Below are positions 1-64,000 of a DNA stretch of 64,000 nucleotides, piece after piece; within the stretch, counting starts at the first letter, position 1; the number at the start of each line of letters is the position of its first letter. The stretch is from assembly GCA_963717515.1 (NCBI GenBank), contig OY970338.1:1236861-1300860 (forward strand), written 5' to 3'. The translations under genes and the position numbers were made by a program. The notes below the pieces were generated by a model. That model worked only from the letters and a program-made list of their open reading frames with translations, was not told the origin of the DNA and did not search any database. Origin of the DNA: an uncultured Candidatus Woesearchaeota archaeon (lineage in GTDB: Archaea > Nanobdellota > Nanobdellia > Woesearchaeales > DSVV01).

Positions 1-394
1 TTCCTTTGGACTGGCCTATCATCAAGAGCTCGGTCTCGCAGTTCGGAAGGAGTATGTCAACTATCTCCTGTTCCATTATCTGCATGCCTTTATCAAGGAT
101 CCGGTCGATGTCTGTAATCTCACCACTCTTGACCTTCCTGCCTGTCTCGGTCTTCGGCTCCCAGCCGCTCGAGTCGAAGCCTGAATCTTTTTTCTCCTTG
201 ACTATCTCTTCTTCCTCCTTTATCTCGTCCCTCTTTACGACCTCGACCTCTTCAGTGTCGCTAATCTCGACGATCTTAGGGGCTTTCTCGATGAATTCTG
301 AGTCTGCTGACTCATCCCCCTCAACAGGCTTGCCTTCTTCTTCCTCAACAGGCTCTTCCAGGCTCTTCTTGTCCTTCAATTTATCATCTGTCAT
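1..394 (-). CDS. rps5: 30S ribosomal protein S5 (uS5), 5' part only; gene runs off the left edge
   Basis: My translation of the minus strand from the ATG at 394-392 gives [10 protein letters not shown]...(acidic stretch)...[41 protein letters not shown], which resembles the uS5 N-domain. It follows L18 as in archaeal operons, with an ATGA start/stop overlap with L18. It is absent from the ORF track because it has no stop inside the window. Confidence 0.7.
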
Positions 395-966
395 TTTTTA
401 TCGATGCTCTCCTTAACTTTTTCAATATCAGCCGCCATCTCAGAAGCGTCGCTCTTGTTTTTGATATACGCTGAAAACTGCAATGCGCCCTCCTGGCTCT
501 CTTTTGTGATGCTTTGATAATAATTACTGATATGGTTGCCCTTTATGAACTCATCTCCCGGGATCACTTTGTCGTCATGCGGCACTTTCACTCCGGCATC
601 CAGCACACCTTTTAGCACTGCATATATCCTCCTGCTGCCTGCCTGCAGGCCTATGTCGAGGATGGTCTCTTCGATCTTCTTGGCAAGCATCTTCTTGCCT
701 GCAAGATAACCTATCAGGTATGCTGCAGGGATGTTTCCGCTGCCGAATCTCCAGCCGAACTTCTTGAGCTCATTCGTATGCGCGCCAACAATCACAATAT
801 CGCCGCTGGTCTTGTAGGAGACAAGCTGGATCTGCATGTGCTTCAGTGATTTTCTGACTATCAGCCTGGGCATGGATGACATAAGGAGCCTGAGCCTCAT
901 CTTGTAGTCTGTCCTGCCTTCACGCTTTCTCCTGAAATAGACCGTCTTCTTGTTTTTCCTTGTCAT
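391..966 (-). CDS. rpl18: 50S ribosomal protein L18 (uL18)
   Basis: 191-aa ORF with [17 protein letters not shown]...[15 protein letters not shown], typical of the uL18/L5e family. Operon position is between L19e and S5. Confidence 0.85.
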
Positions 967-975
967 TTTGCTAAC

Positions 976-1431
976 CTATTGCTTTTTCTGGATAAGTGAA
1001 TTCTCATTTATATATATCTTGATATGGCGTTTGCTCCTGAAAAATCCGCCTTTTGATTTCAGGTACAGCATCCTGTGGCTCTTTGGGCTTATCAGGCTGC
1101 TGTCCTTAAGCTCTTTCAAAAAGTCCCTCTGGGAACGGATGCTGTTCATCCATCTCTCTTTTTTCGGGGTCCTTGCAGTGGACTTGCCTTTCCTCTTGCC
1201 ATGACCGCTTCTCTGACCCCTTGATTTTTTCTGTCTCCTGATATTTGCCCTTGCCCGGGACACTCCTTTTTTCTTGACAGAGGAGATTATCCCGTCCTTT
1301 ATGAGTCCCCTCAAGTCGTCCTTTGTGATGGCTTCTTTTATCTCTTCCATCTCAGCAGGGTCAAGCCTGACTCTCTTCGGCGAGCATTTCATCAGCCTTG
1401 CTGCAATCCTTTTCCTTGTCTTGTATATCAT
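976..1431 (-). CDS. rpl19e: 50S ribosomal protein L19e
   Basis: 151-aa basic ORF with RIAARLMKCSPKRVRLDP...KKKGVSRARA, the L19e signature region. Canonical position between L32e and L18. Confidence 0.85.
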   Translation of the reverse strand: MIYKTRKRIAARLMKCSPKRVRLDPAEMEEIKEAITKDDLRGLIKDGIISSVKKKGVSRARANIRRQKKSRGQRSGHGKRKGKSTARTPKKERWMNSIRSQRDFLKELKDSSLISPKSHRMLYLKSKGGFFRSKRHIKIYINENSLIQKKQ

Positions 1432-1441
1432 TTTTTACCGG

Positions 1442-2068
1442 TCACTGGCTTTTCTGGGTCAAAATCCTGTCTTTCTCTTTCTTCTCGATGTCTTTGGCCT
1501 CCTCAGCCAGCTCTTCAATCGATTTTTCCCCTTCCTTGTCTTTTTTCTTCTTCTCTTCCTCTTCTTTCTTCTTTGCCTGCTCTTTTTTCTGCTTCTCTTT
1601 CTTTTCCTTCTCTTTCTTGTCTTTTTCCTTCTTCTCTTTCTTCTGCTTGATGGCCTCTTCAAATTCTTTTATATATGCTGCTGCATCTTTTATGTTGAAT
1701 ATGTTAATGCTCCTGCTCAGGGCAAGCCTTGCAATCTCAACCCTCTTCTTCTCCCCTACAGAACTGGAGATGATTATGCCCTGCACTGCTGGATCCAATC
1801 CTTCAAGCTTCGCGATATTGTCCACTCTGACGACCTCAAGCCCGCTCCTGTCAAGACCCCTGACCTTAGTTGGCGATCTCCAGCCAATGGTTACATTTCT
1901 CCTGTAACCCCTCAGGTTCAGCCTCATCTTGTTGTCGATGCCTTTTGGCTTTCTCCATTTACTTCCGAGCCTGACCTTCTTGTGGCCGTCCTGCCTCAGG
2001 AAAGTCGGTTTCTTTCTCTTAAGCTGCCTTCTTATAGCCAGCAGCGTCTCATTTGATTTCTTTTCCAT
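1442..2068 (-). CDS. rpl32e: 50S ribosomal protein L32e with about 70-aa K/E-rich C-terminal tail
   Basis: N-terminal 130 aa are L32e-like (RKKPTFLRQDGHKKVRLGSKWRKPKGIDNKMR). The C-terminus is KQKKEKKEKDKKEKEKKEKQKKEQAKKKEEEEKKKK... Operon position is between L6 and L19e. Confidence 0.8.
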   Translation of the reverse strand: MEKKSNETLLAIRRQLKRKKPTFLRQDGHKKVRLGSKWRKPKGIDNKMRLNLRGYRRNVTIGWRSPTKVRGLDRSGLEVVRVDNIAKLEGLDPAVQGIIISSSVGEKKRVEIARLALSRSINIFNIKDAAAYIKEFEEAIKQKKEKKEKDKKEKEKKEKQKKEQAKKKEEEEKKKKDKEGEKSIEELAEEAKDIEKKEKDRILTQKSQ

Positions 2069-2606
2069 CTTTATTCACGATATATATGCCGTCCTGGAAT
2101 ATCCTCTTGTCAAACCCGGACCTTTTTGTCAGCTGTTCTACAGATGCTGCTGCCTGCGAGACCTTCTGCTTGTCTATCCCGCTTATGACTATCAGGTCGC
2201 CTTCAATCTTCAGCCCGACATCACTCCCAATATCTACAATCCTCGGGACCTTCTCACCGAGATAATTCTTTACCTGGAGCCTGTTGTTGCCAAATGTCAC
2301 ATTCATCGGGAAATGCCCTGAGCAGATCTTCAGCCTGTATTCATGCGACCTGGTGACTCCTTCTATCATGTTGTTTATGAGGCTTATGAAAGTGCCCCGC
2401 ATTGTCTTTTCCCTCTTAGTGAATTTCTTCACTTTAAGCACGACAGCGTTGCCTTCCATGCTTATTGCTATTTTCGGGTTTGTGAAATCCCTCTGGAGCT
2501 CTCCATTAGGCCCATTGACAGTGAGCCTGCCGCCTTCCAGTGAGCCTGCCACCCCTTGAGGGAACTCCACCTTTATCATGACATCTTTCTCATTCATTTT
2601 CATCAA
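2049..2606 (-). CDS. rpl6: 50S ribosomal protein L6 (uL6)
   Basis: 185-aa ORF with two-domain L6-like sequence (LTVNGPNGELQRDF...LKICSGHFPMNV...GIDKQKVSQAAASVEQ). Operon position follows S8. Confidence 0.85.
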   Translation of the reverse strand: MMKMNEKDVMIKVEFPQGVAGSLEGGRLTVNGPNGELQRDFTNPKIAISMEGNAVVLKVKKFTKREKTMRGTFISLINNMIEGVTRSHEYRLKICSGHFPMNVTFGNNRLQVKNYLGEKVPRIVDIGSDVGLKIEGDLIVISGIDKQKVSQAAASVEQLTKRSGFDKRIFQDGIYIVNKDGKEIK

Positions 2607-2995
2607 TAGCAGTATGCGATGAGCTTTCCGCCCAGGTTCTTCTTCTTTGCTTCATCATGGGACATCACTCCCTGGTTCGTCGATACCATGAGCACGCCGA
2701 AGCCCTTTGCAGGCAGGTATCTTTTCTCATACCTTTCGAACTGTCCGCTCTTGATTGCAAACCTCGGCTTAATCACTCCTGCCTTGTTTATCTTCCCAAG
2801 CAGCTGGAGCTCGATTATCTTGCCCTTTCCATCGTCAATCTCCTTGTATTCGCCGATGTAGCCGATACCTTTCATTATATCAAGGACAGTCTTGAGCAGC
2901 CTTGAAGAGGGTTTGAGGTGCGCGATGCCCTTTGCCCTCTGTTCGCTGTTCAGGATGTGTGACAATGCATTTGCCAATGGATCATTCAGACTCAT
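2603..2995 (-). CDS. rps8: 30S ribosomal protein S8 (uS8)
   Basis: The track ORF 2603..3118 overlaps S14. The internal start MSLNDPLANALSHILNSEQRAKG (ATG at 2995-2993, checked in the sequence) gives a 130-aa canonical S8. The C-terminus GGKLIAYCY is typical. Confidence 0.85.
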   Translation of the reverse strand: MSLNDPLANALSHILNSEQRAKGIAHLKPSSRLLKTVLDIMKGIGYIGEYKEIDDGKGKIIELQLLGKINKAGVIKPRFAIKSGQFERYEKRYLPAKGFGVLMVSTNQGVMSHDEAKKKNLGGKLIAYCY

Positions 2996-3006
2996 TCTTT
3001 TGCCTC

Positions 3007-3243
3007 CTAGTAAAACTTGTTGAAACCTATCTTTGTAGCTATCTCCCTGAAGCATTGCCTGCAGTAGTGCAGGCCGTATTTGCTGATATGGCCGCGGATC
3101 CTTCCGCATCTCCTGCATCTCTTCAGCGATGTGCCCGTAGTCCTCTTCTTTGGGGCATTGAATCTCTTGTATTTCTCGAGCTTTGCAGGCTTAGCCTTGA
3201 GCTGTACGAACGCTTTTTTATAGTTGCTGTATGTCATCTTCAA
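3007..3243 (-). CDS. rps14: 30S ribosomal protein S14 (uS14, zinc-binding type)
   Basis: The C-terminal [25 protein letters not shown] carries the CxxC...CxxC zinc-ribbon motif of S14/S29e. Position is between L5 and S8. Confidence 0.8.
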
Positions 3244-3758
3244 TCACCAACAGTTATATTGAATTCTTTCTGCATATATCCTATTGCCTCGTCCCTGCTT
3301 ATCCTGTGCCTCATCGGAATCCTGGCTTTCTTGAGCTTTCTGGTCTTCACCCTGAATCCGGGCCTTTCAAGCGTTATGCAGAGCTCAAAGCCCAGTATGC
3401 CTATCTTCGGCTCGTATTCGATATCCGGGATGTCTATGTACTCATGGATGCCGATTGCGACACTGCCGTTGTTGTCGAACTGCTTTTTAGAGAGCACGTT
3501 CTTCTTGACCATCAGAATCCTCCTGATAAGGTCCTTGACATTGCTGTCCCTTATCGTGATCTTGCATCCGACAGGAAGCCCTGGACGAAGACCCCAGCCG
3601 GGGATCCTCTTGTTTGTAGTCGTCTTTACAGGAGTCTTTCCGGTGACGTGCTTAATGAGGAGCATGCCTTTCTCAAGTTTTCCCTGGTCGACGCCGCTTC
3701 CGAAGTTGAACGTGACCTTGCCTATGTCTATCTTCTGCATGATATTTTCGCCGCTCAT
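3240..3758 (-). CDS. rpl5: 50S ribosomal protein L5 (uL5)
   Basis: 172-aa ORF with [18 protein letters not shown]...[17 protein letters not shown]...[14 protein letters not shown], which is L5-like. Operon position fits. Confidence 0.85.
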
Positions 3759-4453
3759 TTTTCCTTGGCCAGTGTTATCAGCGGCTTGTCTTTGCCGATG
3801 ACCATGGCATAATCCCTCAATGTCTGGACTGAATCTCCTGAGTCAGTCTTGATTATGATGTCGTCACCCATGACATTCTCTATCTTGCCTGAATGGCCTA
3901 CATATTTTCCGCCTGTAAGAAAGACTGTCGCTCCCTTGTCGAAGGCAATCTGCTCGATTATCTTCTTTTTGGCGAAGTCGTATATGACTGCGTCGCCTGT
4001 GCTGAAACTGCCCTTATCCACAAGCATGTTGCTGCCATCTGTGAAATTGAGCTGGATCTTGCCCTTCTTCACGACTGTCTTGCCTGCAATCTTGTAGACC
4101 TTGATGCCTGATTCAGCGTCAGGAATCTCTACACATACGATGCTGCCCTTTTTGTTGAGGAGTATCCTGAATCTCGTCTTGAGTTCGGGAATATCGACGA
4201 CATCCATGAGGCAGACCGGGAGCTTGGGCTCCCTCCTTCTCCTGCTGTTGACCAGGACTTCCTTGTTGTTGAGTATATACCTCACTTCCTTTGCAGTCTT
4301 TGCGAACTTGAGAACATCCCTGAGCAGTATCTGGAGAGGGATAGAATGCTCCAGCTTGCCGCTGCCCGGATGGGGCCTTATTATGAATTTAGTGGTCTTT
4401 CTCTTTATGTCCCATGTATTTGGCATTGCCAGCCTTTTCAGATGCGATTTCAT
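3755..4453 (-). CDS. rps4e: 30S ribosomal protein S4e
   Basis: 232-aa ORF starting MKSHLKRLAMPNTWDIKRKTTKFIIRPHPGSGKLEHSIPL, the canonical S4e N-terminus. The protein is archaea/eukaryote specific. Confidence 0.85.
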   Translation of the reverse strand: MKSHLKRLAMPNTWDIKRKTTKFIIRPHPGSGKLEHSIPLQILLRDVLKFAKTAKEVRYILNNKEVLVNSRRRREPKLPVCLMDVVDIPELKTRFRILLNKKGSIVCVEIPDAESGIKVYKIAGKTVVKKGKIQLNFTDGSNMLVDKGSFSTGDAVIYDFAKKKIIEQIAFDKGATVFLTGGKYVGHSGKIENVMGDDIIIKTDSGDSVQTLRDYAMVIGKDKPLITLAKEK

Positions 4454-4851
4454 TTGGTGTCACCAGCCGTCTTTTCCTTGTTCTGCCGCTTGAGCCTTTT
4501 CTTGTCGTCGACATACAGCTCTGTTATCATGATATTCGATGGGTCGATAGGATAGAATGCCTTTGAGCCGTCTTTCTTGTATATCTCTGCCTTGTCGACG
4601 ATGATTTTCCTGTCCTTTACAATCACCCTGTCAACCTTGCCTTCCTTGCCCTTGAACATCCCTCTCAATATCTTGACCTTGTCTTCTTTCCTTACGCGGA
4701 GCGACCGTTTGCCAAGCCTTTTTCTGAGAGTCTTTGACAGGGTCGATTTCATGGATTTTCCCTGTATGTGCTCAGGGGCGTTGTATAGGTAAAGCCTCTG
4801 CTTTCTCGGCTGCCTGCTTGCTTTCCATGATTTTGAATATGACTTTTTCAT
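4450..4851 (-). CDS. rpl24: 50S ribosomal protein L24 (uL24)
   Basis: A KOW-type motif, LRVRKEDKVKILRGMFKGKEGKVDRV. Position is between L14 and S4e. Confidence 0.8.
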   Translation of the reverse strand: MKKSYSKSWKASRQPRKQRLYLYNAPEHIQGKSMKSTLSKTLRKRLGKRSLRVRKEDKVKILRGMFKGKEGKVDRVIVKDRKIIVDKAEIYKKDGSKAFYPIDPSNIMITELYVDDKKRLKRQNKEKTAGDTK

Positions 4852-4863
4852 CTTGCTTTCTCC

Positions 4864-5292
4864 TTATGCCACAATCTTTGCGAGCTTTGCCACAAGAGGC
4901 CATCTGTCGCAGACTTCCTTTGCAACTGCGCCCTTGATAAGCGAACCCTGCGGATTGCCCTTGTTGTCCTTGACGACTATCGCTGAATTGTCCTCGAACT
5001 TGATCCTTGTGCCGTCAAATCTCCTATATTCTTTTCTCTGCCTTACAATTATTGCAAGCACTGTCTTCTTACGCATGTCCGGCCTTCCTTTCTGGACGCT
5101 CGCCATCACAAGGTCTGCAACTCCGGCAGCCGGCATCCTGCCTTTCCTGCTCTTGTATTTCATAACTGAAAATATCCTGAGCCTCTTTGCGCCGCTATTG
5201 TCGCATGCATCTACGACAGAACCGACGGGCAATGCCCTTGTGATTTTTGCGTTTACAGCCTGCATCTTAATTTTCCCTGCTGACAATGACAA
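4864..5292 (-). CDS. rpl14: 50S ribosomal protein L14 (uL14)
   Basis: 142-aa ORF with ACDNSGAKRLRIFSV...FEDNSAIVVKDNKGNPQGS, which is L14-like. Confidence 0.85.
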   Translation of the reverse strand: MSLSAGKIKMQAVNAKITRALPVGSVVDACDNSGAKRLRIFSVMKYKSRKGRMPAAGVADLVMASVQKGRPDMRKKTVLAIIVRQRKEYRRFDGTRIKFEDNSAIVVKDNKGNPQGSLIKGAVAKEVCDRWPLVAKLAKIVA

Positions 5293-5656
5293 AATTTTTT
5301 GTCTTGCTTATCTTCCTTGTCTCCATAATCTTCACGACATCGCCTTCCTGCGCACCGATGCACGAAGGGTTATGGGCTATGACCTTTGTCCTTCTCTTCT
5401 CGTATCTCTCGTATTTAGGGATCTTTCTCTTCCAGCTCCATTCCACAACTGCGCTTTTCGGGACCTTGGACCTTATGACCTTGCCCTGGAACATCCTGCC
5501 GCGAAGGCTCTGCGAGCCATGGAACGGGCAGTGCTTATCGTTCTCGCACGTGTCTTTAGGAGGGCTTACACCTATCCCTTTATCTCTTGAACTTGTCTGC
5601 GGACCGGCCTTTTCAGGCTCTTTTTTCCGGCTTCTTGATGATTTTTTTTCCGTCAA
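5267..5656 (-). CDS. rps17: 30S ribosomal protein S17 (uS17) with basic N-terminal extension
   Basis: The core CPFHGSQSLRGRMFQGKVIRSKVPKSAVVEW...KVIAHNPSCIGAQEGDVVKIMETRKISKTKNFVIV matches archaeal S17. The first 40 aa or so are low complexity. Confidence 0.8.
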   Translation of the reverse strand: MTEKKSSRSRKKEPEKAGPQTSSRDKGIGVSPPKDTCENDKHCPFHGSQSLRGRMFQGKVIRSKVPKSAVVEWSWKRKIPKYERYEKRRTKVIAHNPSCIGAQEGDVVKIMETRKISKTKNFVIVSREN

Positions 5657-5861
5657 TTTCTATCCTCTTGTTATTGATTTCTGCGATGAATGTGACCTGC
5701 TCCTTGAGCACTCTCTTCCTTTTGCCTTTTTCTTCAAACAGCAATGTGTTCTTTGTCTCGTCAATGACCTTTCCCTTCAGTCCGACAAGGCTCTTGTTTT
5801 CGGCCTGCGTCACTTCTATGGCGCAGCCTATAAGTTCCTTATCGAACTTGTGTTTTGCCAT
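5613..5861 (-). CDS. rnp1: RNase P protein component 1 (Rpp29/Pop4 homolog)
   Basis: 82-aa ORF with LIGCAIEVTQAENKSLVGLKGKVIDETKNTLLFE, a pattern typical of archaeal Rpp29. It sits in the conserved slot between SUI1/L29 and S17. Confidence 0.7.
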   Translation of the reverse strand: MAKHKFDKELIGCAIEVTQAENKSLVGLKGKVIDETKNTLLFEEKGKRKRVLKEQVTFIAEINNKRIEIDGKKIIKKPEKRA

Positions 5862-6172
5862 TATTTTTTTATCTCTATTGTCTCAGGCGCAAATCCCAAT
5901 TTCACCAATGCGTCGCGCATGTTGCCTGTATGGTTTCCCTGAAGCTCAATCTTTCCTTCCTTATAAGTGCCACCGCAAGCAAGCCTGCTCTTGAGCTGCT
6001 TCGTTATGTCCCTGAGATCGATGTCCTTAGTGTCGATCCCTTCGACGACCGTGTACAGCTTGCCGAACTTGCGCTTGATTGTGTGCACTGATATCTTCAG
6101 GCTCTCCTTGGCTATAGTCTCGCAGACGCATAGCTCCTTCGGGAGTCCGCACGTCGAGCAAATTTCACTCAT
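5861..6172 (-). CDS. Translation initiation factor aSUI1 (aIF1)
   Basis: 103-aa ORF with CSTCGLPKELCVCE...IKRKFGKLYTVVEGID...LKSRLACGGTYKEGKIELQGNH. This shows the SUI1 fold signature with an N-terminal zinc knuckle. Confidence 0.8.
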   Translation of the reverse strand: MSEICSTCGLPKELCVCETIAKESLKISVHTIKRKFGKLYTVVEGIDTKDIDLRDITKQLKSRLACGGTYKEGKIELQGNHTGNMRDALVKLGFAPETIEIKK

Positions 6173-6372
6173 ACTTGTGCATCCTCTCCTTTGTTTTTAA
6201 TCTCTGTCATTATCCTTGCGATGTTTCTTCTTATCTGCTTTATCTGGCCGGGACTCTTTAGCTGTGTTCCCATGGCTGACTGGGCATTGAGCTTGATGAG
6301 CTCTTTTCTCAGCTCGACAATCCTCTTTCTCAGGTCGCCTGCTGTTGAGCTCCTTATTTCGTCCTTCTTCAT
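6169..6372 (-). CDS. rpl29: 50S ribosomal protein L29 (uL29)
   Basis: 67-aa helical ORF with LRKRIVELRKELIKLNAQSAMG...IKQIRRNIARI. Position follows S3. Confidence 0.75.
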   Translation of the reverse strand: MKKDEIRSSTAGDLRKRIVELRKELIKLNAQSAMGTQLKSPGQIKQIRRNIARIMTEIKNKGEDAQV

Positions 6373-7181
6373 TTTTTGCTGTCTTCCTTGGCCTGCTTTT
6401 TAACTGCCTTCTTCTTGGCTGGCTTCTTTTTCTTTTCTTCTTTCGGGGCCTTTTCCTTTTTCGTATCCTTGCCAGGCTTTTTTGCTGTGCCATTGTCCTG
6501 CGTTGTTTCGTCTTCTTTCACTGTTTCAGGCTCTTTGGCACCATCATCTGTCTTCGCATCCACCACTTCGACTTCTGTCACTATCTCCTTTGCAAGGGTG
6601 ATATTGTCCGGAAGCTGGATATCAGGAGGCATTATCTTCACGGTTATGCCGATGCTTCCTGTCTTTAGCTGGGCAATCTTATAAGCCTTCTTGACACCGT
6701 CAATCGCAACCTGCCCGCATTTTTTCAGGTAGCCCTGGTAAAATCTCCATCTCTTCGCCCGGGAGCTCGGGACCTTGCCTGAGATGATTATCTCAATACC
6801 GAGTGCGCCTGCAGCCATGACATCCGACATGGTCTTGTGACCAACACCCTTGAATCTCGAGAGGCCGAACCGTTCAAGAGAGTTTGCAATCCTCTCTGCA
6901 ACAATTTCCGGGTCAAGGTTGATGTTTGTTATCTCGTTAATCTCTATCTGCGGGTTCTCAAGCCTGAACTTCTTCTTCAGGAGCGATGTAAGATTCTTTA
7001 TGGACTGGCCTTTCCTGCCTACGATTAGGCCCGGCCTTGATGCATCTATTATGATCTTTTCGCCAAGAGGAGTCGGGACAAGCTTTGTCTTCGACAGGCC
7101 CACTCCCTTGAGTGTCGACCCTACAAATTCCTGGATCTCAAACTCCTTAATCTTCTTTGACAGTATCTTTCTTTGGTCCAT
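6369..7181 (-). CDS. rps3: 30S ribosomal protein S3 (uS3) with K-rich C-terminal tail
   Basis: KH-domain sequence (GEKIIIDASRPGLIVGRKGQSIKNL) and the S3 C-domain. The last 60 aa or so are KKPGKDTKKEKAPKEEKKKKPAKKKAVKKQAKEDSKK. Confidence 0.85.
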   Translation of the reverse strand: MDQRKILSKKIKEFEIQEFVGSTLKGVGLSKTKLVPTPLGEKIIIDASRPGLIVGRKGQSIKNLTSLLKKKFRLENPQIEINEITNINLDPEIVAERIANSLERFGLSRFKGVGHKTMSDVMAAGALGIEIIISGKVPSSRAKRWRFYQGYLKKCGQVAIDGVKKAYKIAQLKTGSIGITVKIMPPDIQLPDNITLAKEIVTEVEVVDAKTDDGAKEPETVKEDETTQDNGTAKKPGKDTKKEKAPKEEKKKKPAKKKAVKKQAKEDSKK

Positions 7182-7992
7182 CTTTCATTGCTCCTTTGTC
7201 CTTGGGTTTATCGCCATCTTTAGTGATATCGCTCTTTTTCTCCTGGCTTTTTCCAGGGGATTTATCTTCCTTTTTTATTTGCTTGCTTTCTTTTGGCCTG
7301 GGCTCAACCTGCTTGCCTTTGGTTACTGCCGGCTTTTCCTGGGGTTTTTTTGCAGGCGTCTCTGCCTTTTCTTCCTTCTTTTCGACAGGCTTGATCGTCT
7401 TTGCAGGAGTTTCAGCGGGCTTTTGCTCTGCAGCCTTCCGCTCTTCGGTCTTCTTTTCAGCCTTCATCGGTTTTTCCTTGGTTTCATCGGCTTTCTTATC
7501 TTCTTTATTGATATCAGCATCCTTCCCTTTCTTATTCCTGGATTTTTCATCTGACCCTGATTCCTTAAGCACGATCTCAATATGGGTCCGCTTGGATTTC
7601 CTTCGCCTGGCCCTGCCGTAATGCCATGGCCTTGACGCCATGTTTGAGCAGATATGGGTTATCACAAGGTCTGATGATGAAAATCCCTTTGCCTGGGCAT
7701 TCGCCTCGCAGCTCTCTATTGCCTTGAGTATCTCTGTGCATGCCTTGACAGGGTATCTTCCTGGACCTGTGGCTCTCTTATGCCCCATGTTGTGGTTGAA
7801 TCTCCTGAAAGGTATCGGCTTTTTGAATTCGATAGCCTCAGTGAGTATCTTCTTTGCAGCCTCAGTCTTCCTGCCCCTGATACGGTTGCATATCTCTATG
7901 CAGTGCTTGGTCGAGACACTGGCTGAAAGGATGGCGCACCTGGCCATCTTCTCCATGTCATAATCCTTGAAAGCATACTTATAGCCTGCCAT
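7147..7992 (-). CDS. rpl22: 50S ribosomal protein L22 (uL22) with about 130-aa K/E/P/A-rich C-terminal extension
   Basis: The N-terminal 150 aa or so are L22-like (ARCAILSASVSTKHCIEICNRIRG...GPGRYPVKA...THIEIVLKE). A low-complexity tail follows, KKGKDADINKEDKKADETKEKPMKAEKK... Confidence 0.8.
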   Translation of the reverse strand: MAGYKYAFKDYDMEKMARCAILSASVSTKHCIEICNRIRGRKTEAAKKILTEAIEFKKPIPFRRFNHNMGHKRATGPGRYPVKACTEILKAIESCEANAQAKGFSSSDLVITHICSNMASRPWHYGRARRRKSKRTHIEIVLKESGSDEKSRNKKGKDADINKEDKKADETKEKPMKAEKKTEERKAAEQKPAETPAKTIKPVEKKEEKAETPAKKPQEKPAVTKGKQVEPRPKESKQIKKEDKSPGKSQEKKSDITKDGDKPKDKGAMKDGPKKDTVKED

Positions 7993-7993
7993 T

Positions 7994-8380
7994 TTACCTT
8001 ACTGAGACGCTTGAGCTCGATCTCGTCGCCCCTACTCCTGGTGAGCTGTGTGCTACCCTCTTACGCGTCAGCACAAATTCGCCGAGATAATGCCCTATCA
8101 TCTCCTCTATTATCCTCAGTGACTGGTATTCCTTGCCATTATGGACCCTGAGTGTCTTCCCCACCATGAGTGGAGTCACTATTATGTCCCTGCAGTGGGT
8201 CTTCACATTATCCTTTTTCTCAAGCTTCTTTATGAGAGCCTTGTGCGCATCGGAAAAGCCTTTATCGAGTGTCCTTCTTTGCCTTGACGGGACATGCTCT
8301 GAAAACTCCTTGATGCTCATCTCCTTCAGCTCTGTCAGCTTGAAGCCCCTGTATCTGAACTCATCATCCATTGGATTCAC
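7994..8380 (-). CDS. rps19: 30S ribosomal protein S19 (uS19)
   Basis: 128-aa ORF with TLRVHNGKEYQSLRIIEEMIGHYLGEFVLTRKRVAHSSPGVGATRSS, the canonical S19 C-terminus. Confidence 0.85.
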   Translation of the reverse strand: MNPMDDEFRYRGFKLTELKEMSIKEFSEHVPSRQRRTLDKGFSDAHKALIKKLEKKDNVKTHCRDIIVTPLMVGKTLRVHNGKEYQSLRIIEEMIGHYLGEFVLTRKRVAHSSPGVGATRSSSSVSVR

Positions 8381-8382
8381 CT

Positions 8383-9093
8383 TTACTTGCTCTTGCCTGT
8401 CCTTCTCGGCCTTACCTTTCCGACCTTTGCACCCGGAGGTGCATGTCTTCTTGCGATAGTAGGCCTTCCTTTCTTGCTGGACCTGCTGGTACCATGCGGA
8501 TGGTCGACAGCGTTCATTGCGATTCCGCTTGTCTTCGGATAGAGCCTGTTCCTTGCCTTCATCCTGTAATAATTCCTTCCTGCCTTGTACAACGGCTTCT
8601 CAGTCCTTCCTGAGCCTGCAATGATGCCTATGTTTGCCCGGCACTCCGGGTTGAACTTCTTTTCCTTTTTCGAAGGGAGCATGACAACGACGCTGTTGCC
8701 GGACTTTGCAATGACTCTAGCTGAAAGCCCGGTGCTCCTAACAAATTTTCCGCCGTCTCCAGGCTGATTCTCGATATTGTAAATCAATGTGCCTTCAGGT
8801 ATATGCCGGAGTGCGACGCAGCTGCCTTTTGTTGGCTCGGCTCCGCCTGTACTTATCTCCTGGTCTACGCGCATCCCTTCAGGAGCGATTATGTAACTGG
8901 TCTCACCGTTTCCATACTTTACTTTTGCGAGCGGGCTTGTATGTCCCGGGCAGCTTACGATGTCCACTATCCTGCCTTTGACTGTGTCATGTTTTTTTGC
9001 GAGGTGCCTGACAGCTGTCCTGAACCTGTGGCTGGGGGACTTGTATGTGGGCGAGCCCTTTCCTCTCCTCTGCTGTATTATCCTTTTTCCCAT
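8383..9093 (-). CDS. rpl2: 50S ribosomal protein L2 (uL2)
   Basis: 236-aa ORF with MGKRIIQQRRGKGSPTYKSPSHRF...MNAVDHPHGTSRSSKKGRPT, the L2 signatures. Confidence 0.9.
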   Translation of the reverse strand: MGKRIIQQRRGKGSPTYKSPSHRFRTAVRHLAKKHDTVKGRIVDIVSCPGHTSPLAKVKYGNGETSYIIAPEGMRVDQEISTGGAEPTKGSCVALRHIPEGTLIYNIENQPGDGGKFVRSTGLSARVIAKSGNSVVVMLPSKKEKKFNPECRANIGIIAGSGRTEKPLYKAGRNYYRMKARNRLYPKTSGIAMNAVDHPHGTSRSSKKGRPTIARRHAPPGAKVGKVRPRRTGKSK

Positions 9094-9100
9094 CTGTCCA

Positions 9101-9361
9101 TCACATCATGCCAAGCTTTGTCGCAAGGTCTATTGCGGGATTGTCAGGTGAAAGCTTGACATATGCCTTCTTCTCCCCTGTATTTGTTATCATGGTGTTG
9201 ATCTTGAGTATCTTGACGTCAAATGCTTCCTCTAAGGCCTTCTTAATCTCGTCCTTCCTTGCCTTCCTCTCGACAAAGAACACAAGCTTGTTCTCGCTGT
9301 CCATTATCCTTATCGACTTCTCTGTCCCTGAAGGATATCTTATGATGCTCAGGCTTGCCAT
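9101..9361 (-). CDS. rpl23: 50S ribosomal protein L23 (uL23)
   Basis: The track ORF 9101..9397 overlaps the L4 tail. The internal ATG at 9361-9359 (MASLSIIRYPSGTEKSIR) lies directly after the L4 stop (9363-9365) and gives an 86-aa L23. Confidence 0.75.
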   Translation of the reverse strand: MASLSIIRYPSGTEKSIRIMDSENKLVFFVERKARKDEIKKALEEAFDVKILKINTMITNTGEKKAYVKLSPDNPAIDLATKLGMM

Positions 9362-9362
9362 C

Positions 9363-17395: not shown

Positions 17396-19012
17396 ATGGG
17401 GCTGAATCATTTTTTCATGCAATGGTATTACTGGGTCCTGCTTGCCATGTTTCTTGCCGTTGTCCTGCTCTTCATCTGGAACATCATCGCAGGCGCATTC
17501 AACAGGAAATGGTTCAATGCTTTTTCAGCAGTGCTCTTCATACTGATACTGTTTCTCGGTGCATACCTCCGCCATGTCAATGTAATGAACAATGACCCTG
17601 TGGAATCACTGTCGACAGAATACAAGCTGGGTGCGAAGACCTTCTACGAGAACCAGCAGTACAGGGTGTGCTACAGCGGGACGATCCATGACTGTGAGAT
17701 CCCCTATCAGCTGCCCAGGCATGTGCAGGGCTATCCCTTCCTCGTATCCCTGATGTATTATTTCACAGGATTCTCAGAGTATCTTGTCCACGTGTTCAAT
17801 GCTGTTGTCAGCATCCTCATAATTGTCCTTGCATATCTCCTGTCATATGCCTATTTCAGGGACAGGAAAACAGCGGTGCTCTCATCCCTGGGAGCAGCAG
17901 TCCTTCCTCTCATCATCGTATGGGGGACCACGGGCGAGGTGGTCATAACCAACATATTTTTCATTAGCCTCTCCCTGTTCTGCATCAAGATTGCCGCTGA
18001 TTCGAACGGCTTCTGGCAGTACATGCTCGCGTTTTTCACCTGCCTCTTCACAACGCACATGAGGGCTGAGAATGTCGTGCTCCTCCTGATCCTCGCATAT
18101 TTTTTTATCAGGGGCAATCATTCAAAGATCAAAAATCAGCTGGAAGGCGTTCCGAAACTTGGGCCAGCGAAGATTTCAATGCTTGGCATCGCCCTGCTCA
18201 TGTTCGTGTTCAACATCCTTTTTGTCAAATTCGCATCAGGTCAGCACGGCGGACTAGTGGGAGCGACGATAATCAGGGACATCAAAGTCCAGACCCTGTA
18301 CATCTTCGAGATATTGGCAGGGAAATACATGCTAGCTCTGAGCATTGGATTTATTTTGCTGCTGCTGGCAAAAAAATACAGGAAAAGCGCTTTGCCGTTA
18401 ATCCTGTTCTTCTTCATCCATCTCCTTATGGTGGTCTCGTTCCACCAGAATTTCCCGTCGGGTACAGACATCCATGCAGGCGCAGGAAACACAGAGAGAT
18501 ATTTCATGTCTGTGGCCCTTGTGCTGATAGTATGCGGAGTGCAGGGGCTGTGGTCTGCAGTTGAGAAAGCGGAAAAGGCAATCCGGCCATTCGCGGAGTT
18601 CAAGCAGGCAAGAACGATATGGAAGGTCTCTGCATTTATCCTTATTGGGCTGTATTTCCTCTCATTTGCAGGATTCTCTGTACACAGGATATCAGGTCCT
18701 TCTGGTACCTATTCGAATGTATCCTTCCGGAAAGTGATAGATGAGCTCAGGCCCGAAAAGCTCTATGTCAGCTCCTACGAGGTCGCGCAGTATGCCCAGG
18801 TCGTGACTGACGATGTCCCGGTGACAGTAGACAGGGATAAGGGCTCGTTGAGATTCTCAGGCAACAGGACAGGGGTGTATTACATCGAGCTGGTATCGGA
18901 ATATTTCCCTGAGAAATCCAGCGACTACCTGTCGAGCAGGGGGATTACGCCTGCTGAGAAGCACGGGGTATTCTGGTTCTACGACATCGATGGAAACTTT
19001 CATCAGCAATAA
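17396..19012 (+). CDS. GT-C fold membrane glycosyltransferase (ArnT/PMT family 39/83-like)
   Basis: 538 aa, about 11 TM segments followed by a soluble C-terminal domain. The architecture and GYPFLVSLMYYFTG resemble PMT_2/ArnT-type enzymes. It is a paralog of 48763..50280. Confidence 0.5.
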   Translation: MGLNHFFMQWYYWVLLAMFLAVVLLFIWNIIAGAFNRKWFNAFSAVLFILILFLGAYLRHVNVMNNDPVESLSTEYKLGAKTFYENQQYRVCYSGTIHDCEIPYQLPRHVQGYPFLVSLMYYFTGFSEYLVHVFNAVVSILIIVLAYLLSYAYFRDRKTAVLSSLGAAVLPLIIVWGTTGEVVITNIFFISLSLFCIKIAADSNGFWQYMLAFFTCLFTTHMRAENVVLLLILAYFFIRGNHSKIKNQLEGVPKLGPAKISMLGIALLMFVFNILFVKFASGQHGGLVGATIIRDIKVQTLYIFEILAGKYMLALSIGFILLLLAKKYRKSALPLILFFFIHLLMVVSFHQNFPSGTDIHAGAGNTERYFMSVALVLIVCGVQGLWSAVEKAEKAIRPFAEFKQARTIWKVSAFILIGLYFLSFAGFSVHRISGPSGTYSNVSFRKVIDELRPEKLYVSSYEVAQYAQVVTDDVPVTVDRDKGSLRFSGNRTGVYYIELVSEYFPEKSSDYLSSRGITPAEKHGVFWFYDIDGNFHQQ

Positions 19013-19033
19013 GGGCATGGCTGTGTCTATTTG

Positions 19034-21031
19034 CTAGATATCATGGATGTTTTCCAGCCTTATCATGAAATCGACAAATCCGCTCATATCGTCCCTGTTC
19101 TGCTCAAGCGGTTCGGTCCTTATATCGACATGGCCGCCGAGCCTCTTCCAGTTCTCGATGCCTTTTATAGTCTGCTCAAAGCTCCCTCTTACCTGAGTAA
19201 TCTCATCATGAAAATCCGGCAGATGGCTGAACAGCTGGACTGAAATCCTATGCAAGCCAGTCCTTCTTAATTCTTTGCAGTATCTTTCAATTGACAGCAT
19301 TCTGGCGTTGGTATATAATATCACGTCAAGTCCAGCATCTTTCAGCCCCCTAATTATCAAAAACAGTGAATTAACCAGTGTCGGTTCCCCTCCACTTAAT
19401 ATGATTGTGCTGTATCTTCTCTTCAGATTTTTCATTTCTCCCACTATCTTGTCATAATTCCATATCTCATCAGCACAATCGTCAAAATATGACTTATTGT
19501 TGGATGATCTGATGAGATTGATCGTCTTTTGGGTCTTTTTCTTCATGTCACTATATCCTTTTAGAACGTATTGATATGCCTTCTGCTTGTCCCTGAACCT
19601 TTCAAATGCATAAAACAGCTCATAGGTGTTTGACCTGTAGTAGTCCTCTCCTATCTTCTTAAAAATGTTGAATAATTTTTTTAACTTGATGTTCCTGTAT
19701 GACTTCACAGTTTTCAGCTCTTCCCATGAATGGCCGCCGATCTCGTCATACGCGAATTCTCCGCTTGTCAGATGCCTGTGAGAGCCTACCCTGGAACGGA
19801 TCTTTATCCCGAACCTTTCCGGGTGCAGGAAAATCTCGGATTTTACAAGATAAAAATCACACACGTTCATCTGGTCGATGAAATCTATATTCTGAAGTAT
19901 GAAATCAAACGTGTCTTCAAAATCTTCCTCTGTTTCCTGCGGCAGGCCCACGATGATGTTCAATGAGACCCACATTCCGCATTCATGGGCCTTCTGGACA
20001 GCTTTCTTTGCAATATCGGATGTGTATCCCTTCCTTATCTTCTTGAGCATCCTGTTGCTTGCTGTTTCCAGCCCGAATGTGATATAGAACAGCCCGGACT
20101 TTCGCAACGGCGGCAGCAATCCTGTGTCAATATTGCATCTTGCGCTTCCGCACCACAAGAAATCCAGACCCTGCCTCACCATCTCCTGCGAAAGCTCCAG
20201 GGTTTTTTTTGTGTCAATCTCAATATAAGAGTTCAGGACAAAGAAGTATCTTGAATCGAATTTTTCAGACAACGCCTTCATCTCTTTTACAGTATTATCG
20301 ACGCTCTTGATGACCGGGGGCGGGCTGTCGCCTATGGAAGCACCGCAGAATGAGCACCTGTACGGGCAGTTCATCGACCAGAGGTAAGGTATTATGAATA
20401 TCCTGCCGGGGTTTCTGTAATAATAATATTCCGGTACATTCCTGTAACAATCAAAAGGGAGTCCTGTAAAATCAGGCATGGGTTTCGGAAAATCGCCGTC
20501 ACATCCCGTATCGTCATGGTCCTCACCCTTGATAAGCCTGAGTAATTGCCTTTCTCCCTGGCCTATAATCACTTCATCTATGAAATCGAATCTCTCTTTA
20601 AGGTCGCTGGTTGCGCTTTCTCCGCCAAATATTATCTTTGTCTTCTCGTCTCTGTCTTTGATACTCTTTGAGATCAACAATGCGTAATCCTTGGAAGAGC
20701 CTTCAATGATGGAGAATCCGATGGCGTCAAACCCTTCATAGTCAAGCTTGCTCAGCATAATTCCGGTCAGCTCATCCAGGATGGGGCTGGTCTTCCTGTC
20801 AAGAAGATAGTCTTCAAGCTCTTGTTGTGAATAGCTTTGCTGCAGCGACAACAACCTGATATAGCTTCTCTTATCACATATGAATCTTATCTCAAGATCG
20901 TCAAGGACTGATTTGTGGCCATGCATATTAAGATATGATGAGATATGGGCAATGCCTAACGGCGGTATCGAAATCAGACCCACTCCTTCATTGACAAAGT
21001 TCCTGGGCGGCATGACTAATTTTATTCTCAT
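19034..21031 (-). CDS. B12-binding radical SAM enzyme fused to a C-terminal rSAM-like domain lacking the cluster cysteines
   Basis: N-terminal cobalamin-binding-type domain (MRIKLVMPP...PPLGIAHISSYL), then rSAM CPYRCSFC. The C-terminal 190 aa or so align to the short rSAM paralogs (GGEPTL, YTNARML) but have SNNKSYFD where the paralogs have CNNRCIFC. Confidence 0.85.
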   Translation of the reverse strand: MRIKLVMPPRNFVNEGVGLISIPPLGIAHISSYLNMHGHKSVLDDLEIRFICDKRSYIRLLSLQQSYSQQELEDYLLDRKTSPILDELTGIMLSKLDYEGFDAIGFSIIEGSSKDYALLISKSIKDRDEKTKIIFGGESATSDLKERFDFIDEVIIGQGERQLLRLIKGEDHDDTGCDGDFPKPMPDFTGLPFDCYRNVPEYYYYRNPGRIFIIPYLWSMNCPYRCSFCGASIGDSPPPVIKSVDNTVKEMKALSEKFDSRYFFVLNSYIEIDTKKTLELSQEMVRQGLDFLWCGSARCNIDTGLLPPLRKSGLFYITFGLETASNRMLKKIRKGYTSDIAKKAVQKAHECGMWVSLNIIVGLPQETEEDFEDTFDFILQNIDFIDQMNVCDFYLVKSEIFLHPERFGIKIRSRVGSHRHLTSGEFAYDEIGGHSWEELKTVKSYRNIKLKKLFNIFKKIGEDYYRSNTYELFYAFERFRDKQKAYQYVLKGYSDMKKKTQKTINLIRSSNNKSYFDDCADEIWNYDKIVGEMKNLKRRYSTIILSGGEPTLVNSLFLIIRGLKDAGLDVILYTNARMLSIERYCKELRRTGLHRISVQLFSHLPDFHDEITQVRGSFEQTIKGIENWKRLGGHVDIRTEPLEQNRDDMSGFVDFMIRLENIHDI

Positions 21032-23341
21032 CTATATCTTCTCCGCAACCCGCTCTTTTCCCACAAAGAACAGCAAGTACGCGAACATCTCGATCTCATC
21101 CATCTTATTGATCCAGAATCCATCTTCATCCTCAGACAGGACTCCGAGCGCCTTGAGCGCCATAACTGCATGACTGAAATCCCTGCCAGGATTTCTGCCG
21201 AACCGAGACAAATAATCCACTTTATATAATCTGAACCCATGGACGAGATTGTTGACTATGTATTTAACTTTTTCGAAGTCCTTTGAATAGCTTGTAGCAT
21301 AATTAACCATTGCAGCTTCATTTGTCGGGAATTTTTTCAGGAAAATATGCTTATTGGAACCTTTGTTCATTATCTTGTAATCCAGGGAATAGGGTATAAT
21401 TGGGTTGGCATAGTAACCCAGCCCGAATACAGCATGCTGGTCGGAGCTGTGATGAAAATATTTGTACCGGCAAGGAGGCCTATAATTCTTGTTGAAGAAC
21501 TGTGTCGGATGGATGAATCCTAGCGTTTCATGGGCTTGCGCCCTGAAGCCTGCTTCATCAGCAATCCTGAATATGTCCCTTGAGACTGATTCATGGAGCT
21601 TGAAATAGAATTCATTGAACTTTTCAAGCGATTTGTAATTCTTGGTTATGTATTCCATATCAGTCATGATGGGATAGATGAATATTGAGTCAGGCCCGAA
21701 AGCTGCCAATTTCCTGAATGAACGGATGAATGCATCTTTATTATCACCCTTTAAGCCCAGAACAAGATCTGCATTCTTGGTCTGGATGCCTGCAACTCCC
21801 ATATCGTGCAAGGCATTCTTGACTGAGTCTATGTCCTGCACTGACCTGTTGTTCAGCCTTAGGACTTCTTCTGAGAGCGACTGAACGCCGATTGAAACTT
21901 TGTTGAATCCGATCTCTTTTGCTGTGCTGAGCTTTTCCAACGATGAAGTGCCGGGGTTGAATTCAATCACTTTCTGTGAGCTCTTATGGAATGCGAACCT
22001 GGAGAACAATCTGCCGAACAACACCTTCATCTGCAGGACAGAGAGAAGCGAGGGTGTCCCTCCCCCTGCATAGAACGACCTGAATTCCACGCCTGAAAAT
22101 ACTTCCGAGTACTCGTCTATTTTCCTCATCAGGTACTTAACATATCTATCCATGCTCCTGCTGTCATAGCCTGTGGAGGGGTAAATACAATATGAGCACA
22201 TGCTTGTGCAGAAGGGTATGCTCAGATAGAAATCATACTGGATCTTGCCGTCATTGTTTTCCTGTATGAACTTTTTCCATGCATCCCTGACTTGCCCTTC
22301 GCTCAGCTCCCCTATGTCCTCTCTCAGGAACATATCATGGATTGTTTCGAAGCTGTTCCTGAAATCCACCTTTTCCTGGACATTTTTGTAAAATTCAAGC
22401 TCAGCCTGATACTGTTCCCTGTTTCTGTTCTCACCATATTTTGTTGATTTCGATACCGGCTTGAGCTCATCGAACCCGTACAGCTTCACGTATCCTTCAA
22501 ACAGCCCGCCGCAGACAGGGTCATATATGCAGTCCTTGCATGCTTCTCCCTTTATCTTGCCGTCCTCGACGTGCCTTACCCTGCTCCCGCTCTCGCGCTC
22601 AAGCTCCCATCGGCTGTCCTTGAGCAAAAGCTCACCGCAGCAGTCTTCATAACCTCTCAAAAAACACGGTGGGATAGAGCAGCCTGTGAATGAGAAGCCC
22701 ATGCCATTCTTCCTACAGTAGTCAAGTGCATTCCTGAGATAAGGGACTGCTTCTGATATCTTAGGGACTATCCATCTGTTCTTCCAGGCATTGCCCGCAG
22801 GCATGACAAATGAGAATGTGATATGCAGCTTTCCGAACTTGTTGTAGATGAACTTCACAAACTCAAGGATTTCCTTGTAGTTCTCCTTGTTTATCACAAA
22901 GCTTATGTCAGTCCGGATGCCCGTATCGACGAAACTGCTTATGGCTCTTGTGCTCTTATCAAACCCACCAGGCACCCTGGTCAGCCTGTCTGATACCTCT
23001 TTTTTATGGGAATGAAGAGATACAAGGACATTATCGATACCTGATTCTTTTACTTTTTCTGCAAAACCAGGGATGGATGCCACAAGCCCGTTTGTGCAGA
23101 GAGTTATCTTCGACGGTTTTCTTTGCCTGACCAACCTGGCAATCCGGAAAAGGTTTCTGCTGATGGTCGGTTCTCCGCCATCAATCACTACTTCTGTCCC
23201 TTTTTCAATAGAGCTGATGGTCTTTATCAGCATGCCAATAGAAGGGTCTGTCCTGTTGACATCCTCTCTGTCATAGGAACAGAACAGGCAGTTCTGGTTG
23301 CAGAGTTCAGTCAGGAACAATTGCTTTATTGATCTTTTCAA
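21032..23341 (-). CDS. Tandem double radical SAM protein: short 'CNQNCLFC' rSAM with C-terminal Cys module, fused to a HemN/HemZ-like rSAM
   Basis: Domain 1 has ELCNQNCLFCS, DGGEPT, IPPCFLRGYEDCC and CKDCIYDPVCGG. Domain 2 has IPFCTSMCSYCIYP and FYAGGGTPSLL, typical of oxygen-independent coproporphyrinogen-oxidase-like enzymes. Confidence 0.85.
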   Translation of the reverse strand: MKRSIKQLFLTELCNQNCLFCSYDREDVNRTDPSIGMLIKTISSIEKGTEVVIDGGEPTISRNLFRIARLVRQRKPSKITLCTNGLVASIPGFAEKVKESGIDNVLVSLHSHKKEVSDRLTRVPGGFDKSTRAISSFVDTGIRTDISFVINKENYKEILEFVKFIYNKFGKLHITFSFVMPAGNAWKNRWIVPKISEAVPYLRNALDYCRKNGMGFSFTGCSIPPCFLRGYEDCCGELLLKDSRWELERESGSRVRHVEDGKIKGEACKDCIYDPVCGGLFEGYVKLYGFDELKPVSKSTKYGENRNREQYQAELEFYKNVQEKVDFRNSFETIHDMFLREDIGELSEGQVRDAWKKFIQENNDGKIQYDFYLSIPFCTSMCSYCIYPSTGYDSRSMDRYVKYLMRKIDEYSEVFSGVEFRSFYAGGGTPSLLSVLQMKVLFGRLFSRFAFHKSSQKVIEFNPGTSSLEKLSTAKEIGFNKVSIGVQSLSEEVLRLNNRSVQDIDSVKNALHDMGVAGIQTKNADLVLGLKGDNKDAFIRSFRKLAAFGPDSIFIYPIMTDMEYITKNYKSLEKFNEFYFKLHESVSRDIFRIADEAGFRAQAHETLGFIHPTQFFNKNYRPPCRYKYFHHSSDQHAVFGLGYYANPIIPYSLDYKIMNKGSNKHIFLKKFPTNEAAMVNYATSYSKDFEKVKYIVNNLVHGFRLYKVDYLSRFGRNPGRDFSHAVMALKALGVLSEDEDGFWINKMDEIEMFAYLLFFVGKERVAEKI

Positions 23342-25150
23342 TTACATCACCGAGCTTGTCGAATACAGGATATATCTCTTTATGGCTGAACACTTCTGCA
23401 TAATTTTCCGGCACCCCGAAACATATCTTCTTGAGCGTGCAGACCGAACACGGCTCATAGAAATTGTTCTGGCGCACCCCGTCATGGCTCATGTTGTCGT
23501 CGAAATGGAGATATGAACTTTTTGTGTTCCTTACTATCTCCATGGATGGCGCGGAATATTCCTCGTATCCCCTGAGATAGCAGAGCGGCATCCTGTCGAC
23601 GACAGCCTTCAGCCTGTTGTTTTTAATGTATTCCAGTGCCCTGTAGACCCCTAGCTCTGAATCGCTCATCTTCACGAGTGGCTCCATGTTCTTTTTCGCC
23701 TGGTTCACAGGGTCTATGAAAATGAAGTTGAACATGCCCATGTCAGGATATCTCTTGTGCAGGAACCTTACATGCTCAAGAAGGTGCTTATGGTTGTATG
23801 AACATATGACTATGCCGAAACTGAGCTTCTCTCTTTTCCATGAATGTATGCTGTCCATCGCCTTCAATGCAAGGCCGTAATCCTTTGCAGAGCCTGTTAT
23901 GGTCTCATAGAGCTTCCTGTCTGATGCATGGAACGAGACGAGAAAGTCGATATCAAAGGCGTCAATGAGGCGCTTGAAAAAGCTCCTGCTCGACAGCAGG
24001 GTGCCGTTTGTCTGTAGGATAATCTTATGGATGCCTTTTTGTTTGCAGTAATTCAGAAATTTCGGCAGGTCTTTGTTGAGAGTAGGCTCTCCGCCTGTCA
24101 GGGTCAGATTCGTAGCACCTCTCATGATTGCGTAATCAAGCTTTTTTTTAGCTCGGAAAAAGGCATTGTCGTATTGTCGCAAGTAACAGAGCAAAATGCA
24201 CATTTCTGATTGCACCTGTTGTCTATCTGGAGGATGATATGGTCCTGCTTCTTGAGCCTGGGCACAAGCTCCTTGTCGCCGTGAATATTGATATAGTTCT
24301 GGTTCAGCCCGGGGCACCTGGGCTCAAGCTCGCATTCAGAGCACACGTCCGGCTTTGAATAATAGTTGGCCCTCCTGTTTATGCTCCCTTCCTCGAGCAG
24401 ACCTGTGAATGACGGCTCGTCGAATGCCTCTCTCCTGACCTCGCTGCAGTATTCCTCGAAGCCAGGCAGGAAACAGAGCGGGACAAACTCGATCCTGAAT
24501 CCCATGCCCCTGTCCAGGATGTACTGGAATGCCTCGAGCATATGGGGCTTTGCATCAGTGAGCCTTGGCACTATCCACTTGTTCTTCATGGCGTTATTCG
24601 TGGGGTCGACAAAATTATAGCTGAAATGCCTGATATGCGGAAAATTCTTTTCTGAAAATATCACCATGTCCTGAAGATCCCTGTAGTTCAGCGCATTGAT
24701 GACAGTCGTGAAATACGCATGGATCCTGTATTTCTCCACATTCTTCACACCTCTGCAGAACTGGTCAAAATCTCCGTCCCCCCGGGAAAGCTTTGGAAAT
24801 ATATCTTTTTTATTGGTATGATAGGAGATGTCGAACTTGTCAAGCCCTGACTTGATATATGCCTTAAGCAGTTTTTCATCATGGAGCCTGGAGGCATTTG
24901 TCTGCACAGAGACCTCTTCAAATCCCTGGGCCTTTGCATACCTGATGAGTTCTGGCAGGTCATCCCTGAGAGTGGGCTCTCCGCCTGTGAACATCACTTC
25001 TGTCACATCCTCTTTTTTGAGGTCGTCGATTGTCTTTTTTGCCTCTTCAAATGACAGCTCTGCATCCGAGTTCGGTGCTGAGCAGAACACGCAGTCCTGG
25101 TTGCACTTCCTGCTGACCTGCACAGTCCCAAGCACATGCCTTTTTTTCAT
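23307..25150 (-). CDS. Tandem double radical SAM protein interrupted by a -1 frameshift at an A8 run (track ORFs 24122..25150 and 23307..24317)
   Basis: Domain 1 has RKCNQDCVFCS, FTGGEPTL, VPLCFLPGFEEYC and CSECELEPRCPG. Domain 2 starts in the same frame (DNRCNQKCAFCS...MPFSELKK) and continues only in the -1 frame (KLDYAIMRGATNLTLTGGEPTL...MPLCYLRGYEEY...CSVCTLKKICFG). The Cys-motif to GGEPT spacing across the shift is 30 aa, against 32 aa in domain 1. Confidence 0.75.
24142..24149 (-). other. A8 homopolymer (T8 on the plus strand) at the frameshift point; A-AAA-AAA-type slippery run
   Basis: The minus strand reads gag cta aaa aaa agc ttg. Shifting -1 after the lysine codons gives aag ctt gat tac, which restores the second rSAM domain. 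Confidence 0.8.
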
Positions 25151-25659
25151 TTTATAACCTTGATCAGCTCCAGGAACTTATCCTGGGAAAATCGTTTCTC
25201 TCTGCTGTCCCGCCATCCTGTCACCAGCTTCTCAAGATTGAAGATCCCTTTCTCGAAAAGCTCAAACTCCCCGACAGCCCTCAGTGAGAATAATAGCTCT
25301 ACCCAAGGGGTTATGTCATCCTTTTCATACGAGAGGCTTTCGACAAAAAACCCCGCACTGAGTATGAAATCGTCGAAGATGTAATACATGTTCCCTATCA
25401 ATGAATAGAACAGGCCGATGGTCCTGTCAAGACCCGAATCTCCTGTCCTCTTCCTCTCGGTCAGGAGCATCCTGAGTATCTCCCGCGCCTCACCGATGGC
25501 CTTTTCAAGCTCATCGTTTTTCTGGAACCTGAGGCAGAGGTTGTAAGAGAATATCTCATCATGAGGCTCTCCAAGGCCATACGGGATGGGCCTTCTGTCT
25601 ATCGGAAACCCCAAAGTCCTTTCGAGTTCAGCAATCCTATCCGATATCATGTAGTCCAT
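25147..25659 (-). CDS. Hypothetical protein, predicted helical, embedded in the rSAM operon
   Basis: 170-aa ORF with 4-nt overlap to the downstream rSAM gene and a 1-nt gap to the upstream gene. No motif recognised. Confidence 0.5.
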   Translation of the reverse strand: MDYMISDRIAELERTLGFPIDRRPIPYGLGEPHDEIFSYNLCLRFQKNDELEKAIGEAREILRMLLTERKRTGDSGLDRTIGLFYSLIGNMYYIFDDFILSAGFFVESLSYEKDDITPWVELLFSLRAVGEFELFEKGIFNLEKLVTGWRDSREKRFSQDKFLELIKVIK

Positions 25660-25660
25660 C

Positions 25661-26626
25661 TTAATCGAAATCGAGCATGAACCAGCCTTCTTTTCTATCG
25701 ACCGTTTTTATGGTCCTGTTCCCCTTGCAGATCTTGAGCTTGCCGTCTTTTTCCAGTATCCTGTCGCCTTTCCTGACTAAGTCATAGAAACCGACAGTGT
25801 CTTCCGGCCTGGCAGGGTTGTCGATGTAGACGCTGTCCCTGTATCTTATCTCATCGCCTTTCATGTTCCCGTCGAACATCATGAAATTCCTCTCCCCGAA
25901 CACAAGAAGAGGCCTTTTTAGGAGCTCCCGGGTCTTTTTCACGAATCCCGGCTCGGCATCCATAATCCTGTTTTCGACATCAGCCGCATAGGCGATCGTA
26001 TTCTCGCACCTGTATGAACACGGTATGTGATGTATGTAGAAGAATGTCTTGTCCATCAGGAAATTGTTGCAGAGATATGAGCCTTTTGCCCCTTTTCCGT
26101 CATATTCTGTATTCTTGTACGTCTCATGCGGGTGGCTGTAGAGTCTCCAGTTGTTGTATCTCCTGAAGAAATCCACGCAGCAGTCCGGGAACCCGAGAAG
26201 CCTGCCGAACCTCAGATGGTCGACAAAGGGCTTGTTTATGCTCCGGTTGCCTATGACGACGGAATACCAGCCGAATTTTTTTGCCTTCAGCGCATCTTCC
26301 CTGGAATCTGATACGAACACATGGACCTCTCCTTCTTTCATCTTTTCATGGAACCGCTCCCCTACCTGGAAAGTGGTCGTGATATTCTCAGCACCGACAA
26401 TGCCTGCCTTGCCGGTCTTCGGTGTCCTGAATACAACATCTGTCTCGATAAAGAGCCCATAATCTTTGCAGATATTCCTGAACTCGTCAAAGACATTCAC
26501 GTCGATCCAGTCATCATAGCTTCTTTTCACTCCGAGCGCAGCAGCCACAAACATAGGGTACTGGTCTGAGTTCTTCAGCCTGACGTACTCTTTTGCGAAT
26601 TTTTTCGGTACATACTGCCCAATCAT
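25661..26626 (-). CDS. Conserved-looking hypothetical protein with GFPDCC and HHIPCSYRC motifs
   Basis: 321-aa ORF overlapping the upstream rSAM gene by 4 nt. The Cys pattern LLGFPDCCVDFF ... YIHHIPCSYRCENT recalls an archaeal DUF family, but I cannot name it with certainty. Confidence 0.55.
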   Translation of the reverse strand: MIGQYVPKKFAKEYVRLKNSDQYPMFVAAALGVKRSYDDWIDVNVFDEFRNICKDYGLFIETDVVFRTPKTGKAGIVGAENITTTFQVGERFHEKMKEGEVHVFVSDSREDALKAKKFGWYSVVIGNRSINKPFVDHLRFGRLLGFPDCCVDFFRRYNNWRLYSHPHETYKNTEYDGKGAKGSYLCNNFLMDKTFFYIHHIPCSYRCENTIAYAADVENRIMDAEPGFVKKTRELLKRPLLVFGERNFMMFDGNMKGDEIRYRDSVYIDNPARPEDTVGFYDLVRKGDRILEKDGKLKICKGNRTIKTVDRKEGWFMLDFD

Positions 26627-27516
26627 CTTTTCACAGCGACAAACTCGTCGCTTCCCCTCCTCTCCGGATACTCTTTCCAGGGCCCCTCGCAGACATTGTC
26701 ATATTTGCACTCTTTGCACTGGGGGAATTTCATCTTTCCCTCTGTCCTGCGGGTATTCTCAAAAGACGGGTCATAGGAGTTCACATCCCTTATCTCTGTC
26801 TCAGGCATGTAGAATTCAGAGCAGTATCTCTCATAGCCTTCCATCATGCAGAAAGGCATTGCCTCTGCCATCACCTTGACACCCGCATCTATGCCTATCT
26901 GCAGACCCTTTTTTATGTAGGGTGATGCAAGGCTCACCCATGGCATCATCTGGTCATAATTATCCATAGCATTGCCCACAGCATGCATGAAGGCGAACTG
27001 GTACTGGTCGACGCCGAGGTCCACGAGGAGCTTTGCGATTTCAGGGAGGTACCTGTAATTCGGCTTCACGACGACAGTGTTGGTTATTATGTACTGGTCC
27101 AGCTCCCTCAGGTTCCTTATCGCCCTGGTTGTCTGCAGGAATGAGCCTTGCCCGCGGGTCAGGTAATCATGAAGCTCTGGGATGTGGCCATGGAGCGCCG
27201 GGCCGAATTCATTGACGCCTGCCTTTATCAGTTCCCTGCAGTAGTCCCTGTACTGGAGCATGCGGACATTGCTCTGGAGCTGGATTCTATCGAATCCCAG
27301 GCATTTTGCATGCCTCACAAGGTCGAGGAGGTCGTCTCTTATGGTTACTTCCCCACCTGTGAATACCACTCCTGTGCAGCCGGTCTTTTTTGCATCTTCA
27401 AGATCTTTCTTTATGTCTCCTGTCTTCCTGTTGCCGAACCTCTTCTTGTGCGCCTGGACGCAGAACAGACAGTTGTTGTTGCATAGAAACCCAGTCTTAA
27501 TATCGACCCTTTTCAT
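26623..27516 (-). CDS. Radical SAM enzyme, short family with C-terminal Cys module (candidate HxsC-like partner)
   Basis: Contains GFLCNNNCLFCVQ, FTGGEVT, MPFCMMEGYERYC and CKECKYDNVCEGPW. It is the first gene of the minus-strand operon, divergent from the Hxs-like genes. Confidence 0.85.
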   Translation of the reverse strand: MKRVDIKTGFLCNNNCLFCVQAHKKRFGNRKTGDIKKDLEDAKKTGCTGVVFTGGEVTIRDDLLDLVRHAKCLGFDRIQLQSNVRMLQYRDYCRELIKAGVNEFGPALHGHIPELHDYLTRGQGSFLQTTRAIRNLRELDQYIITNTVVVKPNYRYLPEIAKLLVDLGVDQYQFAFMHAVGNAMDNYDQMMPWVSLASPYIKKGLQIGIDAGVKVMAEAMPFCMMEGYERYCSEFYMPETEIRDVNSYDPSFENTRRTEGKMKFPQCKECKYDNVCEGPWKEYPERRGSDEFVAVKR

Positions 27517-27667
27517 TGACTGGTGAATATCAGCATATCTTATAAAACTTTGGGATTAGATGTTTGTATTTCAAAAAGATTTAAATATTTCCCGTGATTT
27601 TACCATTTTCATGCCAGACGTGTCTATGCAGGGAAACCTGGAGATAAACAAGAAAGAGGGGTTTGTG
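27517..27667. promoter_or_regulatory. Divergent promoter region between the rSAM operon and the Hxs-like genes
   Basis: TTTAAATA at 27590-27597 faces the plus strand. TTTTATAAGATA on the minus strand (about 27537-27548) lies roughly 20-32 nt upstream of the minus-strand ATG at 27516. A GAGGGG SD-like motif precedes the ATG at 27668. Confidence 0.3.
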
Positions 27668-28129
27668 ATGGTCTCTGTGAATCCGAAGATATATCCGCTT
27701 GACGTCGTCCTCTCATCCTCATACATGTTCACTGACAAGAACTATGTCCTTGTTGACGGAGACCCGGAGGAGGAGCTGATTGTCGAGCTCAGGCCGAAAG
27801 ACAAAAATGCCGACATAGAGAAGCTCGGCAGGGACTTCAACAACGAGCTCATCAATTATGCTAATTATGCAGTACGGGCGATACAGAACCAGGGGATGCG
27901 GGAAGCCATAATCCACAGGGTGCTCATGACAAATTCAGCAGGCAGACCGGATTACAGGCAGCCTGTTGAAGAATATCCTGCTGCTGATGAAGAGCTCCTT
28001 GAAGTCGATGCAAAGCCTTGGATAAAATCAGACGAGAAATCAGAGGCCGACTCGCCATGGTTTGACGACCCTGAGGGGATCGCTGTTCCCTGGGAGGAGA
28101 AATATGGGGATAAAGGTAAGAAAAAATAA
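27668..28129 (+). CDS. HxsD-like small protein with acidic C-terminal tail (start uncertain; track ORF begins at 27560)
   Basis: MVSVNPKIYPLDVVLSSSYMFTDKNYVLVDG...GRDFNNELINYANYAVRA resembles the layout and the LLNDYxLRE-type motif I recall for HxsD. Alternative ATGs lie at 27560, 27611 and 27626. Confidence 0.45.
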   Translation: MVSVNPKIYPLDVVLSSSYMFTDKNYVLVDGDPEEELIVELRPKDKNADIEKLGRDFNNELINYANYAVRAIQNQGMREAIIHRVLMTNSAGRPDYRQPVEEYPAADEELLEVDAKPWIKSDEKSEADSPWFDDPEGIAVPWEEKYGDKGKKK

Positions 28130-28319
28130 TGTTCTTGTAAGGCTCAACGAGGAAATCTACTGCAGGGAATGCATTGAGCAGGCTATCAAGGATTTCAAGG
28201 ACGTATGCACAGTGACTGAGAATGAAGACGGCCTCCTGCTCAAGCCAAAGGCGAAGATCGAGCCTGTGAGGCTGGGTTATGAATTTTCCAATTATGTTCT
28301 AGGGCTCATGAAGAATTAG
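28104..28319 (+). CDS. Second HxsD-like small protein
   Basis: 71 aa from the ATG at 28104, preceded by GGAGGAG. It reads VLVRLNEEIYCRECIEQAIKDFKDVC...GYEFSNYVLGLMKN, with the same architecture as the upstream gene. Confidence 0.45.
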   Translation: MGIKVRKNNVLVRLNEEIYCRECIEQAIKDFKDVCTVTENEDGLLLKPKAKIEPVRLGYEFSNYVLGLMKN

Positions 28320-28324
28320 TGAAG

Positions 28325-29704
28325 ATGGCGATAAGTTATTTCGGGGACAAGGAGCAGTATGTACTGAACCATTACAGGTCGAGAGAGATCAAGGCAGGCC
28401 ATCTGGTGACCAATGACTACGGCTCTTGGGCGTTGCTTTCTCCTGATGAATACGCACAGCTCAGGACAGGGGACATCCAGGAGCCTCTTCTGACTCTTCT
28501 GAAGGATAAGGGGATTGTACTTGACAGGGGAAATTTTGCAAATGTCATCGATGATTACAGGAGGAAATGCGACTATCTCTTCATCGGCACTTCGCTCCAT
28601 ATTGTTGTCCCGACCCTGAGATGCAACTTGAAGTGCATTTACTGCCATGCAAGGGCCAAGAGCAGCAGGGCCAAGGGCTATGACATGGATGAAAAAACTG
28701 CGAAAAAAACCATTGATTTCATCTTCCAGAGCCCGACAGGATACATCACCATAGAATTCCAGGGGGGCGAGCCCCTGCTCAGGTTTGACCTCATCAAATA
28801 CATTATTGAATATGCAAAAGAGAAGAACAAGTCCCATAAGAAGGAGCTCCATTGGAGTGTGGTCACTAACCTTACCCATATGACTGATGAGATGTTTGAA
28901 TATTTCAAGAAGAACGGTGTCGGCATATGCACATCCCTTGACGGCCCTAAGGTTGTGCATGATGCAAACAGGCAGATGCATAGCAAGACCAGGAAATGGA
29001 TAAAGAAGATTGTTGATTCTTATACTATCAATGCAATGCTCCTTGCGACAAGGAACACACTGCCATACCCAAAGGAGATAGTTGATGAGTACATCAGCCT
29101 GGGCCTTCCGAGGATATGGATCAAGCCTGTGAACAACCTCGGCGATGCTGAGGGGAACTGGAAGAAGATCGGCATGACTGCAGCAGAATACCTTGATTTC
29201 TGGACAGAGGCGATGGATTATATCGTTACCAAGAACATCGAAGGGGTCCGGATTGAGGAAAATTATACCAAGATAATCCTGAGGAAGATACTGACAAAGG
29301 AATGCGTGAATTTCACAGACCTTGAAAGCCCATGCGGGGCTGCAATCGGCCAGCTCGCGTACAGCTACAACGGAAACATCCATACGTGCGATGAGGCAAG
29401 GCTGTTTGAGATGTTCAAGCTCGGGACAGTGGATGACAGATACAGCGATATAGTCACATCTCCAGGCGCATGTGCAATCACGAGGGCATCGATCAATGAC
29501 AATCCTGTGTGCGAGATGTGCGCCTACAAGCCTATATGCGGACTCTGCCCTGTGTGCAGTTATGCAGAGACAGGAAATATCATATCGAAGCTGCCGAACA
29601 GGCGCTGTGAGATACTTATCGGCATGTTCGACTACATATTTGAAAAGCTTGCTTCTGAAGAAAAATACAGGAAAGTTTTCTTCAGCTGGATAGGGAAAGA
29701 ATAA
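28325..29704 (+). CDS. Radical SAM/SPASM maturase (HxsB-like; anaerobic sulfatase maturase superfamily)
   Basis: About 90-aa N-terminal extension, then RCNLKCIYCHA and FQGGEPLL. The SPASM region is CGAAIGQLAYSYNGNIHTCDE ... CEMCAYKPICGLCPVCSY. The track ORF starts at GTG 28319, and the ATG is at 28325. Confidence 0.85.
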   Translation: MAISYFGDKEQYVLNHYRSREIKAGHLVTNDYGSWALLSPDEYAQLRTGDIQEPLLTLLKDKGIVLDRGNFANVIDDYRRKCDYLFIGTSLHIVVPTLRCNLKCIYCHARAKSSRAKGYDMDEKTAKKTIDFIFQSPTGYITIEFQGGEPLLRFDLIKYIIEYAKEKNKSHKKELHWSVVTNLTHMTDEMFEYFKKNGVGICTSLDGPKVVHDANRQMHSKTRKWIKKIVDSYTINAMLLATRNTLPYPKEIVDEYISLGLPRIWIKPVNNLGDAEGNWKKIGMTAAEYLDFWTEAMDYIVTKNIEGVRIEENYTKIILRKILTKECVNFTDLESPCGAAIGQLAYSYNGNIHTCDEARLFEMFKLGTVDDRYSDIVTSPGACAITRASINDNPVCEMCAYKPICGLCPVCSYAETGNIISKLPNRRCEILIGMFDYIFEKLASEEKYRKVFFSWIGKE

Positions 29705-29719
29705 TCCAATTCCAAAAAG

Positions 29720-29727
29720 TATAAATA
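29720..29727 (+). promoter_or_regulatory. TATA-box-like element upstream of the His-Xaa-Ser repeat gene
   Basis: TATAAATA lies 35-42 nt upstream of the ATG at 29762. This suggests the repeat gene has its own promoter and a very short 5' UTR. Confidence 0.3.
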
Positions 29728-29761
29728 TGGCTATGATTATAATATTGAAAAAAAGAGTAAA

Positions 29762-30661
29762 ATGCTGCCGATATTAAAAAAAAAGATAACAGGTTTCATA
29801 CTTAGTGAAGAGGGCAGGATGCCCAAGCAGTCTCTTCTTGCCATGGGCTCATTCCTTTCTGCAGCAGTCATCGGAGGTATTCTTGCGACAAGGGACAATG
29901 CTGCAAGCCATGTGAACAGCCTTGACATCAGGTATGGCACTTCCGAGGGATTAGGGGCTGAGGAGTCCAGGGGATATCATGACCATCATGCAAGCCACAG
30001 TTCACACGGTTCACATAGCAGTCATGGCTCGCATAGTTCACACGGTTCACACAGTTCCCATGGCAGCCATGGGAGTCATACAAGCCATAGCAGTCATGGT
30101 TCGCATAGTTCACACGGTTCACACAGTTCCCATGGCAGCCATGGGAGTCATACAAGCCATAGCAGTCATGGTTCGCATAGTTCACACGGTTCACACAGTT
30201 CCCATGGCAGCCATGGGAGTCATACAAGCCATAGCAGCCATGGTTCGCATAGCTCCCACTCAAGCCATGGTTCCCACAGCAGCCATAGTTCTCACAGCTC
30301 CCACTCAAGCCATGGTTCCCACAGCAGCCATAGTTCTCACAGCTCCCACTCAAGCCATGGTTCCCACAGCAGCCATAGTTCGCATAGCTCCCACTCAAGC
30401 CATGGTTCCCACAGCAGCCATGGTTCTCACAGTTCTCATGGAAGCCACAGCAGTCATGGTTCTCATAGTAGTCACGGGAGTCATACAAGCCATGGTTCTC
30501 ATAGTTCTCATGGCAGTCACTCAAGCCATGGAAGTCATAGCTCGCATGGGAGTCATGCGAGCGGTGGTGGTGGTGGTAGCGACGGCAGTTGTGGTACATC
30601 AGATGGCGATGCTGGCGGTGGCGGTGGCGATGGCGGTGCTAGTTGTGGTTGTGGATATTAG
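29762..30661 (+). CDS. His-Xaa-Ser repeat protein (HxsA-like): N-terminal hydrophobic segment, 64 HxS triplets, Gly/Asp/Cys tail
   Basis: - aa 1-75 contain SLLAMGSFLSAAVIGGILA.
- aa 76-267 are 64 consecutive H-[SGTA]-S triplets (29987-30562).
- The tail is GGGGGSDGSCGTSDGDAGGGGGDGGASCGCGY. Confidence 0.8.
   Translation: MLPILKKKITGFILSEEGRMPKQSLLAMGSFLSAAVIGGILATRDNAASHVNSLDIRYGTSEGLGAEESRGYHDHHASHSSHGSHSSHGSHSSHGSHSSHGSHGSHTSHSSHGSHSSHGSHSSHGSHGSHTSHSSHGSHSSHGSHSSHGSHGSHTSHSSHGSHSSHSSHGSHSSHSSHSSHSSHGSHSSHSSHSSHSSHGSHSSHSSHSSHSSHGSHSSHGSHSSHGSHSSHGSHSSHGSHTSHGSHSSHGSHSSHGSHSSHGSHASGGGGGSDGSCGTSDGDAGGGGGDGGASCGCGY
30041..30256 (+). repeat. 72-bp tandem repeat x3 inside the HxS gene
   Basis: The units 30041-30112 and 30113-30184 are identical. 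The third unit (30185-30256) differs only near its end. Each unit encodes 24 aa. Confidence 0.9.
30251..30430 (+). repeat. 45-bp tandem repeat x4 inside the HxS gene
   Basis: agctcccactcaagccatggttcccacagcagccatagttctcac occurs at 30251-30295 and again, identical, at 30296-30340. The units at 30341-30385 and 30386-30430 carry 1-3 substitutions. Each unit encodes 15 aa. Confidence 0.9.
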
Positions 30662-30761
30662 ATAATGAATTATAATTTTTTCAAAATTATTAGATTTACC
30701 ACTTTGTAGGGGTATTAATTTCGAAACATTTATAAATTATTAAATATTATTAGTAAAAATA

Positions 30762-31838
30762 ATGATGATGGAAATACATTCAAAAAAATTATATACGCAA
30801 TTAATATTAAACATTATGTCCTTTTTCTATATTGGTTGTACTACAACTGGACCAACCAAACCAAATGTTAATATCTTTTCTAATCCGAATGAAACAGGAA
30901 AATCAGTTGCAAGAATGCAAGAAACTTTTTCAGTTGCTAATGAAGTCTTATTTGAGTTAACACAACAAAATCCGTTAATCACAAGCGAGTTAGGTAAATT
31001 ACCTGAACTTCAGGATGGAATTTCTAAATCTGAATTAATATCACTTGAGAAAATTGTAAATATATATAAAAATAACAAAAAAAAATTTGAAGAAGCATTT
31101 AGCCAGATGTATCAAGTGGGAAAACCTAATTTCAGGAAATATTGTTCACCATTACAGGCGTTTTTTTGGCTTATTGAAGACGGTAAAGTAAATATCGCTC
31201 AAGATACAATAAAAAATTATTCTCTTGATAATTTGCTGGAGAATTCATGGGATTTCCGGTTAAAGACAATTACTTTTTCAGATGACCAAATCTCATCAAT
31301 CATTGAAAATACCAGTGATAACAAATGGCAAAAATTATACAAAGAGAATGTTTCCGACAAGAATTTTTTACAAAGATTGATATTGATGAAATATGAAAAA
31401 AATCCGGGAATATATAATGGTAAAGCTAAAAATATAATTAAAGATGAATTATCAAATCAGCAAGATGATAAATGGTCTAATTTTGATAAAGTTTCAATAA
31501 GATTAAATTCACCTGAATTGATTGATTTTTGGACTCAAAAAAATTTAACCTATTCTTTTTATTTAGGTACTATGAAATCAAACCAATCAATTTTTAAATC
31601 AAAAAATGGAAATTGTGAAGATACATCAAGTTTCATAGTTAATTTATTGAGAAAAGCTGGATATGAAGCAAACACTTTGGATGTAGTGTCAAAGGACCCT
31701 AATGTACCATTCCACGTGATTGTTAAATACCAGATAAATGATAGTTTTTATCTTATGGATAACGGGACTTTTATTCCGGCAGGAATTATGGGCCCTTTCA
31801 AATCAATGAAAGAAAGCAGCTATAAACTTCATTATTAG
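30762..31838 (+). CDS. Lipoprotein-like protein with C-terminal transglutaminase-like Cys-protease core
   Basis: N-terminal hydrophobic segment ending in FFYIGC. The C-terminal NGNCEDTSSFIVNLLRKAGYEAN ... FHVIVKY ... LMDNG fits the Cys-His-Asp transglutaminase-like pattern. Confidence 0.55.
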   Translation: MMMEIHSKKLYTQLILNIMSFFYIGCTTTGPTKPNVNIFSNPNETGKSVARMQETFSVANEVLFELTQQNPLITSELGKLPELQDGISKSELISLEKIVNIYKNNKKKFEEAFSQMYQVGKPNFRKYCSPLQAFFWLIEDGKVNIAQDTIKNYSLDNLLENSWDFRLKTITFSDDQISSIIENTSDNKWQKLYKENVSDKNFLQRLILMKYEKNPGIYNGKAKNIIKDELSNQQDDKWSNFDKVSIRLNSPELIDFWTQKNLTYSFYLGTMKSNQSIFKSKNGNCEDTSSFIVNLLRKAGYEANTLDVVSKDPNVPFHVIVKYQINDSFYLMDNGTFIPAGIMGPFKSMKESSYKLHY

Positions 31839-31883
31839 CTTTCTCATTTTCTATTTTATCATAAAGTTTATTTTTTTAATAAA

Positions 31884-33077
31884 TCATCTTTCATACTGAA
31901 CAAACTGCTTCTCAATAAAATCAACATATTCTTTAAATCTCTCATATTTTTGAGAAAAATGATATGCGTTCTTACCTAATTTTTTGACTATTTCAGGATT
32001 GTCGATGACATATTCCATCTTTTTACTGAAACCATCTATGTCTCTCGGGTCTATAATAAGGATATCTTCATTATCTCTTAAAGTTGAATAAATGCCTTTT
32101 TTCAAGACACCTTTTCCGATTATCGTGCATACACCGCAGGCCATTGATTCCCTAGCTATTTTTGGGTAATGGGTTCCTATTGGCAGATATGGGGATTCTT
32201 CTGATTCAGGGCACAGAACGCATGTTGATGCCCGAATCAAAGAGGGTATCTTCCATGGCGGTTGAAAAGGCAAAAAAATACATTCCTCACTTAGACCTAT
32301 CATTTCAGCTTTCTTTTTCAGTTCATCAACTTTCTGACCTTCACCAACGACAAAGAGCAGCCTGAAATCCTTCTTGATTTTTTCAGAAGCCTTAAGGATT
32401 GAATAAGTCTGTTTCAACCTCGATATCTTACCAAAATATGTGAATATCGGGATGGATGGGTCGTCAATATAAGTTGATAGGTCGTATGGCTTCACATCTG
32501 GATTAAAGAATTCAGGATTAATCAGCTGTTCAACACCATGTAGTTTATTTGTTTCAATTTTATTCTCTTTCAATATCTTCGAGACATTGCCACCTCCAAA
32601 TACTTTATCTGCTTCCCTAAATGCCTCAACGAAGATTGTCTTTAGATTTTTCGAATAGTACAGTTTCCCAACATCTGAACCAGCACATTTGAGGACATGC
32701 GGTACTTTTGTGATTTTTTTCAAGAGGTAACCTACTATACCATAAGGAAGTGTATAATGCGAATATATGAGATCAATTTCCTGTTTTCTGATAAGGTTTA
32801 TTGACAAATTCAATAATTTTTCACAGAAATATTTTGATCTGAGAATCGGCGAATTAAAATCAGGTGCTGTACTGAAAACTTTTACATTTGTCGGTTCAAT
32901 AAATCTATTCTCATCCTCTGAAATCAGTTCACGAAATTCAGATTCGACTTCCCATGCATTGGTAATAATGCTGATTTCATGCCCTCTCTGTCCGAGTTCC
33001 CGAGCAAGCCAGTACGTATCTGAGGATACGCCTCCCTGGATGGGCGGGTATTTACTGAGAATGCATATTTTCATCAA
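31884..33077 (-). CDS. GT4-family (GT-B) glycosyltransferase
   Basis: MKICILSKYPPIQGGVSSDTYWLARELGQRGHEISIITN is the N-terminus typical of GT4 enzymes. The C-terminal region has the acidic E...E motif (PESEESPYLPIGTHYPKIARESMACG). Confidence 0.75.
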   Translation of the reverse strand: MMKICILSKYPPIQGGVSSDTYWLARELGQRGHEISIITNAWEVESEFRELISEDENRFIEPTNVKVFSTAPDFNSPILRSKYFCEKLLNLSINLIRKQEIDLIYSHYTLPYGIVGYLLKKITKVPHVLKCAGSDVGKLYYSKNLKTIFVEAFREADKVFGGGNVSKILKENKIETNKLHGVEQLINPEFFNPDVKPYDLSTYIDDPSIPIFTYFGKISRLKQTYSILKASEKIKKDFRLLFVVGEGQKVDELKKKAEMIGLSEECIFLPFQPPWKIPSLIRASTCVLCPESEESPYLPIGTHYPKIARESMACGVCTIIGKGVLKKGIYSTLRDNEDILIIDPRDIDGFSKKMEYVIDNPEIVKKLGKNAYHFSQKYERFKEYVDFIEKQFVQYER

Positions 33078-33127
33078 AATATAAAATACAATAATGTTTA
33101 TATAATTTGCTTAATTCTGATATCATA

Positions 33128-34249
33128 ATGATCCAAAACTTGCCAAAACCAAAGAGTTTCACAATGCAGTGGCATATCACTAACAGGTGTAATTGGGCCT
33201 GCAGCCATTGCTATCAGGATGGAAATGCTATTGAAGAGCTGGAAATGGATAAGATTTATGACATCATGGACCAGTTTATCGGGCTTTTGAAGAGATGGGA
33301 TATACCAGAGAATCGGGCCAGGATAAACCTGACTGGCGGAGAGCCGTTGCTTCACAAAGGATTCTTTGATATAGCAGACCGACTTAAAAATAATTCGAAT
33401 TTTCTGAGATGGGGGGTGCTTTCGAATGGTTCCTTGTTGACTAAAAATATTGTCAAAAAATTGAAGGATGCAGATATATTCAGATATCAGATCAGTCTCG
33501 AAGGACTTGAAGAAACCAACGACCAGATCAGGGGCAAAGGGACATATAAAAGAGTGATAAAATCTATCAGATTACTGAAAGATGGCGGGGTCAATACTGT
33601 CGTCTCCCTTACACTTACAAAAAACAATGTTCATGAGATTCCTGAACTAGTCAAAGTCCTTGATAAACTGGGAGTCACGTATCTCGGAACAAGGAGACTT
33701 ATACCCATTGGAAGAGGTTCAAGCCTCGGACTGCTGGAGCCAAATGAATTAAAGAAATATTACCAGGAAACCATAAAAATTAATAAGGAATTGAGAGACA
33801 GACAAAGCAGGCTTAGGGTTGGGATTGGCTGTGAAAGCGGGATTTTCAATGAGAATACCAGACTGAATAATTATTGTGCAATTCTGGATGGTAGAATAAT
33901 CATAGTAATGCCGAATGGGGATGTGCTTCCCTGCAGGAGACTGCCTGTAGTCCTTGGCAATTTGAAAAATAAAAGCCTTTTTGAGATATATTATTCGTCT
34001 GAAGAGTTATGGAAAATGAGAAACCTGAACAACGCTCATGTATTCTGCAAATCATGCACTAATTTCAATCAATGTTTTGGAGGAGCAAAATGCGTGAATT
34101 ACTGTTATGCTAATAAATTGTCAGTTCCGGATGTGCAGTGCTGGAAGTATTTTGACAGGATAAAAAGTCTGGAACAATTCAACAAATATGTCGATAATAA
34201 TGAGAAAGAGGTTAAGCTTCATAAAATATTGGAAAATGCAAAACCATAA
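33128..34249 (+). CDS. Radical SAM/SPASM enzyme
   Basis: Contains HITNRCNWACSHCYQ and LTGGEPLL. The SPASM region is CAILDGRIIIVMPNGDVLPCRRL ... CKSCTNFNQCFGGAKCVNYC. The track start 33107 is TTG, and the ATG is at 33128. Confidence 0.85.
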   Translation: MIQNLPKPKSFTMQWHITNRCNWACSHCYQDGNAIEELEMDKIYDIMDQFIGLLKRWDIPENRARINLTGGEPLLHKGFFDIADRLKNNSNFLRWGVLSNGSLLTKNIVKKLKDADIFRYQISLEGLEETNDQIRGKGTYKRVIKSIRLLKDGGVNTVVSLTLTKNNVHEIPELVKVLDKLGVTYLGTRRLIPIGRGSSLGLLEPNELKKYYQETIKINKELRDRQSRLRVGIGCESGIFNENTRLNNYCAILDGRIIIVMPNGDVLPCRRLPVVLGNLKNKSLFEIYYSSEELWKMRNLNNAHVFCKSCTNFNQCFGGAKCVNYCYANKLSVPDVQCWKYFDRIKSLEQFNKYVDNNEKEVKLHKILENAKP

Positions 34250-35126
34250 ATTTCCAGGCAGGATAATCAATGCAAGCAAAAGACCCCGGGGTCAGGGGAT
34301 TGATTTATGCTTCCGATGCAATAACAGATGCATTTTCTGTTATGACAATCATAAGAGAAATGATATCTCTGACAAACCCTTGGAGCAAGCAAAAAAAGAT
34401 GTATTGGCCTTAAAGAAGAAAGGAATAAATATCATTTCTCTAAGAGGCAGTGAACCTACTATCTATCCTCATATCTATCAGCTTGTCAGCTTTATCAATA
34501 ATCATGGCCTGAAATTCAGGATGACGACGAATGCCCGGATATTTTCATATGTCGAGACAGCTAAAAAATTTGCATCATTAGGTCTTGATAATGTCTATGT
34601 TTCCCTGCATTCTCATAAGGCAGATATACATGACAAACTGACTCAGACAAAAGGCAGTTTCGATCAGACCTTAAAAGGAATTAAAAATTTGCTCGCTTCT
34701 GGTGTCAGAGTTGAGACCAATACAACGATTTTAAAGCAGAATGTGGAAGATCTACCAAAGATTACACAACTGTTGTCACGATATGGCTTGTTTAGGGCGA
34801 GGTTTTCTTTCCTTTTCTGTGAGGGTGTTGGCTTGGATATAGGGTGGTGGAAAAAACTAATGCCTTCCATTGCCGAGACCCGGGAAAGCCTGTCTGAAGC
34901 AATGAACATCTTTCAGGTGAGAGGCATATACTCTTTTATTGAGAAACTGCCAATATGCGGTGCACCACAATATTATCGTGATTTCAAGCCTGAGGATTAT
35001 GTAATTGCCGCAAACATCAAGCCGGAAATATGCCAAAAATGTGCTTATCACAAAGATAACTATTGTGTCGGAGTCAGTCCCATGTATCTGAAAATGTATG
35101 GGGAAAAAGACCTGATACCTCAATGA
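34236..35126 (+). CDS. Radical SAM enzyme, short family with C-terminal Cys module
   Basis: Contains CFRCNNRCIFCYD, LRGSEPT, TTNARIF, LPICGAPQYY and CQKCAYHKDNYCVG. The internal ATG at 34236 overlaps the upstream gene by 14 nt; the track start is 34188. Confidence 0.8.
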   Translation: MQNHKFPGRIINASKRPRGQGIDLCFRCNNRCIFCYDNHKRNDISDKPLEQAKKDVLALKKKGINIISLRGSEPTIYPHIYQLVSFINNHGLKFRMTTNARIFSYVETAKKFASLGLDNVYVSLHSHKADIHDKLTQTKGSFDQTLKGIKNLLASGVRVETNTTILKQNVEDLPKITQLLSRYGLFRARFSFLFCEGVGLDIGWWKKLMPSIAETRESLSEAMNIFQVRGIYSFIEKLPICGAPQYYRDFKPEDYVIAANIKPEICQKCAYHKDNYCVGVSPMYLKMYGEKDLIPQ

Positions 35127-45225: not shown

Positions 45226-46791
45226 ATGGAAGGAGAAGAATTAAAACGAATTCTAATTGACTCAGCAATAAAATTTAACCAGGGAGTTCAACCGAACGGC
45301 AAACCCTGTTCATGGATTGCAGACTGCAGGGAAGTCCTGCTTATTCCGAGAGGAGCATATCTAATATCAAAACTTATTTATGAAAAGCTCAGGAAATTCA
45401 AAAGCAGGCAGGTAGGAGGCCTGACTCTTGCTGCAAACCCTATTGTGTCGTATCTTGTTTTGCTCGCTTATCAGGATAAGAGACCTGTCAGCGGATTTAT
45501 CATAAGAAAAGAGCCAAAGTATAACGGGCTTCAGAAACTGATTGAAGGTGATTTCAAGCCAGGTGAACCAGTTGTTCTTGTTGATGACCTGATAAACTCA
45601 GGCGGTTCTATATTCAGGGCAATTGAAGCAGTTGAGGAACAGGGATGTAAAGTGGAAGGAGTGTTATCAATACTAAATTTCGGGAACCAAGGAGAGAAGA
45701 AGCTCAAAGAAAAAGGATATCGATTTGAATACTTGTTCACTCTTGAGGATTTGGGGGTAAGGAATAAACCCGAAAACATAATCATGCCGAAAATTCTCTG
45801 GGAAATTAAAGACATTAATATGTGGGAGGGTACAATTCCAAGATCATCTCCTGTCCAGTTCAAAAAATCGATTTTATTTGGTACAAATGAAGGAAAATTT
45901 TTTTCGCTTCAAATGAATTCAGGGAAGATTAACTGGGAAAGACAATTTGATATAAGTGTTCCGAAAGGCATATTATCCTCACCAGCTATAAAAGAAAATA
46001 ATGTCTATTTCGGTGCATATGACGGATTCCTGTATTGCCTGGATGCAAAGACAGGAAAGACAGTCTGGAAAAAACAGCGTGGTGACTGGATAGGTTCCTC
46101 ACCCTATATCTCAGGTGGTGAATTATTCATCGGAGTTGAGTATGGAAAAAAAGGAGGGGTGCTGATTGCCTGTTCTGTAAAAGATGGGAAACTGTTATGG
46201 TACCTTGAGACAGGGCATTATATCCATTCTACTCCTGCAGTGGACTCAAAAAGAAATGTAGTTATTGTCGGTTGCAATGACGGATTTGTATATGCTGCTG
46301 ATTCAAAGACAGGGAAACTAATATGGAAATATGAAACAGGAAAGGAGACGCGGGCTGGGTTTGCAATCGATGAAAAAACTGGGAAAGTTTATTTTGGGAG
46401 CGAAGACGGGAACATGTACTGCTTTGAAATCAGTAACGGGAATCTTATATGGAAGAGGAGAGTGGGTTTCGCAGTCTATAATACACCTGAGATTGTGGAC
46501 GATAATCTCGTGTTCAGCACAGTATCAAGGAGGATTTTCTGCCTTGACAAGGAAACAGGTTCAATCAGATGGTATTACAACACAGAAGGAAGGATATTCT
46601 CTTATACATATACTGTTGACAATAGAGTCTATTGCGGTTCAAATAACGGGTATCTGTATGTGATTGAACTCTCTACAGGCAAACTTCTTGGAATATATAA
46701 AGTCGGGAAGGAAATACTGACTAAACCTCTGATGGATGGAAATAAGGTTTATATAGGGTGCAAAGGACAATTTATTTCTATTATTATTTAA
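45226..46791 (+). CDS. Phosphoribosyltransferase (OPRT-like) domain fused to a PQQ/BamB-like beta-propeller
   Basis: N-terminal type I PRTase motif PVVLVDDLINSGGS. The C-terminal 330 aa or so carry repeated xVYFGxxDGxxYxxDxxTGKxxW blades (at least 6). Confidence 0.7.
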   Translation: MEGEELKRILIDSAIKFNQGVQPNGKPCSWIADCREVLLIPRGAYLISKLIYEKLRKFKSRQVGGLTLAANPIVSYLVLLAYQDKRPVSGFIIRKEPKYNGLQKLIEGDFKPGEPVVLVDDLINSGGSIFRAIEAVEEQGCKVEGVLSILNFGNQGEKKLKEKGYRFEYLFTLEDLGVRNKPENIIMPKILWEIKDINMWEGTIPRSSPVQFKKSILFGTNEGKFFSLQMNSGKINWERQFDISVPKGILSSPAIKENNVYFGAYDGFLYCLDAKTGKTVWKKQRGDWIGSSPYISGGELFIGVEYGKKGGVLIACSVKDGKLLWYLETGHYIHSTPAVDSKRNVVIVGCNDGFVYAADSKTGKLIWKYETGKETRAGFAIDEKTGKVYFGSEDGNMYCFEISNGNLIWKRRVGFAVYNTPEIVDDNLVFSTVSRRIFCLDKETGSIRWYYNTEGRIFSYTYTVDNRVYCGSNNGYLYVIELSTGKLLGIYKVGKEILTKPLMDGNKVYIGCKGQFISIII

Positions 46792-46843
46792 AGTATGTAA
46801 ATTTTAAGTAATATTTTTAAGCATTAGTTCATTCTCGTCTATA

Positions 46844-47410
46844 ATGAATAAAATATTGTTTGACAAAATGACAGATGATTGCAGCTGTTGCGGAAACCAA
46901 ACACTTTCTGAGGAAAGTGATTATGATTTAACTAAGAAACAACATTTTCTAATTAAAATAAAAGATATTTGGGATGTATACAAGAATATAAAAAATACAA
47001 AGCAAGATATATTGATTTCATTTTTCCTGAAAGAGAATGACCTTAATCTTTCAACTGGGAAAAAAATATTGAAATTATTTGCTAGATTAAGGAAAGATAA
47101 TATCAGTTTCAAGGTATTGAATCCTCTACCAAGATGCATCCTTGGTTTTGGATATGGTGAAGCAGTAAATGAATTCAGCCTGCCGAAGGGCTGCTATGAA
47201 TGCAGGGAACTTTTCACTATAAAGAATGAAGAAATCATCAGCTGCAGGTATATAAATAAAAAAGGTCCAAAGATATATTACATGAAAGATAGGAATCAGA
47301 TTTGGGAGTTTTTCAACACCTTGAGATTGGAGAAGGACTTGACCAAGACATGCATCAACTGCTTATATCTGAAAAGGAAACTGTGTGATGGGGTTTGTTT
47401 TAGATCATGA
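46844..47410 (+). CDS. Stand-alone Cys-module protein related to the C-terminal domain of the short rSAM family
   Basis: CSCCGN near the N-terminus, then GKKILKLFARLRKDNISFKVLNPLPRCILG ... CYEC ... CINCLYLKRKLCDGVCF. No rSAM core. ATGA overlap with the downstream B12-rSAM gene. Confidence 0.55.
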   Translation: MNKILFDKMTDDCSCCGNQTLSEESDYDLTKKQHFLIKIKDIWDVYKNIKNTKQDILISFFLKENDLNLSTGKKILKLFARLRKDNISFKVLNPLPRCILGFGYGEAVNEFSLPKGCYECRELFTIKNEEIISCRYINKKGPKIYYMKDRNQIWEFFNTLRLEKDLTKTCINCLYLKRKLCDGVCFRS

Positions 47411-48693
47411 GGGTATTGCTTCTGACATACAGGAACAGAAAAGAATATGTTCCACTGGATTTAGGATACGTGAAAGCATATTGTGATAAATCCAATAATC
47501 AGGATGAGATTATTGTCAGGACTTATTCAAAAAGAGATAATATATATCTATTCAAAAAAAAAATTGAAAAGCTTGAACCTGAGATGATAATTTTTTTTAC
47601 TGAGAATCTCCAAAGCACCCAGCTATTCACGTTGAGGTTTGCTTTGAAACTGTTTTCAATTCTCAGAACTAATGACAAAAAAATCAAATTATATTTACAA
47701 AGCTATAAAATTGACAAGGAATATTCAAAAGAAATACTGGAAGAACACTCATATGTTGATATGATAATTCGAGGAGAACCTGAAATAACTATAAAAGAAA
47801 TTCTTCTGGGAAAAAAATTGAATACAGTCAAAGGTATATCATATCGGCTGAATGATATGATTCAGGTTAATGCTGAGAGACATTTATTGGATACTCTTGA
47901 TAATCTCCCTTCACCCTATCTGACAAACTCCATGAAAAGTGAATATGTTAGCAAGATGAAGCAGGCTTATGTCTCAACATCAAGAGGCTGTATATTCAAT
48001 TGTTTCTATTGTTTCAGGAATGTCAGGTTTTCCAGGGTCCGGACTATTTCAATAAAGAGGGTCCTCGATGAGATAAAATTCCTGATGTGGAGCAGGGTCG
48101 AAAGCATTTATATCATCGACGATTGTTTTTTCCTGAATCAGAAAAGGTTCAATGAGCTGGTAACTGAAATTTCAAAAATAAATAAAAATAATAAGCTCAG
48201 TTTCGCTCTGATGTGCAGGTATGAGTTCTTATCAGAGAAAAATATGGATCTAATGAAAAAAATGAATGTCAGACGGATACAGGTAGGTTTGCAGACAACC
48301 AATCTTAAATTACTCAAACGACTTAATAGAAACTTTGATGAAAAAAAGTTTTATAAGACCGTCGAATATCTGAATAAATTGGAAATATTTACTACTGTTG
48401 ATCTGATACTGGGTCTGCCTGGTGACAATCTTAGGAGTTTTAAAGAATCTCTGGATTATCTTGGCAAGGTCAATCCTGACCAAGTCAGAGTTCATAGATT
48501 GTTTATACATCCCGGCACTTACTTGGACAGGAACCTTGAAAAATATAAGATAAGATTATCATATAAAAACAGGGATTTTTCACTGCCTGTCGTCAAGAGC
48601 AATTATAGCTTTCCCAGTGATGAGATACAGATGGCATTGAGGTATATCAAGAAGGTAAAGAAGAGAGGTAAAAACATAGTCCTGACAAATTGA
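47407..48693 (+). CDS. B12-binding radical SAM enzyme
   Basis: N-terminus MRVLLLTYRN...PLDLGYVKAYC, rSAM SRGCIFNCFYCFRN and ILGLPGDN. Confidence 0.85.
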   Translation: MRVLLLTYRNRKEYVPLDLGYVKAYCDKSNNQDEIIVRTYSKRDNIYLFKKKIEKLEPEMIIFFTENLQSTQLFTLRFALKLFSILRTNDKKIKLYLQSYKIDKEYSKEILEEHSYVDMIIRGEPEITIKEILLGKKLNTVKGISYRLNDMIQVNAERHLLDTLDNLPSPYLTNSMKSEYVSKMKQAYVSTSRGCIFNCFYCFRNVRFSRVRTISIKRVLDEIKFLMWSRVESIYIIDDCFFLNQKRFNELVTEISKINKNNKLSFALMCRYEFLSEKNMDLMKKMNVRRIQVGLQTTNLKLLKRLNRNFDEKKFYKTVEYLNKLEIFTTVDLILGLPGDNLRSFKESLDYLGKVNPDQVRVHRLFIHPGTYLDRNLEKYKIRLSYKNRDFSLPVVKSNYSFPSDEIQMALRYIKKVKKRGKNIVLTN

Positions 48694-48762
48694 ATCTGGG
48701 TCTAAGCGCTCCAATATATCCTTTCCGACAGGTTTAAATAATTCCAATATCTTAAAATTCCC

Positions 48763-50280
48763 ATGTCACTCTATCAATCCTCAATTCTCTACATCCTCCA
48801 TATCCTATTCTTCTCGATCATCATCCTCGTCATCCTGAACCGCAGGACCCTCATAAAACCATTCAAAAAGATCAGGAAAAAGACCCTTATTTACCTGCTC
48901 ATAATCTTCATTGCAGCATGCGCCCTTAGGCTGTTCATCTTCCCCCATTTCCACATGATGTACATCGACGAGCCATGGTACCTGGAGATGGCAAAGAACA
49001 TGAACCAAGGGCATGGGCCGGTCGTTTGTGAATACCAGGGCATCGAAGAACAGGTCTGCCTTGCCCCTTTAAAGCCCCCAGGATGGCCCTATCTTCTGTC
49101 ATGGGTGCAGATGCTCTTTGGGCTCAACAATCAATTTTCGCTGTATTTCGGCAGTATTTTGGGCTGCCTCTCCATAATCCTAATTTTTTCAGTGACATGC
49201 CTGTTGTTTGATGAGAAAGCAGCTCTCTGGGCCTCATTCATCCTTGCCTTTTCACCCATGCATGTTATCTGGTCAAATACAATAGAGTCCAACAGCCCGT
49301 CAGTATTCTTCATCCTGCTCTCGATGCTCTTATTCCTCCACTATATAAGGAACAGAAGGTTATCATCATTTGGTCTTTTTTTCCTGGCAACAGCATTCTC
49401 CACCATGATAAGGTTTGAGAATATCATCCTGTTTCCGATCCTTGCACTTGCCTATCTGATATATTCAAAAAAGTTCCAAAAGTCAATTTATGGGAAATTC
49501 TTCGATGCATCCTACCCCCTGGTCGTTATATGTATGTTTGGTGTCATGATATTCTTTGAATCCATATATTTCCATATGTTCAGGGACACTGCACTCACCT
49601 TGGATCATTTTATCCTGAACCTGCCTGGATACCTCTATTCAATGGGCATCGTTACAGTCATCGCCCTGGCAGCGTTGTTCTTGTATGATAAGGGGGATTC
49701 AAAGGATATTAAGATCATTATGACATGTTTCCTGTTTTTCTTTATAACTTACCTTCCGCTGTTCAAGGAGATTGAGCAGAGGATGGTCCTGACACCCCTT
49801 GTGTTCGCAGTCATCCTTTCAGGATACACCATGGGGAAGATAAGCAGCCACCTGCCTCATACCAGGATACTGTTTTTCCTGCTCCTCTCAATCATATTTA
49901 GCCTCGGACTGGTACATGTCTACAATCAGCCAAGGTTCGCCTCGCACAAGCTCGAGACTGACATTGTCATGGACATTGCAGATAAGTATCAGGAAAGTTA
50001 CATCATCTCAGAAGCGCCGACAGTGCTCAGCTCTGTCTCTGATATAAGTGGGATAAGCACTGCATTTGCCCTGGAAAATCCGGAAGTGATTGAGATTATC
50101 CAGAAGAATCATAAGGTATATTATTTTTTCGATGGTTTCTGTACGAATCAAGGGATTGCTGATGCAGGGAGATCAGAAGAGCGATGCAGGGAGATGTTCA
50201 GGAGTTATGTTATGAAATCCATTGAAACGTTTCATCAAGGAAATTACAATTTTATCCTGTATTCCACTGAAAGCCGATGA
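48763..50280 (+). CDS. GT-C fold membrane glycosyltransferase (family 39/83-like)
   Basis: 505 aa and polytopic. It has an acidic first-loop motif (YIDEPWYLEMAKN), PPGWPYLLSW and a soluble C-terminal domain. It is a paralog of 17396..19012. Confidence 0.6.
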   Translation: MSLYQSSILYILHILFFSIIILVILNRRTLIKPFKKIRKKTLIYLLIIFIAACALRLFIFPHFHMMYIDEPWYLEMAKNMNQGHGPVVCEYQGIEEQVCLAPLKPPGWPYLLSWVQMLFGLNNQFSLYFGSILGCLSIILIFSVTCLLFDEKAALWASFILAFSPMHVIWSNTIESNSPSVFFILLSMLLFLHYIRNRRLSSFGLFFLATAFSTMIRFENIILFPILALAYLIYSKKFQKSIYGKFFDASYPLVVICMFGVMIFFESIYFHMFRDTALTLDHFILNLPGYLYSMGIVTVIALAALFLYDKGDSKDIKIIMTCFLFFFITYLPLFKEIEQRMVLTPLVFAVILSGYTMGKISSHLPHTRILFFLLLSIIFSLGLVHVYNQPRFASHKLETDIVMDIADKYQESYIISEAPTVLSSVSDISGISTAFALENPEVIEIIQKNHKVYYFFDGFCTNQGIADAGRSEERCREMFRSYVMKSIETFHQGNYNFILYSTESR

Positions 50281-50326
50281 GGAGCCAGCATAATGTTTTT
50301 ATATTCTGACGGATTCAGGAAGCCAG

Positions 50327-51760
50327 ATGGCAAAACCGAGGATTCAGCTGGTCCATAAATACATGTATTCAAACGAAGTTTCTTTGGGAGTCAGTGTGTT
50401 GGACTCATTTCTTCGTGAGAAAGGTTATGAAGTAAGACAGCATTCGATCGAGGCAGAACCGGCTTATGTGAATCCTCTTCTGGTCAGCAGGTTCCCTTAC
50501 AGCAAACTCGTCTGCAGACTATCCAACTCTTTAAACAAGATCATGCTGGATTCAGATCTGAATTTCCCACTGACCCTCCACATTGACAATGAAATAAGTA
50601 AGATGTCAATCAAAAAGAACGATATCATCGGTTTCTCTGTCCATTCCAAATTCCAGCTGATATATTATCTGCTCCTGGCAAAAAGGATTAAAAAAAAATA
50701 TAGTGTGACAATAGTCTTTGGAGGACCGTATATCGGCCTCTTTCCAGAGCTGATTGACATGAAAAAATATTGTTTTATAGACTATCTTGTAAAAGGCAGA
50801 GGGGAACTGCCTTTCCTTAGATTGATTGGTTGTATCGAAAAAAATGAGAAGAGAATTAGCACTCCAAAAGTCAATTACAATCCTGAAAAAAGGATGCTCT
50901 TTTCTGTGAAAGAGCCGGGACTGGGGATGCAGGCTGTTCCAAATTATGAGAAGAAGCGTATTGCAAGAATCAGGAAAAAAAGATTATTCCAGGGTCATTC
51001 AGGGCTTTCTTACCAGATATCAACAGGGTGCCCGAACAGGTGTGGTTTCTGCATGTATCATATGATTGAGAAAATTGAATTTAAACCCGTAAAGCAAGTA
51101 ATTGAAGAGCTCCAAGAGATCAGTAAAAATACACTGATCAGAAAATACAGGTTCACTGATTCTGCAATAAATTCAAAAAGAAGCTATCTTGTGGAATTAT
51201 GTAATGAGATGATTAAAGAGAGATTGAATTTTAATTTTTCTGCTTATGCAACATTTGGTATTATGCCTGAAATTCTACGACTCATGAGAAGAGCGGGTTT
51301 TTTCAACTTGTTATATGGGATTGAGACTGGCAGCAGAAGGATCCATAAGCTTATGGATAAGTCGCATACTTTTGATATCATTCAAAATAGCCTTGAAGAG
51401 ACAGCCTCTGCAGGGATCAATAATGTCATATGCATAATGATTGGATATCCTCATGAGACTGATGATGACGTTGATTTGACAATAAGATTCATAAGAAAGA
51501 ATAAAAAGTTGATAACGAGAGTACTTTTGACAAAATTTCAATTGCTTTACAACTCAAATATGTATACAAATCCTGAGAGATATGGCTTAAAGATTATCGG
51601 GATGTATTCGAGGCATGATCCTGAAACAATGAAGTTTGATGAGGTAGATGGATTGAAATGGGAAAAATATATCAGACAGACAAACAAGAATATCAAGAAG
51701 ATGATGAAATTTCTGGATAGATACAAAATTTCTTTCGGTTATGATCCAAGGTTCCTTTAG
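50327..51760 (+). CDS. B12-binding radical SAM enzyme
   Basis: N-terminal B12-type domain, rSAM STGCPNRCGFCMYH and IMIGYPHETDDD. Confidence 0.85.
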   Translation: MAKPRIQLVHKYMYSNEVSLGVSVLDSFLREKGYEVRQHSIEAEPAYVNPLLVSRFPYSKLVCRLSNSLNKIMLDSDLNFPLTLHIDNEISKMSIKKNDIIGFSVHSKFQLIYYLLLAKRIKKKYSVTIVFGGPYIGLFPELIDMKKYCFIDYLVKGRGELPFLRLIGCIEKNEKRISTPKVNYNPEKRMLFSVKEPGLGMQAVPNYEKKRIARIRKKRLFQGHSGLSYQISTGCPNRCGFCMYHMIEKIEFKPVKQVIEELQEISKNTLIRKYRFTDSAINSKRSYLVELCNEMIKERLNFNFSAYATFGIMPEILRLMRRAGFFNLLYGIETGSRRIHKLMDKSHTFDIIQNSLEETASAGINNVICIMIGYPHETDDDVDLTIRFIRKNKKLITRVLLTKFQLLYNSNMYTNPERYGLKIIGMYSRHDPETMKFDEVDGLKWEKYIRQTNKNIKKMMKFLDRYKISFGYDPRFL

Positions 51761-53139
51761 ATCTTTTTAATAAACTCGAATTTGCCAGATTTCGTCCTGG
51801 GAATCGATTTTACATATTCAATCCTTAAATCCGGATGTTTTCCAAAAAAACTGCGGAGAGTACTAATAATCTGGTCATGATGCTTCGGGATATATTTTTT
51901 TCTTTTGACTATTTTCAAAATCAACTTATCTTTAGAGTGTAGGAACTGGCATTCCTTTATCTCATCAATTTCATCCAGCATCTTTGAGAGCGTATTTGCA
52001 TTGGTGTATCTTTCCCCTAGCTTGATGATATCGCTTTCCCTTGCCTGAAGATTTGTAAGGGCCGGCAGACCATCTAATATCTTCCTAGAACCTAAGTCGC
52101 TGGTCTCAAACCTGATCAAAGGCATTGAATAATTCACAAGGCCCGTGGCTATTATTCTCCCAGCATCTCTTATCTGCTTCCCTTTATCATCCACAATCTC
52201 GAATATCCCCATATAATGGTCGCAGTCAAAATAATCTTTTCCTGGCGATTTTAATGCCCTGAAAACACATTCCATCTGGCCGTACTGGTTGAATATCCTG
52301 CAGCCAAAGACTTCCTGGATCTTCTTTTCCTGGAATGGGAATAAGCTTTCCCTATCGCTGATCATGACATCAAAACCTATGTCGATATCTTTTTTTTCAG
52401 CATACTGTGCAGCCAAATACATCAGGCTTGGCATGCAATTGATGTATTTTGGCTTGAATTTTTTCATAAGATCCAGAAATAGCCTGATATCCTTCTCATT
52501 GTTTGCAAGGGCTGAGAAAAGGACCTTTCTATAGATTGGATGTCTTACAATTTTCTTCTTCTTGAGATTCTTGTTTTCAAGAAAATAATTTGAAAAGACA
52601 CTGATATGCCTGTCAGTCAACCTGAGCCCGATGTCCTTGACCAATCTCTGATGGACAATATGCCTGATTGCATCTACCTGTATATCCAGCAGGAACCTTG
52701 TCGGAGTCCCTGTTGTTCCGCTTGTCCTTTGAATTATTGGTCTTCCATGATACATCCTTCTTGATTTTAATCCATCAAAGTTCTTGACCAGCAATTCCTT
52801 TGTCAAAACAGGGATCCTCTCAAGGTCTTTGAACTTTTTGATATTTTTCCAGTCAATCCCTTCCCTGTCGAACAGTTCCCTGTAATAAGGGACATTCTCA
52901 TGACAATGCTTCAGGAGCTTTCTCAACCTTCTCATCTGATGCTTCTCATAATCAATCCTGAACATGGTGTTGTTGTAGAACACGATAAATTTCAATAGGA
53001 TATAATCCAATCCGAAGTTGTACCAGGGAACCCAGAGCCTGATGAGCATGAAACTTATAAGGTCCTGGATAAATCCAGGCGATGCGAGATAAATCCTGTC
53101 AGAGAGTTTCATCGATAGCCTGTATCTTTTCTCCATCAA
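51757..53139 (-). CDS. Adenylate-forming enzyme, phenylacetate-CoA ligase/F390 synthetase/CapK-like
   Basis: Contains TSGTTGTPTRFLL (the AMP-binding P-loop-like motif of the PaaK family) and the N-terminal helical region typical of this family. The C-terminus is RTKSGKFEFI. Confidence 0.7.
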   Translation of the reverse strand: MMEKRYRLSMKLSDRIYLASPGFIQDLISFMLIRLWVPWYNFGLDYILLKFIVFYNNTMFRIDYEKHQMRRLRKLLKHCHENVPYYRELFDREGIDWKNIKKFKDLERIPVLTKELLVKNFDGLKSRRMYHGRPIIQRTSGTTGTPTRFLLDIQVDAIRHIVHQRLVKDIGLRLTDRHISVFSNYFLENKNLKKKKIVRHPIYRKVLFSALANNEKDIRLFLDLMKKFKPKYINCMPSLMYLAAQYAEKKDIDIGFDVMISDRESLFPFQEKKIQEVFGCRIFNQYGQMECVFRALKSPGKDYFDCDHYMGIFEIVDDKGKQIRDAGRIIATGLVNYSMPLIRFETSDLGSRKILDGLPALTNLQARESDIIKLGERYTNANTLSKMLDEIDEIKECQFLHSKDKLILKIVKRKKYIPKHHDQIISTLRSFFGKHPDLRIEYVKSIPRTKSGKFEFIKKI

Positions 53140-53205
53140 TCAGGGGAGCCATAAATCATTTATAAATCTGTCAGCTATTGGATGGAAAAAACATTGATTT
53201 TTGAA

Positions 53206-54717
53206 TTATAGCCAGTATATATGGGTCGATCTTCTCTCAAACAGGTCATTCGGCAGGTATGGGATCCTGTCCTGAATTTTCCTTTTTTCAAAATCATATA
53301 AATAGAGGTGCTTGTTATCGAGGAAAAAGAGCATCTTCCCGTCATCTGATACTTCAATCTCCTTCAGGGCGTAAGGCTCAGTGTCTGTATTGTTTAGGAA
53401 CTCACCTATGTTTTCTTTTCCAGACAGGAAATCTTCTCCGATATCTTCAGAATGGATAAGTTCCATCTTCTCTGCGTCAACCAGATACAACCTGTTCGGC
53501 TGGGCAAATGTGCATAGATATGGTTTCCCTTCAAAGTCAAATATCCTATGGGAGGTGAACCTGTATCCTTTCTCATGTGTGAATGTATCCAGAAGTTTCA
53601 GTTCTCCATCTTTAAGCTCAAATTTGTCGATTGCCGCCGGTCCAAGATATCTGATCCTGTCGATTGTCGCAAAATTATGGCTCGAGACATATACATGACC
53701 TCTTTTCTCGTCAACCTCGAAATGCGCAGGCCTTGAATAGGTCGTCTCATAGAATGTCTCTGTTTTCCTATCGAGGTCAAGCATCGCAAATCTGCCTTTC
53801 TCGACATTGAACCTTGTCTCTGGAAATGAATTGCACTGGTCAATGAAGTCAAGGTTTGAAAAACTGTCGTCAAGAAACTGCCTGAAATTCCTGTCCAGCC
53901 TGGTCTCGAGCTGAGTCTCGGCAATATCCCACCATATGGTCCCTGTCCTTCGCTGCCCTGCTTTTTTTAATTTGTCTCCAACATCTGCTTTGGACCTGTA
54001 CTTTTCAGATAAAACATCAAGGACATGCCTGAACAGGTCGGCCGTGCTATCCATTGTCTTTCCAGACCAGAGCATGGTATATTCAAAAAAATCAAAATAT
54101 GAGCTGAATACATGGTTTTTGAATTTTCTGACGACATGGGGCACGACTGGAGCTCCTGATGAGCAGAGCCTTTCAATCCCGGTCATGCCAAGGTTTGCCC
54201 TGTAATAATTTATACCGCCTGACCAGGTGCTTGCAGCAAAATGGAACTTGTGCGGGTCATCCGGGTCAGGATAGACTGTCGAAGGGAATTTTTTCAGCTG
54301 TGCCATATTATTTTCAAGGTCTTTTCCCATCACGATATTCAGTCTGCCCCTGCCGTAATCAACATCGTAGAAATACTGGTCATCAAAATAAACGAATGAA
54401 TTGAATCTTTTTTCTCCTGTCCTGAGACTGCAGTGTGGATTGAACCGCCTCTCGCTCTGGAACAGCCCCTCATCCTTCTGAATCTCGATGATCCGGGCAT
54501 TCTCCCTGCTGAATGAGTGTATGTGAGATATGCTCAGTTTCTGGAAATCCACTAGGGCGAATGTCGGGAAGAAAAATCGCTTGTCTTCTTTATGGATGAG
54601 GTAAAGGCAGAGCGGCTTGTTGATCATCTTCTGGTCAAGATATTCCTTGGTCTCATCAGATACCGTAAATTTCATATCTTGGACAGCAAGTTTCAACTCA
54701 ATCATTCCTTTCACCAA
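53206..54717 (-). CDS. Hypothetical 503-aa protein
   Basis: A long ORF with normal composition and no antisense competitor of comparable quality. No motif recognised. Confidence 0.5.
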   Translation of the reverse strand: MVKGMIELKLAVQDMKFTVSDETKEYLDQKMINKPLCLYLIHKEDKRFFFPTFALVDFQKLSISHIHSFSRENARIIEIQKDEGLFQSERRFNPHCSLRTGEKRFNSFVYFDDQYFYDVDYGRGRLNIVMGKDLENNMAQLKKFPSTVYPDPDDPHKFHFAASTWSGGINYYRANLGMTGIERLCSSGAPVVPHVVRKFKNHVFSSYFDFFEYTMLWSGKTMDSTADLFRHVLDVLSEKYRSKADVGDKLKKAGQRRTGTIWWDIAETQLETRLDRNFRQFLDDSFSNLDFIDQCNSFPETRFNVEKGRFAMLDLDRKTETFYETTYSRPAHFEVDEKRGHVYVSSHNFATIDRIRYLGPAAIDKFELKDGELKLLDTFTHEKGYRFTSHRIFDFEGKPYLCTFAQPNRLYLVDAEKMELIHSEDIGEDFLSGKENIGEFLNNTDTEPYALKEIEVSDDGKMLFFLDNKHLYLYDFEKRKIQDRIPYLPNDLFERRSTHIYWL

Positions 54718-54792
54718 TCGGATTTAAAGTCTGGTTATATAGAAGAATATTTATAGGTTTGGGAATATGCATCCCTGAGTCAGACATTGAAA

Positions 54793-55971
54793 ATGGCACA
54801 ACCAAAAGGTGAGTCAGGGAAAGTTGAAGAATTATACAGGTCATATTCATTGTTCCGGGAAGGTTCGATCAAGAGAAAAGAGTTAGCCAGGAAAATAAGG
54901 ATATTTATCGAGCGAAATCCCATACATCCTGATTCAAGCACTTTCAAGGAGTTGAAGGGGATATATGATGAAACTCTCGGCAATGGTCATCTTTTTATCA
55001 TCAAGCTCGATGTCACAAACAGGTGCAACCTGAACTGCATTTACTGCTATTCGAAAAAGGACTCAGCTGAAATGGACCGAAAACATATCTTCAGGCTCGC
55101 TGACAGCTTCAGGCATGGCAGGATAGAGCTCATGGGCGGAGAGCCAATGATAAGAAAGGATATATTTGAGATAATCAGCCATATCAAATCTAGAGGCCTC
55201 ACCTGCACTCTGTTTACAAACGGCACGCTTATATCGGCAGATGCAGCAAAAAAACTGAAAGGTTCTGAGCTTGACCATGCGATTGTCTCCCTTATCTCTG
55301 ACAAGAAGGAAGTCCATGATGAGATCACAGAAAAAAAAGGCTCCTTTGAAAAGACAGTGGACGGGATCAAGAACCTGGTTGCAGCAGGCATTAGGACTTA
55401 CGCGATAACTGTTGTGAATTCTGCAAATGTCAGGAGATTGAAAGAGATAAATGAATTTTCGAAGGGCCTCGGAGCCCGGAACCTGCATTTCAAGTACGTC
55501 CCTCGACAGAAAGATGATCCATTGATGCTGGAGAATACCGGTGAATGGGGTAGAGCCAAGAAATGGGCATTGTATGAAAAGAGCCCTGCACATGGGGATA
55601 AGATAAGGAATGTCCTTGCACTCACAGGCAGGAGCTGCCAGGGAGGATACAGTATGGTTTCAGTAAAAACAAACGGAGACGTCACTCCATGTCCATTCAT
55701 CCACCATGACCTTGTTCTGGGGAACATTAAGGATAGGGATATCAATAAGATATTCGGGGGCAGACATAAAAATCTGAAATTCAATGGGTTTTTCTCTCCT
55801 GCTAAAGAGTGCGGCAAATGCTCGATAGTGGATATCTGTGGTGGCGGATGCAAGACAGCAAATAAAGTATTGCATGGCGATTACATGAAAAAAGATGCTC
55901 TTTGCCAGGGGCCTTGGAGCACAGAGCCTGACCTTTCCAGAATATGCGAGCTTGTGCCGAGTTTCTGGTAG
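54793..55971 (+). CDS. Radical SAM/SPASM enzyme
   Basis: Contains DVTNRCNLNCIYCYS and LMGGEPM. The SPASM region is CQGGYSMVSVKTNGDVTPCPF ... CGKCSIVDICGGGCKTA. The track start 54787 is TTG, and the ATG is at 54793. Confidence 0.85.
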   Translation: MAQPKGESGKVEELYRSYSLFREGSIKRKELARKIRIFIERNPIHPDSSTFKELKGIYDETLGNGHLFIIKLDVTNRCNLNCIYCYSKKDSAEMDRKHIFRLADSFRHGRIELMGGEPMIRKDIFEIISHIKSRGLTCTLFTNGTLISADAAKKLKGSELDHAIVSLISDKKEVHDEITEKKGSFEKTVDGIKNLVAAGIRTYAITVVNSANVRRLKEINEFSKGLGARNLHFKYVPRQKDDPLMLENTGEWGRAKKWALYEKSPAHGDKIRNVLALTGRSCQGGYSMVSVKTNGDVTPCPFIHHDLVLGNIKDRDINKIFGGRHKNLKFNGFFSPAKECGKCSIVDICGGGCKTANKVLHGDYMKKDALCQGPWSTEPDLSRICELVPSFW

Positions 55972-56006
55972 AAAGGTATATAAATTTTGATTCAATCACC
56001 CTATAC

Positions 56007-57152
56007 ATGGAGTCTGCCATGATTCTTCTGGGTGAGAACAGGGGAGCGCTAAGCACTATCAGGAGTCTCGGTAAAAAAGGGATACCTGTCTATGTCGGAG
56101 GAAGCAGATTCCTTGCAAGAGCCTGTTTTTCAAGATACTGCAGGGGCAGGTTCACATATCCGTCGTTTTACTTTGGCATTGATAAGATGCATAAGGCCAT
56201 ACTAAAAAATGTAAAAAAATTCCAACCTGATGTCATCCTTCCATCCTCATATGATACAATCTACACAGTCCTTTCTCATCTGGAGGAGTATGAAAAATAT
56301 TCCAAAATCGTGCCGAATATCGGCATTGACAACCTGATGAAATTCTATAACAAGGAAACAATGATAAAGGAGGCCATGAGGGTCGGCTGCCCTGTTCCAA
56401 AGACATATTTTCCCGCGGACCTGAATGAATTAAGGAAAATTGCCGGGGAACTTCCCTACCCTGTCCTTATCAAACCCAGGTTATCGGGCGGGGGCAAAGG
56501 CATTGCAAAAGCAACTAAGAGGGAAGAATTGATGAAGGGATACCAGAAGATTACAATACAGGAGAAGACGTTCAATTTTGATCCTGAAAGACCTGTAATC
56601 CAGGAATTCATCTATGGTCAAAGGTATTCTGTGACAGGCATCTTCGACAGAGGCAGGCATAAAGGAAGCGTGGTATTCGAGAATTACAGGCATTATCCGA
56701 CATATGGCTCACCTTTGTTGAACATGACTGTGAAGAATGAAGAGGTCAGGCGGACAATTGTAACTATGTTTGAAAAACTCAAATGGCACGGCCCGTTCAA
56801 TGTGCAGTGCGCAGTTGATCCCAGGGATGGAATGACCAAGCTGTTCGAGATAAATCCCAGGCTTTGGGCATGCATTGGAAGCACGATTGCTGCAGGCCTC
56901 GATGTACCTCAGTTGGCGTACAAGATGGCGTTAGGTGAAAAAATAGAAGAGAAGAATGATTATCAGCTAAATCAGAAACACAGGTGGGTCATGTTCGGCG
57001 AGCTGTTCTATCTGTTAAGATCAAGGGACAGGCTGAAGCTTCTTAAAAATTACCACGATTTCAATAATACAGTGACAGATGTTGAATTCACTGACCCACT
57101 ACCACATCTTATCCAGCTGCTTGACCTGATAGTCAACAGGCAGGTAATTTGA
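56007..57152 (+). CDS. ATP-grasp enzyme
   Basis: Contains ILLGENRGALSTIRSLGKKGIPVYV, YPVLIKPRLSGGGKGI and FEINPRLW, the ATP-grasp signatures. The track ORF starts at 55944, overlapping the upstream gene; the ATG at 56007 is preferred. Confidence 0.75.
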   Translation: MESAMILLGENRGALSTIRSLGKKGIPVYVGGSRFLARACFSRYCRGRFTYPSFYFGIDKMHKAILKNVKKFQPDVILPSSYDTIYTVLSHLEEYEKYSKIVPNIGIDNLMKFYNKETMIKEAMRVGCPVPKTYFPADLNELRKIAGELPYPVLIKPRLSGGGKGIAKATKREELMKGYQKITIQEKTFNFDPERPVIQEFIYGQRYSVTGIFDRGRHKGSVVFENYRHYPTYGSPLLNMTVKNEEVRRTIVTMFEKLKWHGPFNVQCAVDPRDGMTKLFEINPRLWACIGSTIAAGLDVPQLAYKMALGEKIEEKNDYQLNQKHRWVMFGELFYLLRSRDRLKLLKNYHDFNNTVTDVEFTDPLPHLIQLLDLIVNRQVI

Positions 57153-57155
57153 AAA

Positions 57156-58067
57156 ATGGTGTCAAAAAAATATCCAGGACATATCATTTTTGAACTGACC
57201 AACAGGTGCAACATGCAGTGTGATATGTGTGATATCTGGAAAGAGAGCCCAAAAAGAGATTTTGACCTTAAGCTCTTTGAGGACGTCCTTAAAGATTCTG
57301 CAATGAAAAAGATCAGGAACGTCTCATTCACCGGCGGCGAGCCTTTCATGATTGCTGATCTGACCAAGTATTACCAACTCACAAGAAAACATCTGCCGAA
57401 GTCATATGTGAACATCAGTACGAACGGGTATTATACAAATAGGATTATGGAATTTTTGTCGACTACAGATAAGATGACAACACTCACTATAAGTTATGAT
57501 GGAGCCAAGTCCCATGATTCGATAAGAAAGACAAAGGGGTCAAGAAACGCTCTTCTTGAGACTACAACCCAGCTGAAAAACAGCTTTCCGGATATTGATA
57601 TCGCGCTGAAATTTACCCTCAATAAGAAAAACTATAAAGATCTTTTTGAGACTGCAAAACAGGCAGAGGAATCAGGGGTAGAATTCTATTTCAAGCAACA
57701 GGAATCATTGAATTGTCACCAGACCAGATCCGAAAATAAAGTTGATTTTGCCTTGAAGGATATGGATACAGAATCAGTCAATCTGCAATTGAGGCAGATC
57801 CTGAAAAGCAGGATGCCAGGCAATAAGAGATACATGAAAAAGTTCATCAGCAAAAGCAGGAAGAACAGGAAAACCTGCAATTGGCCGAAAAACAAGGCGT
57901 TCGTAGGCCTTGATGGGAAAGTCTGGCTATGCAGGAAAAAAGAATGCATCGGGAACATATCAGAAAATCACATGGCGGAGATATGGCGGTCAGAAAAAAA
58001 GGATTCAGTCATCAGACAGATGACAGAATGTAAAAATACTGGCTGTCTCAGCTTTTCGATAAGATAA
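57156..58067 (+). CDS. Radical SAM enzyme with partial SPASM/twitch-like C-terminus
   Basis: Contains ELTNRCNMQCDMCDIW and FTGGEPF. The C-terminal Cys pattern is CNWPKNKAFVGLDGKVWLCRKKEC...CKNTGC. Confidence 0.8.
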   Translation: MVSKKYPGHIIFELTNRCNMQCDMCDIWKESPKRDFDLKLFEDVLKDSAMKKIRNVSFTGGEPFMIADLTKYYQLTRKHLPKSYVNISTNGYYTNRIMEFLSTTDKMTTLTISYDGAKSHDSIRKTKGSRNALLETTTQLKNSFPDIDIALKFTLNKKNYKDLFETAKQAEESGVEFYFKQQESLNCHQTRSENKVDFALKDMDTESVNLQLRQILKSRMPGNKRYMKKFISKSRKNRKTCNWPKNKAFVGLDGKVWLCRKKECIGNISENHMAEIWRSEKKDSVIRQMTECKNTGCLSFSIR

Positions 58068-58069
58068 AA

Positions 58070-59464
58070 ATGGCAGAAGTATTGCTTATCCAGCCTTCGG
58101 TGTCTTACGATGAGAAGGCCAACCGGTCGAATATAAGGCCCCCTCTCGGAATACTTAACCTGGCTGCGCCGCTTGTTGAAATGGGTTATAAAGTTAGGAT
58201 TCTTGACCAGAGAGTCGTGGATGACTGGAAGAGAGAACTGCTGCAGGAATTAAGAAAAGGGCCGATTTGTGCGGGAATCAGCTGCATGAGCGGGAACCAG
58301 ATAAGATTCGCGCTGGAACTGAGCAGGTTCATTAAGAAACATTCAGAAATCCCTGTTGTTTGGGGCGGGGTGCATCCCACACTCGAACCTGTTTCGACAA
58401 TATCCTGCGAGGATATTGATATTGCGGTTATCGGCGAGGGGGATTATGTTTTTCCTGATATAGTCAGGGCATTGGATGACAGGGAAGATCTGAGTAAAAT
58501 CAGAGGAATTGCCTACAAGACACACGGAAAAATCAGGAAGACAGGACCCTCTCCAAAAATCGTTCTTGACAACCTTCCGAGGCTACCTTTCGAACTGATT
58601 GATTTTCAGGATTACAGGCAAAAGAACACTTTCTTCGGATTTGAGAGCGACATGATCGCTCCTCTTGAGACAAGCAGGGGCTGTTCGCACAGGTGCAGCT
58701 TCTGCTTCCAGTCAAAGCAGCCGACAGGATGGAGAGGGCAGAGCGTTGGCAGGATGATTGAGGATATAAGAAATGTGGTCGATAGATACAAGATAAATTC
58801 ATTCACGTTCAATGATGACAATTTCTTTGTCGATATGAAGAGGATTGAAGATTTTTCAAGCAAATTGAAATTAGAGAGGCTTGATATCGAATGGTACACA
58901 AGCATCAGGCCTGAAGTTGTAAGCAGAATAAATTTTTTTAATGACCTGAAAAATATCGGATTGAAATCATTGACAATAGGAATTGAATCCGGCTCTGAGA
59001 AGATATTGAAGATGATAAGAAAAGGCGCAGGAGTCCCTGATTTTCTGCAGGCAAACAGGATTCTGAAAAAGGAAGGGATATTGCCCCTGTACTGTGCAAT
59101 ACAGGGATTTCCATATGAAAATCTTGAAGATATAAAAAAAACATATGGGTTAGTGGTGAAATTGATCAGAGAAAACAGGAAATGCAGGGTGAGCCTGTTG
59201 AAACTTATTCCTACTCCGTCAACAGAGATCCTTAATATGTGCGTCAGTAAAGGCTTCAACAAACCGGAGACGCTTGAAGAATGGTCAAAGGTCATTGATA
59301 CTCATTATAAAAAATCAGCCCCTTGGGTCGATGATGAGGTTGAGGAGTGGATTAACCGGAGCAGGTTTTTCAATAAGTTCCTTGCGATGAGGAATGAGGG
59401 GACCTTACTGTCCGGAATTGCATATAGTATCTCTGCGGCACTCCTGAAACAGGGTATTGGGTGA
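58070..59464 (+). CDS. B12-binding radical SAM enzyme
   Basis: N-terminus EVLLIQPS...PPLGILNLAAPL, rSAM SRGCSHRCSFCFQS and AIQGFPYENLED. Confidence 0.85.
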   Translation: MAEVLLIQPSVSYDEKANRSNIRPPLGILNLAAPLVEMGYKVRILDQRVVDDWKRELLQELRKGPICAGISCMSGNQIRFALELSRFIKKHSEIPVVWGGVHPTLEPVSTISCEDIDIAVIGEGDYVFPDIVRALDDREDLSKIRGIAYKTHGKIRKTGPSPKIVLDNLPRLPFELIDFQDYRQKNTFFGFESDMIAPLETSRGCSHRCSFCFQSKQPTGWRGQSVGRMIEDIRNVVDRYKINSFTFNDDNFFVDMKRIEDFSSKLKLERLDIEWYTSIRPEVVSRINFFNDLKNIGLKSLTIGIESGSEKILKMIRKGAGVPDFLQANRILKKEGILPLYCAIQGFPYENLEDIKKTYGLVVKLIRENRKCRVSLLKLIPTPSTEILNMCVSKGFNKPETLEEWSKVIDTHYKKSAPWVDDEVEEWINRSRFFNKFLAMRNEGTLLSGIAYSISAALLKQGIG

Positions 59465-59470
59465 AATATT

Positions 59471-60574
59471 TCATCTGAAGAATTTTTTTATGCTGGAGAT
59501 TACATGCTGAACTTCGTCTTCTGAGAGGAACGGGTTGACAGGGATTGAAAGGACGCTTTCTGATGCCTTTTCGCTGACAGGAAAATCTCCGTTCCTGTAT
59601 CCGAGGTCCTTATAGGTATTTGTCAGGTGGACAGGGGTTGGGTAATGTACACCTGTTTCAATATTCTTTTTGCCGAGGAACTTCCTGAGCTTGTCCCTCC
59701 TGTCAGTCCTTATCACAAAATTCCTGAAGACATGATAGGTTTTTTTGTCGATGCCTGGCAACATCAATGGCAATCCTTCAAGCTCTTCCGAAAATATCTT
59801 TGCAATCTCTCTCCTTCTTTCAGTCCAGTCACTCAGGTATCTCATCCTGCATTTGATGAAAGCTATCTGGACCCAATCAAGATATGCGGGAGTCCTGAGG
59901 CTTTTGAGGAGCAAAGGGTCATTAGATGTAGGATTTCTCAAGGTTTCGATCTTTTTGCTTAGTCCCCTGTTTTTTAGAATGGCCATTCCCCCGTTGCTTA
60001 TTCCGCCGAGTCCTTTGTTCGGGAAGAAGCTATAGCATGCTGAATCAGAGTATGTTCCCGGAAGTTTCCCGTTATATCTTGCTATATGCGCCTGGCAGGC
60101 GTCCTCGACAGTAAAGAGATTATGTTTTTCTGCGATTTTATTGATCTTTTTCATGTCTGCCATCTGGCCGTAGAGATGCACAGGCATGATTGCTCTTGTC
60201 TTATCCGTGATGCTGTCCTCAATTTTCTCATTATCGATAAGCATCGTATTATCATTGACGTCGACAAGAACAGGTTTTGCGCCTGTATTCGAAATGGAGA
60301 GGAGTGTGGCAATGTATGTATTTGGGACTGTAATCACCTCATCACCTTTACCTATACCAAGGCATGCAAGAGAGAACTGGAGTGCAGCAGTGCCGCTTGA
60401 AAGACCTATTGCATGGCCTCTTCCAAGGATTCTGCCTATCTTTTTCTCGTTTTTATACTGGTAGCTGAAAAGATCGGGGTCTGAATCAAGAGAAAGGACC
60501 TTGCCTAGTTCATTCCTGATATCTGTTTCCAGAAACTTATTCTGTCTTTTGTAATTGTTGAATGATACAATCAT
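59471..60574 (-). CDS. DegT/DnrJ/EryC1/StrS-family PLP-dependent aminotransferase
   Basis: 367 aa with GDEVITVPNTYIAT, TVEDACQAH and YSFFPNKGLGGISNGGMA (PLP lysine context). Confidence 0.8.
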   Translation of the reverse strand: MIVSFNNYKRQNKFLETDIRNELGKVLSLDSDPDLFSYQYKNEKKIGRILGRGHAIGLSSGTAALQFSLACLGIGKGDEVITVPNTYIATLLSISNTGAKPVLVDVNDNTMLIDNEKIEDSITDKTRAIMPVHLYGQMADMKKINKIAEKHNLFTVEDACQAHIARYNGKLPGTYSDSACYSFFPNKGLGGISNGGMAILKNRGLSKKIETLRNPTSNDPLLLKSLRTPAYLDWVQIAFIKCRMRYLSDWTERRREIAKIFSEELEGLPLMLPGIDKKTYHVFRNFVIRTDRRDKLRKFLGKKNIETGVHYPTPVHLTNTYKDLGYRNGDFPVSEKASESVLSIPVNPFLSEDEVQHVISSIKKFFR

Positions 60575-60683
60575 CTTTCCATCCTGATTTTTAATTATAA
60601 AAGTTTAAATAGGCCAATGGCATTGCATACAATGAAATCATATCAAATATATAATTATTCCTGCCAGGATTGGGTGCTATGGC

Positions 60684-61727
60684 ATGAACAGAATCCAAAA
60701 AACACAATACAGGCTGAACTATATCAAAAAGCAGACATTGGGACGCCTGGTTGATACTCCAAAGCCGCATGCAATAATCCTATCAGTAACATCGAAATGC
60801 AATCTAAGATGCAGACACTGCAGCATTTGGAAAAATAAGGAGCGCAGCCTGCCTGAAAAAGATGCTGAGAAAATAATACTGGGTCTCAGGGAATGGACAG
60901 GACCTTATCACCTGACGATAAGCGGCGGCGAACCATTGCTTAAGAAAGACCTGGCTGCACTCGTTAAGCTTGCCTCTGATAATGGAATCCAGACAGCTTT
61001 ATCTACAAATGGAGTGCTATTGACCAGGGAAATCCAGGATGAAATCTTCGATGCAGGCCTTGACCTGGTTCTTGTCTCGCTTGACAGCACTAGGCAGGAA
61101 GTCCATGACAAAATCAGGGGAGCTCCGGGAACTTTCGAATCTCTCATACGTAATATTGAAAATTCAGATTATAGCTCCAGGATTGTTATCCAGACGGTGA
61201 TATTCAAAGATAATCCTGAAAATATCCCTGAGTTGGTCGAATGGGTCAGGAAGATGGGATTTTTGGGCATTGAATTCCAGGCATTGGTCCCAACATTCGG
61301 TGAGAATGTTGACATGGAAAAATGGTACAGGCAAAGCGACCTGTGGCCTGATGATGCAAATAAAATCAACAATCTCATTGACAAGCTGGTCAAGATGAAA
61401 AACTCGGGCTATCCTGTTTTGAATTCCCGGGCCCAGTTGGAAATGTTTAGGCAGTATTTTATGGATCCGCTAAGCAAAGTCGCTGGCAGGACATGCGCAA
61501 TAGGGACAGGCACATGCCAGATTACAGCTGACGGGAAAATTGTCCTGTGCAACTATAAATATGCTGTCAATGACTGGTCCGAGGAAGGACTGAATTATTT
61601 ATGGGGGACAGGAAAGTTCAGCTCAGCAATTGAAGATATAAGGAAATGTAATAAGCCCTGCCTATTGCTGAACTGTTATTATAATGAAGGTGTCCTGTCA
61701 GGATTGCTCAACCGATTTAGGGGGTAA
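60684..61727 (+). CDS. Radical SAM/SPASM enzyme
   Basis: Contains VTSKCNLRCRHCSIW and ISGGEPLL. The C-terminal Cys pattern is CAIGTGTCQITADGKIVLCNY ... CNKPCLLLNC. Confidence 0.85.
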   Translation: MNRIQKTQYRLNYIKKQTLGRLVDTPKPHAIILSVTSKCNLRCRHCSIWKNKERSLPEKDAEKIILGLREWTGPYHLTISGGEPLLKKDLAALVKLASDNGIQTALSTNGVLLTREIQDEIFDAGLDLVLVSLDSTRQEVHDKIRGAPGTFESLIRNIENSDYSSRIVIQTVIFKDNPENIPELVEWVRKMGFLGIEFQALVPTFGENVDMEKWYRQSDLWPDDANKINNLIDKLVKMKNSGYPVLNSRAQLEMFRQYFMDPLSKVAGRTCAIGTGTCQITADGKIVLCNYKYAVNDWSEEGLNYLWGTGKFSSAIEDIRKCNKPCLLLNCYYNEGVLSGLLNRFRG

Positions 61728-61729
61728 CA

Positions 61730-63001
61730 TCAATAATACATTATCCTTGAGTCCCCATTATTCTTCTGGATATCCTGCAGGATATTGACGCGCCTTGTCT
61801 TTTCTGTCCTGCTGATCTTGTCTTTAAACTTTGATGCTTTGGTATCCTTCCTGTCGCTGTACGTGTTGATGAACACCCCTGAGAATATTGTCTCTTCAAG
61901 CAACCTGGCACTTTTCAGGAAGTCTTCCTCGGTCTCGCCTGGAAATCCTGCGATTATAGCAGTCCAGAACTTTATTTTTGGAGCTGCATCCTTAATTTTT
62001 TCCAGGCATTCTTTTACATCTTCAATCCTGTATCCACGGTTCATCTTCTTCAGGATCCTGTTGCTACCTGACTGGATAGGAACATGCATCTTCCTGATCC
62101 TGTCTGGGTATTTTCTCAACAATTCAAGTATTGCCTGGAAATGCTTGATAAGGCCTTCAGGATTAAGGGAGCCGATGGAGATATTATAGCTGCCTTCCTG
62201 CTCGAGCAGTCTTTTTAGAAGTTCAGCAATATTTGTGTCGATGTCTGAGCCATAGTAGGCTGTGTCGTCGCCACAAACTACAAAATCACGATATCCGGCT
62301 TTATAGGCTGAGTTGAAATCCTTGATAATGTCATCGATCTGTCTGCTTTTGACATCTCCTATGGCCGTGTGTTCGATGCAGTAGCTGCACATCCCTGGAC
62401 AGCCGACAGAAACTTTGAGATAATGCACGTTTTCCTGTCCAGTTTCAGGTGTTGAATAATAACTGCCTATGAACCTCAGGATTTTAGGTATACTCAGTTT
62501 TTGAAGAAATTTCCTAATGCTCAGTATGTCTGCCCTTGCATTGAAGTAAAAAACATGGATCTCTCTATTAAGGGCATTCCTGAAAGCAATATCCCCTTCC
62601 AACGGAAAATTCACAAAACCGGCCGGTTCTGGAAATGAAGCTATATGTTTATCAGCGGATATAAGTTCATCAAACTTTTCCAGCTCTCTTGGCGATATTG
62701 GACTGACATCATCCCATCCTTTATTGAATTCCGGTTTTATTTTCGGCAGGCATCCGATAACGATTATCCTTGTTTTCTTGCCTTTCCTTGAATGATAATA
62801 TTTTATGGTGCGTTCGGCAATGTCCTGCGGCTCTTCTCCGTTTGCACAGGTATTGATGATTAACATATCTGCCTTTTTGAAATCTTCAGTCTTTTCAAGG
62901 CCATTTGCCTGGAGATAATCATTGATCTTCATGGCCTCGACATTTCTTGGGACACAGCCGATTGCAGAACAGATATAATATGATTTCATTTTGGAAGACA
63001 T
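61730..63001 (-). CDS. MiaB/RimO-like methylthiotransferase-family rSAM without a recognisable TRAM domain
   Basis: UPF0004-type N-domain (YYICSAIGCVPRNVEAMKINDYL...ADMLIINTCA) and rSAM SVGCPGMCSYCIEH. The track ORF extends to 63139, but the ATG at 63001 leaves a TATA-containing divergent gap. Confidence 0.7.
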   Translation of the reverse strand: MSSKMKSYYICSAIGCVPRNVEAMKINDYLQANGLEKTEDFKKADMLIINTCANGEEPQDIAERTIKYYHSRKGKKTRIIVIGCLPKIKPEFNKGWDDVSPISPRELEKFDELISADKHIASFPEPAGFVNFPLEGDIAFRNALNREIHVFYFNARADILSIRKFLQKLSIPKILRFIGSYYSTPETGQENVHYLKVSVGCPGMCSYCIEHTAIGDVKSRQIDDIIKDFNSAYKAGYRDFVVCGDDTAYYGSDIDTNIAELLKRLLEQEGSYNISIGSLNPEGLIKHFQAILELLRKYPDRIRKMHVPIQSGSNRILKKMNRGYRIEDVKECLEKIKDAAPKIKFWTAIIAGFPGETEEDFLKSARLLEETIFSGVFINTYSDRKDTKASKFKDKISRTEKTRRVNILQDIQKNNGDSRIMYY

Positions 63002-63071
63002 GTTGTTTATCCAATCAAGTATCCAAGGGGATATAAATAAGTTTTTATATACCAGATGGTTAAGATGATGC
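63002..63071. promoter_or_regulatory. Bidirectional TATA-containing intergenic region
   Basis: ATATAAATAA (63031-63040) and TTTTTATATA (63042-63051) each lie 21-39 nt from the divergent ATGs at 63001 and 63072. This suggests near-leaderless transcripts. Confidence 0.3.
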
Positions 63072-63905
63072 ATGAGAAAACCTAGTGTCAGTGTTATAAT
63101 ACCTGCACTCAATGCTGAAAAGACAATATCATCCTGCATTGCTTCGGTTCTTGATCAGGATTATCCGCATGATAAATATGAGATAATCGCGGTTGATAAC
63201 GGCTCGACAGACAGGACAATGGAATTGTTGAAAGGTTTTGATGACAGAATCAGTATCTTCTGCGAACCAATCATCGGCTCTTATAATGCAAGGAACAGGG
63301 GCATCAGGGATGCAGATGGTGATTTTCTGCTGTTCATTGATTCAGACTGCCATGCTGAGAAAGACTGGATCAGCCATATGGTAAGGCCGTTTGAAAACAG
63401 GGATATCAGGATAGTCAGCGGAAAAATTAGGGCAGCGTCAAGAAAAAAAATTGTCCAGAAATACTGCGACCTCTTCTGCCATGACCAGGCAGCCTATTTT
63501 AGGATTAACATGGCAGCGACTTCCAATATGGCTGTGAGAAGAAATGATATGCTGTCTGCAGGCATGTTCAACGGGAAACTCTTATCAGGGGGGGATTTTG
63601 AGCTGTGCAGGAGGGTCATAAGAAAATCGGGAGAACTGCATTATGAAAAGGAAGCTGTTGTCCATCATCATTATCCTGGTTCAATATTAAATCTGTTAAA
63701 AAAATGTTTCACATACGGGAAGTGGAATGTAATCATCAACAGCAAGCAGGGATTCAGGGCAGACGCAATCAGTTACAGAAGAATTTCCAGGCACGGACTT
63801 GATTTTTTATTGATCCGGTTCTGCCAGGACATGTCGTTTAAGGCAGGCCTTATTGCAGGCAGGGTCAGCCTGAAATGGAATAAATTCAATCAATCACGAA
63901 CCTGA
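63072..63905 (+). CDS. GT2-family (GT-A) glycosyltransferase
   Basis: Contains VSVIIPALNAEKTI, AVDNGSTDRT and FIDSDC (DxD-type). Confidence 0.8.
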   Translation: MRKPSVSVIIPALNAEKTISSCIASVLDQDYPHDKYEIIAVDNGSTDRTMELLKGFDDRISIFCEPIIGSYNARNRGIRDADGDFLLFIDSDCHAEKDWISHMVRPFENRDIRIVSGKIRAASRKKIVQKYCDLFCHDQAAYFRINMAATSNMAVRRNDMLSAGMFNGKLLSGGDFELCRRVIRKSGELHYEKEAVVHHHYPGSILNLLKKCFTYGKWNVIINSKQGFRADAISYRRISRHGLDFLLIRFCQDMSFKAGLIAGRVSLKWNKFNQSRT

Positions 63906-64000
63906 ATCCGTATTCCGGGCAGGGGCATATGGCATTATTGCATACTACAGGTTTTGATGATAATTTGATATCTCTGTCCATCAGGTTGCCCAAAGGTTCT

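What the first reader, a model, noticed from the sequence alone, without database searches (positions are those of the whole stretch)
29762..30661. Architecture of the repeat protein: hydrophobic N-terminus, 64 perfect-period HxS triplets, Gly/Asp/Cys tail
- aa 76-267 keep a strict period of three. His is at position 1, Ser is at position 3, and only S, G, T or A occupy position 2. No interruption occurs over 192 aa.
- The N-terminal 75 aa contain one hydrophobic segment (SLLAMGSFLSAAVIGGILA), which could be a signal/anchor or a leader.
- The last 32 aa switch to GGGGGSDGSCGTSDGDAGGGGGDGGASCGCGY, with three Cys.
- This looks like a substrate or scaffold rather than an enzyme.
- Alternative readings are a His-rich metal (Ni/Co/Zn/Fe) buffer serving the many Fe-S and cobalamin enzymes nearby, or a surface polymer.
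Basis: seen in the sequence. Interest (0 to 1): 0.8.

Follow-up and report, generated by a model that had tools for sequence, protein, structure and literature searches.

The report
Archaeal HxsA protein, 64 HxS repeats
This gene encodes the substrate/effector protein (HxsA type) of a known radical-SAM 'His-Xaa-Ser' maturation system, here in a Woesearchaeota-like archaeon; it stands out because its array of 64 His-x-Ser units is about twice as long as any relative found, and the bacterial version of the system was recently shown to block phage DNA entry.

Summary
ORF 29762-30661(+) encodes 299 aa with 64 uninterrupted HxS triplets (aa 76-267), one hydrophobic N-terminal segment and a Gly/Asp/Cys tail. 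It is not an orphan. It is the last gene of a His-Xaa-Ser (HXS) cassette: HxsC-like rSAM (26623-27516, -), HxsD (27560-28129), HxsD-like (28104-28319), HxsB (28319-29704, passes the curated TIGR03978 cutoff), then this HxsA. Its N-terminal 80 aa define a family related to NCBIfam HxsA3. I found 181 unique members, almost all from DPANN archaea or metagenomes. They share a Lys-rich helix, a hydrophobic helix, an A-x-A site, an HxHHxSH motif and a variable HxS array (median longest run 2, maximum elsewhere 33), and usually end in Tyr/Trp or a Cys-rich tail. Codon usage shows protein-level selection, and 72-bp and 45-bp higher-order repeats show recent DNA expansion. Most likely this is a ribosomal pre-protein that HxsB/C/D modify and the cell then exports as a His/Ser-rich surface polymer. 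An antiviral role is inferred only by analogy with E. coli HXS. The metal-buffer reading is not favoured. The count of 64 rests on one assembly, because an independent short-read contig breaks inside the array. Verdict: a new variant of a known kind, of moderate interest.

The parts
26623..27516 (-). HxsC-type radical SAM enzyme (297 aa), divergently transcribed from hxsD. It has CX3CX2C at aa 12-19 and a C-terminal CX2CX5C at aa 267-276.
   Evidence: The best NCBIfam hit is HxsC4 NF038332 (167 bits, E 6e-49; cutoff 500 not reached). HxsC TIGR03977 scores 87 bits. Orthologues at 38-51% identity lie next to HxsB/HxsA in L002, L005, L016/17, L019, L020, L024 and L027. Motifs were checked.
27560..28129 (+). 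HxsD (189 aa)
   Evidence: TIGR03976 scores 45.1 bits, E 1e-11, just under the cutoff of 50. The identical product in the Logan contig carries PF27806:HxsD. Orthologues lie upstream of HxsB in at least 15 related loci.
28104..28319 (+). Small HxsD-like protein (71 aa; the ORF is open from 28062)
   Evidence: NF038315 HxsD_rel scores 56.4 bits against a cutoff of 41, so it passes. The same small gene sits between HxsD and HxsB in L002, L003, L016 and L020.
28319..29704 (+). HxsB, a radical SAM/SPASM maturase (461 aa from GTG; 459 aa from the ATG at 28325)
   Evidence: TIGR03978 scores 433.7 bits against a cutoff of 370, so it passes. It is 35% identical over its full length to the annotated HxsB of Aeromonas plasmid NC_009349.1. 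The closest solved structure is CteB 5wgg. CX3CX2C lies at aa 102-109, with a Cys-rich SPASM C-terminus.
29720..29727 (+). TATAAATA, a possible archaeal TATA box 35 bp upstream of the hxsA ATG, in the 57-bp hxsB-hxsA spacer
   Evidence: Read directly from the sequence. This is inference only, because no archaeal promoter tool was available.
29762..30661 (+). hxsA: His-Xaa-Ser repeat pre-protein (299 aa plus stop)
   Evidence: NF038313 HxsA4 scores 96 bits (cutoff 55), matching through the repeat only. The NF038309 HxsA3 N-domain model scores 40.4 bits (E 1.9e-10, cutoff 65).
29762..29905 (+). Conserved N-terminal leader/signal domain, aa 1-48: a Lys-rich helix (aa 4-15), a hydrophobic helix (aa 22-45), then N-A-A (aa 46-48), a candidate signal-peptidase site
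   Evidence: Alignment A2: P3, G18, H73 and H76 are invariant; K7, F12, E16, K22, G29, A48 and H50 are at least 90% conserved. The KD19 peak is 1.94, and the n-region carries +5/-2 charges. AF2 predicts helices at aa 4-15 and 22-45 with pLDDT about 80.
29906..29986 (+). Spacer aa 49-75 (SHVNSLDIRYG...YHDH), containing the conserved HxNS and HxHH motifs that precede the array
   Evidence: Alignment A2.
29987..30562 (+). 64 x His-x-Ser array (aa 76-267, 576 bp), built from 72-bp and 45-bp higher-order repeats
   Evidence: The longest array in 181 family members is 33 units.
30563..30658 (+). Gly/Asp/Cys tail aa 268-299, ending ...SCGCGY. It contains C277-x3-D281.
   Evidence: Similar Gly/Cys tails occur in the closest relatives P0003, P0008, P0014 and P0019. 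The tail aligns with the linker '...GGCGC|PF' that precedes a large C-terminal domain in L001, P0155 and P0166.
25661..26626 (-). DUF483-like protein (321 aa), a possible accessory gene co-transcribed with hxsC
   Evidence: The Pfam DUF483 hit is weak (E 3e-5). A DUF483-like gene also precedes HxsD in L020, with a tblastn match of E 1e-7. Membership is uncertain.

Best explanation
The ORF is the HxsA-type precursor/effector of an archaeal His-Xaa-Ser (HXS) radical-SAM maturation cassette. It is an HxsA3-like variant with an exceptionally expanded array.

**Proposed mechanism**
1. The 299-aa pre-protein is made ribosomally. Shown: it is a coding, conserved family.
2. Its first 48 residues act as a leader. 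The Lys-rich helix is probably the docking element for HxsB and/or HxsD and HxsD-like. The hydrophobic helix plus A-x-A is a Sec-type signal or N-in/C-out anchor. This step is inferred.
3. In the cytoplasm, HxsB (SPASM rSAM) and the HxsC-type rSAM install covalent modification(s) on His/Ser units near the conserved HxHHxSH start and/or the C-terminal Cys/Tyr tail. This is inferred from genetics in E. coli, where HxsB/C/D are needed for N-terminal cleavage and a +8 Da change on one HxS unit. The chemistry is unknown.
4. The roughly 251-aa, 24.6-kDa mature chain (27% His, 41% Ser, 19% Gly) is displayed outside the cell. It would be an unstructured or fibrous, multivalent polymer that is pH-gated (about 0 charge at pH 7, +26 at pH 6) and can bind polyanions or metals.
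5. By analogy with the bacterial system, it would hinder incoming viral nucleic acid or particles at the envelope. Array length sets reach and valency, and it changes quickly by unequal recombination.

**My probabilities**
- HXS-type rSAM substrate: about 0.85.
- Exported: about 0.65.
- Antiviral role: about 0.3.
For: **Cassette membership**
- HxsB passes its curated cutoff, and HxsD-like passes its cutoff.
- HxsD is 5 bits under its cutoff but carries PF27806:HxsD.
- The HxsC-type rSAM is conserved beside HxsB/HxsA in at least 10 related loci.

**Family homology**
- All 21 aligned family members match the HxsA3 N-domain model.
- An exhaustive profile search found 286 cluster representatives.

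**Conserved architecture**
- Members share the leader helix, the hydrophobic helix, A-x-A and HxHHxSH.
- 93 of 181 members end in Tyr or Trp.

**Coding evidence**
- Synonymous codon diversity in the repeat shows protein-level selection.
- Relatives carry HxS arrays of 1-33 units in the same frame.

**C-terminal fusions in relatives**
- Relatives fuse the array to self-cleaving Peptidase_S74 or Hint domains.
- These fused genes still sit beside HxsD-like and rSAM genes, so the array is the functional product.

**Experimental precedent**
- PMC13128918 shows HxsB/C/D-dependent processing, export and antiphage activity of E. coli HxsA.
Against: **Sequence differences from the canonical system**
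- There is no similarity to canonical HxsA outside the repeat (BLAST finds no hit), and TIGR03979 does not match.
- There is no peptidoglycan-binding domain.
- Position x is never basic here, whereas it is Arg-rich in Aeromonas and E. coli. The published electrostatic DNA-binding model therefore transfers only through His protonation.

**Cassette differences**
- All HxsC-like genes score far below the TIGR03977/NF038332 cutoffs, and the best candidate is on the opposite strand.
- In E. coli only the last repeat was modified, so 64 units may not all be substrates.

**Context**
- PADLOC recognises no defence genes nearby.
- The cassette sits in a roughly 22-kb island with at least 11 rSAM domains, which could point to a more elaborate and different pathway.

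**Missing data**
- There is no expression or proteomic evidence.
- Export is inferred from hydropathy only.
- The count of 64 rests on one assembly.
Confidence: 0.68

Rival explanations
1. It is a His-rich metal-binding protein: a Ni/Zn/Fe/Co buffer, store or scavenger. The 67 His residues of the mature chain would chelate divalent ions, either for the cell's many Fe-S/B12 enzymes or as an extracellular metallophore-like polymer.
For: - The mature chain is 27% His, spaced i/i+3, and begins with a conserved HxHH motif.
- The tail carries three Cys and four Asp.
- The gene sits among many Fe-S/B12 radical-SAM genes.
- From my own knowledge: HxH motifs bind iron in trimeric phage fibres, for example T4 gp37.
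Against: - The neighbouring Fe-S proteins are peptide-maturase-type rSAM paralogues, not obvious metal clients.
- The conserved signal-like N-terminus argues against a cytoplasmic buffer.
- Most family members have only 1-5 HxS units, too few for storage.
- The tight linkage with HxsB/HxsD is unexplained by simple metal binding.
- This reading does not exclude the main explanation, because metal binding could be a property of the matured product.
Confidence: 0.15
2. It is a structural surface fibre. The period-3 array, with a small residue at x, would fold with two other chains into a trimeric, collagen-like or beta-helical rod roughly 55-60 nm long, possibly stabilised by His-metal layers or rSAM cross-links. 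The rod would serve in cell-cell (host) attachment.
For: - Relatives fuse the same N-domain and HxS array directly to Peptidase_S74, the self-cleaving trimerisation chaperone of tail fibres and endosialidases. NCBI names one of them 'tail fiber domain-containing protein'.
- The period-3 pattern produces weak matches to collagen-like adhesin models (E 2e-8).
- DPANN archaea are largely episymbionts (my own knowledge).
- Array length varies widely between close relatives.
Against: - Gly occupies only 26 of the 64 x positions, so this is not a canonical collagen.
- The AF2 monomer gives pLDDT about 42 over the array, although a monomer model cannot test trimers.
- The window protein itself has no S74 domain.
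- Most family members have arrays too short to form a fibre.
Confidence: 0.12
3. It is a multi-core RiPP precursor. The 64 HxS units would be modified, for example by His-C2 to Ser-C-beta three-residue cyclophanes as in triceptides, and then cut into many copies of a small diffusible natural product.
For: - HxS fits the aromatic-x-x triceptide motif.
- The rSAM/SPASM enzymes HaaB, HtkB and YhhB make His-C2 to residue-3 C-beta cross-links on HAA, HTK and HNR motifs (PMC11499958).
- The island contains B12-rSAM and methyltransferase genes typical of RiPP clusters.
- A Nanohaloarchaeal relative has a Trp-x repeat core instead.
Against: - HxsB scores only 63-68 bits against the cyclophane-synthase models, whose cutoffs are 310-445.
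- There are no protease sites or spacers between units.
- No dedicated protease or transporter is conserved in related loci.
- In E. coli the product is a protein, not a small peptide (PMC13128918).
Confidence: 0.05
4. It is not a real protein feature: a DNA-level tandem repeat or assembly artefact that happens to be open in this frame.
For: - Two other frames are also open across the repeat.
- The short-read contig breaks inside the array.
- The source assembly shows a homopolymer indel 5.6 kb upstream.
Against: - The N-domain and tail are in frame with the array and are conserved in 181 homologues.
- His and Ser are kept through six Ser codons and two His codons.
- Homologues with unrelated DNA keep HxS in frame.
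- The first 8 units are confirmed independently.
Confidence: 0.03

Closest known systems
Bacterial HXS antiphage system (HxsD-HxsB-HxsC-HxsA; TIGR03976-03979; Li et al., Nat Commun 2026, PMC13128918)
   Same: - It pairs an rSAM/SPASM HxsB (35% identity, passing the curated model) with a second rSAM, an HxsD-type small protein, and a final gene encoding a signal-bearing protein with tandem His-x-Ser units.
- The precursor is presumably processed at the N-terminus and exported.
   Different: - **Host:** the published survey found 99.7% of systems in Pseudomonadota, whereas this one is in a DPANN-type archaeon.
- **Repeat:** 64 units here against 5-7. Position x is G/S/T/A here, and often Arg there.
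- **Domains:** there is no peptidoglycan-binding domain, the N-domain is unrelated, and a Gly/Asp/Cys tail is present.
- **Cassette:** an extra HxsD-like gene is present. HxsC is about 100 aa shorter, below cutoff and divergently oriented. Four or more further HxsC paralogues lie nearby.
NCBIfam HxsA3 (NF038309, N-terminal domain model), HxsA4 (NF038313), HxsC4 (NF038332) and HxsD_rel (NF038315)
   Same: - The N-terminal 80 aa align end to end with the HxsA3 profile (positions 2-79 of 81).
- All 21 aligned relatives hit HxsA3.
- HxsD_rel passes its cutoff.
- The HxsC candidate's best hit is HxsC4.
   Different: - The window protein scores 40 bits against the HxsA3 cutoff of 65.
- It passes HxsA4 only through the low-complexity repeat (profile positions 51-92).
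- HxsC4 scores 167 bits against a cutoff of 500.
- No publication describing these variant types was found.
Triceptides (three-residue cyclophane RiPPs; HaaB, HtkB, YhhB)
   Same: They have an aromatic-x-x motif that can be repeated in the precursor, an rSAM/SPASM maturase, and established His-C2 cross-linking chemistry.
   Different: The maturase is not in those families (63-68 bits). The products are small peptides, and there is no evidence here for a -2 Da cross-link. The E. coli HxsA modification is +8 Da.
Ranthipeptide/sactipeptide synthases PapB and CteB
   Same: They are HxsB's nearest characterised relatives (PapB model 147 bits; CteB 5wgg E 5.5e-21). The tail contains a Cys-x3-Asp motif like the PapB substrates.
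   Different: The scores fall well below family cutoffs. The thioether idea is only a lead from the motif, and most family members lack Cys.
Phage/archaeal tail-fibre-like proteins with a C-terminal Peptidase_S74 intramolecular chaperone
   Same: Relatives of this protein (P0164-P0167, P0170 and others) carry S74 immediately after the HxS array.
   Different: The window protein has no S74 domain. No relatives were found in IMG/VR viral contigs.

Membership tests
HXS system (HxsABCD) | HxsB radical SAM/SPASM maturase matching TIGR03978 above the curated cutoff | tested here: met
   433.7 bits against a cutoff of 370. It is 35% identical over 477 columns to annotated Aeromonas HxsB.
HXS system (HxsABCD) | Adjacent gene encoding tandem His-Xaa-Ser repeats | tested here: met
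   64 uninterrupted units, 57 bp downstream of hxsB.
HXS system (HxsABCD) | HxsA matches the canonical model TIGR03979 | tested here: not met
   The window protein has no TIGR03979 hit at E<=0.01. Only 4 of 21 relatives hit it weakly. BLAST against Aeromonas HxsA finds nothing.
HXS system (HxsABCD) | Second rSAM, HxsC (TIGR03977), above cutoff | tested here: not met
   The best scores are 155 bits (36226-37116) and 87 bits (26623-27516) against a cutoff of 267.9. However, 26623-27516 has conserved orthologues beside HxsB in related loci, plus both Cys motifs.
HXS system (HxsABCD) | HxsD (TIGR03976; LYW and LLNDYxLRE motifs) | tested here: inconclusive
   45.1 bits against a cutoff of 50. PF27806:HxsD is recorded for the identical product. 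The motifs are degenerate ('ELINYANYAVR').
HXS system (HxsABCD) | Gene order HxsD-HxsB-HxsC-HxsA (99.6% of bacterial systems) | tested here: not met
   The order here is HxsC(-) | HxsD, HxsD-like, HxsB, HxsA.
HXS system (HxsABCD) | HxsA has a signal peptide and is exported | tested here: inconclusive
   A single hydrophobic helix (aa 22-45), a positively charged n-region and a conserved A-x-A are present. No dedicated signal-peptide predictor was available, and the n-region is unusually long at 23 aa.
HXS system (HxsABCD) | Peptidoglycan-binding domain in HxsA | tested here: not met
   There are no Pfam hits. The sequence after the array is a 32-aa Gly/Asp/Cys tail.
HXS system (HxsABCD) | rSAM-dependent cleavage and +8 Da modification; block of phage DNA entry | not testable with these tools
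   This needs co-expression with MS and infection assays.
NCBIfam HxsA3 (NF038309) | N-terminal domain score at or above 65 bits | tested here: not met
   40.4 bits, E 1.9e-10, aligned over profile positions 2-79 of 81. Homology is clear, but curated membership is not reached.
NCBIfam HxsA4 (NF038313) | Whole-protein score at or above 55 bits | tested here: inconclusive
   96 bits, but no single stretch passes. The best stretch covers only the repeat part of the profile (positions 51-92), so the score is driven by composition and repeats.
Triceptide cyclophane RiPPs | Maturase belongs to a cyclophane-synthase family (YhhB, GrrM, AmcB models) | tested here: not met
   68.5, 63.6 and 55.1 bits against cutoffs of 445, 310 and 425.
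Collagen-like proteins | Gly at every third residue | tested here: not met
   Gly occupies 26 of the 64 x positions. The Scl/Lcl model hits are far below cutoff.
Cytoplasmic His-rich metallochaperones (HypB/Hpn/UreE-like tails) | Cytoplasmic location and linkage to metalloenzyme maturation genes | tested here: not met
   A signal-like N-terminus is predicted. The neighbours are peptide-maturase rSAMs, with no hyp or ure genes.

The most novel reading that the evidence does not exclude
The HxS array is not merely an rSAM substrate. It would be a new kind of fibrous biopolymer: three chains assemble into a long rod (about 55-60 nm for 64 units), held together by layers of His (metal-bridged) and/or rSAM-installed cross-links. 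This would be a 'histidine collagen' displayed on DPANN archaeal cells for host attachment or virus exclusion, with repeat number tuning its length. The reading is suggested by relatives in which the array is fused directly to the Peptidase_S74 trimerisation chaperone or to self-cleaving Hint domains.
Probability: 0.1. Interest if true: 0.85.

Novelty: new variant of a known kind. Interest (0 to 1): 0.5.

Why it matters
**What was known.** The HXS system was a bioinformatic curiosity from about 2011 until 2026. It was then shown in E. coli to be the first defence that blocks phage DNA entry, acting through an rSAM-matured effector with five HxS units. That work reported the system as essentially proteobacterial.

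**What this locus adds.**
- A related cassette is widespread in DPANN archaea. It has its own precursor family, with a different leader, no peptidoglycan-binding domain, and C-termini that are aromatic, Cys-rich or fused to self-cleaving domains.
- The HxS array can expand from 1 to 64 units.

**Why that is useful.**
- A long, perfectly periodic array should give repeated identical MS fragments, which makes it a natural amplified substrate for working out the unknown HxsB/HxsC chemistry.
- The family gives a way to ask what the repeats do physically: polycation, metal ligand or fibre.
- It may point to an envelope-level antiviral or attachment mechanism in uncultivated episymbiotic archaea.

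Tried and rejected
1. Exact-product look-ups of HxsA and of HxsB from the GTG start found nothing. HxsB from the ATG at 28325 was found.
2. PADLOC has no HXS model. It returned only generic viperin-like rSAM similarity.
3. IMG/VR scans with HxsB and with the N-domain alignment found no viral relatives.
4. The AF2 monomer model of HxsA has confident helices only at aa 4-15 and 22-45. The array has no confident fold.
5. AF2 of the 'CPF...VWNG' C-terminal domain fused in relatives (P0166) was low-confidence. Foldseek against the PDB gave no match at E<=0.001, only generic beta-sandwiches.
6. That domain, S74 and Hint are all absent from the window.
7. The downstream transglutaminase-like lipoprotein, the glycosyltransferase, the methyltransferase and the B12-rSAM genes are not conserved in related loci, so I do not count them as core.
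8. A class-III (prepilin) signal was considered, because prepilin peptidase genes lie near the cassette in L003 and L020. The usual Gly/Ala at position -1 is missing, so I did not adopt this idea.
9. The original Haft & Basu 2011 paper is not held in the library.
10. A literature search for His-rich or rSAM surface proteins in DPANN archaea found nothing relevant.
Full report
**1. Observation.**
- The ORF at 29762-30661(+) is real as described. A script found one uninterrupted (HxS)64 run at aa 76-267, made of HSS x32, HGS x26, HTS x4 and HAS x2.
- A 19-residue hydrophobic segment at aa 24-42 is the only hydropathy peak (KD19 = 1.94).
- The 32-aa tail is GGGGGSDGSCGTSDGDAGGGGGDGGASCGCGY.
- The ORF is 52% G+C in a 42% G+C window.
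- At the DNA level the array is built from higher-order units of 72 bp (3.4 copies, 97% identity) and 45 bp (4.5 copies, 94%), so it expanded recently.
- Selection nevertheless acts on the protein. There are 29 distinct 9-mers that encode only four tripeptides, and the invariant Ser is split 32:32 between AGY and TCN codons.
- Two other frames are also open across the repeat. The argument for coding therefore rests on homologues, not on ORF length.

**2. What it is.** NCBIfam places the neighbours in the His-Xaa-Ser (HXS) system. I read the cassette as HxsC(-) | HxsD, HxsD-like, HxsB, HxsA.
- **HxsB:** the upstream gene 28319-29704 scores 433.7 bits on TIGR03978 (cutoff 370).
- **HxsD:** 27560-28129 scores 45 bits on TIGR03976 (cutoff 50), and the identical product carries PF27806:HxsD.
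- **HxsD-like:** a small overlooked ORF at 28104-28319 passes the HxsD-like model NF038315 (56.4 bits against 41).
- **HxsC candidate:** the divergent rSAM 26623-27516 has HxsC4 as its best hit (167 bits, below cutoff). It carries CX3CX2C and a C-terminal CX2CX5C motif. It has orthologues at 38-51% identity beside HxsB/HxsA in at least ten related loci.
- **HxsA:** the repeat protein exceeds the HxsA4 cutoff only through its repeat. Its N-terminal 80 residues align end to end with the HxsA3 N-domain model, at 40 bits (cutoff 65).

**3. Organism.**
- The window carries archaeal-type ribosomal proteins L3 and L4.
- It also carries a 98-nt tRNA that matches the full 71-position model, so the tRNA contains an intron.
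- The L3 protein is 100% identical to a protein on a 1.84-Mb NCBI/ENA contig. The nearest named relatives, at about 60% identity, are Candidatus Woesearchaeota or Nanoarchaeota.
- HxsB's relatives among GTDB species genomes are all archaeal: Woesearchaeota 59%, Nanoarchaeota, Methanosarcinales, Iainarchaeota, Aenigmatarchaeota and Nanohaloarchaeota.

**4. The family.**
- An exhaustive profile search with the N-domain found 286 cluster representatives. After adding locus-derived ORFs I have 181 unique members.
- The shared architecture is, in order:
  - a Lys-rich helix (...LPKIKKKITGFLLSEEGK...);
  - a hydrophobic helix;
  - an A-x-A site (A48 is at least 90% conserved);
  - an HxNS motif;
  - an invariant HxHHxSH motif;
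  - a variable HxS array.
- The median longest array is 2 units. Only six members have 20 or more units, and the maximum elsewhere is 33 (L025). The window has 64.
- Close relatives differ widely. L031 (HxsB 72% identical) has 21 units and L013 (69%) has about 4.
- 93 of 181 members end in Tyr or Trp, typically ...HxS[YW]-COOH, and 58 have Cys-rich tails.
- The closest relatives (P0003, P0008, P0014, P0019) have Gly/Cys tails like the window's.
- Other members fuse the array directly to one of three modules:
  - Peptidase_S74, the tail-fibre intramolecular trimerisation chaperone;
  - Hint/intein-like domains;
  - a 330-aa domain that begins CPF-x-VWNG.
- These fused genes also sit beside HxsD-like and rSAM genes. 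None of the three modules is present in the window.

**5. Comparison with the characterised system.**
- Li et al. (PMC13128918) showed that E. coli HxsA has a signal peptide, five HxS units and a peptidoglycan-binding domain. It needs HxsB, HxsC and HxsD for N-terminal cleavage and for a +8 Da modification on one SHRSS unit. It acts in the periplasm to block phage DNA entry.
- They report 99.7% of systems in Pseudomonadota and do not mention archaea.
- I retrieved an annotated canonical cassette from Aeromonas plasmid NC_009349.1 (hxsD-B-C-A) and compared it with the window:
  - HxsB is 35% identical.
  - Canonical HxsC is about 100 aa longer.
  - HxsA shares nothing with the window protein beyond the repeat.
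  - Canonical x positions are mostly Arg, whereas the window's are never basic.

**6. Mechanism.**
- **Shown:** the gene codes for a conserved family, the family is genomically linked with HxsB, HxsC-type, HxsD and HxsD-like genes, and the array length is hypervariable.
- **Inferred:**
  - The leader serves both maturase recognition and export.
  - The rSAMs modify His/Ser units and perhaps the Cys/Tyr tail. The tail contains a Cys-x3-Asp motif, and PapB and CteB are HxsB's nearest characterised relatives.
  - The mature 24.6-kDa chain is extracellular. It is about neutral at pH 7 and +26 at pH 6.
- **Function:** an envelope-level antiviral barrier is proposed by analogy only.
- **Rivals:** metal binding, a trimeric fibre and a multi-core RiPP are scored separately. 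The first two are compatible with the rSAM-substrate identity.

**7. Caveats.**
- An independent short-read assembly (Logan ERR11571143) matches window 18326-30058 at 99.99% but terminates after the 8th HxS unit. The figure of 64 is therefore not independently verified.
- The only difference between the two assemblies is a T8/T9 homopolymer at about 24142-24150. This suggests that the window derives from long reads, which would span the array but may carry indel errors.
- No expression data exist.

**8. Verdict.**
- The system is already catalogued, and its bacterial form is now experimentally characterised.
- What is new is the archaeal HxsA3-like variant, its modular family, and the record-length array set in a roughly 22-kb island with at least 11 radical-SAM domains.
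- I rate it a new variant of a known kind, interest 0.5.

Noticed in passing
window 19034-40743: This is an exceptionally dense radical-SAM island around hxsA, with at least 11 rSAM domains. They include five or more HxsC-like paralogues that share the C-terminal CX2CX5C motif (21032-23341 N-terminal half, 23307-25150, 26623-27516, 34188-35126, 36226-37116). There are also fusions of B12-rSAM with an HxsC-like half (19034-21031) and of HxsC-like with HemN-like (21032-23341), a SPASM rSAM (33107-34249), two B12-rSAMs (37782-40743) and a SAM methyltransferase. More rSAM genes lie at 47407-48693 and 50327-51760. Most are not conserved in related loci.
   Followed up: partly
window ~24142-24150 (within 23307-25150, - strand): A T8 homopolymer in the window reads T9 in the independent Logan contig. 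With T9, the two overlapping ORFs (23307-24317 and 24122-25150) become one 614-aa protein with two radical-SAM domains. This is probably a long-read homopolymer error in the window's source assembly, or a slippage variant.
   Followed up: yes
L007 6566-6895 (+) (Nanohaloarchaeota; likewise near HxsC/HxsB in L008-L010): A precursor-like 109-aa ORF lies directly upstream of HxsC and HxsB. It has a similar Lys-rich N-terminus and hydrophobic segment, but its core is 'QWKNHCWNWSWCWCWTWSWSWSWSHDASST', made of Trp-x repeats rather than His-x-Ser.
   Followed up: no
P0164-P0167, P0170, P0175-P0180 (loci L016-L018); P0163, P0168 (L019); P0155, P0158, P0166, P0174, L001 3959-5368: The HxsA3-like N-domain plus HxS array is fused in relatives to Peptidase_S74 (tail-fibre trimerisation chaperone), to Hint/intein-like domains, or to an uncharacterised roughly 330-aa beta-rich domain starting CPF-x-VWNG. 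At least two of these three modules are self-cleaving.
   Followed up: partly
L027 9079-9393 (+): This family member has a shifted repeat, 'HSV' x8 (...HISHSVHSVHSVHSVHSVHSVHAVHSVHHNGY). Ser follows His directly instead of preceding it.
   Followed up: no
P0156, P0161, P0162, P0172, P0178, P0183; P0169, P0171, P0173; P0182: Other unrelated protein families from metagenomes carry long HxS or HxN arrays without the HxsA3 N-domain. One group shares a 'CTTVCPSVCTS' motif before the array, another has the array at the extreme N-terminus, and one has HWS/HGS units.
   Followed up: no
window 43848-44849 (-): Three short consecutive ORFs look like remnants of a frame-broken radical-SAM gene. One of them contains CNINCIFC.
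   Followed up: no
window 11718-11815 (+): A 98-nt tRNA matches the full 71-position Rfam model. ARAGORN could not assign its anticodon, so it is presumably an intron-containing archaeal tRNA. It lies next to the L3-L4-L23-L2-S19-L22 ribosomal protein operon at about 391-11359 (-).
   Followed up: partly
window 30762-31838 (+): The gene immediately downstream of hxsA encodes a 358-aa protein with an N-terminal hydrophobic segment ending ...FYIGC (lipobox-like) and a weak transglutaminase-like core hit (E 1.7e-4). It could be an extracellular Cys-protease or transglutaminase acting on HxsA, but it is not conserved in related loci.
   Followed up: partly
L003 6153-7244; L020 1-2618: Prepilin peptidase genes (EppA-like or Peptidase_A24), and in L020 also pilin (N_methyl) and T2SSF genes, lie just upstream of the HxsD-HxsB-HxsA cassette in two related loci.
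   Followed up: no
window 29979-30665 (+) and 29928-30599 (-): Two long ORFs (228 aa and 223 aa) overlap hxsA. They are by-products of the stop-free repeat in other frames, not genes.
   Followed up: yes

Follow-up and report, generated by a model that had tools for sequence, protein, structure and literature searches.

The window analysed here, a 64,000-nucleotide stretch of DNA from an uncultured DPANN archaeon of Woesearchaeota type whose whole genome is one contig of 1,838,930 bp, raises the question of how a long AT-rich segment filled with radical SAM (rSAM) genes came to lie beside a His-Xaa-Ser (HXS) locus. A sequence-only reading had proposed lateral acquisition from a lower-GC relative with the same toolkit, a chimeric assembly, or strong local mutational bias. 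The compositional island itself is borne out by computation. The segment 30662-48762, whose two strands together carry 16 genes or remnants of genes, has a G+C content of 33.5%, compared to 46.6% in the left flank (1-30661), 42.0% in the right flank (48763-64000) and 46.1% in the genome. Among 18-kb genome windows, the 1st and 5th percentiles of G+C are 0.3205 and 0.395, and the low tail consists of this island and a handful of others. The breakpoints were placed by maximum-likelihood change point on G+C. The left one falls at 30654 (log-likelihood gain 176), at the stop codon of the HxsA gene (30659-30661), where G+C changes by 12 points across ~100 bp. The right one falls at 48408 (log-likelihood gain 102), and 200-bp windows exceed a G+C of 0.45 only from ~48.8 kb, indicating a soft, gradual edge at ~48.4-48.8 kb. 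The switch is thus abrupt on the left, as had been claimed for both sides, but not on the right.

Other measures of composition change along with G+C, and the break is significant in G+C, GC3, tetranucleotide usage, RSCU and amino-acid usage alike. GC3 is 0.55-0.66 in genes of the left flank and 0.23-0.44 in those of the island, rises to 0.57 in the GT-C gene at 48763 and then lies at 0.41-0.52. The region beyond 50 kb had been correctly described as intermediate and patchy. A satellite low-GC gene past the GT-C gene, encoding a B12-binding rSAM enzyme (50327-51760, +; GC 0.368, GC3 0.414), extends the run of low-GC3 genes to 51760. In tetranucleotide usage deviation, island and genome correlate at r = 0.84, which ranks 7th from the bottom among 101 windows of 18.1 kb, compared to 0.97 and 0.96 for the flanks. 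Island RSCU also deviates from the ribosomal operon (r = 0.39), the left flank (r = 0.38) and the genome (r = 0.46), whereas the left flank follows the genome at r = 0.97. Even amino-acid usage differs, the FYMINK fraction being 0.396 in the island versus 0.340 in the left flank, and the GARP fraction 0.166 versus 0.202.

ORF and domain annotation (Pfam/NCBIfam) confirmed the gene list that had been read from the sequence: two HxsC-like short rSAMs, one SPASM rSAM, three B12-class rSAMs, two Cys-module proteins, a nitroreductase-partial-rSAM fusion, an rSAM pseudogene, a GT4 glycosyltransferase, a SAM methyltransferase, a TPR protein and a phosphoribosyltransferase (PRTase)-beta-propeller fusion. 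The native left anchor is an HxsA-type protein with 64 His-x-Ser repeats (29762-30661, +; NF038313 HxsA4, 96 bits, cut-off 55), whose HxS array is the only one in the genome. The first island gene (30762-31838, +) encodes a lipoprotein-like protein that weakly matches a transglutaminase core, and has the lowest G+C of the island (0.285). It is followed by four genes termed cassette A, encoding a GT4 glycosyltransferase (31884-33077, −; PF00534), a radical SAM/SPASM enzyme (33107-34249, +), an HxsC-like short rSAM (34188-35126, +; TIGR03977, 123 bits, cut-off 268) and a Cys-module protein with a large helical domain (35120-36175, −). The last belongs to a very rare family, with 32 relatives among 1.84 billion representatives (best 46%), and its AF2 model (pLDDT 83) has no fold match in the PDB. 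A second, highly divergent HxsC-like short rSAM (36226-37116, +; TIGR03977, 155 bits, cut-off 268) is followed by a class I SAM-dependent methyltransferase (37158-37781, +), two B12-binding rSAMs (37782-39317, −, and 39310-40743, −, the latter TIGR04190-like with a weak rSAM core), a nitroreductase fused to a partial, N-terminal half rSAM domain (40893-41858, +) and a membrane-anchored TPR protein (41869-43314, −). Two small ORFs come next: an unannotated Cys-rich one of 49 aa with a CxxC ... C ... C pattern (43359-43508, −), for which a family search gave no match, and one of 84 aa without assigned function (43569-43823, −). The rSAM pseudogene (43848-44849, −) keeps a single reading frame and an intact CxxxCxxC motif, and is interrupted by TAA at 44691-44693 and TAG at 44523-44525. 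Cassette C contains the fusion of a type I PRTase with a PQQ/BamB-type beta-propeller (45226-46791, +), a stand-alone Cys-module protein (46844-47410, +) overlapping the next gene by 4 nt, and an rSAM enzyme of B12-class lineage (47407-48693, +), in which a search for a B12 domain gave no match. At the right edge lies a GT-C (PMT_2) membrane glycosyltransferase gene (48763-50280, +) with host-like codon usage and 42% identity to a gene on G003:C73.

The island is genuine chromosomal DNA of the archaeon. A Logan contig of 36,137 bp (ERR11571143_448), which derives from a separate assembly by a different assembler, equals positions 30392-66528 of the window's coordinates with 2 mismatches; it covers both breakpoints, continues into native right-flank genes syntenic with the congener G001, and carries the rSAM pseudogene in identical sequence. 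The chimeric option, in which DNA of a co-occurring low-GC organism would have been joined in, for instance through the repetitive HxS array, does have a plausible starting point, since the left breakpoint lies ~100 bp past a 576-bp array of near-identical repeats, a classic assembly hazard, and the Logan assembly also breaks within this array, between 30058 and 30392. However, the two Logan contig ends at this 333-bp gap are complementary halves of the sole array in the genome, and the breakpoints at 30654 and ~48.4-48.8 kb both lie inside the one Logan contig. Moreover, two false joins would be needed for each of about nine more low-GC islands in this genome, and its estimated contamination is 1.9%. 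Collectively, a chimera is essentially excluded and is the least probable of the explanations considered.

The flanks are native, as seen by comparison with three congeners, G001, G002 and G003. G003:C14 preserves the gene order of 25147-29704 in orthologues of 52-77% identity, and the HxsB identities across the congeners are 71%, 65% and 56%. On G001:C28, synteny covers 55944-63905 and continues further, at 41-71%. Congener synteny stops at the HxsA stop codon, and the stretch without it extends to ~55.9 kb. Past HxsA, G003 and G001 have different genes of 40-51% G+C, which encode a rSAM/SPASM enzyme, a twin rSAM and a glycosyltransferase in G003, and a deacetylase, a membrane protein and a PP-loop ATPase in G001. 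Best matches of island genes among 40 relatives reach at most 43%, and those at 35120 and 46844 have none. In the congeners, the lipoprotein-like protein has its best match at 34-43% and the PRTase-propeller protein is only 41% identical to the G002 copy, which lies on a 50% G+C contig; cassette A has no match or one of ≤32%, and the remaining island genes show ≤34% or no match. The three congener genomes are fragmented MAGs (70-210 contigs, 86-90% complete) and binning tends to drop atypical islands, so the genome-wide absence of island genes is weak evidence; the direct evidence on the locus comes from the two contigs running past HxsA, G001:C61 and G003:C14.

The nearest relatives of the island genes are instead found at 45-65% identity, partly in synteny, in uncultured organisms, all on contigs of 32-38% G+C, several of which also bear Hxs cores; the named sources among them are DPANN archaea (Woesearchaeota). 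Cassette A is collinear with L036 (G+C 0.376), at 54, 56, 58 and 45% identity for its four genes in order, and partially syntenic with L041, L045, L042 and L044 (all 0.34-0.38). The SPASM rSAM is also 44-48% identical to proteins on L040, L041, L042, L043 and L045, all 35-38% G+C. The PRTase-propeller protein matches metagenome-contig proteins at 58-65%, with G+C of 0.32-0.34 on the contigs read. In GC and GC3 the island genes are equal to these low-GC homologues, while HxsB matches its congeners, and the RSCU of the island follows that of the genes on a Woesearchaeota contig of 34% G+C (r = 0.85). In the paralogue phylogeny, the island rSAM at 34188 joins L036 and L045 (SH-aLRT 100) and stands away from the flank paralogues, of which 26623 groups with its G003 orthologue (SH-aLRT 99). 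The PRTase-propeller tree gives no resolution within the archaeal clade, and the congener copies are long-branched. The best match to any island gene in public data is 65% in amino-acid identity, with no near-identical donor, and the HxsC-like rSAM at 36226 and the B12-rSAM at 37782 reach ≤32% and ≤41% anywhere (the latter 34% in congeners and 34% to its closest same-genome paralogue, 50327), suggesting that the transfers are old or came from unsampled lineages.

These observations bear on a different explanation, in which the island is an old resident region whose genes are ancestral to the genus, stayed AT-rich under a local regime, and were lost from or missed in the congener MAGs. Relaxed selection combined with AT-biased mutation, acting on accessory genes of weak expression, could produce such a regime, as could selection that favours AT-rich DNA. 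DNA downstream of HxsB is AT-richer in 20 of 23 loci with full flanks, by a mean of 3.7 points, which could be a regional property rather than repeated import. In addition, the rSAM pseudogene shows relaxed selection, several island genes lack a close relative anywhere, as would fast-evolving residents, and the PRTase-propeller tree is compatible with orthology to the G002 copies. Against this, composition changes abruptly and does so where one gene ends, amino-acid usage is shifted along with GC3, and the two congener contigs continue past HxsA into different genes. Flank paralogues have the host composition although they lie in the same cluster and presumably belong to a similar expression class, and cassette A recurs on an unrelated low-GC contig with like GC and GC3 rather than in congeners. 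A resident origin is therefore unlikely, though it is the strongest of the competing explanations. Local mutational bias as originally proposed fails on the missing orthologues, the amino-acid shift and the tracking of phylogenetic affinity by composition.

An integrated mobile element, such as a provirus, an integrated plasmid or an integrative element with rSAM genes as cargo, would fit the foreign composition and the sharp left edge. However, Pfam, NCBIfam and PHROGs searches found no integrase, transposase, capsid, terminase or replication genes in the island, neither end has a tRNA gene, flanking direct repeats of ≥16 nt do not go beyond chance-level matches, and comparison with 50,697 phage and 72,556 plasmid records gave no nucleotide match. 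Furthermore, the toolkit is of a metabolic, tailoring kind and elsewhere adjoins chromosomal Hxs cores, making this explanation very improbable.

Given the compositional break, the physically continuous DNA, the absence of congener orthologues and the low-GC affinities observed in this analysis, we consider it probable that the island was acquired laterally from AT-rich relatives as mosaic cassettes, at a variable spot beside the HXS locus. The proposed lateral acquisition is supported by the missing orthologues, the relatives of 32-38% G+C, the codon usage and the tree, but the picture of a single block gives way to a mosaic of at least three cassettes. The donors would be DPANN archaea of Woesearchaeota/Nanobdellota type, probably in several events, and the variable spot lies directly downstream of the HxsA gene in the expanded locus. 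Cassette A comprises the GT4, SPASM rSAM, HxsC-like rSAM and Cys-module genes, cassette B the second HxsC-like rSAM, methyltransferase, two B12-rSAM, nitroreductase fusion and TPR genes, and cassette C the PRTase-propeller, Cys-module and rSAM genes; in base composition, codon usage and amino-acid bias they all still resemble low-GC genomes. Entry may have occurred by recombination at a hotspot, through replacement by way of the conserved flanks or illegitimate insertion. The rSAM pseudogene with its two nonsense codons, the partial rSAM fusion and the spread of cassette G+C from 0.285 to 0.393 are signs of a flexible region.

The island is real, yet of an ordinary kind. Bacterial O-antigen and capsule loci are likewise low-GC, laterally exchanged mosaic cassettes with glycosyltransferase genes between conserved flanking genes, AT-rich compared to the chromosome and hypervariable among close relatives. 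Unlike them, the island is dominated by radical SAM chemistry and has no Wzx, Wzy or sugar-nucleotide synthesis genes, which occur in another low-GC island of this genome at 627-641 kb. The 'replacement' and 'additive' flexible genomic islands (Lopez-Perez and Rodriguez-Valera, Genome Biol Evol 2016, PMC4898812) are similar in their fixed position beside conserved genes, the absence of mobility genes, gene sets that differ wholly between related genomes within the same broad functional class, and glycosyltransferase or modification-type enzymes imported from other taxa. They differ in that radical SAM enzymes rather than sugar-nucleotide pathways dominate here, what is made may be HxsA in modified form, a protein, instead of a polysaccharide, and the comparison is made across MAG-only species of a genus rather than strains; in addition, the right-hand anchor is unlinked in the congeners, and exchange by homologous recombination is only a candidate. 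Classical horizontally acquired and defence islands share the G+C below that of the host, atypical codon and k-mer usage, absence in relatives and gene decay, but not the lack of a tRNA target, integrase and direct repeats. Of the roughly nine low-GC islands in the genome, four others were sampled and hold glycan or defence genes, namely Wzy/Wzx, the restriction genes HsdR and GmrSD, SIR2-STAND and a dynein-type AAA+ (AAA_5) ATPase (PF07728, McrB's family). PADLOC found no specific match to a known defence family in the island, only generic rSAM, TPR and PRTase matches.

The neighbouring Hxs system also recalls defence, as its bacterial counterpart, the canonical HXS system HxsD-HxsB-HxsC-HxsA (TIGR03976-03979), is antiphage (Li et al., Nat Commun 2026, PMC13128918). 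According to that study, the bacterial version comprises four genes, with five HxS repeats and one peptidoglycan-binding domain, and Pseudomonadota account for 99.7% of systems (PMC13128918). The left flank likewise has HxsB (434 bits, cut-off 370), an HxsA-type repeat protein and an HxsD-like protein, and HxsC is the best NCBIfam match of two island rSAMs, which nevertheless score far under the family cut-off. Unlike the canonical system, the present locus has an archaeal host, 64 repeats and dozens of extra rSAM, glycosyltransferase and B12-rSAM genes.

Homologues of island genes also adjoin Hxs components elsewhere. On L023/L024, homologues of the PRTase-propeller protein, the 46844 module and a TPR protein adjoin HxsB, HxsD and an A24-like peptidase, and the 46844 protein is 48% identical to the C-terminal part of the L023 rSAM gene that adjoins the Hxs core. 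The PRTase-propeller gene adjoins an HxsB paralogue in G002:C3 and an A24-like peptidase in G065:C39. By this neighbourhood, the island products may be accessory tailoring enzymes for glycosylation, methylation and radical chemistry, acting on the neighbouring HxS-repeat protein (HxsA) or an attached surface glycan. If so, the tailoring cassettes would let this lineage make a chemical variant of the HxS product that is its own.

The archaeal genome is represented by a single contig of 1,838,930 bp with 46.1% G+C, and a ribosomal-protein operon opens the window. The island at window positions 30662-48762 has a G+C content of 0.335, compared to 0.466 in the left flank, 0.420 in the right flank, and 0.461 in the entire genome. 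A two-segment likelihood scan placed the left change point at 30654, at the stop codon of the HxsA gene (log-likelihood gain of 176), and the right change point at 48408 (gain of 102), from which G+C rises gradually and 200-bp windows exceed 0.45 only from ~48.8 kb. Of the two abrupt edges described in the sequence-only reading, the left one was thus recovered, whereas the right one proved to be a gradual transition over about 48.4-48.8 kb. The GC3 values per gene are 0.55-0.66 in the left flank, 0.23-0.44 in the island, 0.57 in the GT-C gene at 48763, and 0.41-0.52 beyond it; the gene following GT-C (50327-51760) is low again, with a GC of 0.368. Tetranucleotide usage, expressed as TUD and corrected for base composition, correlates with that of the genome at r = 0.84 for the island, the seventh lowest value among 101 windows of 18.1 kb, compared to r = 0.97 and 0.96 for the flanks. 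The codon usage (RSCU) of the island shows r = 0.39 against the ribosomal operon and r = 0.38 against the left flank, with a range of 0.38-0.46 over the host gene sets. Among themselves, the ribosomal, left-flank, and genome sets correlate at r = 0.95-0.97, with 0.97 between left flank and genome. In addition, the FYMINK amino-acid fraction is 0.396 in the island and 0.340 in the left flank, indicating that the difference extends beyond silent sites. Collectively, the GC, GC3, tetranucleotide, and codon-usage computations confirm an AT-rich island of ~18 kb, and the gene inventory first read from the sequence proved accurate. The island lies within a region, from ~16 kb to past the window end, that is densely packed with radical SAM (rSAM), glycosyltransferase, and related genes.

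One explanation offered for the island was a chimeric assembly, in which foreign DNA would have been joined artificially to the host contig. The continuity of the junctions was judged from Logan contigs of run ERR11571143, which were found by exact-protein look-ups. Contig _448 (36,137 bp) corresponds to window positions 30392-66528 with two mismatches (30559 and 53081), and spans both GC breakpoints, the entire island including the two in-frame stops of its pseudogene, and the right flank. A second contig, _223469, represents the left flank and stops at 30058. The 333 bp separating the two contigs fall within the HxS repeat array, and since this array is the only one in the genome, the contig ends represent the halves of a single gene. 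Furthermore, the left flank is syntenic with contig G003:C14 of a congener MAG at 52-77% identity, and the right flank is syntenic from 55.9 kb on with contig G001:C28 of another congener at 41-71% identity. The native, congener-syntenic DNA on either side and the spanning Logan contig therefore indicate that the island is embedded in native DNA. The presence of about nine further low-GC islands on the same contig and an estimated contamination of 1.9% also argue against a chimera, which is essentially excluded by the passage of contig _448 across both breakpoints and to which we attach only a very slight probability. Assembly error can accordingly be discarded as the cause of the doubled enzyme families. 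The HxS array itself (29987-30562) breaks short-read assemblies, the Logan contigs stopping at 30058 and resuming at 30392. The HxsA gene of G003 holds a run of N, and that of G001 encodes only 89 aa with a few repeats, possibly through collapse; HxS repeat numbers derived from MAGs are therefore unreliable.

In the comparison with three congeners (G001, G002, and G003), the flank proved to be shared and the island not. The HxsB orthologues are 71, 65, and 56% identical, and the flank orthologues are 52-77% identical, while the island genes show at most 43% identity or no match. In a concatenated query of the distinctive island proteins against 40 relatives, the best matches were 41-43% identical and were obtained in G002 for the PRTase-propeller and in G003 for the 30762 protein, whereas neither Cys-module protein was matched. 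When the three congeners were searched with a second concatenated query, the rSAMs and the methyltransferase of the island reached at most 34% identity, and GT4 and the SPASM enzyme had no match at an E value of 1e-15 or better. These congener genomes are fragmented MAGs, a caveat that attaches to the absence of island genes from them. Downstream of HxsA, G003:C14 carries an rSAM/SPASM gene, a twin rSAM, and a glycosyltransferase, and its HxsB and HxsA genes are separated by an ATPase. The genes after HxsA in G001:C61 encode a polysaccharide deacetylase, a membrane protein, and a PP-loop ATPase. Both loci have a G+C of 0.40-0.51. Three different gene sets thus follow HxsA in G001, G003, and this genome, within the 3-5 kb that the congener contigs still cover; the right flank is not linked to these loci in the congeners. 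Within the genome, the closest paralogues of the island genes are located in the flanks and show only 23-34% identity, so that the second set of the same families is no recent duplication. A recent local duplication of flank genes was rejected on this ground, since these values lie below the identities to external homologues.

The affinities of the island genes point to low-GC genomes. Homologues of the PRTase-propeller at 45226 are 58-65% identical, and the readable contigs carrying them (L023, L025, and G065) have a G+C of 0.32-0.34. The genes of cassette A (31884-36175) are collinear, with relative orientations kept, with the Logan contig L036 (G+C of 0.376), with identities of 54% for GT4, 56% for the SPASM rSAM, 58% for the HxsC-like rSAM, and 45% for the Cys-module protein. 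Portions of this cassette are also present on four other external contigs (L041, L045, L042, and L044; G+C of 0.34-0.38). In GC and GC3, the island genes match their low-GC homologues; for cassette A, the values are 0.37-0.39 and 0.34-0.44, compared to 0.37-0.40 and 0.40-0.42 in the homologues. The flank HxsB gene, unlike its low-GC homologue (GC3 of 0.32), resembles the congeners (0.58-0.74), and the congener PRTase-propeller has a host-like GC3 of 0.59 and is only 41% identical to 45226. The codon usage of the island correlates at r = 0.85 with the genes of L023, a Woesearchaeota contig of 34% G+C. In a tree of the short rSAM family, which compares island and flank paralogues as suggested in the sequence-only reading, the island rSAM 34188 clusters with homologues from the low-GC contigs L036 and L045 (SH-aLRT of 100) and the flank rSAM 26623 groups with its G003 orthologue (SH-aLRT of 99), while the island rSAM 36226 falls in a third, long-branched clade. 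The archaeal clade of the PRTase-propeller tree is unresolved, with the congener copies on long branches and deviant in composition, and gives no formal support either way. Most HxsB-bearing DPANN and CPR genomes have 26-38% G+C, and this genus, with ~45-51%, is the GC-rich exception; potential AT-rich donors abound.

The composition, the absence from congeners, the low-GC homologues, and the tree position of 34188 thus support acquisition from lower-GC relatives that have the same toolkit; a local mutational regime is unlikely to account for the island. In its composition, codon and oligonucleotide usage, absence from congeners, and foreign affinity, the island has the characters of a horizontally acquired genomic island. 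The rSAM supercluster of the window accordingly comprises a native core and an 18-kb insert of foreign origin rather than one co-evolved operon set, and functional inference from gene neighbourhood must therefore separate the two layers. No near-identical donor was found in public data. Among 5.8 billion proteins, nothing exceeded 32% identity for 36226 or 41% for 37782. A scan of genome contigs for a donor of the 35120 protein gave no match, and its family is very rare, with 32 members among 1.84 billion representatives. A search of 400 genomes at the order level, in which two candidates were scored per genome, found only relatives of the PRTase-propeller and the B12-rSAMs. The low best-match identities, the rarity of the 35120 family, and the lack of a donor suggest that the transfers were probably not recent or came from unsampled lineages.

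The island is itself a mosaic. The strand alternates among its genes, and G+C varies by block, from 0.285 at 30762 to 0.37-0.39 in cassette A, 0.31-0.35 over 36226-44438, 0.39 in the PRTase-propeller, and 0.32-0.34 over 46844-48693. The rSAM pseudogene (43848-44849, minus strand) lies in a single frame and keeps the CxxxCxxC motif, with a TAA at 44691-44693 and a TAG at 44523-44525. Stop-codon recoding was rejected for this gene because the two internal stops differ and ordinary genes end with all three stops. Moreover, the rSAM domain in the nitroreductase gene is limited to its N-terminal half. Strand switching, block-wise G+C, the pseudogene, and the partial rSAM together imply a flexible region formed by several insertions with some decay. 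An unannotated ORF of 49 aa with a CxxC ... C ... C pattern (43359-43508, minus strand) lies between the TPR gene and an 84-aa ORF; it matches no family and could encode a small zinc-ribbon protein or a peptide substrate. The AlphaFold model of the protein encoded at 35120-36175 has a pLDDT of 83, with a helical domain (residues 130-340) above 90, and a Foldseek search against the PDB gave no match with E <0.3 or TM >0.31 (best E of 0.33) and no functional lead.

Signatures of mobility are common in acquired islands, though not obligatory. For this island, no integrase or transposase, tRNA target, or flanking direct repeats were found, the flanking repeats being at chance level only (18-32 nt, 67-94% identity). 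No provirus or plasmid hallmarks (capsid, terminase, portal, replication initiator, and integrase) occur in the island, where PHROGs matched generic domains only, and megablast against phage and plasmid collections gave no match. Rfam returned nothing at gathering scores, and PADLOC gave only generic matches, the best in the island being PDC-M51A (61 bits) to a B12-rSAM. The sole tRNA-like gene in the search is located at 11717-11817. ARAGORN describes it as a 101-nt gene with an undetermined 4-base anticodon loop (ctat). The gene, probably that of an archaeal tRNA with an intron, overlaps the start of ORF 11711-12181.

A genuine His-Xaa-Ser system occupies the left flank. It includes an HxsD-like protein (27560-28129; TIGR03976, 45 bits, just below the cut-off of 50), the HxsB radical SAM/SPASM maturase (28319-29704; TIGR03978, 434 bits, cut-off of 370), and an HxsA-type protein with 64 HxS repeats (29762-30661; NF038313, 96 bits, cut-off of 55), the last two lying in the flank and outside the island. 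A divergent operon of HxsC-like rSAMs lies upstream of these genes, and of the flank rSAMs, 26623 is the one nearest to the HxsB-adjacent HxsC-like gene of the external locus L044. The island rSAMs 34188 and 36226 are not HxsC equivalogs, scoring 123 and 155 bits with TIGR03977, whose cut-off is 268; they represent HxsC-like subfamilies and in the tree fall outside the clade containing 26623. The bacterial HXS system blocks phage DNA entry via rSAM-matured HxsA (Li et al. 2026, PMC13128918), and antiphage activity has been demonstrated only for a bacterial system expressed in E. coli (PMC13128918). A second, paralogous trio of host-like composition is present at genome 1324.6-1326.5 kb, ~87.7-89.6 kb past the window start. 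Its HxsB, HxsD-like protein, and A24-like peptidase are 45, 42, and 31% identical to the window copies, and there is no second HxS array in the genome; in G002, two PRTase-propeller genes come after the orthologue of this paralogous HxsB. Several MAG records labelled 'uncultured Methanosarcinales archaeon' (loci L047, L048, L051, and L053) carry DPANN-like HxsB loci of 26-36% G+C with HxsB 43-59% identical to that of the window, and their taxonomic labels look doubtful.

In composition this island is routine: accessory islands of low GC gained by lateral transfer are common, and the genome has about nine of them. Four others, sampled by Pfam, have a G+C of 0.28-0.33 and look like defence and glycan islands: genome 627-641 kb (Wzy/Wzx), 837-872 kb (HsdR, GmrSD), 1578-1588 kb (SIR2-STAND), and 1816-1839 kb (an AAA_5 ATPase, dynein-type and McrB-family, together with the R subunit of a type I restriction system). 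Such contents follow a familiar pattern, in which flexible islands serve defence and the cell surface (PMC4898812). In view of the different gene sets after HxsA in related genomes, the island may also be a replacement island of the glycotype type, in which one genomic position holds unrelated gene clusters of equivalent function. Among the HxsB neighbourhoods compared (loci L046-L092), the DNA downstream of HxsB is AT-richer than that upstream in 20 of the 23 loci with full 10-kb flanks, by a mean of -3.7 points (Wilcoxon p = 0.001, for loci that are not phylogenetically independent). This drop is strongest in DPANN and CPR (Gracilibacteria) genomes and largest in the window, at -12 points. 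Another rSAM supercluster was observed on a 30% G+C contig (L038/L039; Logan SRR22388255 and SRR22388259) with ~8 rSAM genes, GT2, a CapK-like adenylating enzyme, a methyltransferase, and a C11 peptidase. Its resemblance to the right flank of the window suggests that rSAM superclusters are a recurring genomic theme.

Several island families recur beside Hxs cores in other genomes. In L023/L024 (GCA_016784105.1), a PRTase-propeller, a TPR gene, and an rSAM with the Cys module of the 46844 type surround HxsB, HxsD, and an A24-like peptidase. Two PRTase-propeller genes follow an HxsB paralogue in G002:C3, one such gene follows an A24-like peptidase in G065:C39, and a SPASM homologue is found near HxsB and HxsC in L044. 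The PRTase-propeller, a fusion of phosphoribosyltransferase and beta-propeller, belongs to a widespread family, for which 2186 of 8000 scored candidates matched at E of 0.001 or better. In DPANN genomes its genes are repeatedly found next to Hxs cores or rSAM superclusters (45226-46791 here; L023 10001-11590; G002:C3 2159-5145, L128; G065:C39, L026, L034); homologues labelled Paceibacterota and Chloroflexia show 36-40% identity. For two island rSAMs, the best family match is HxsC. On the basis of this recurrence and these HxsC matches, the island may supply accessory tailoring enzymes for the HxS-repeat protein or an attached glycan, a reading to which we give close to an even chance. Most island genes are rSAMs; the glycan-type genes comprise GT4 in the island, GT-C (PMT_2) at 17396 and 48763, and a DegT aminotransferase and GT2 further right. 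The island GT4 and the PMT_2-type GT-C genes at the edges would fit the O-glycosylation of an exported protein rich in Ser. The PRTase-propeller, the Cys-module proteins, and the GT4-SPASM-rSAM cassette, which recur beside Hxs cores in other DPANN genomes, are candidates for chemistry on HxS-repeat proteins.

A broader and rather improbable proposal is that the DPANN/CPR HXS locus combines a conserved core with a swappable, AT-rich downstream tailoring region that diversifies an HxS effector. The core would consist of HxsD, HxsB, HxsA, and the A24-like peptidase, and the hypervariable part would consist of rSAM, B12-rSAM, GT, and PRTase-propeller cassettes exchanged laterally between lineages, so that each lineage would give its long HxS-repeat surface or defence protein a different chemistry. 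Such cassette swapping would be a protein-based, virus-driven analogue of O-antigen (glycotype) switching, with the window island as one swapped set. If the tailoring region is indeed variable in this way, the newly described bacterial HXS antiphage system would be extended to archaea and CPR bacteria in a far more elaborate and diversifying form.
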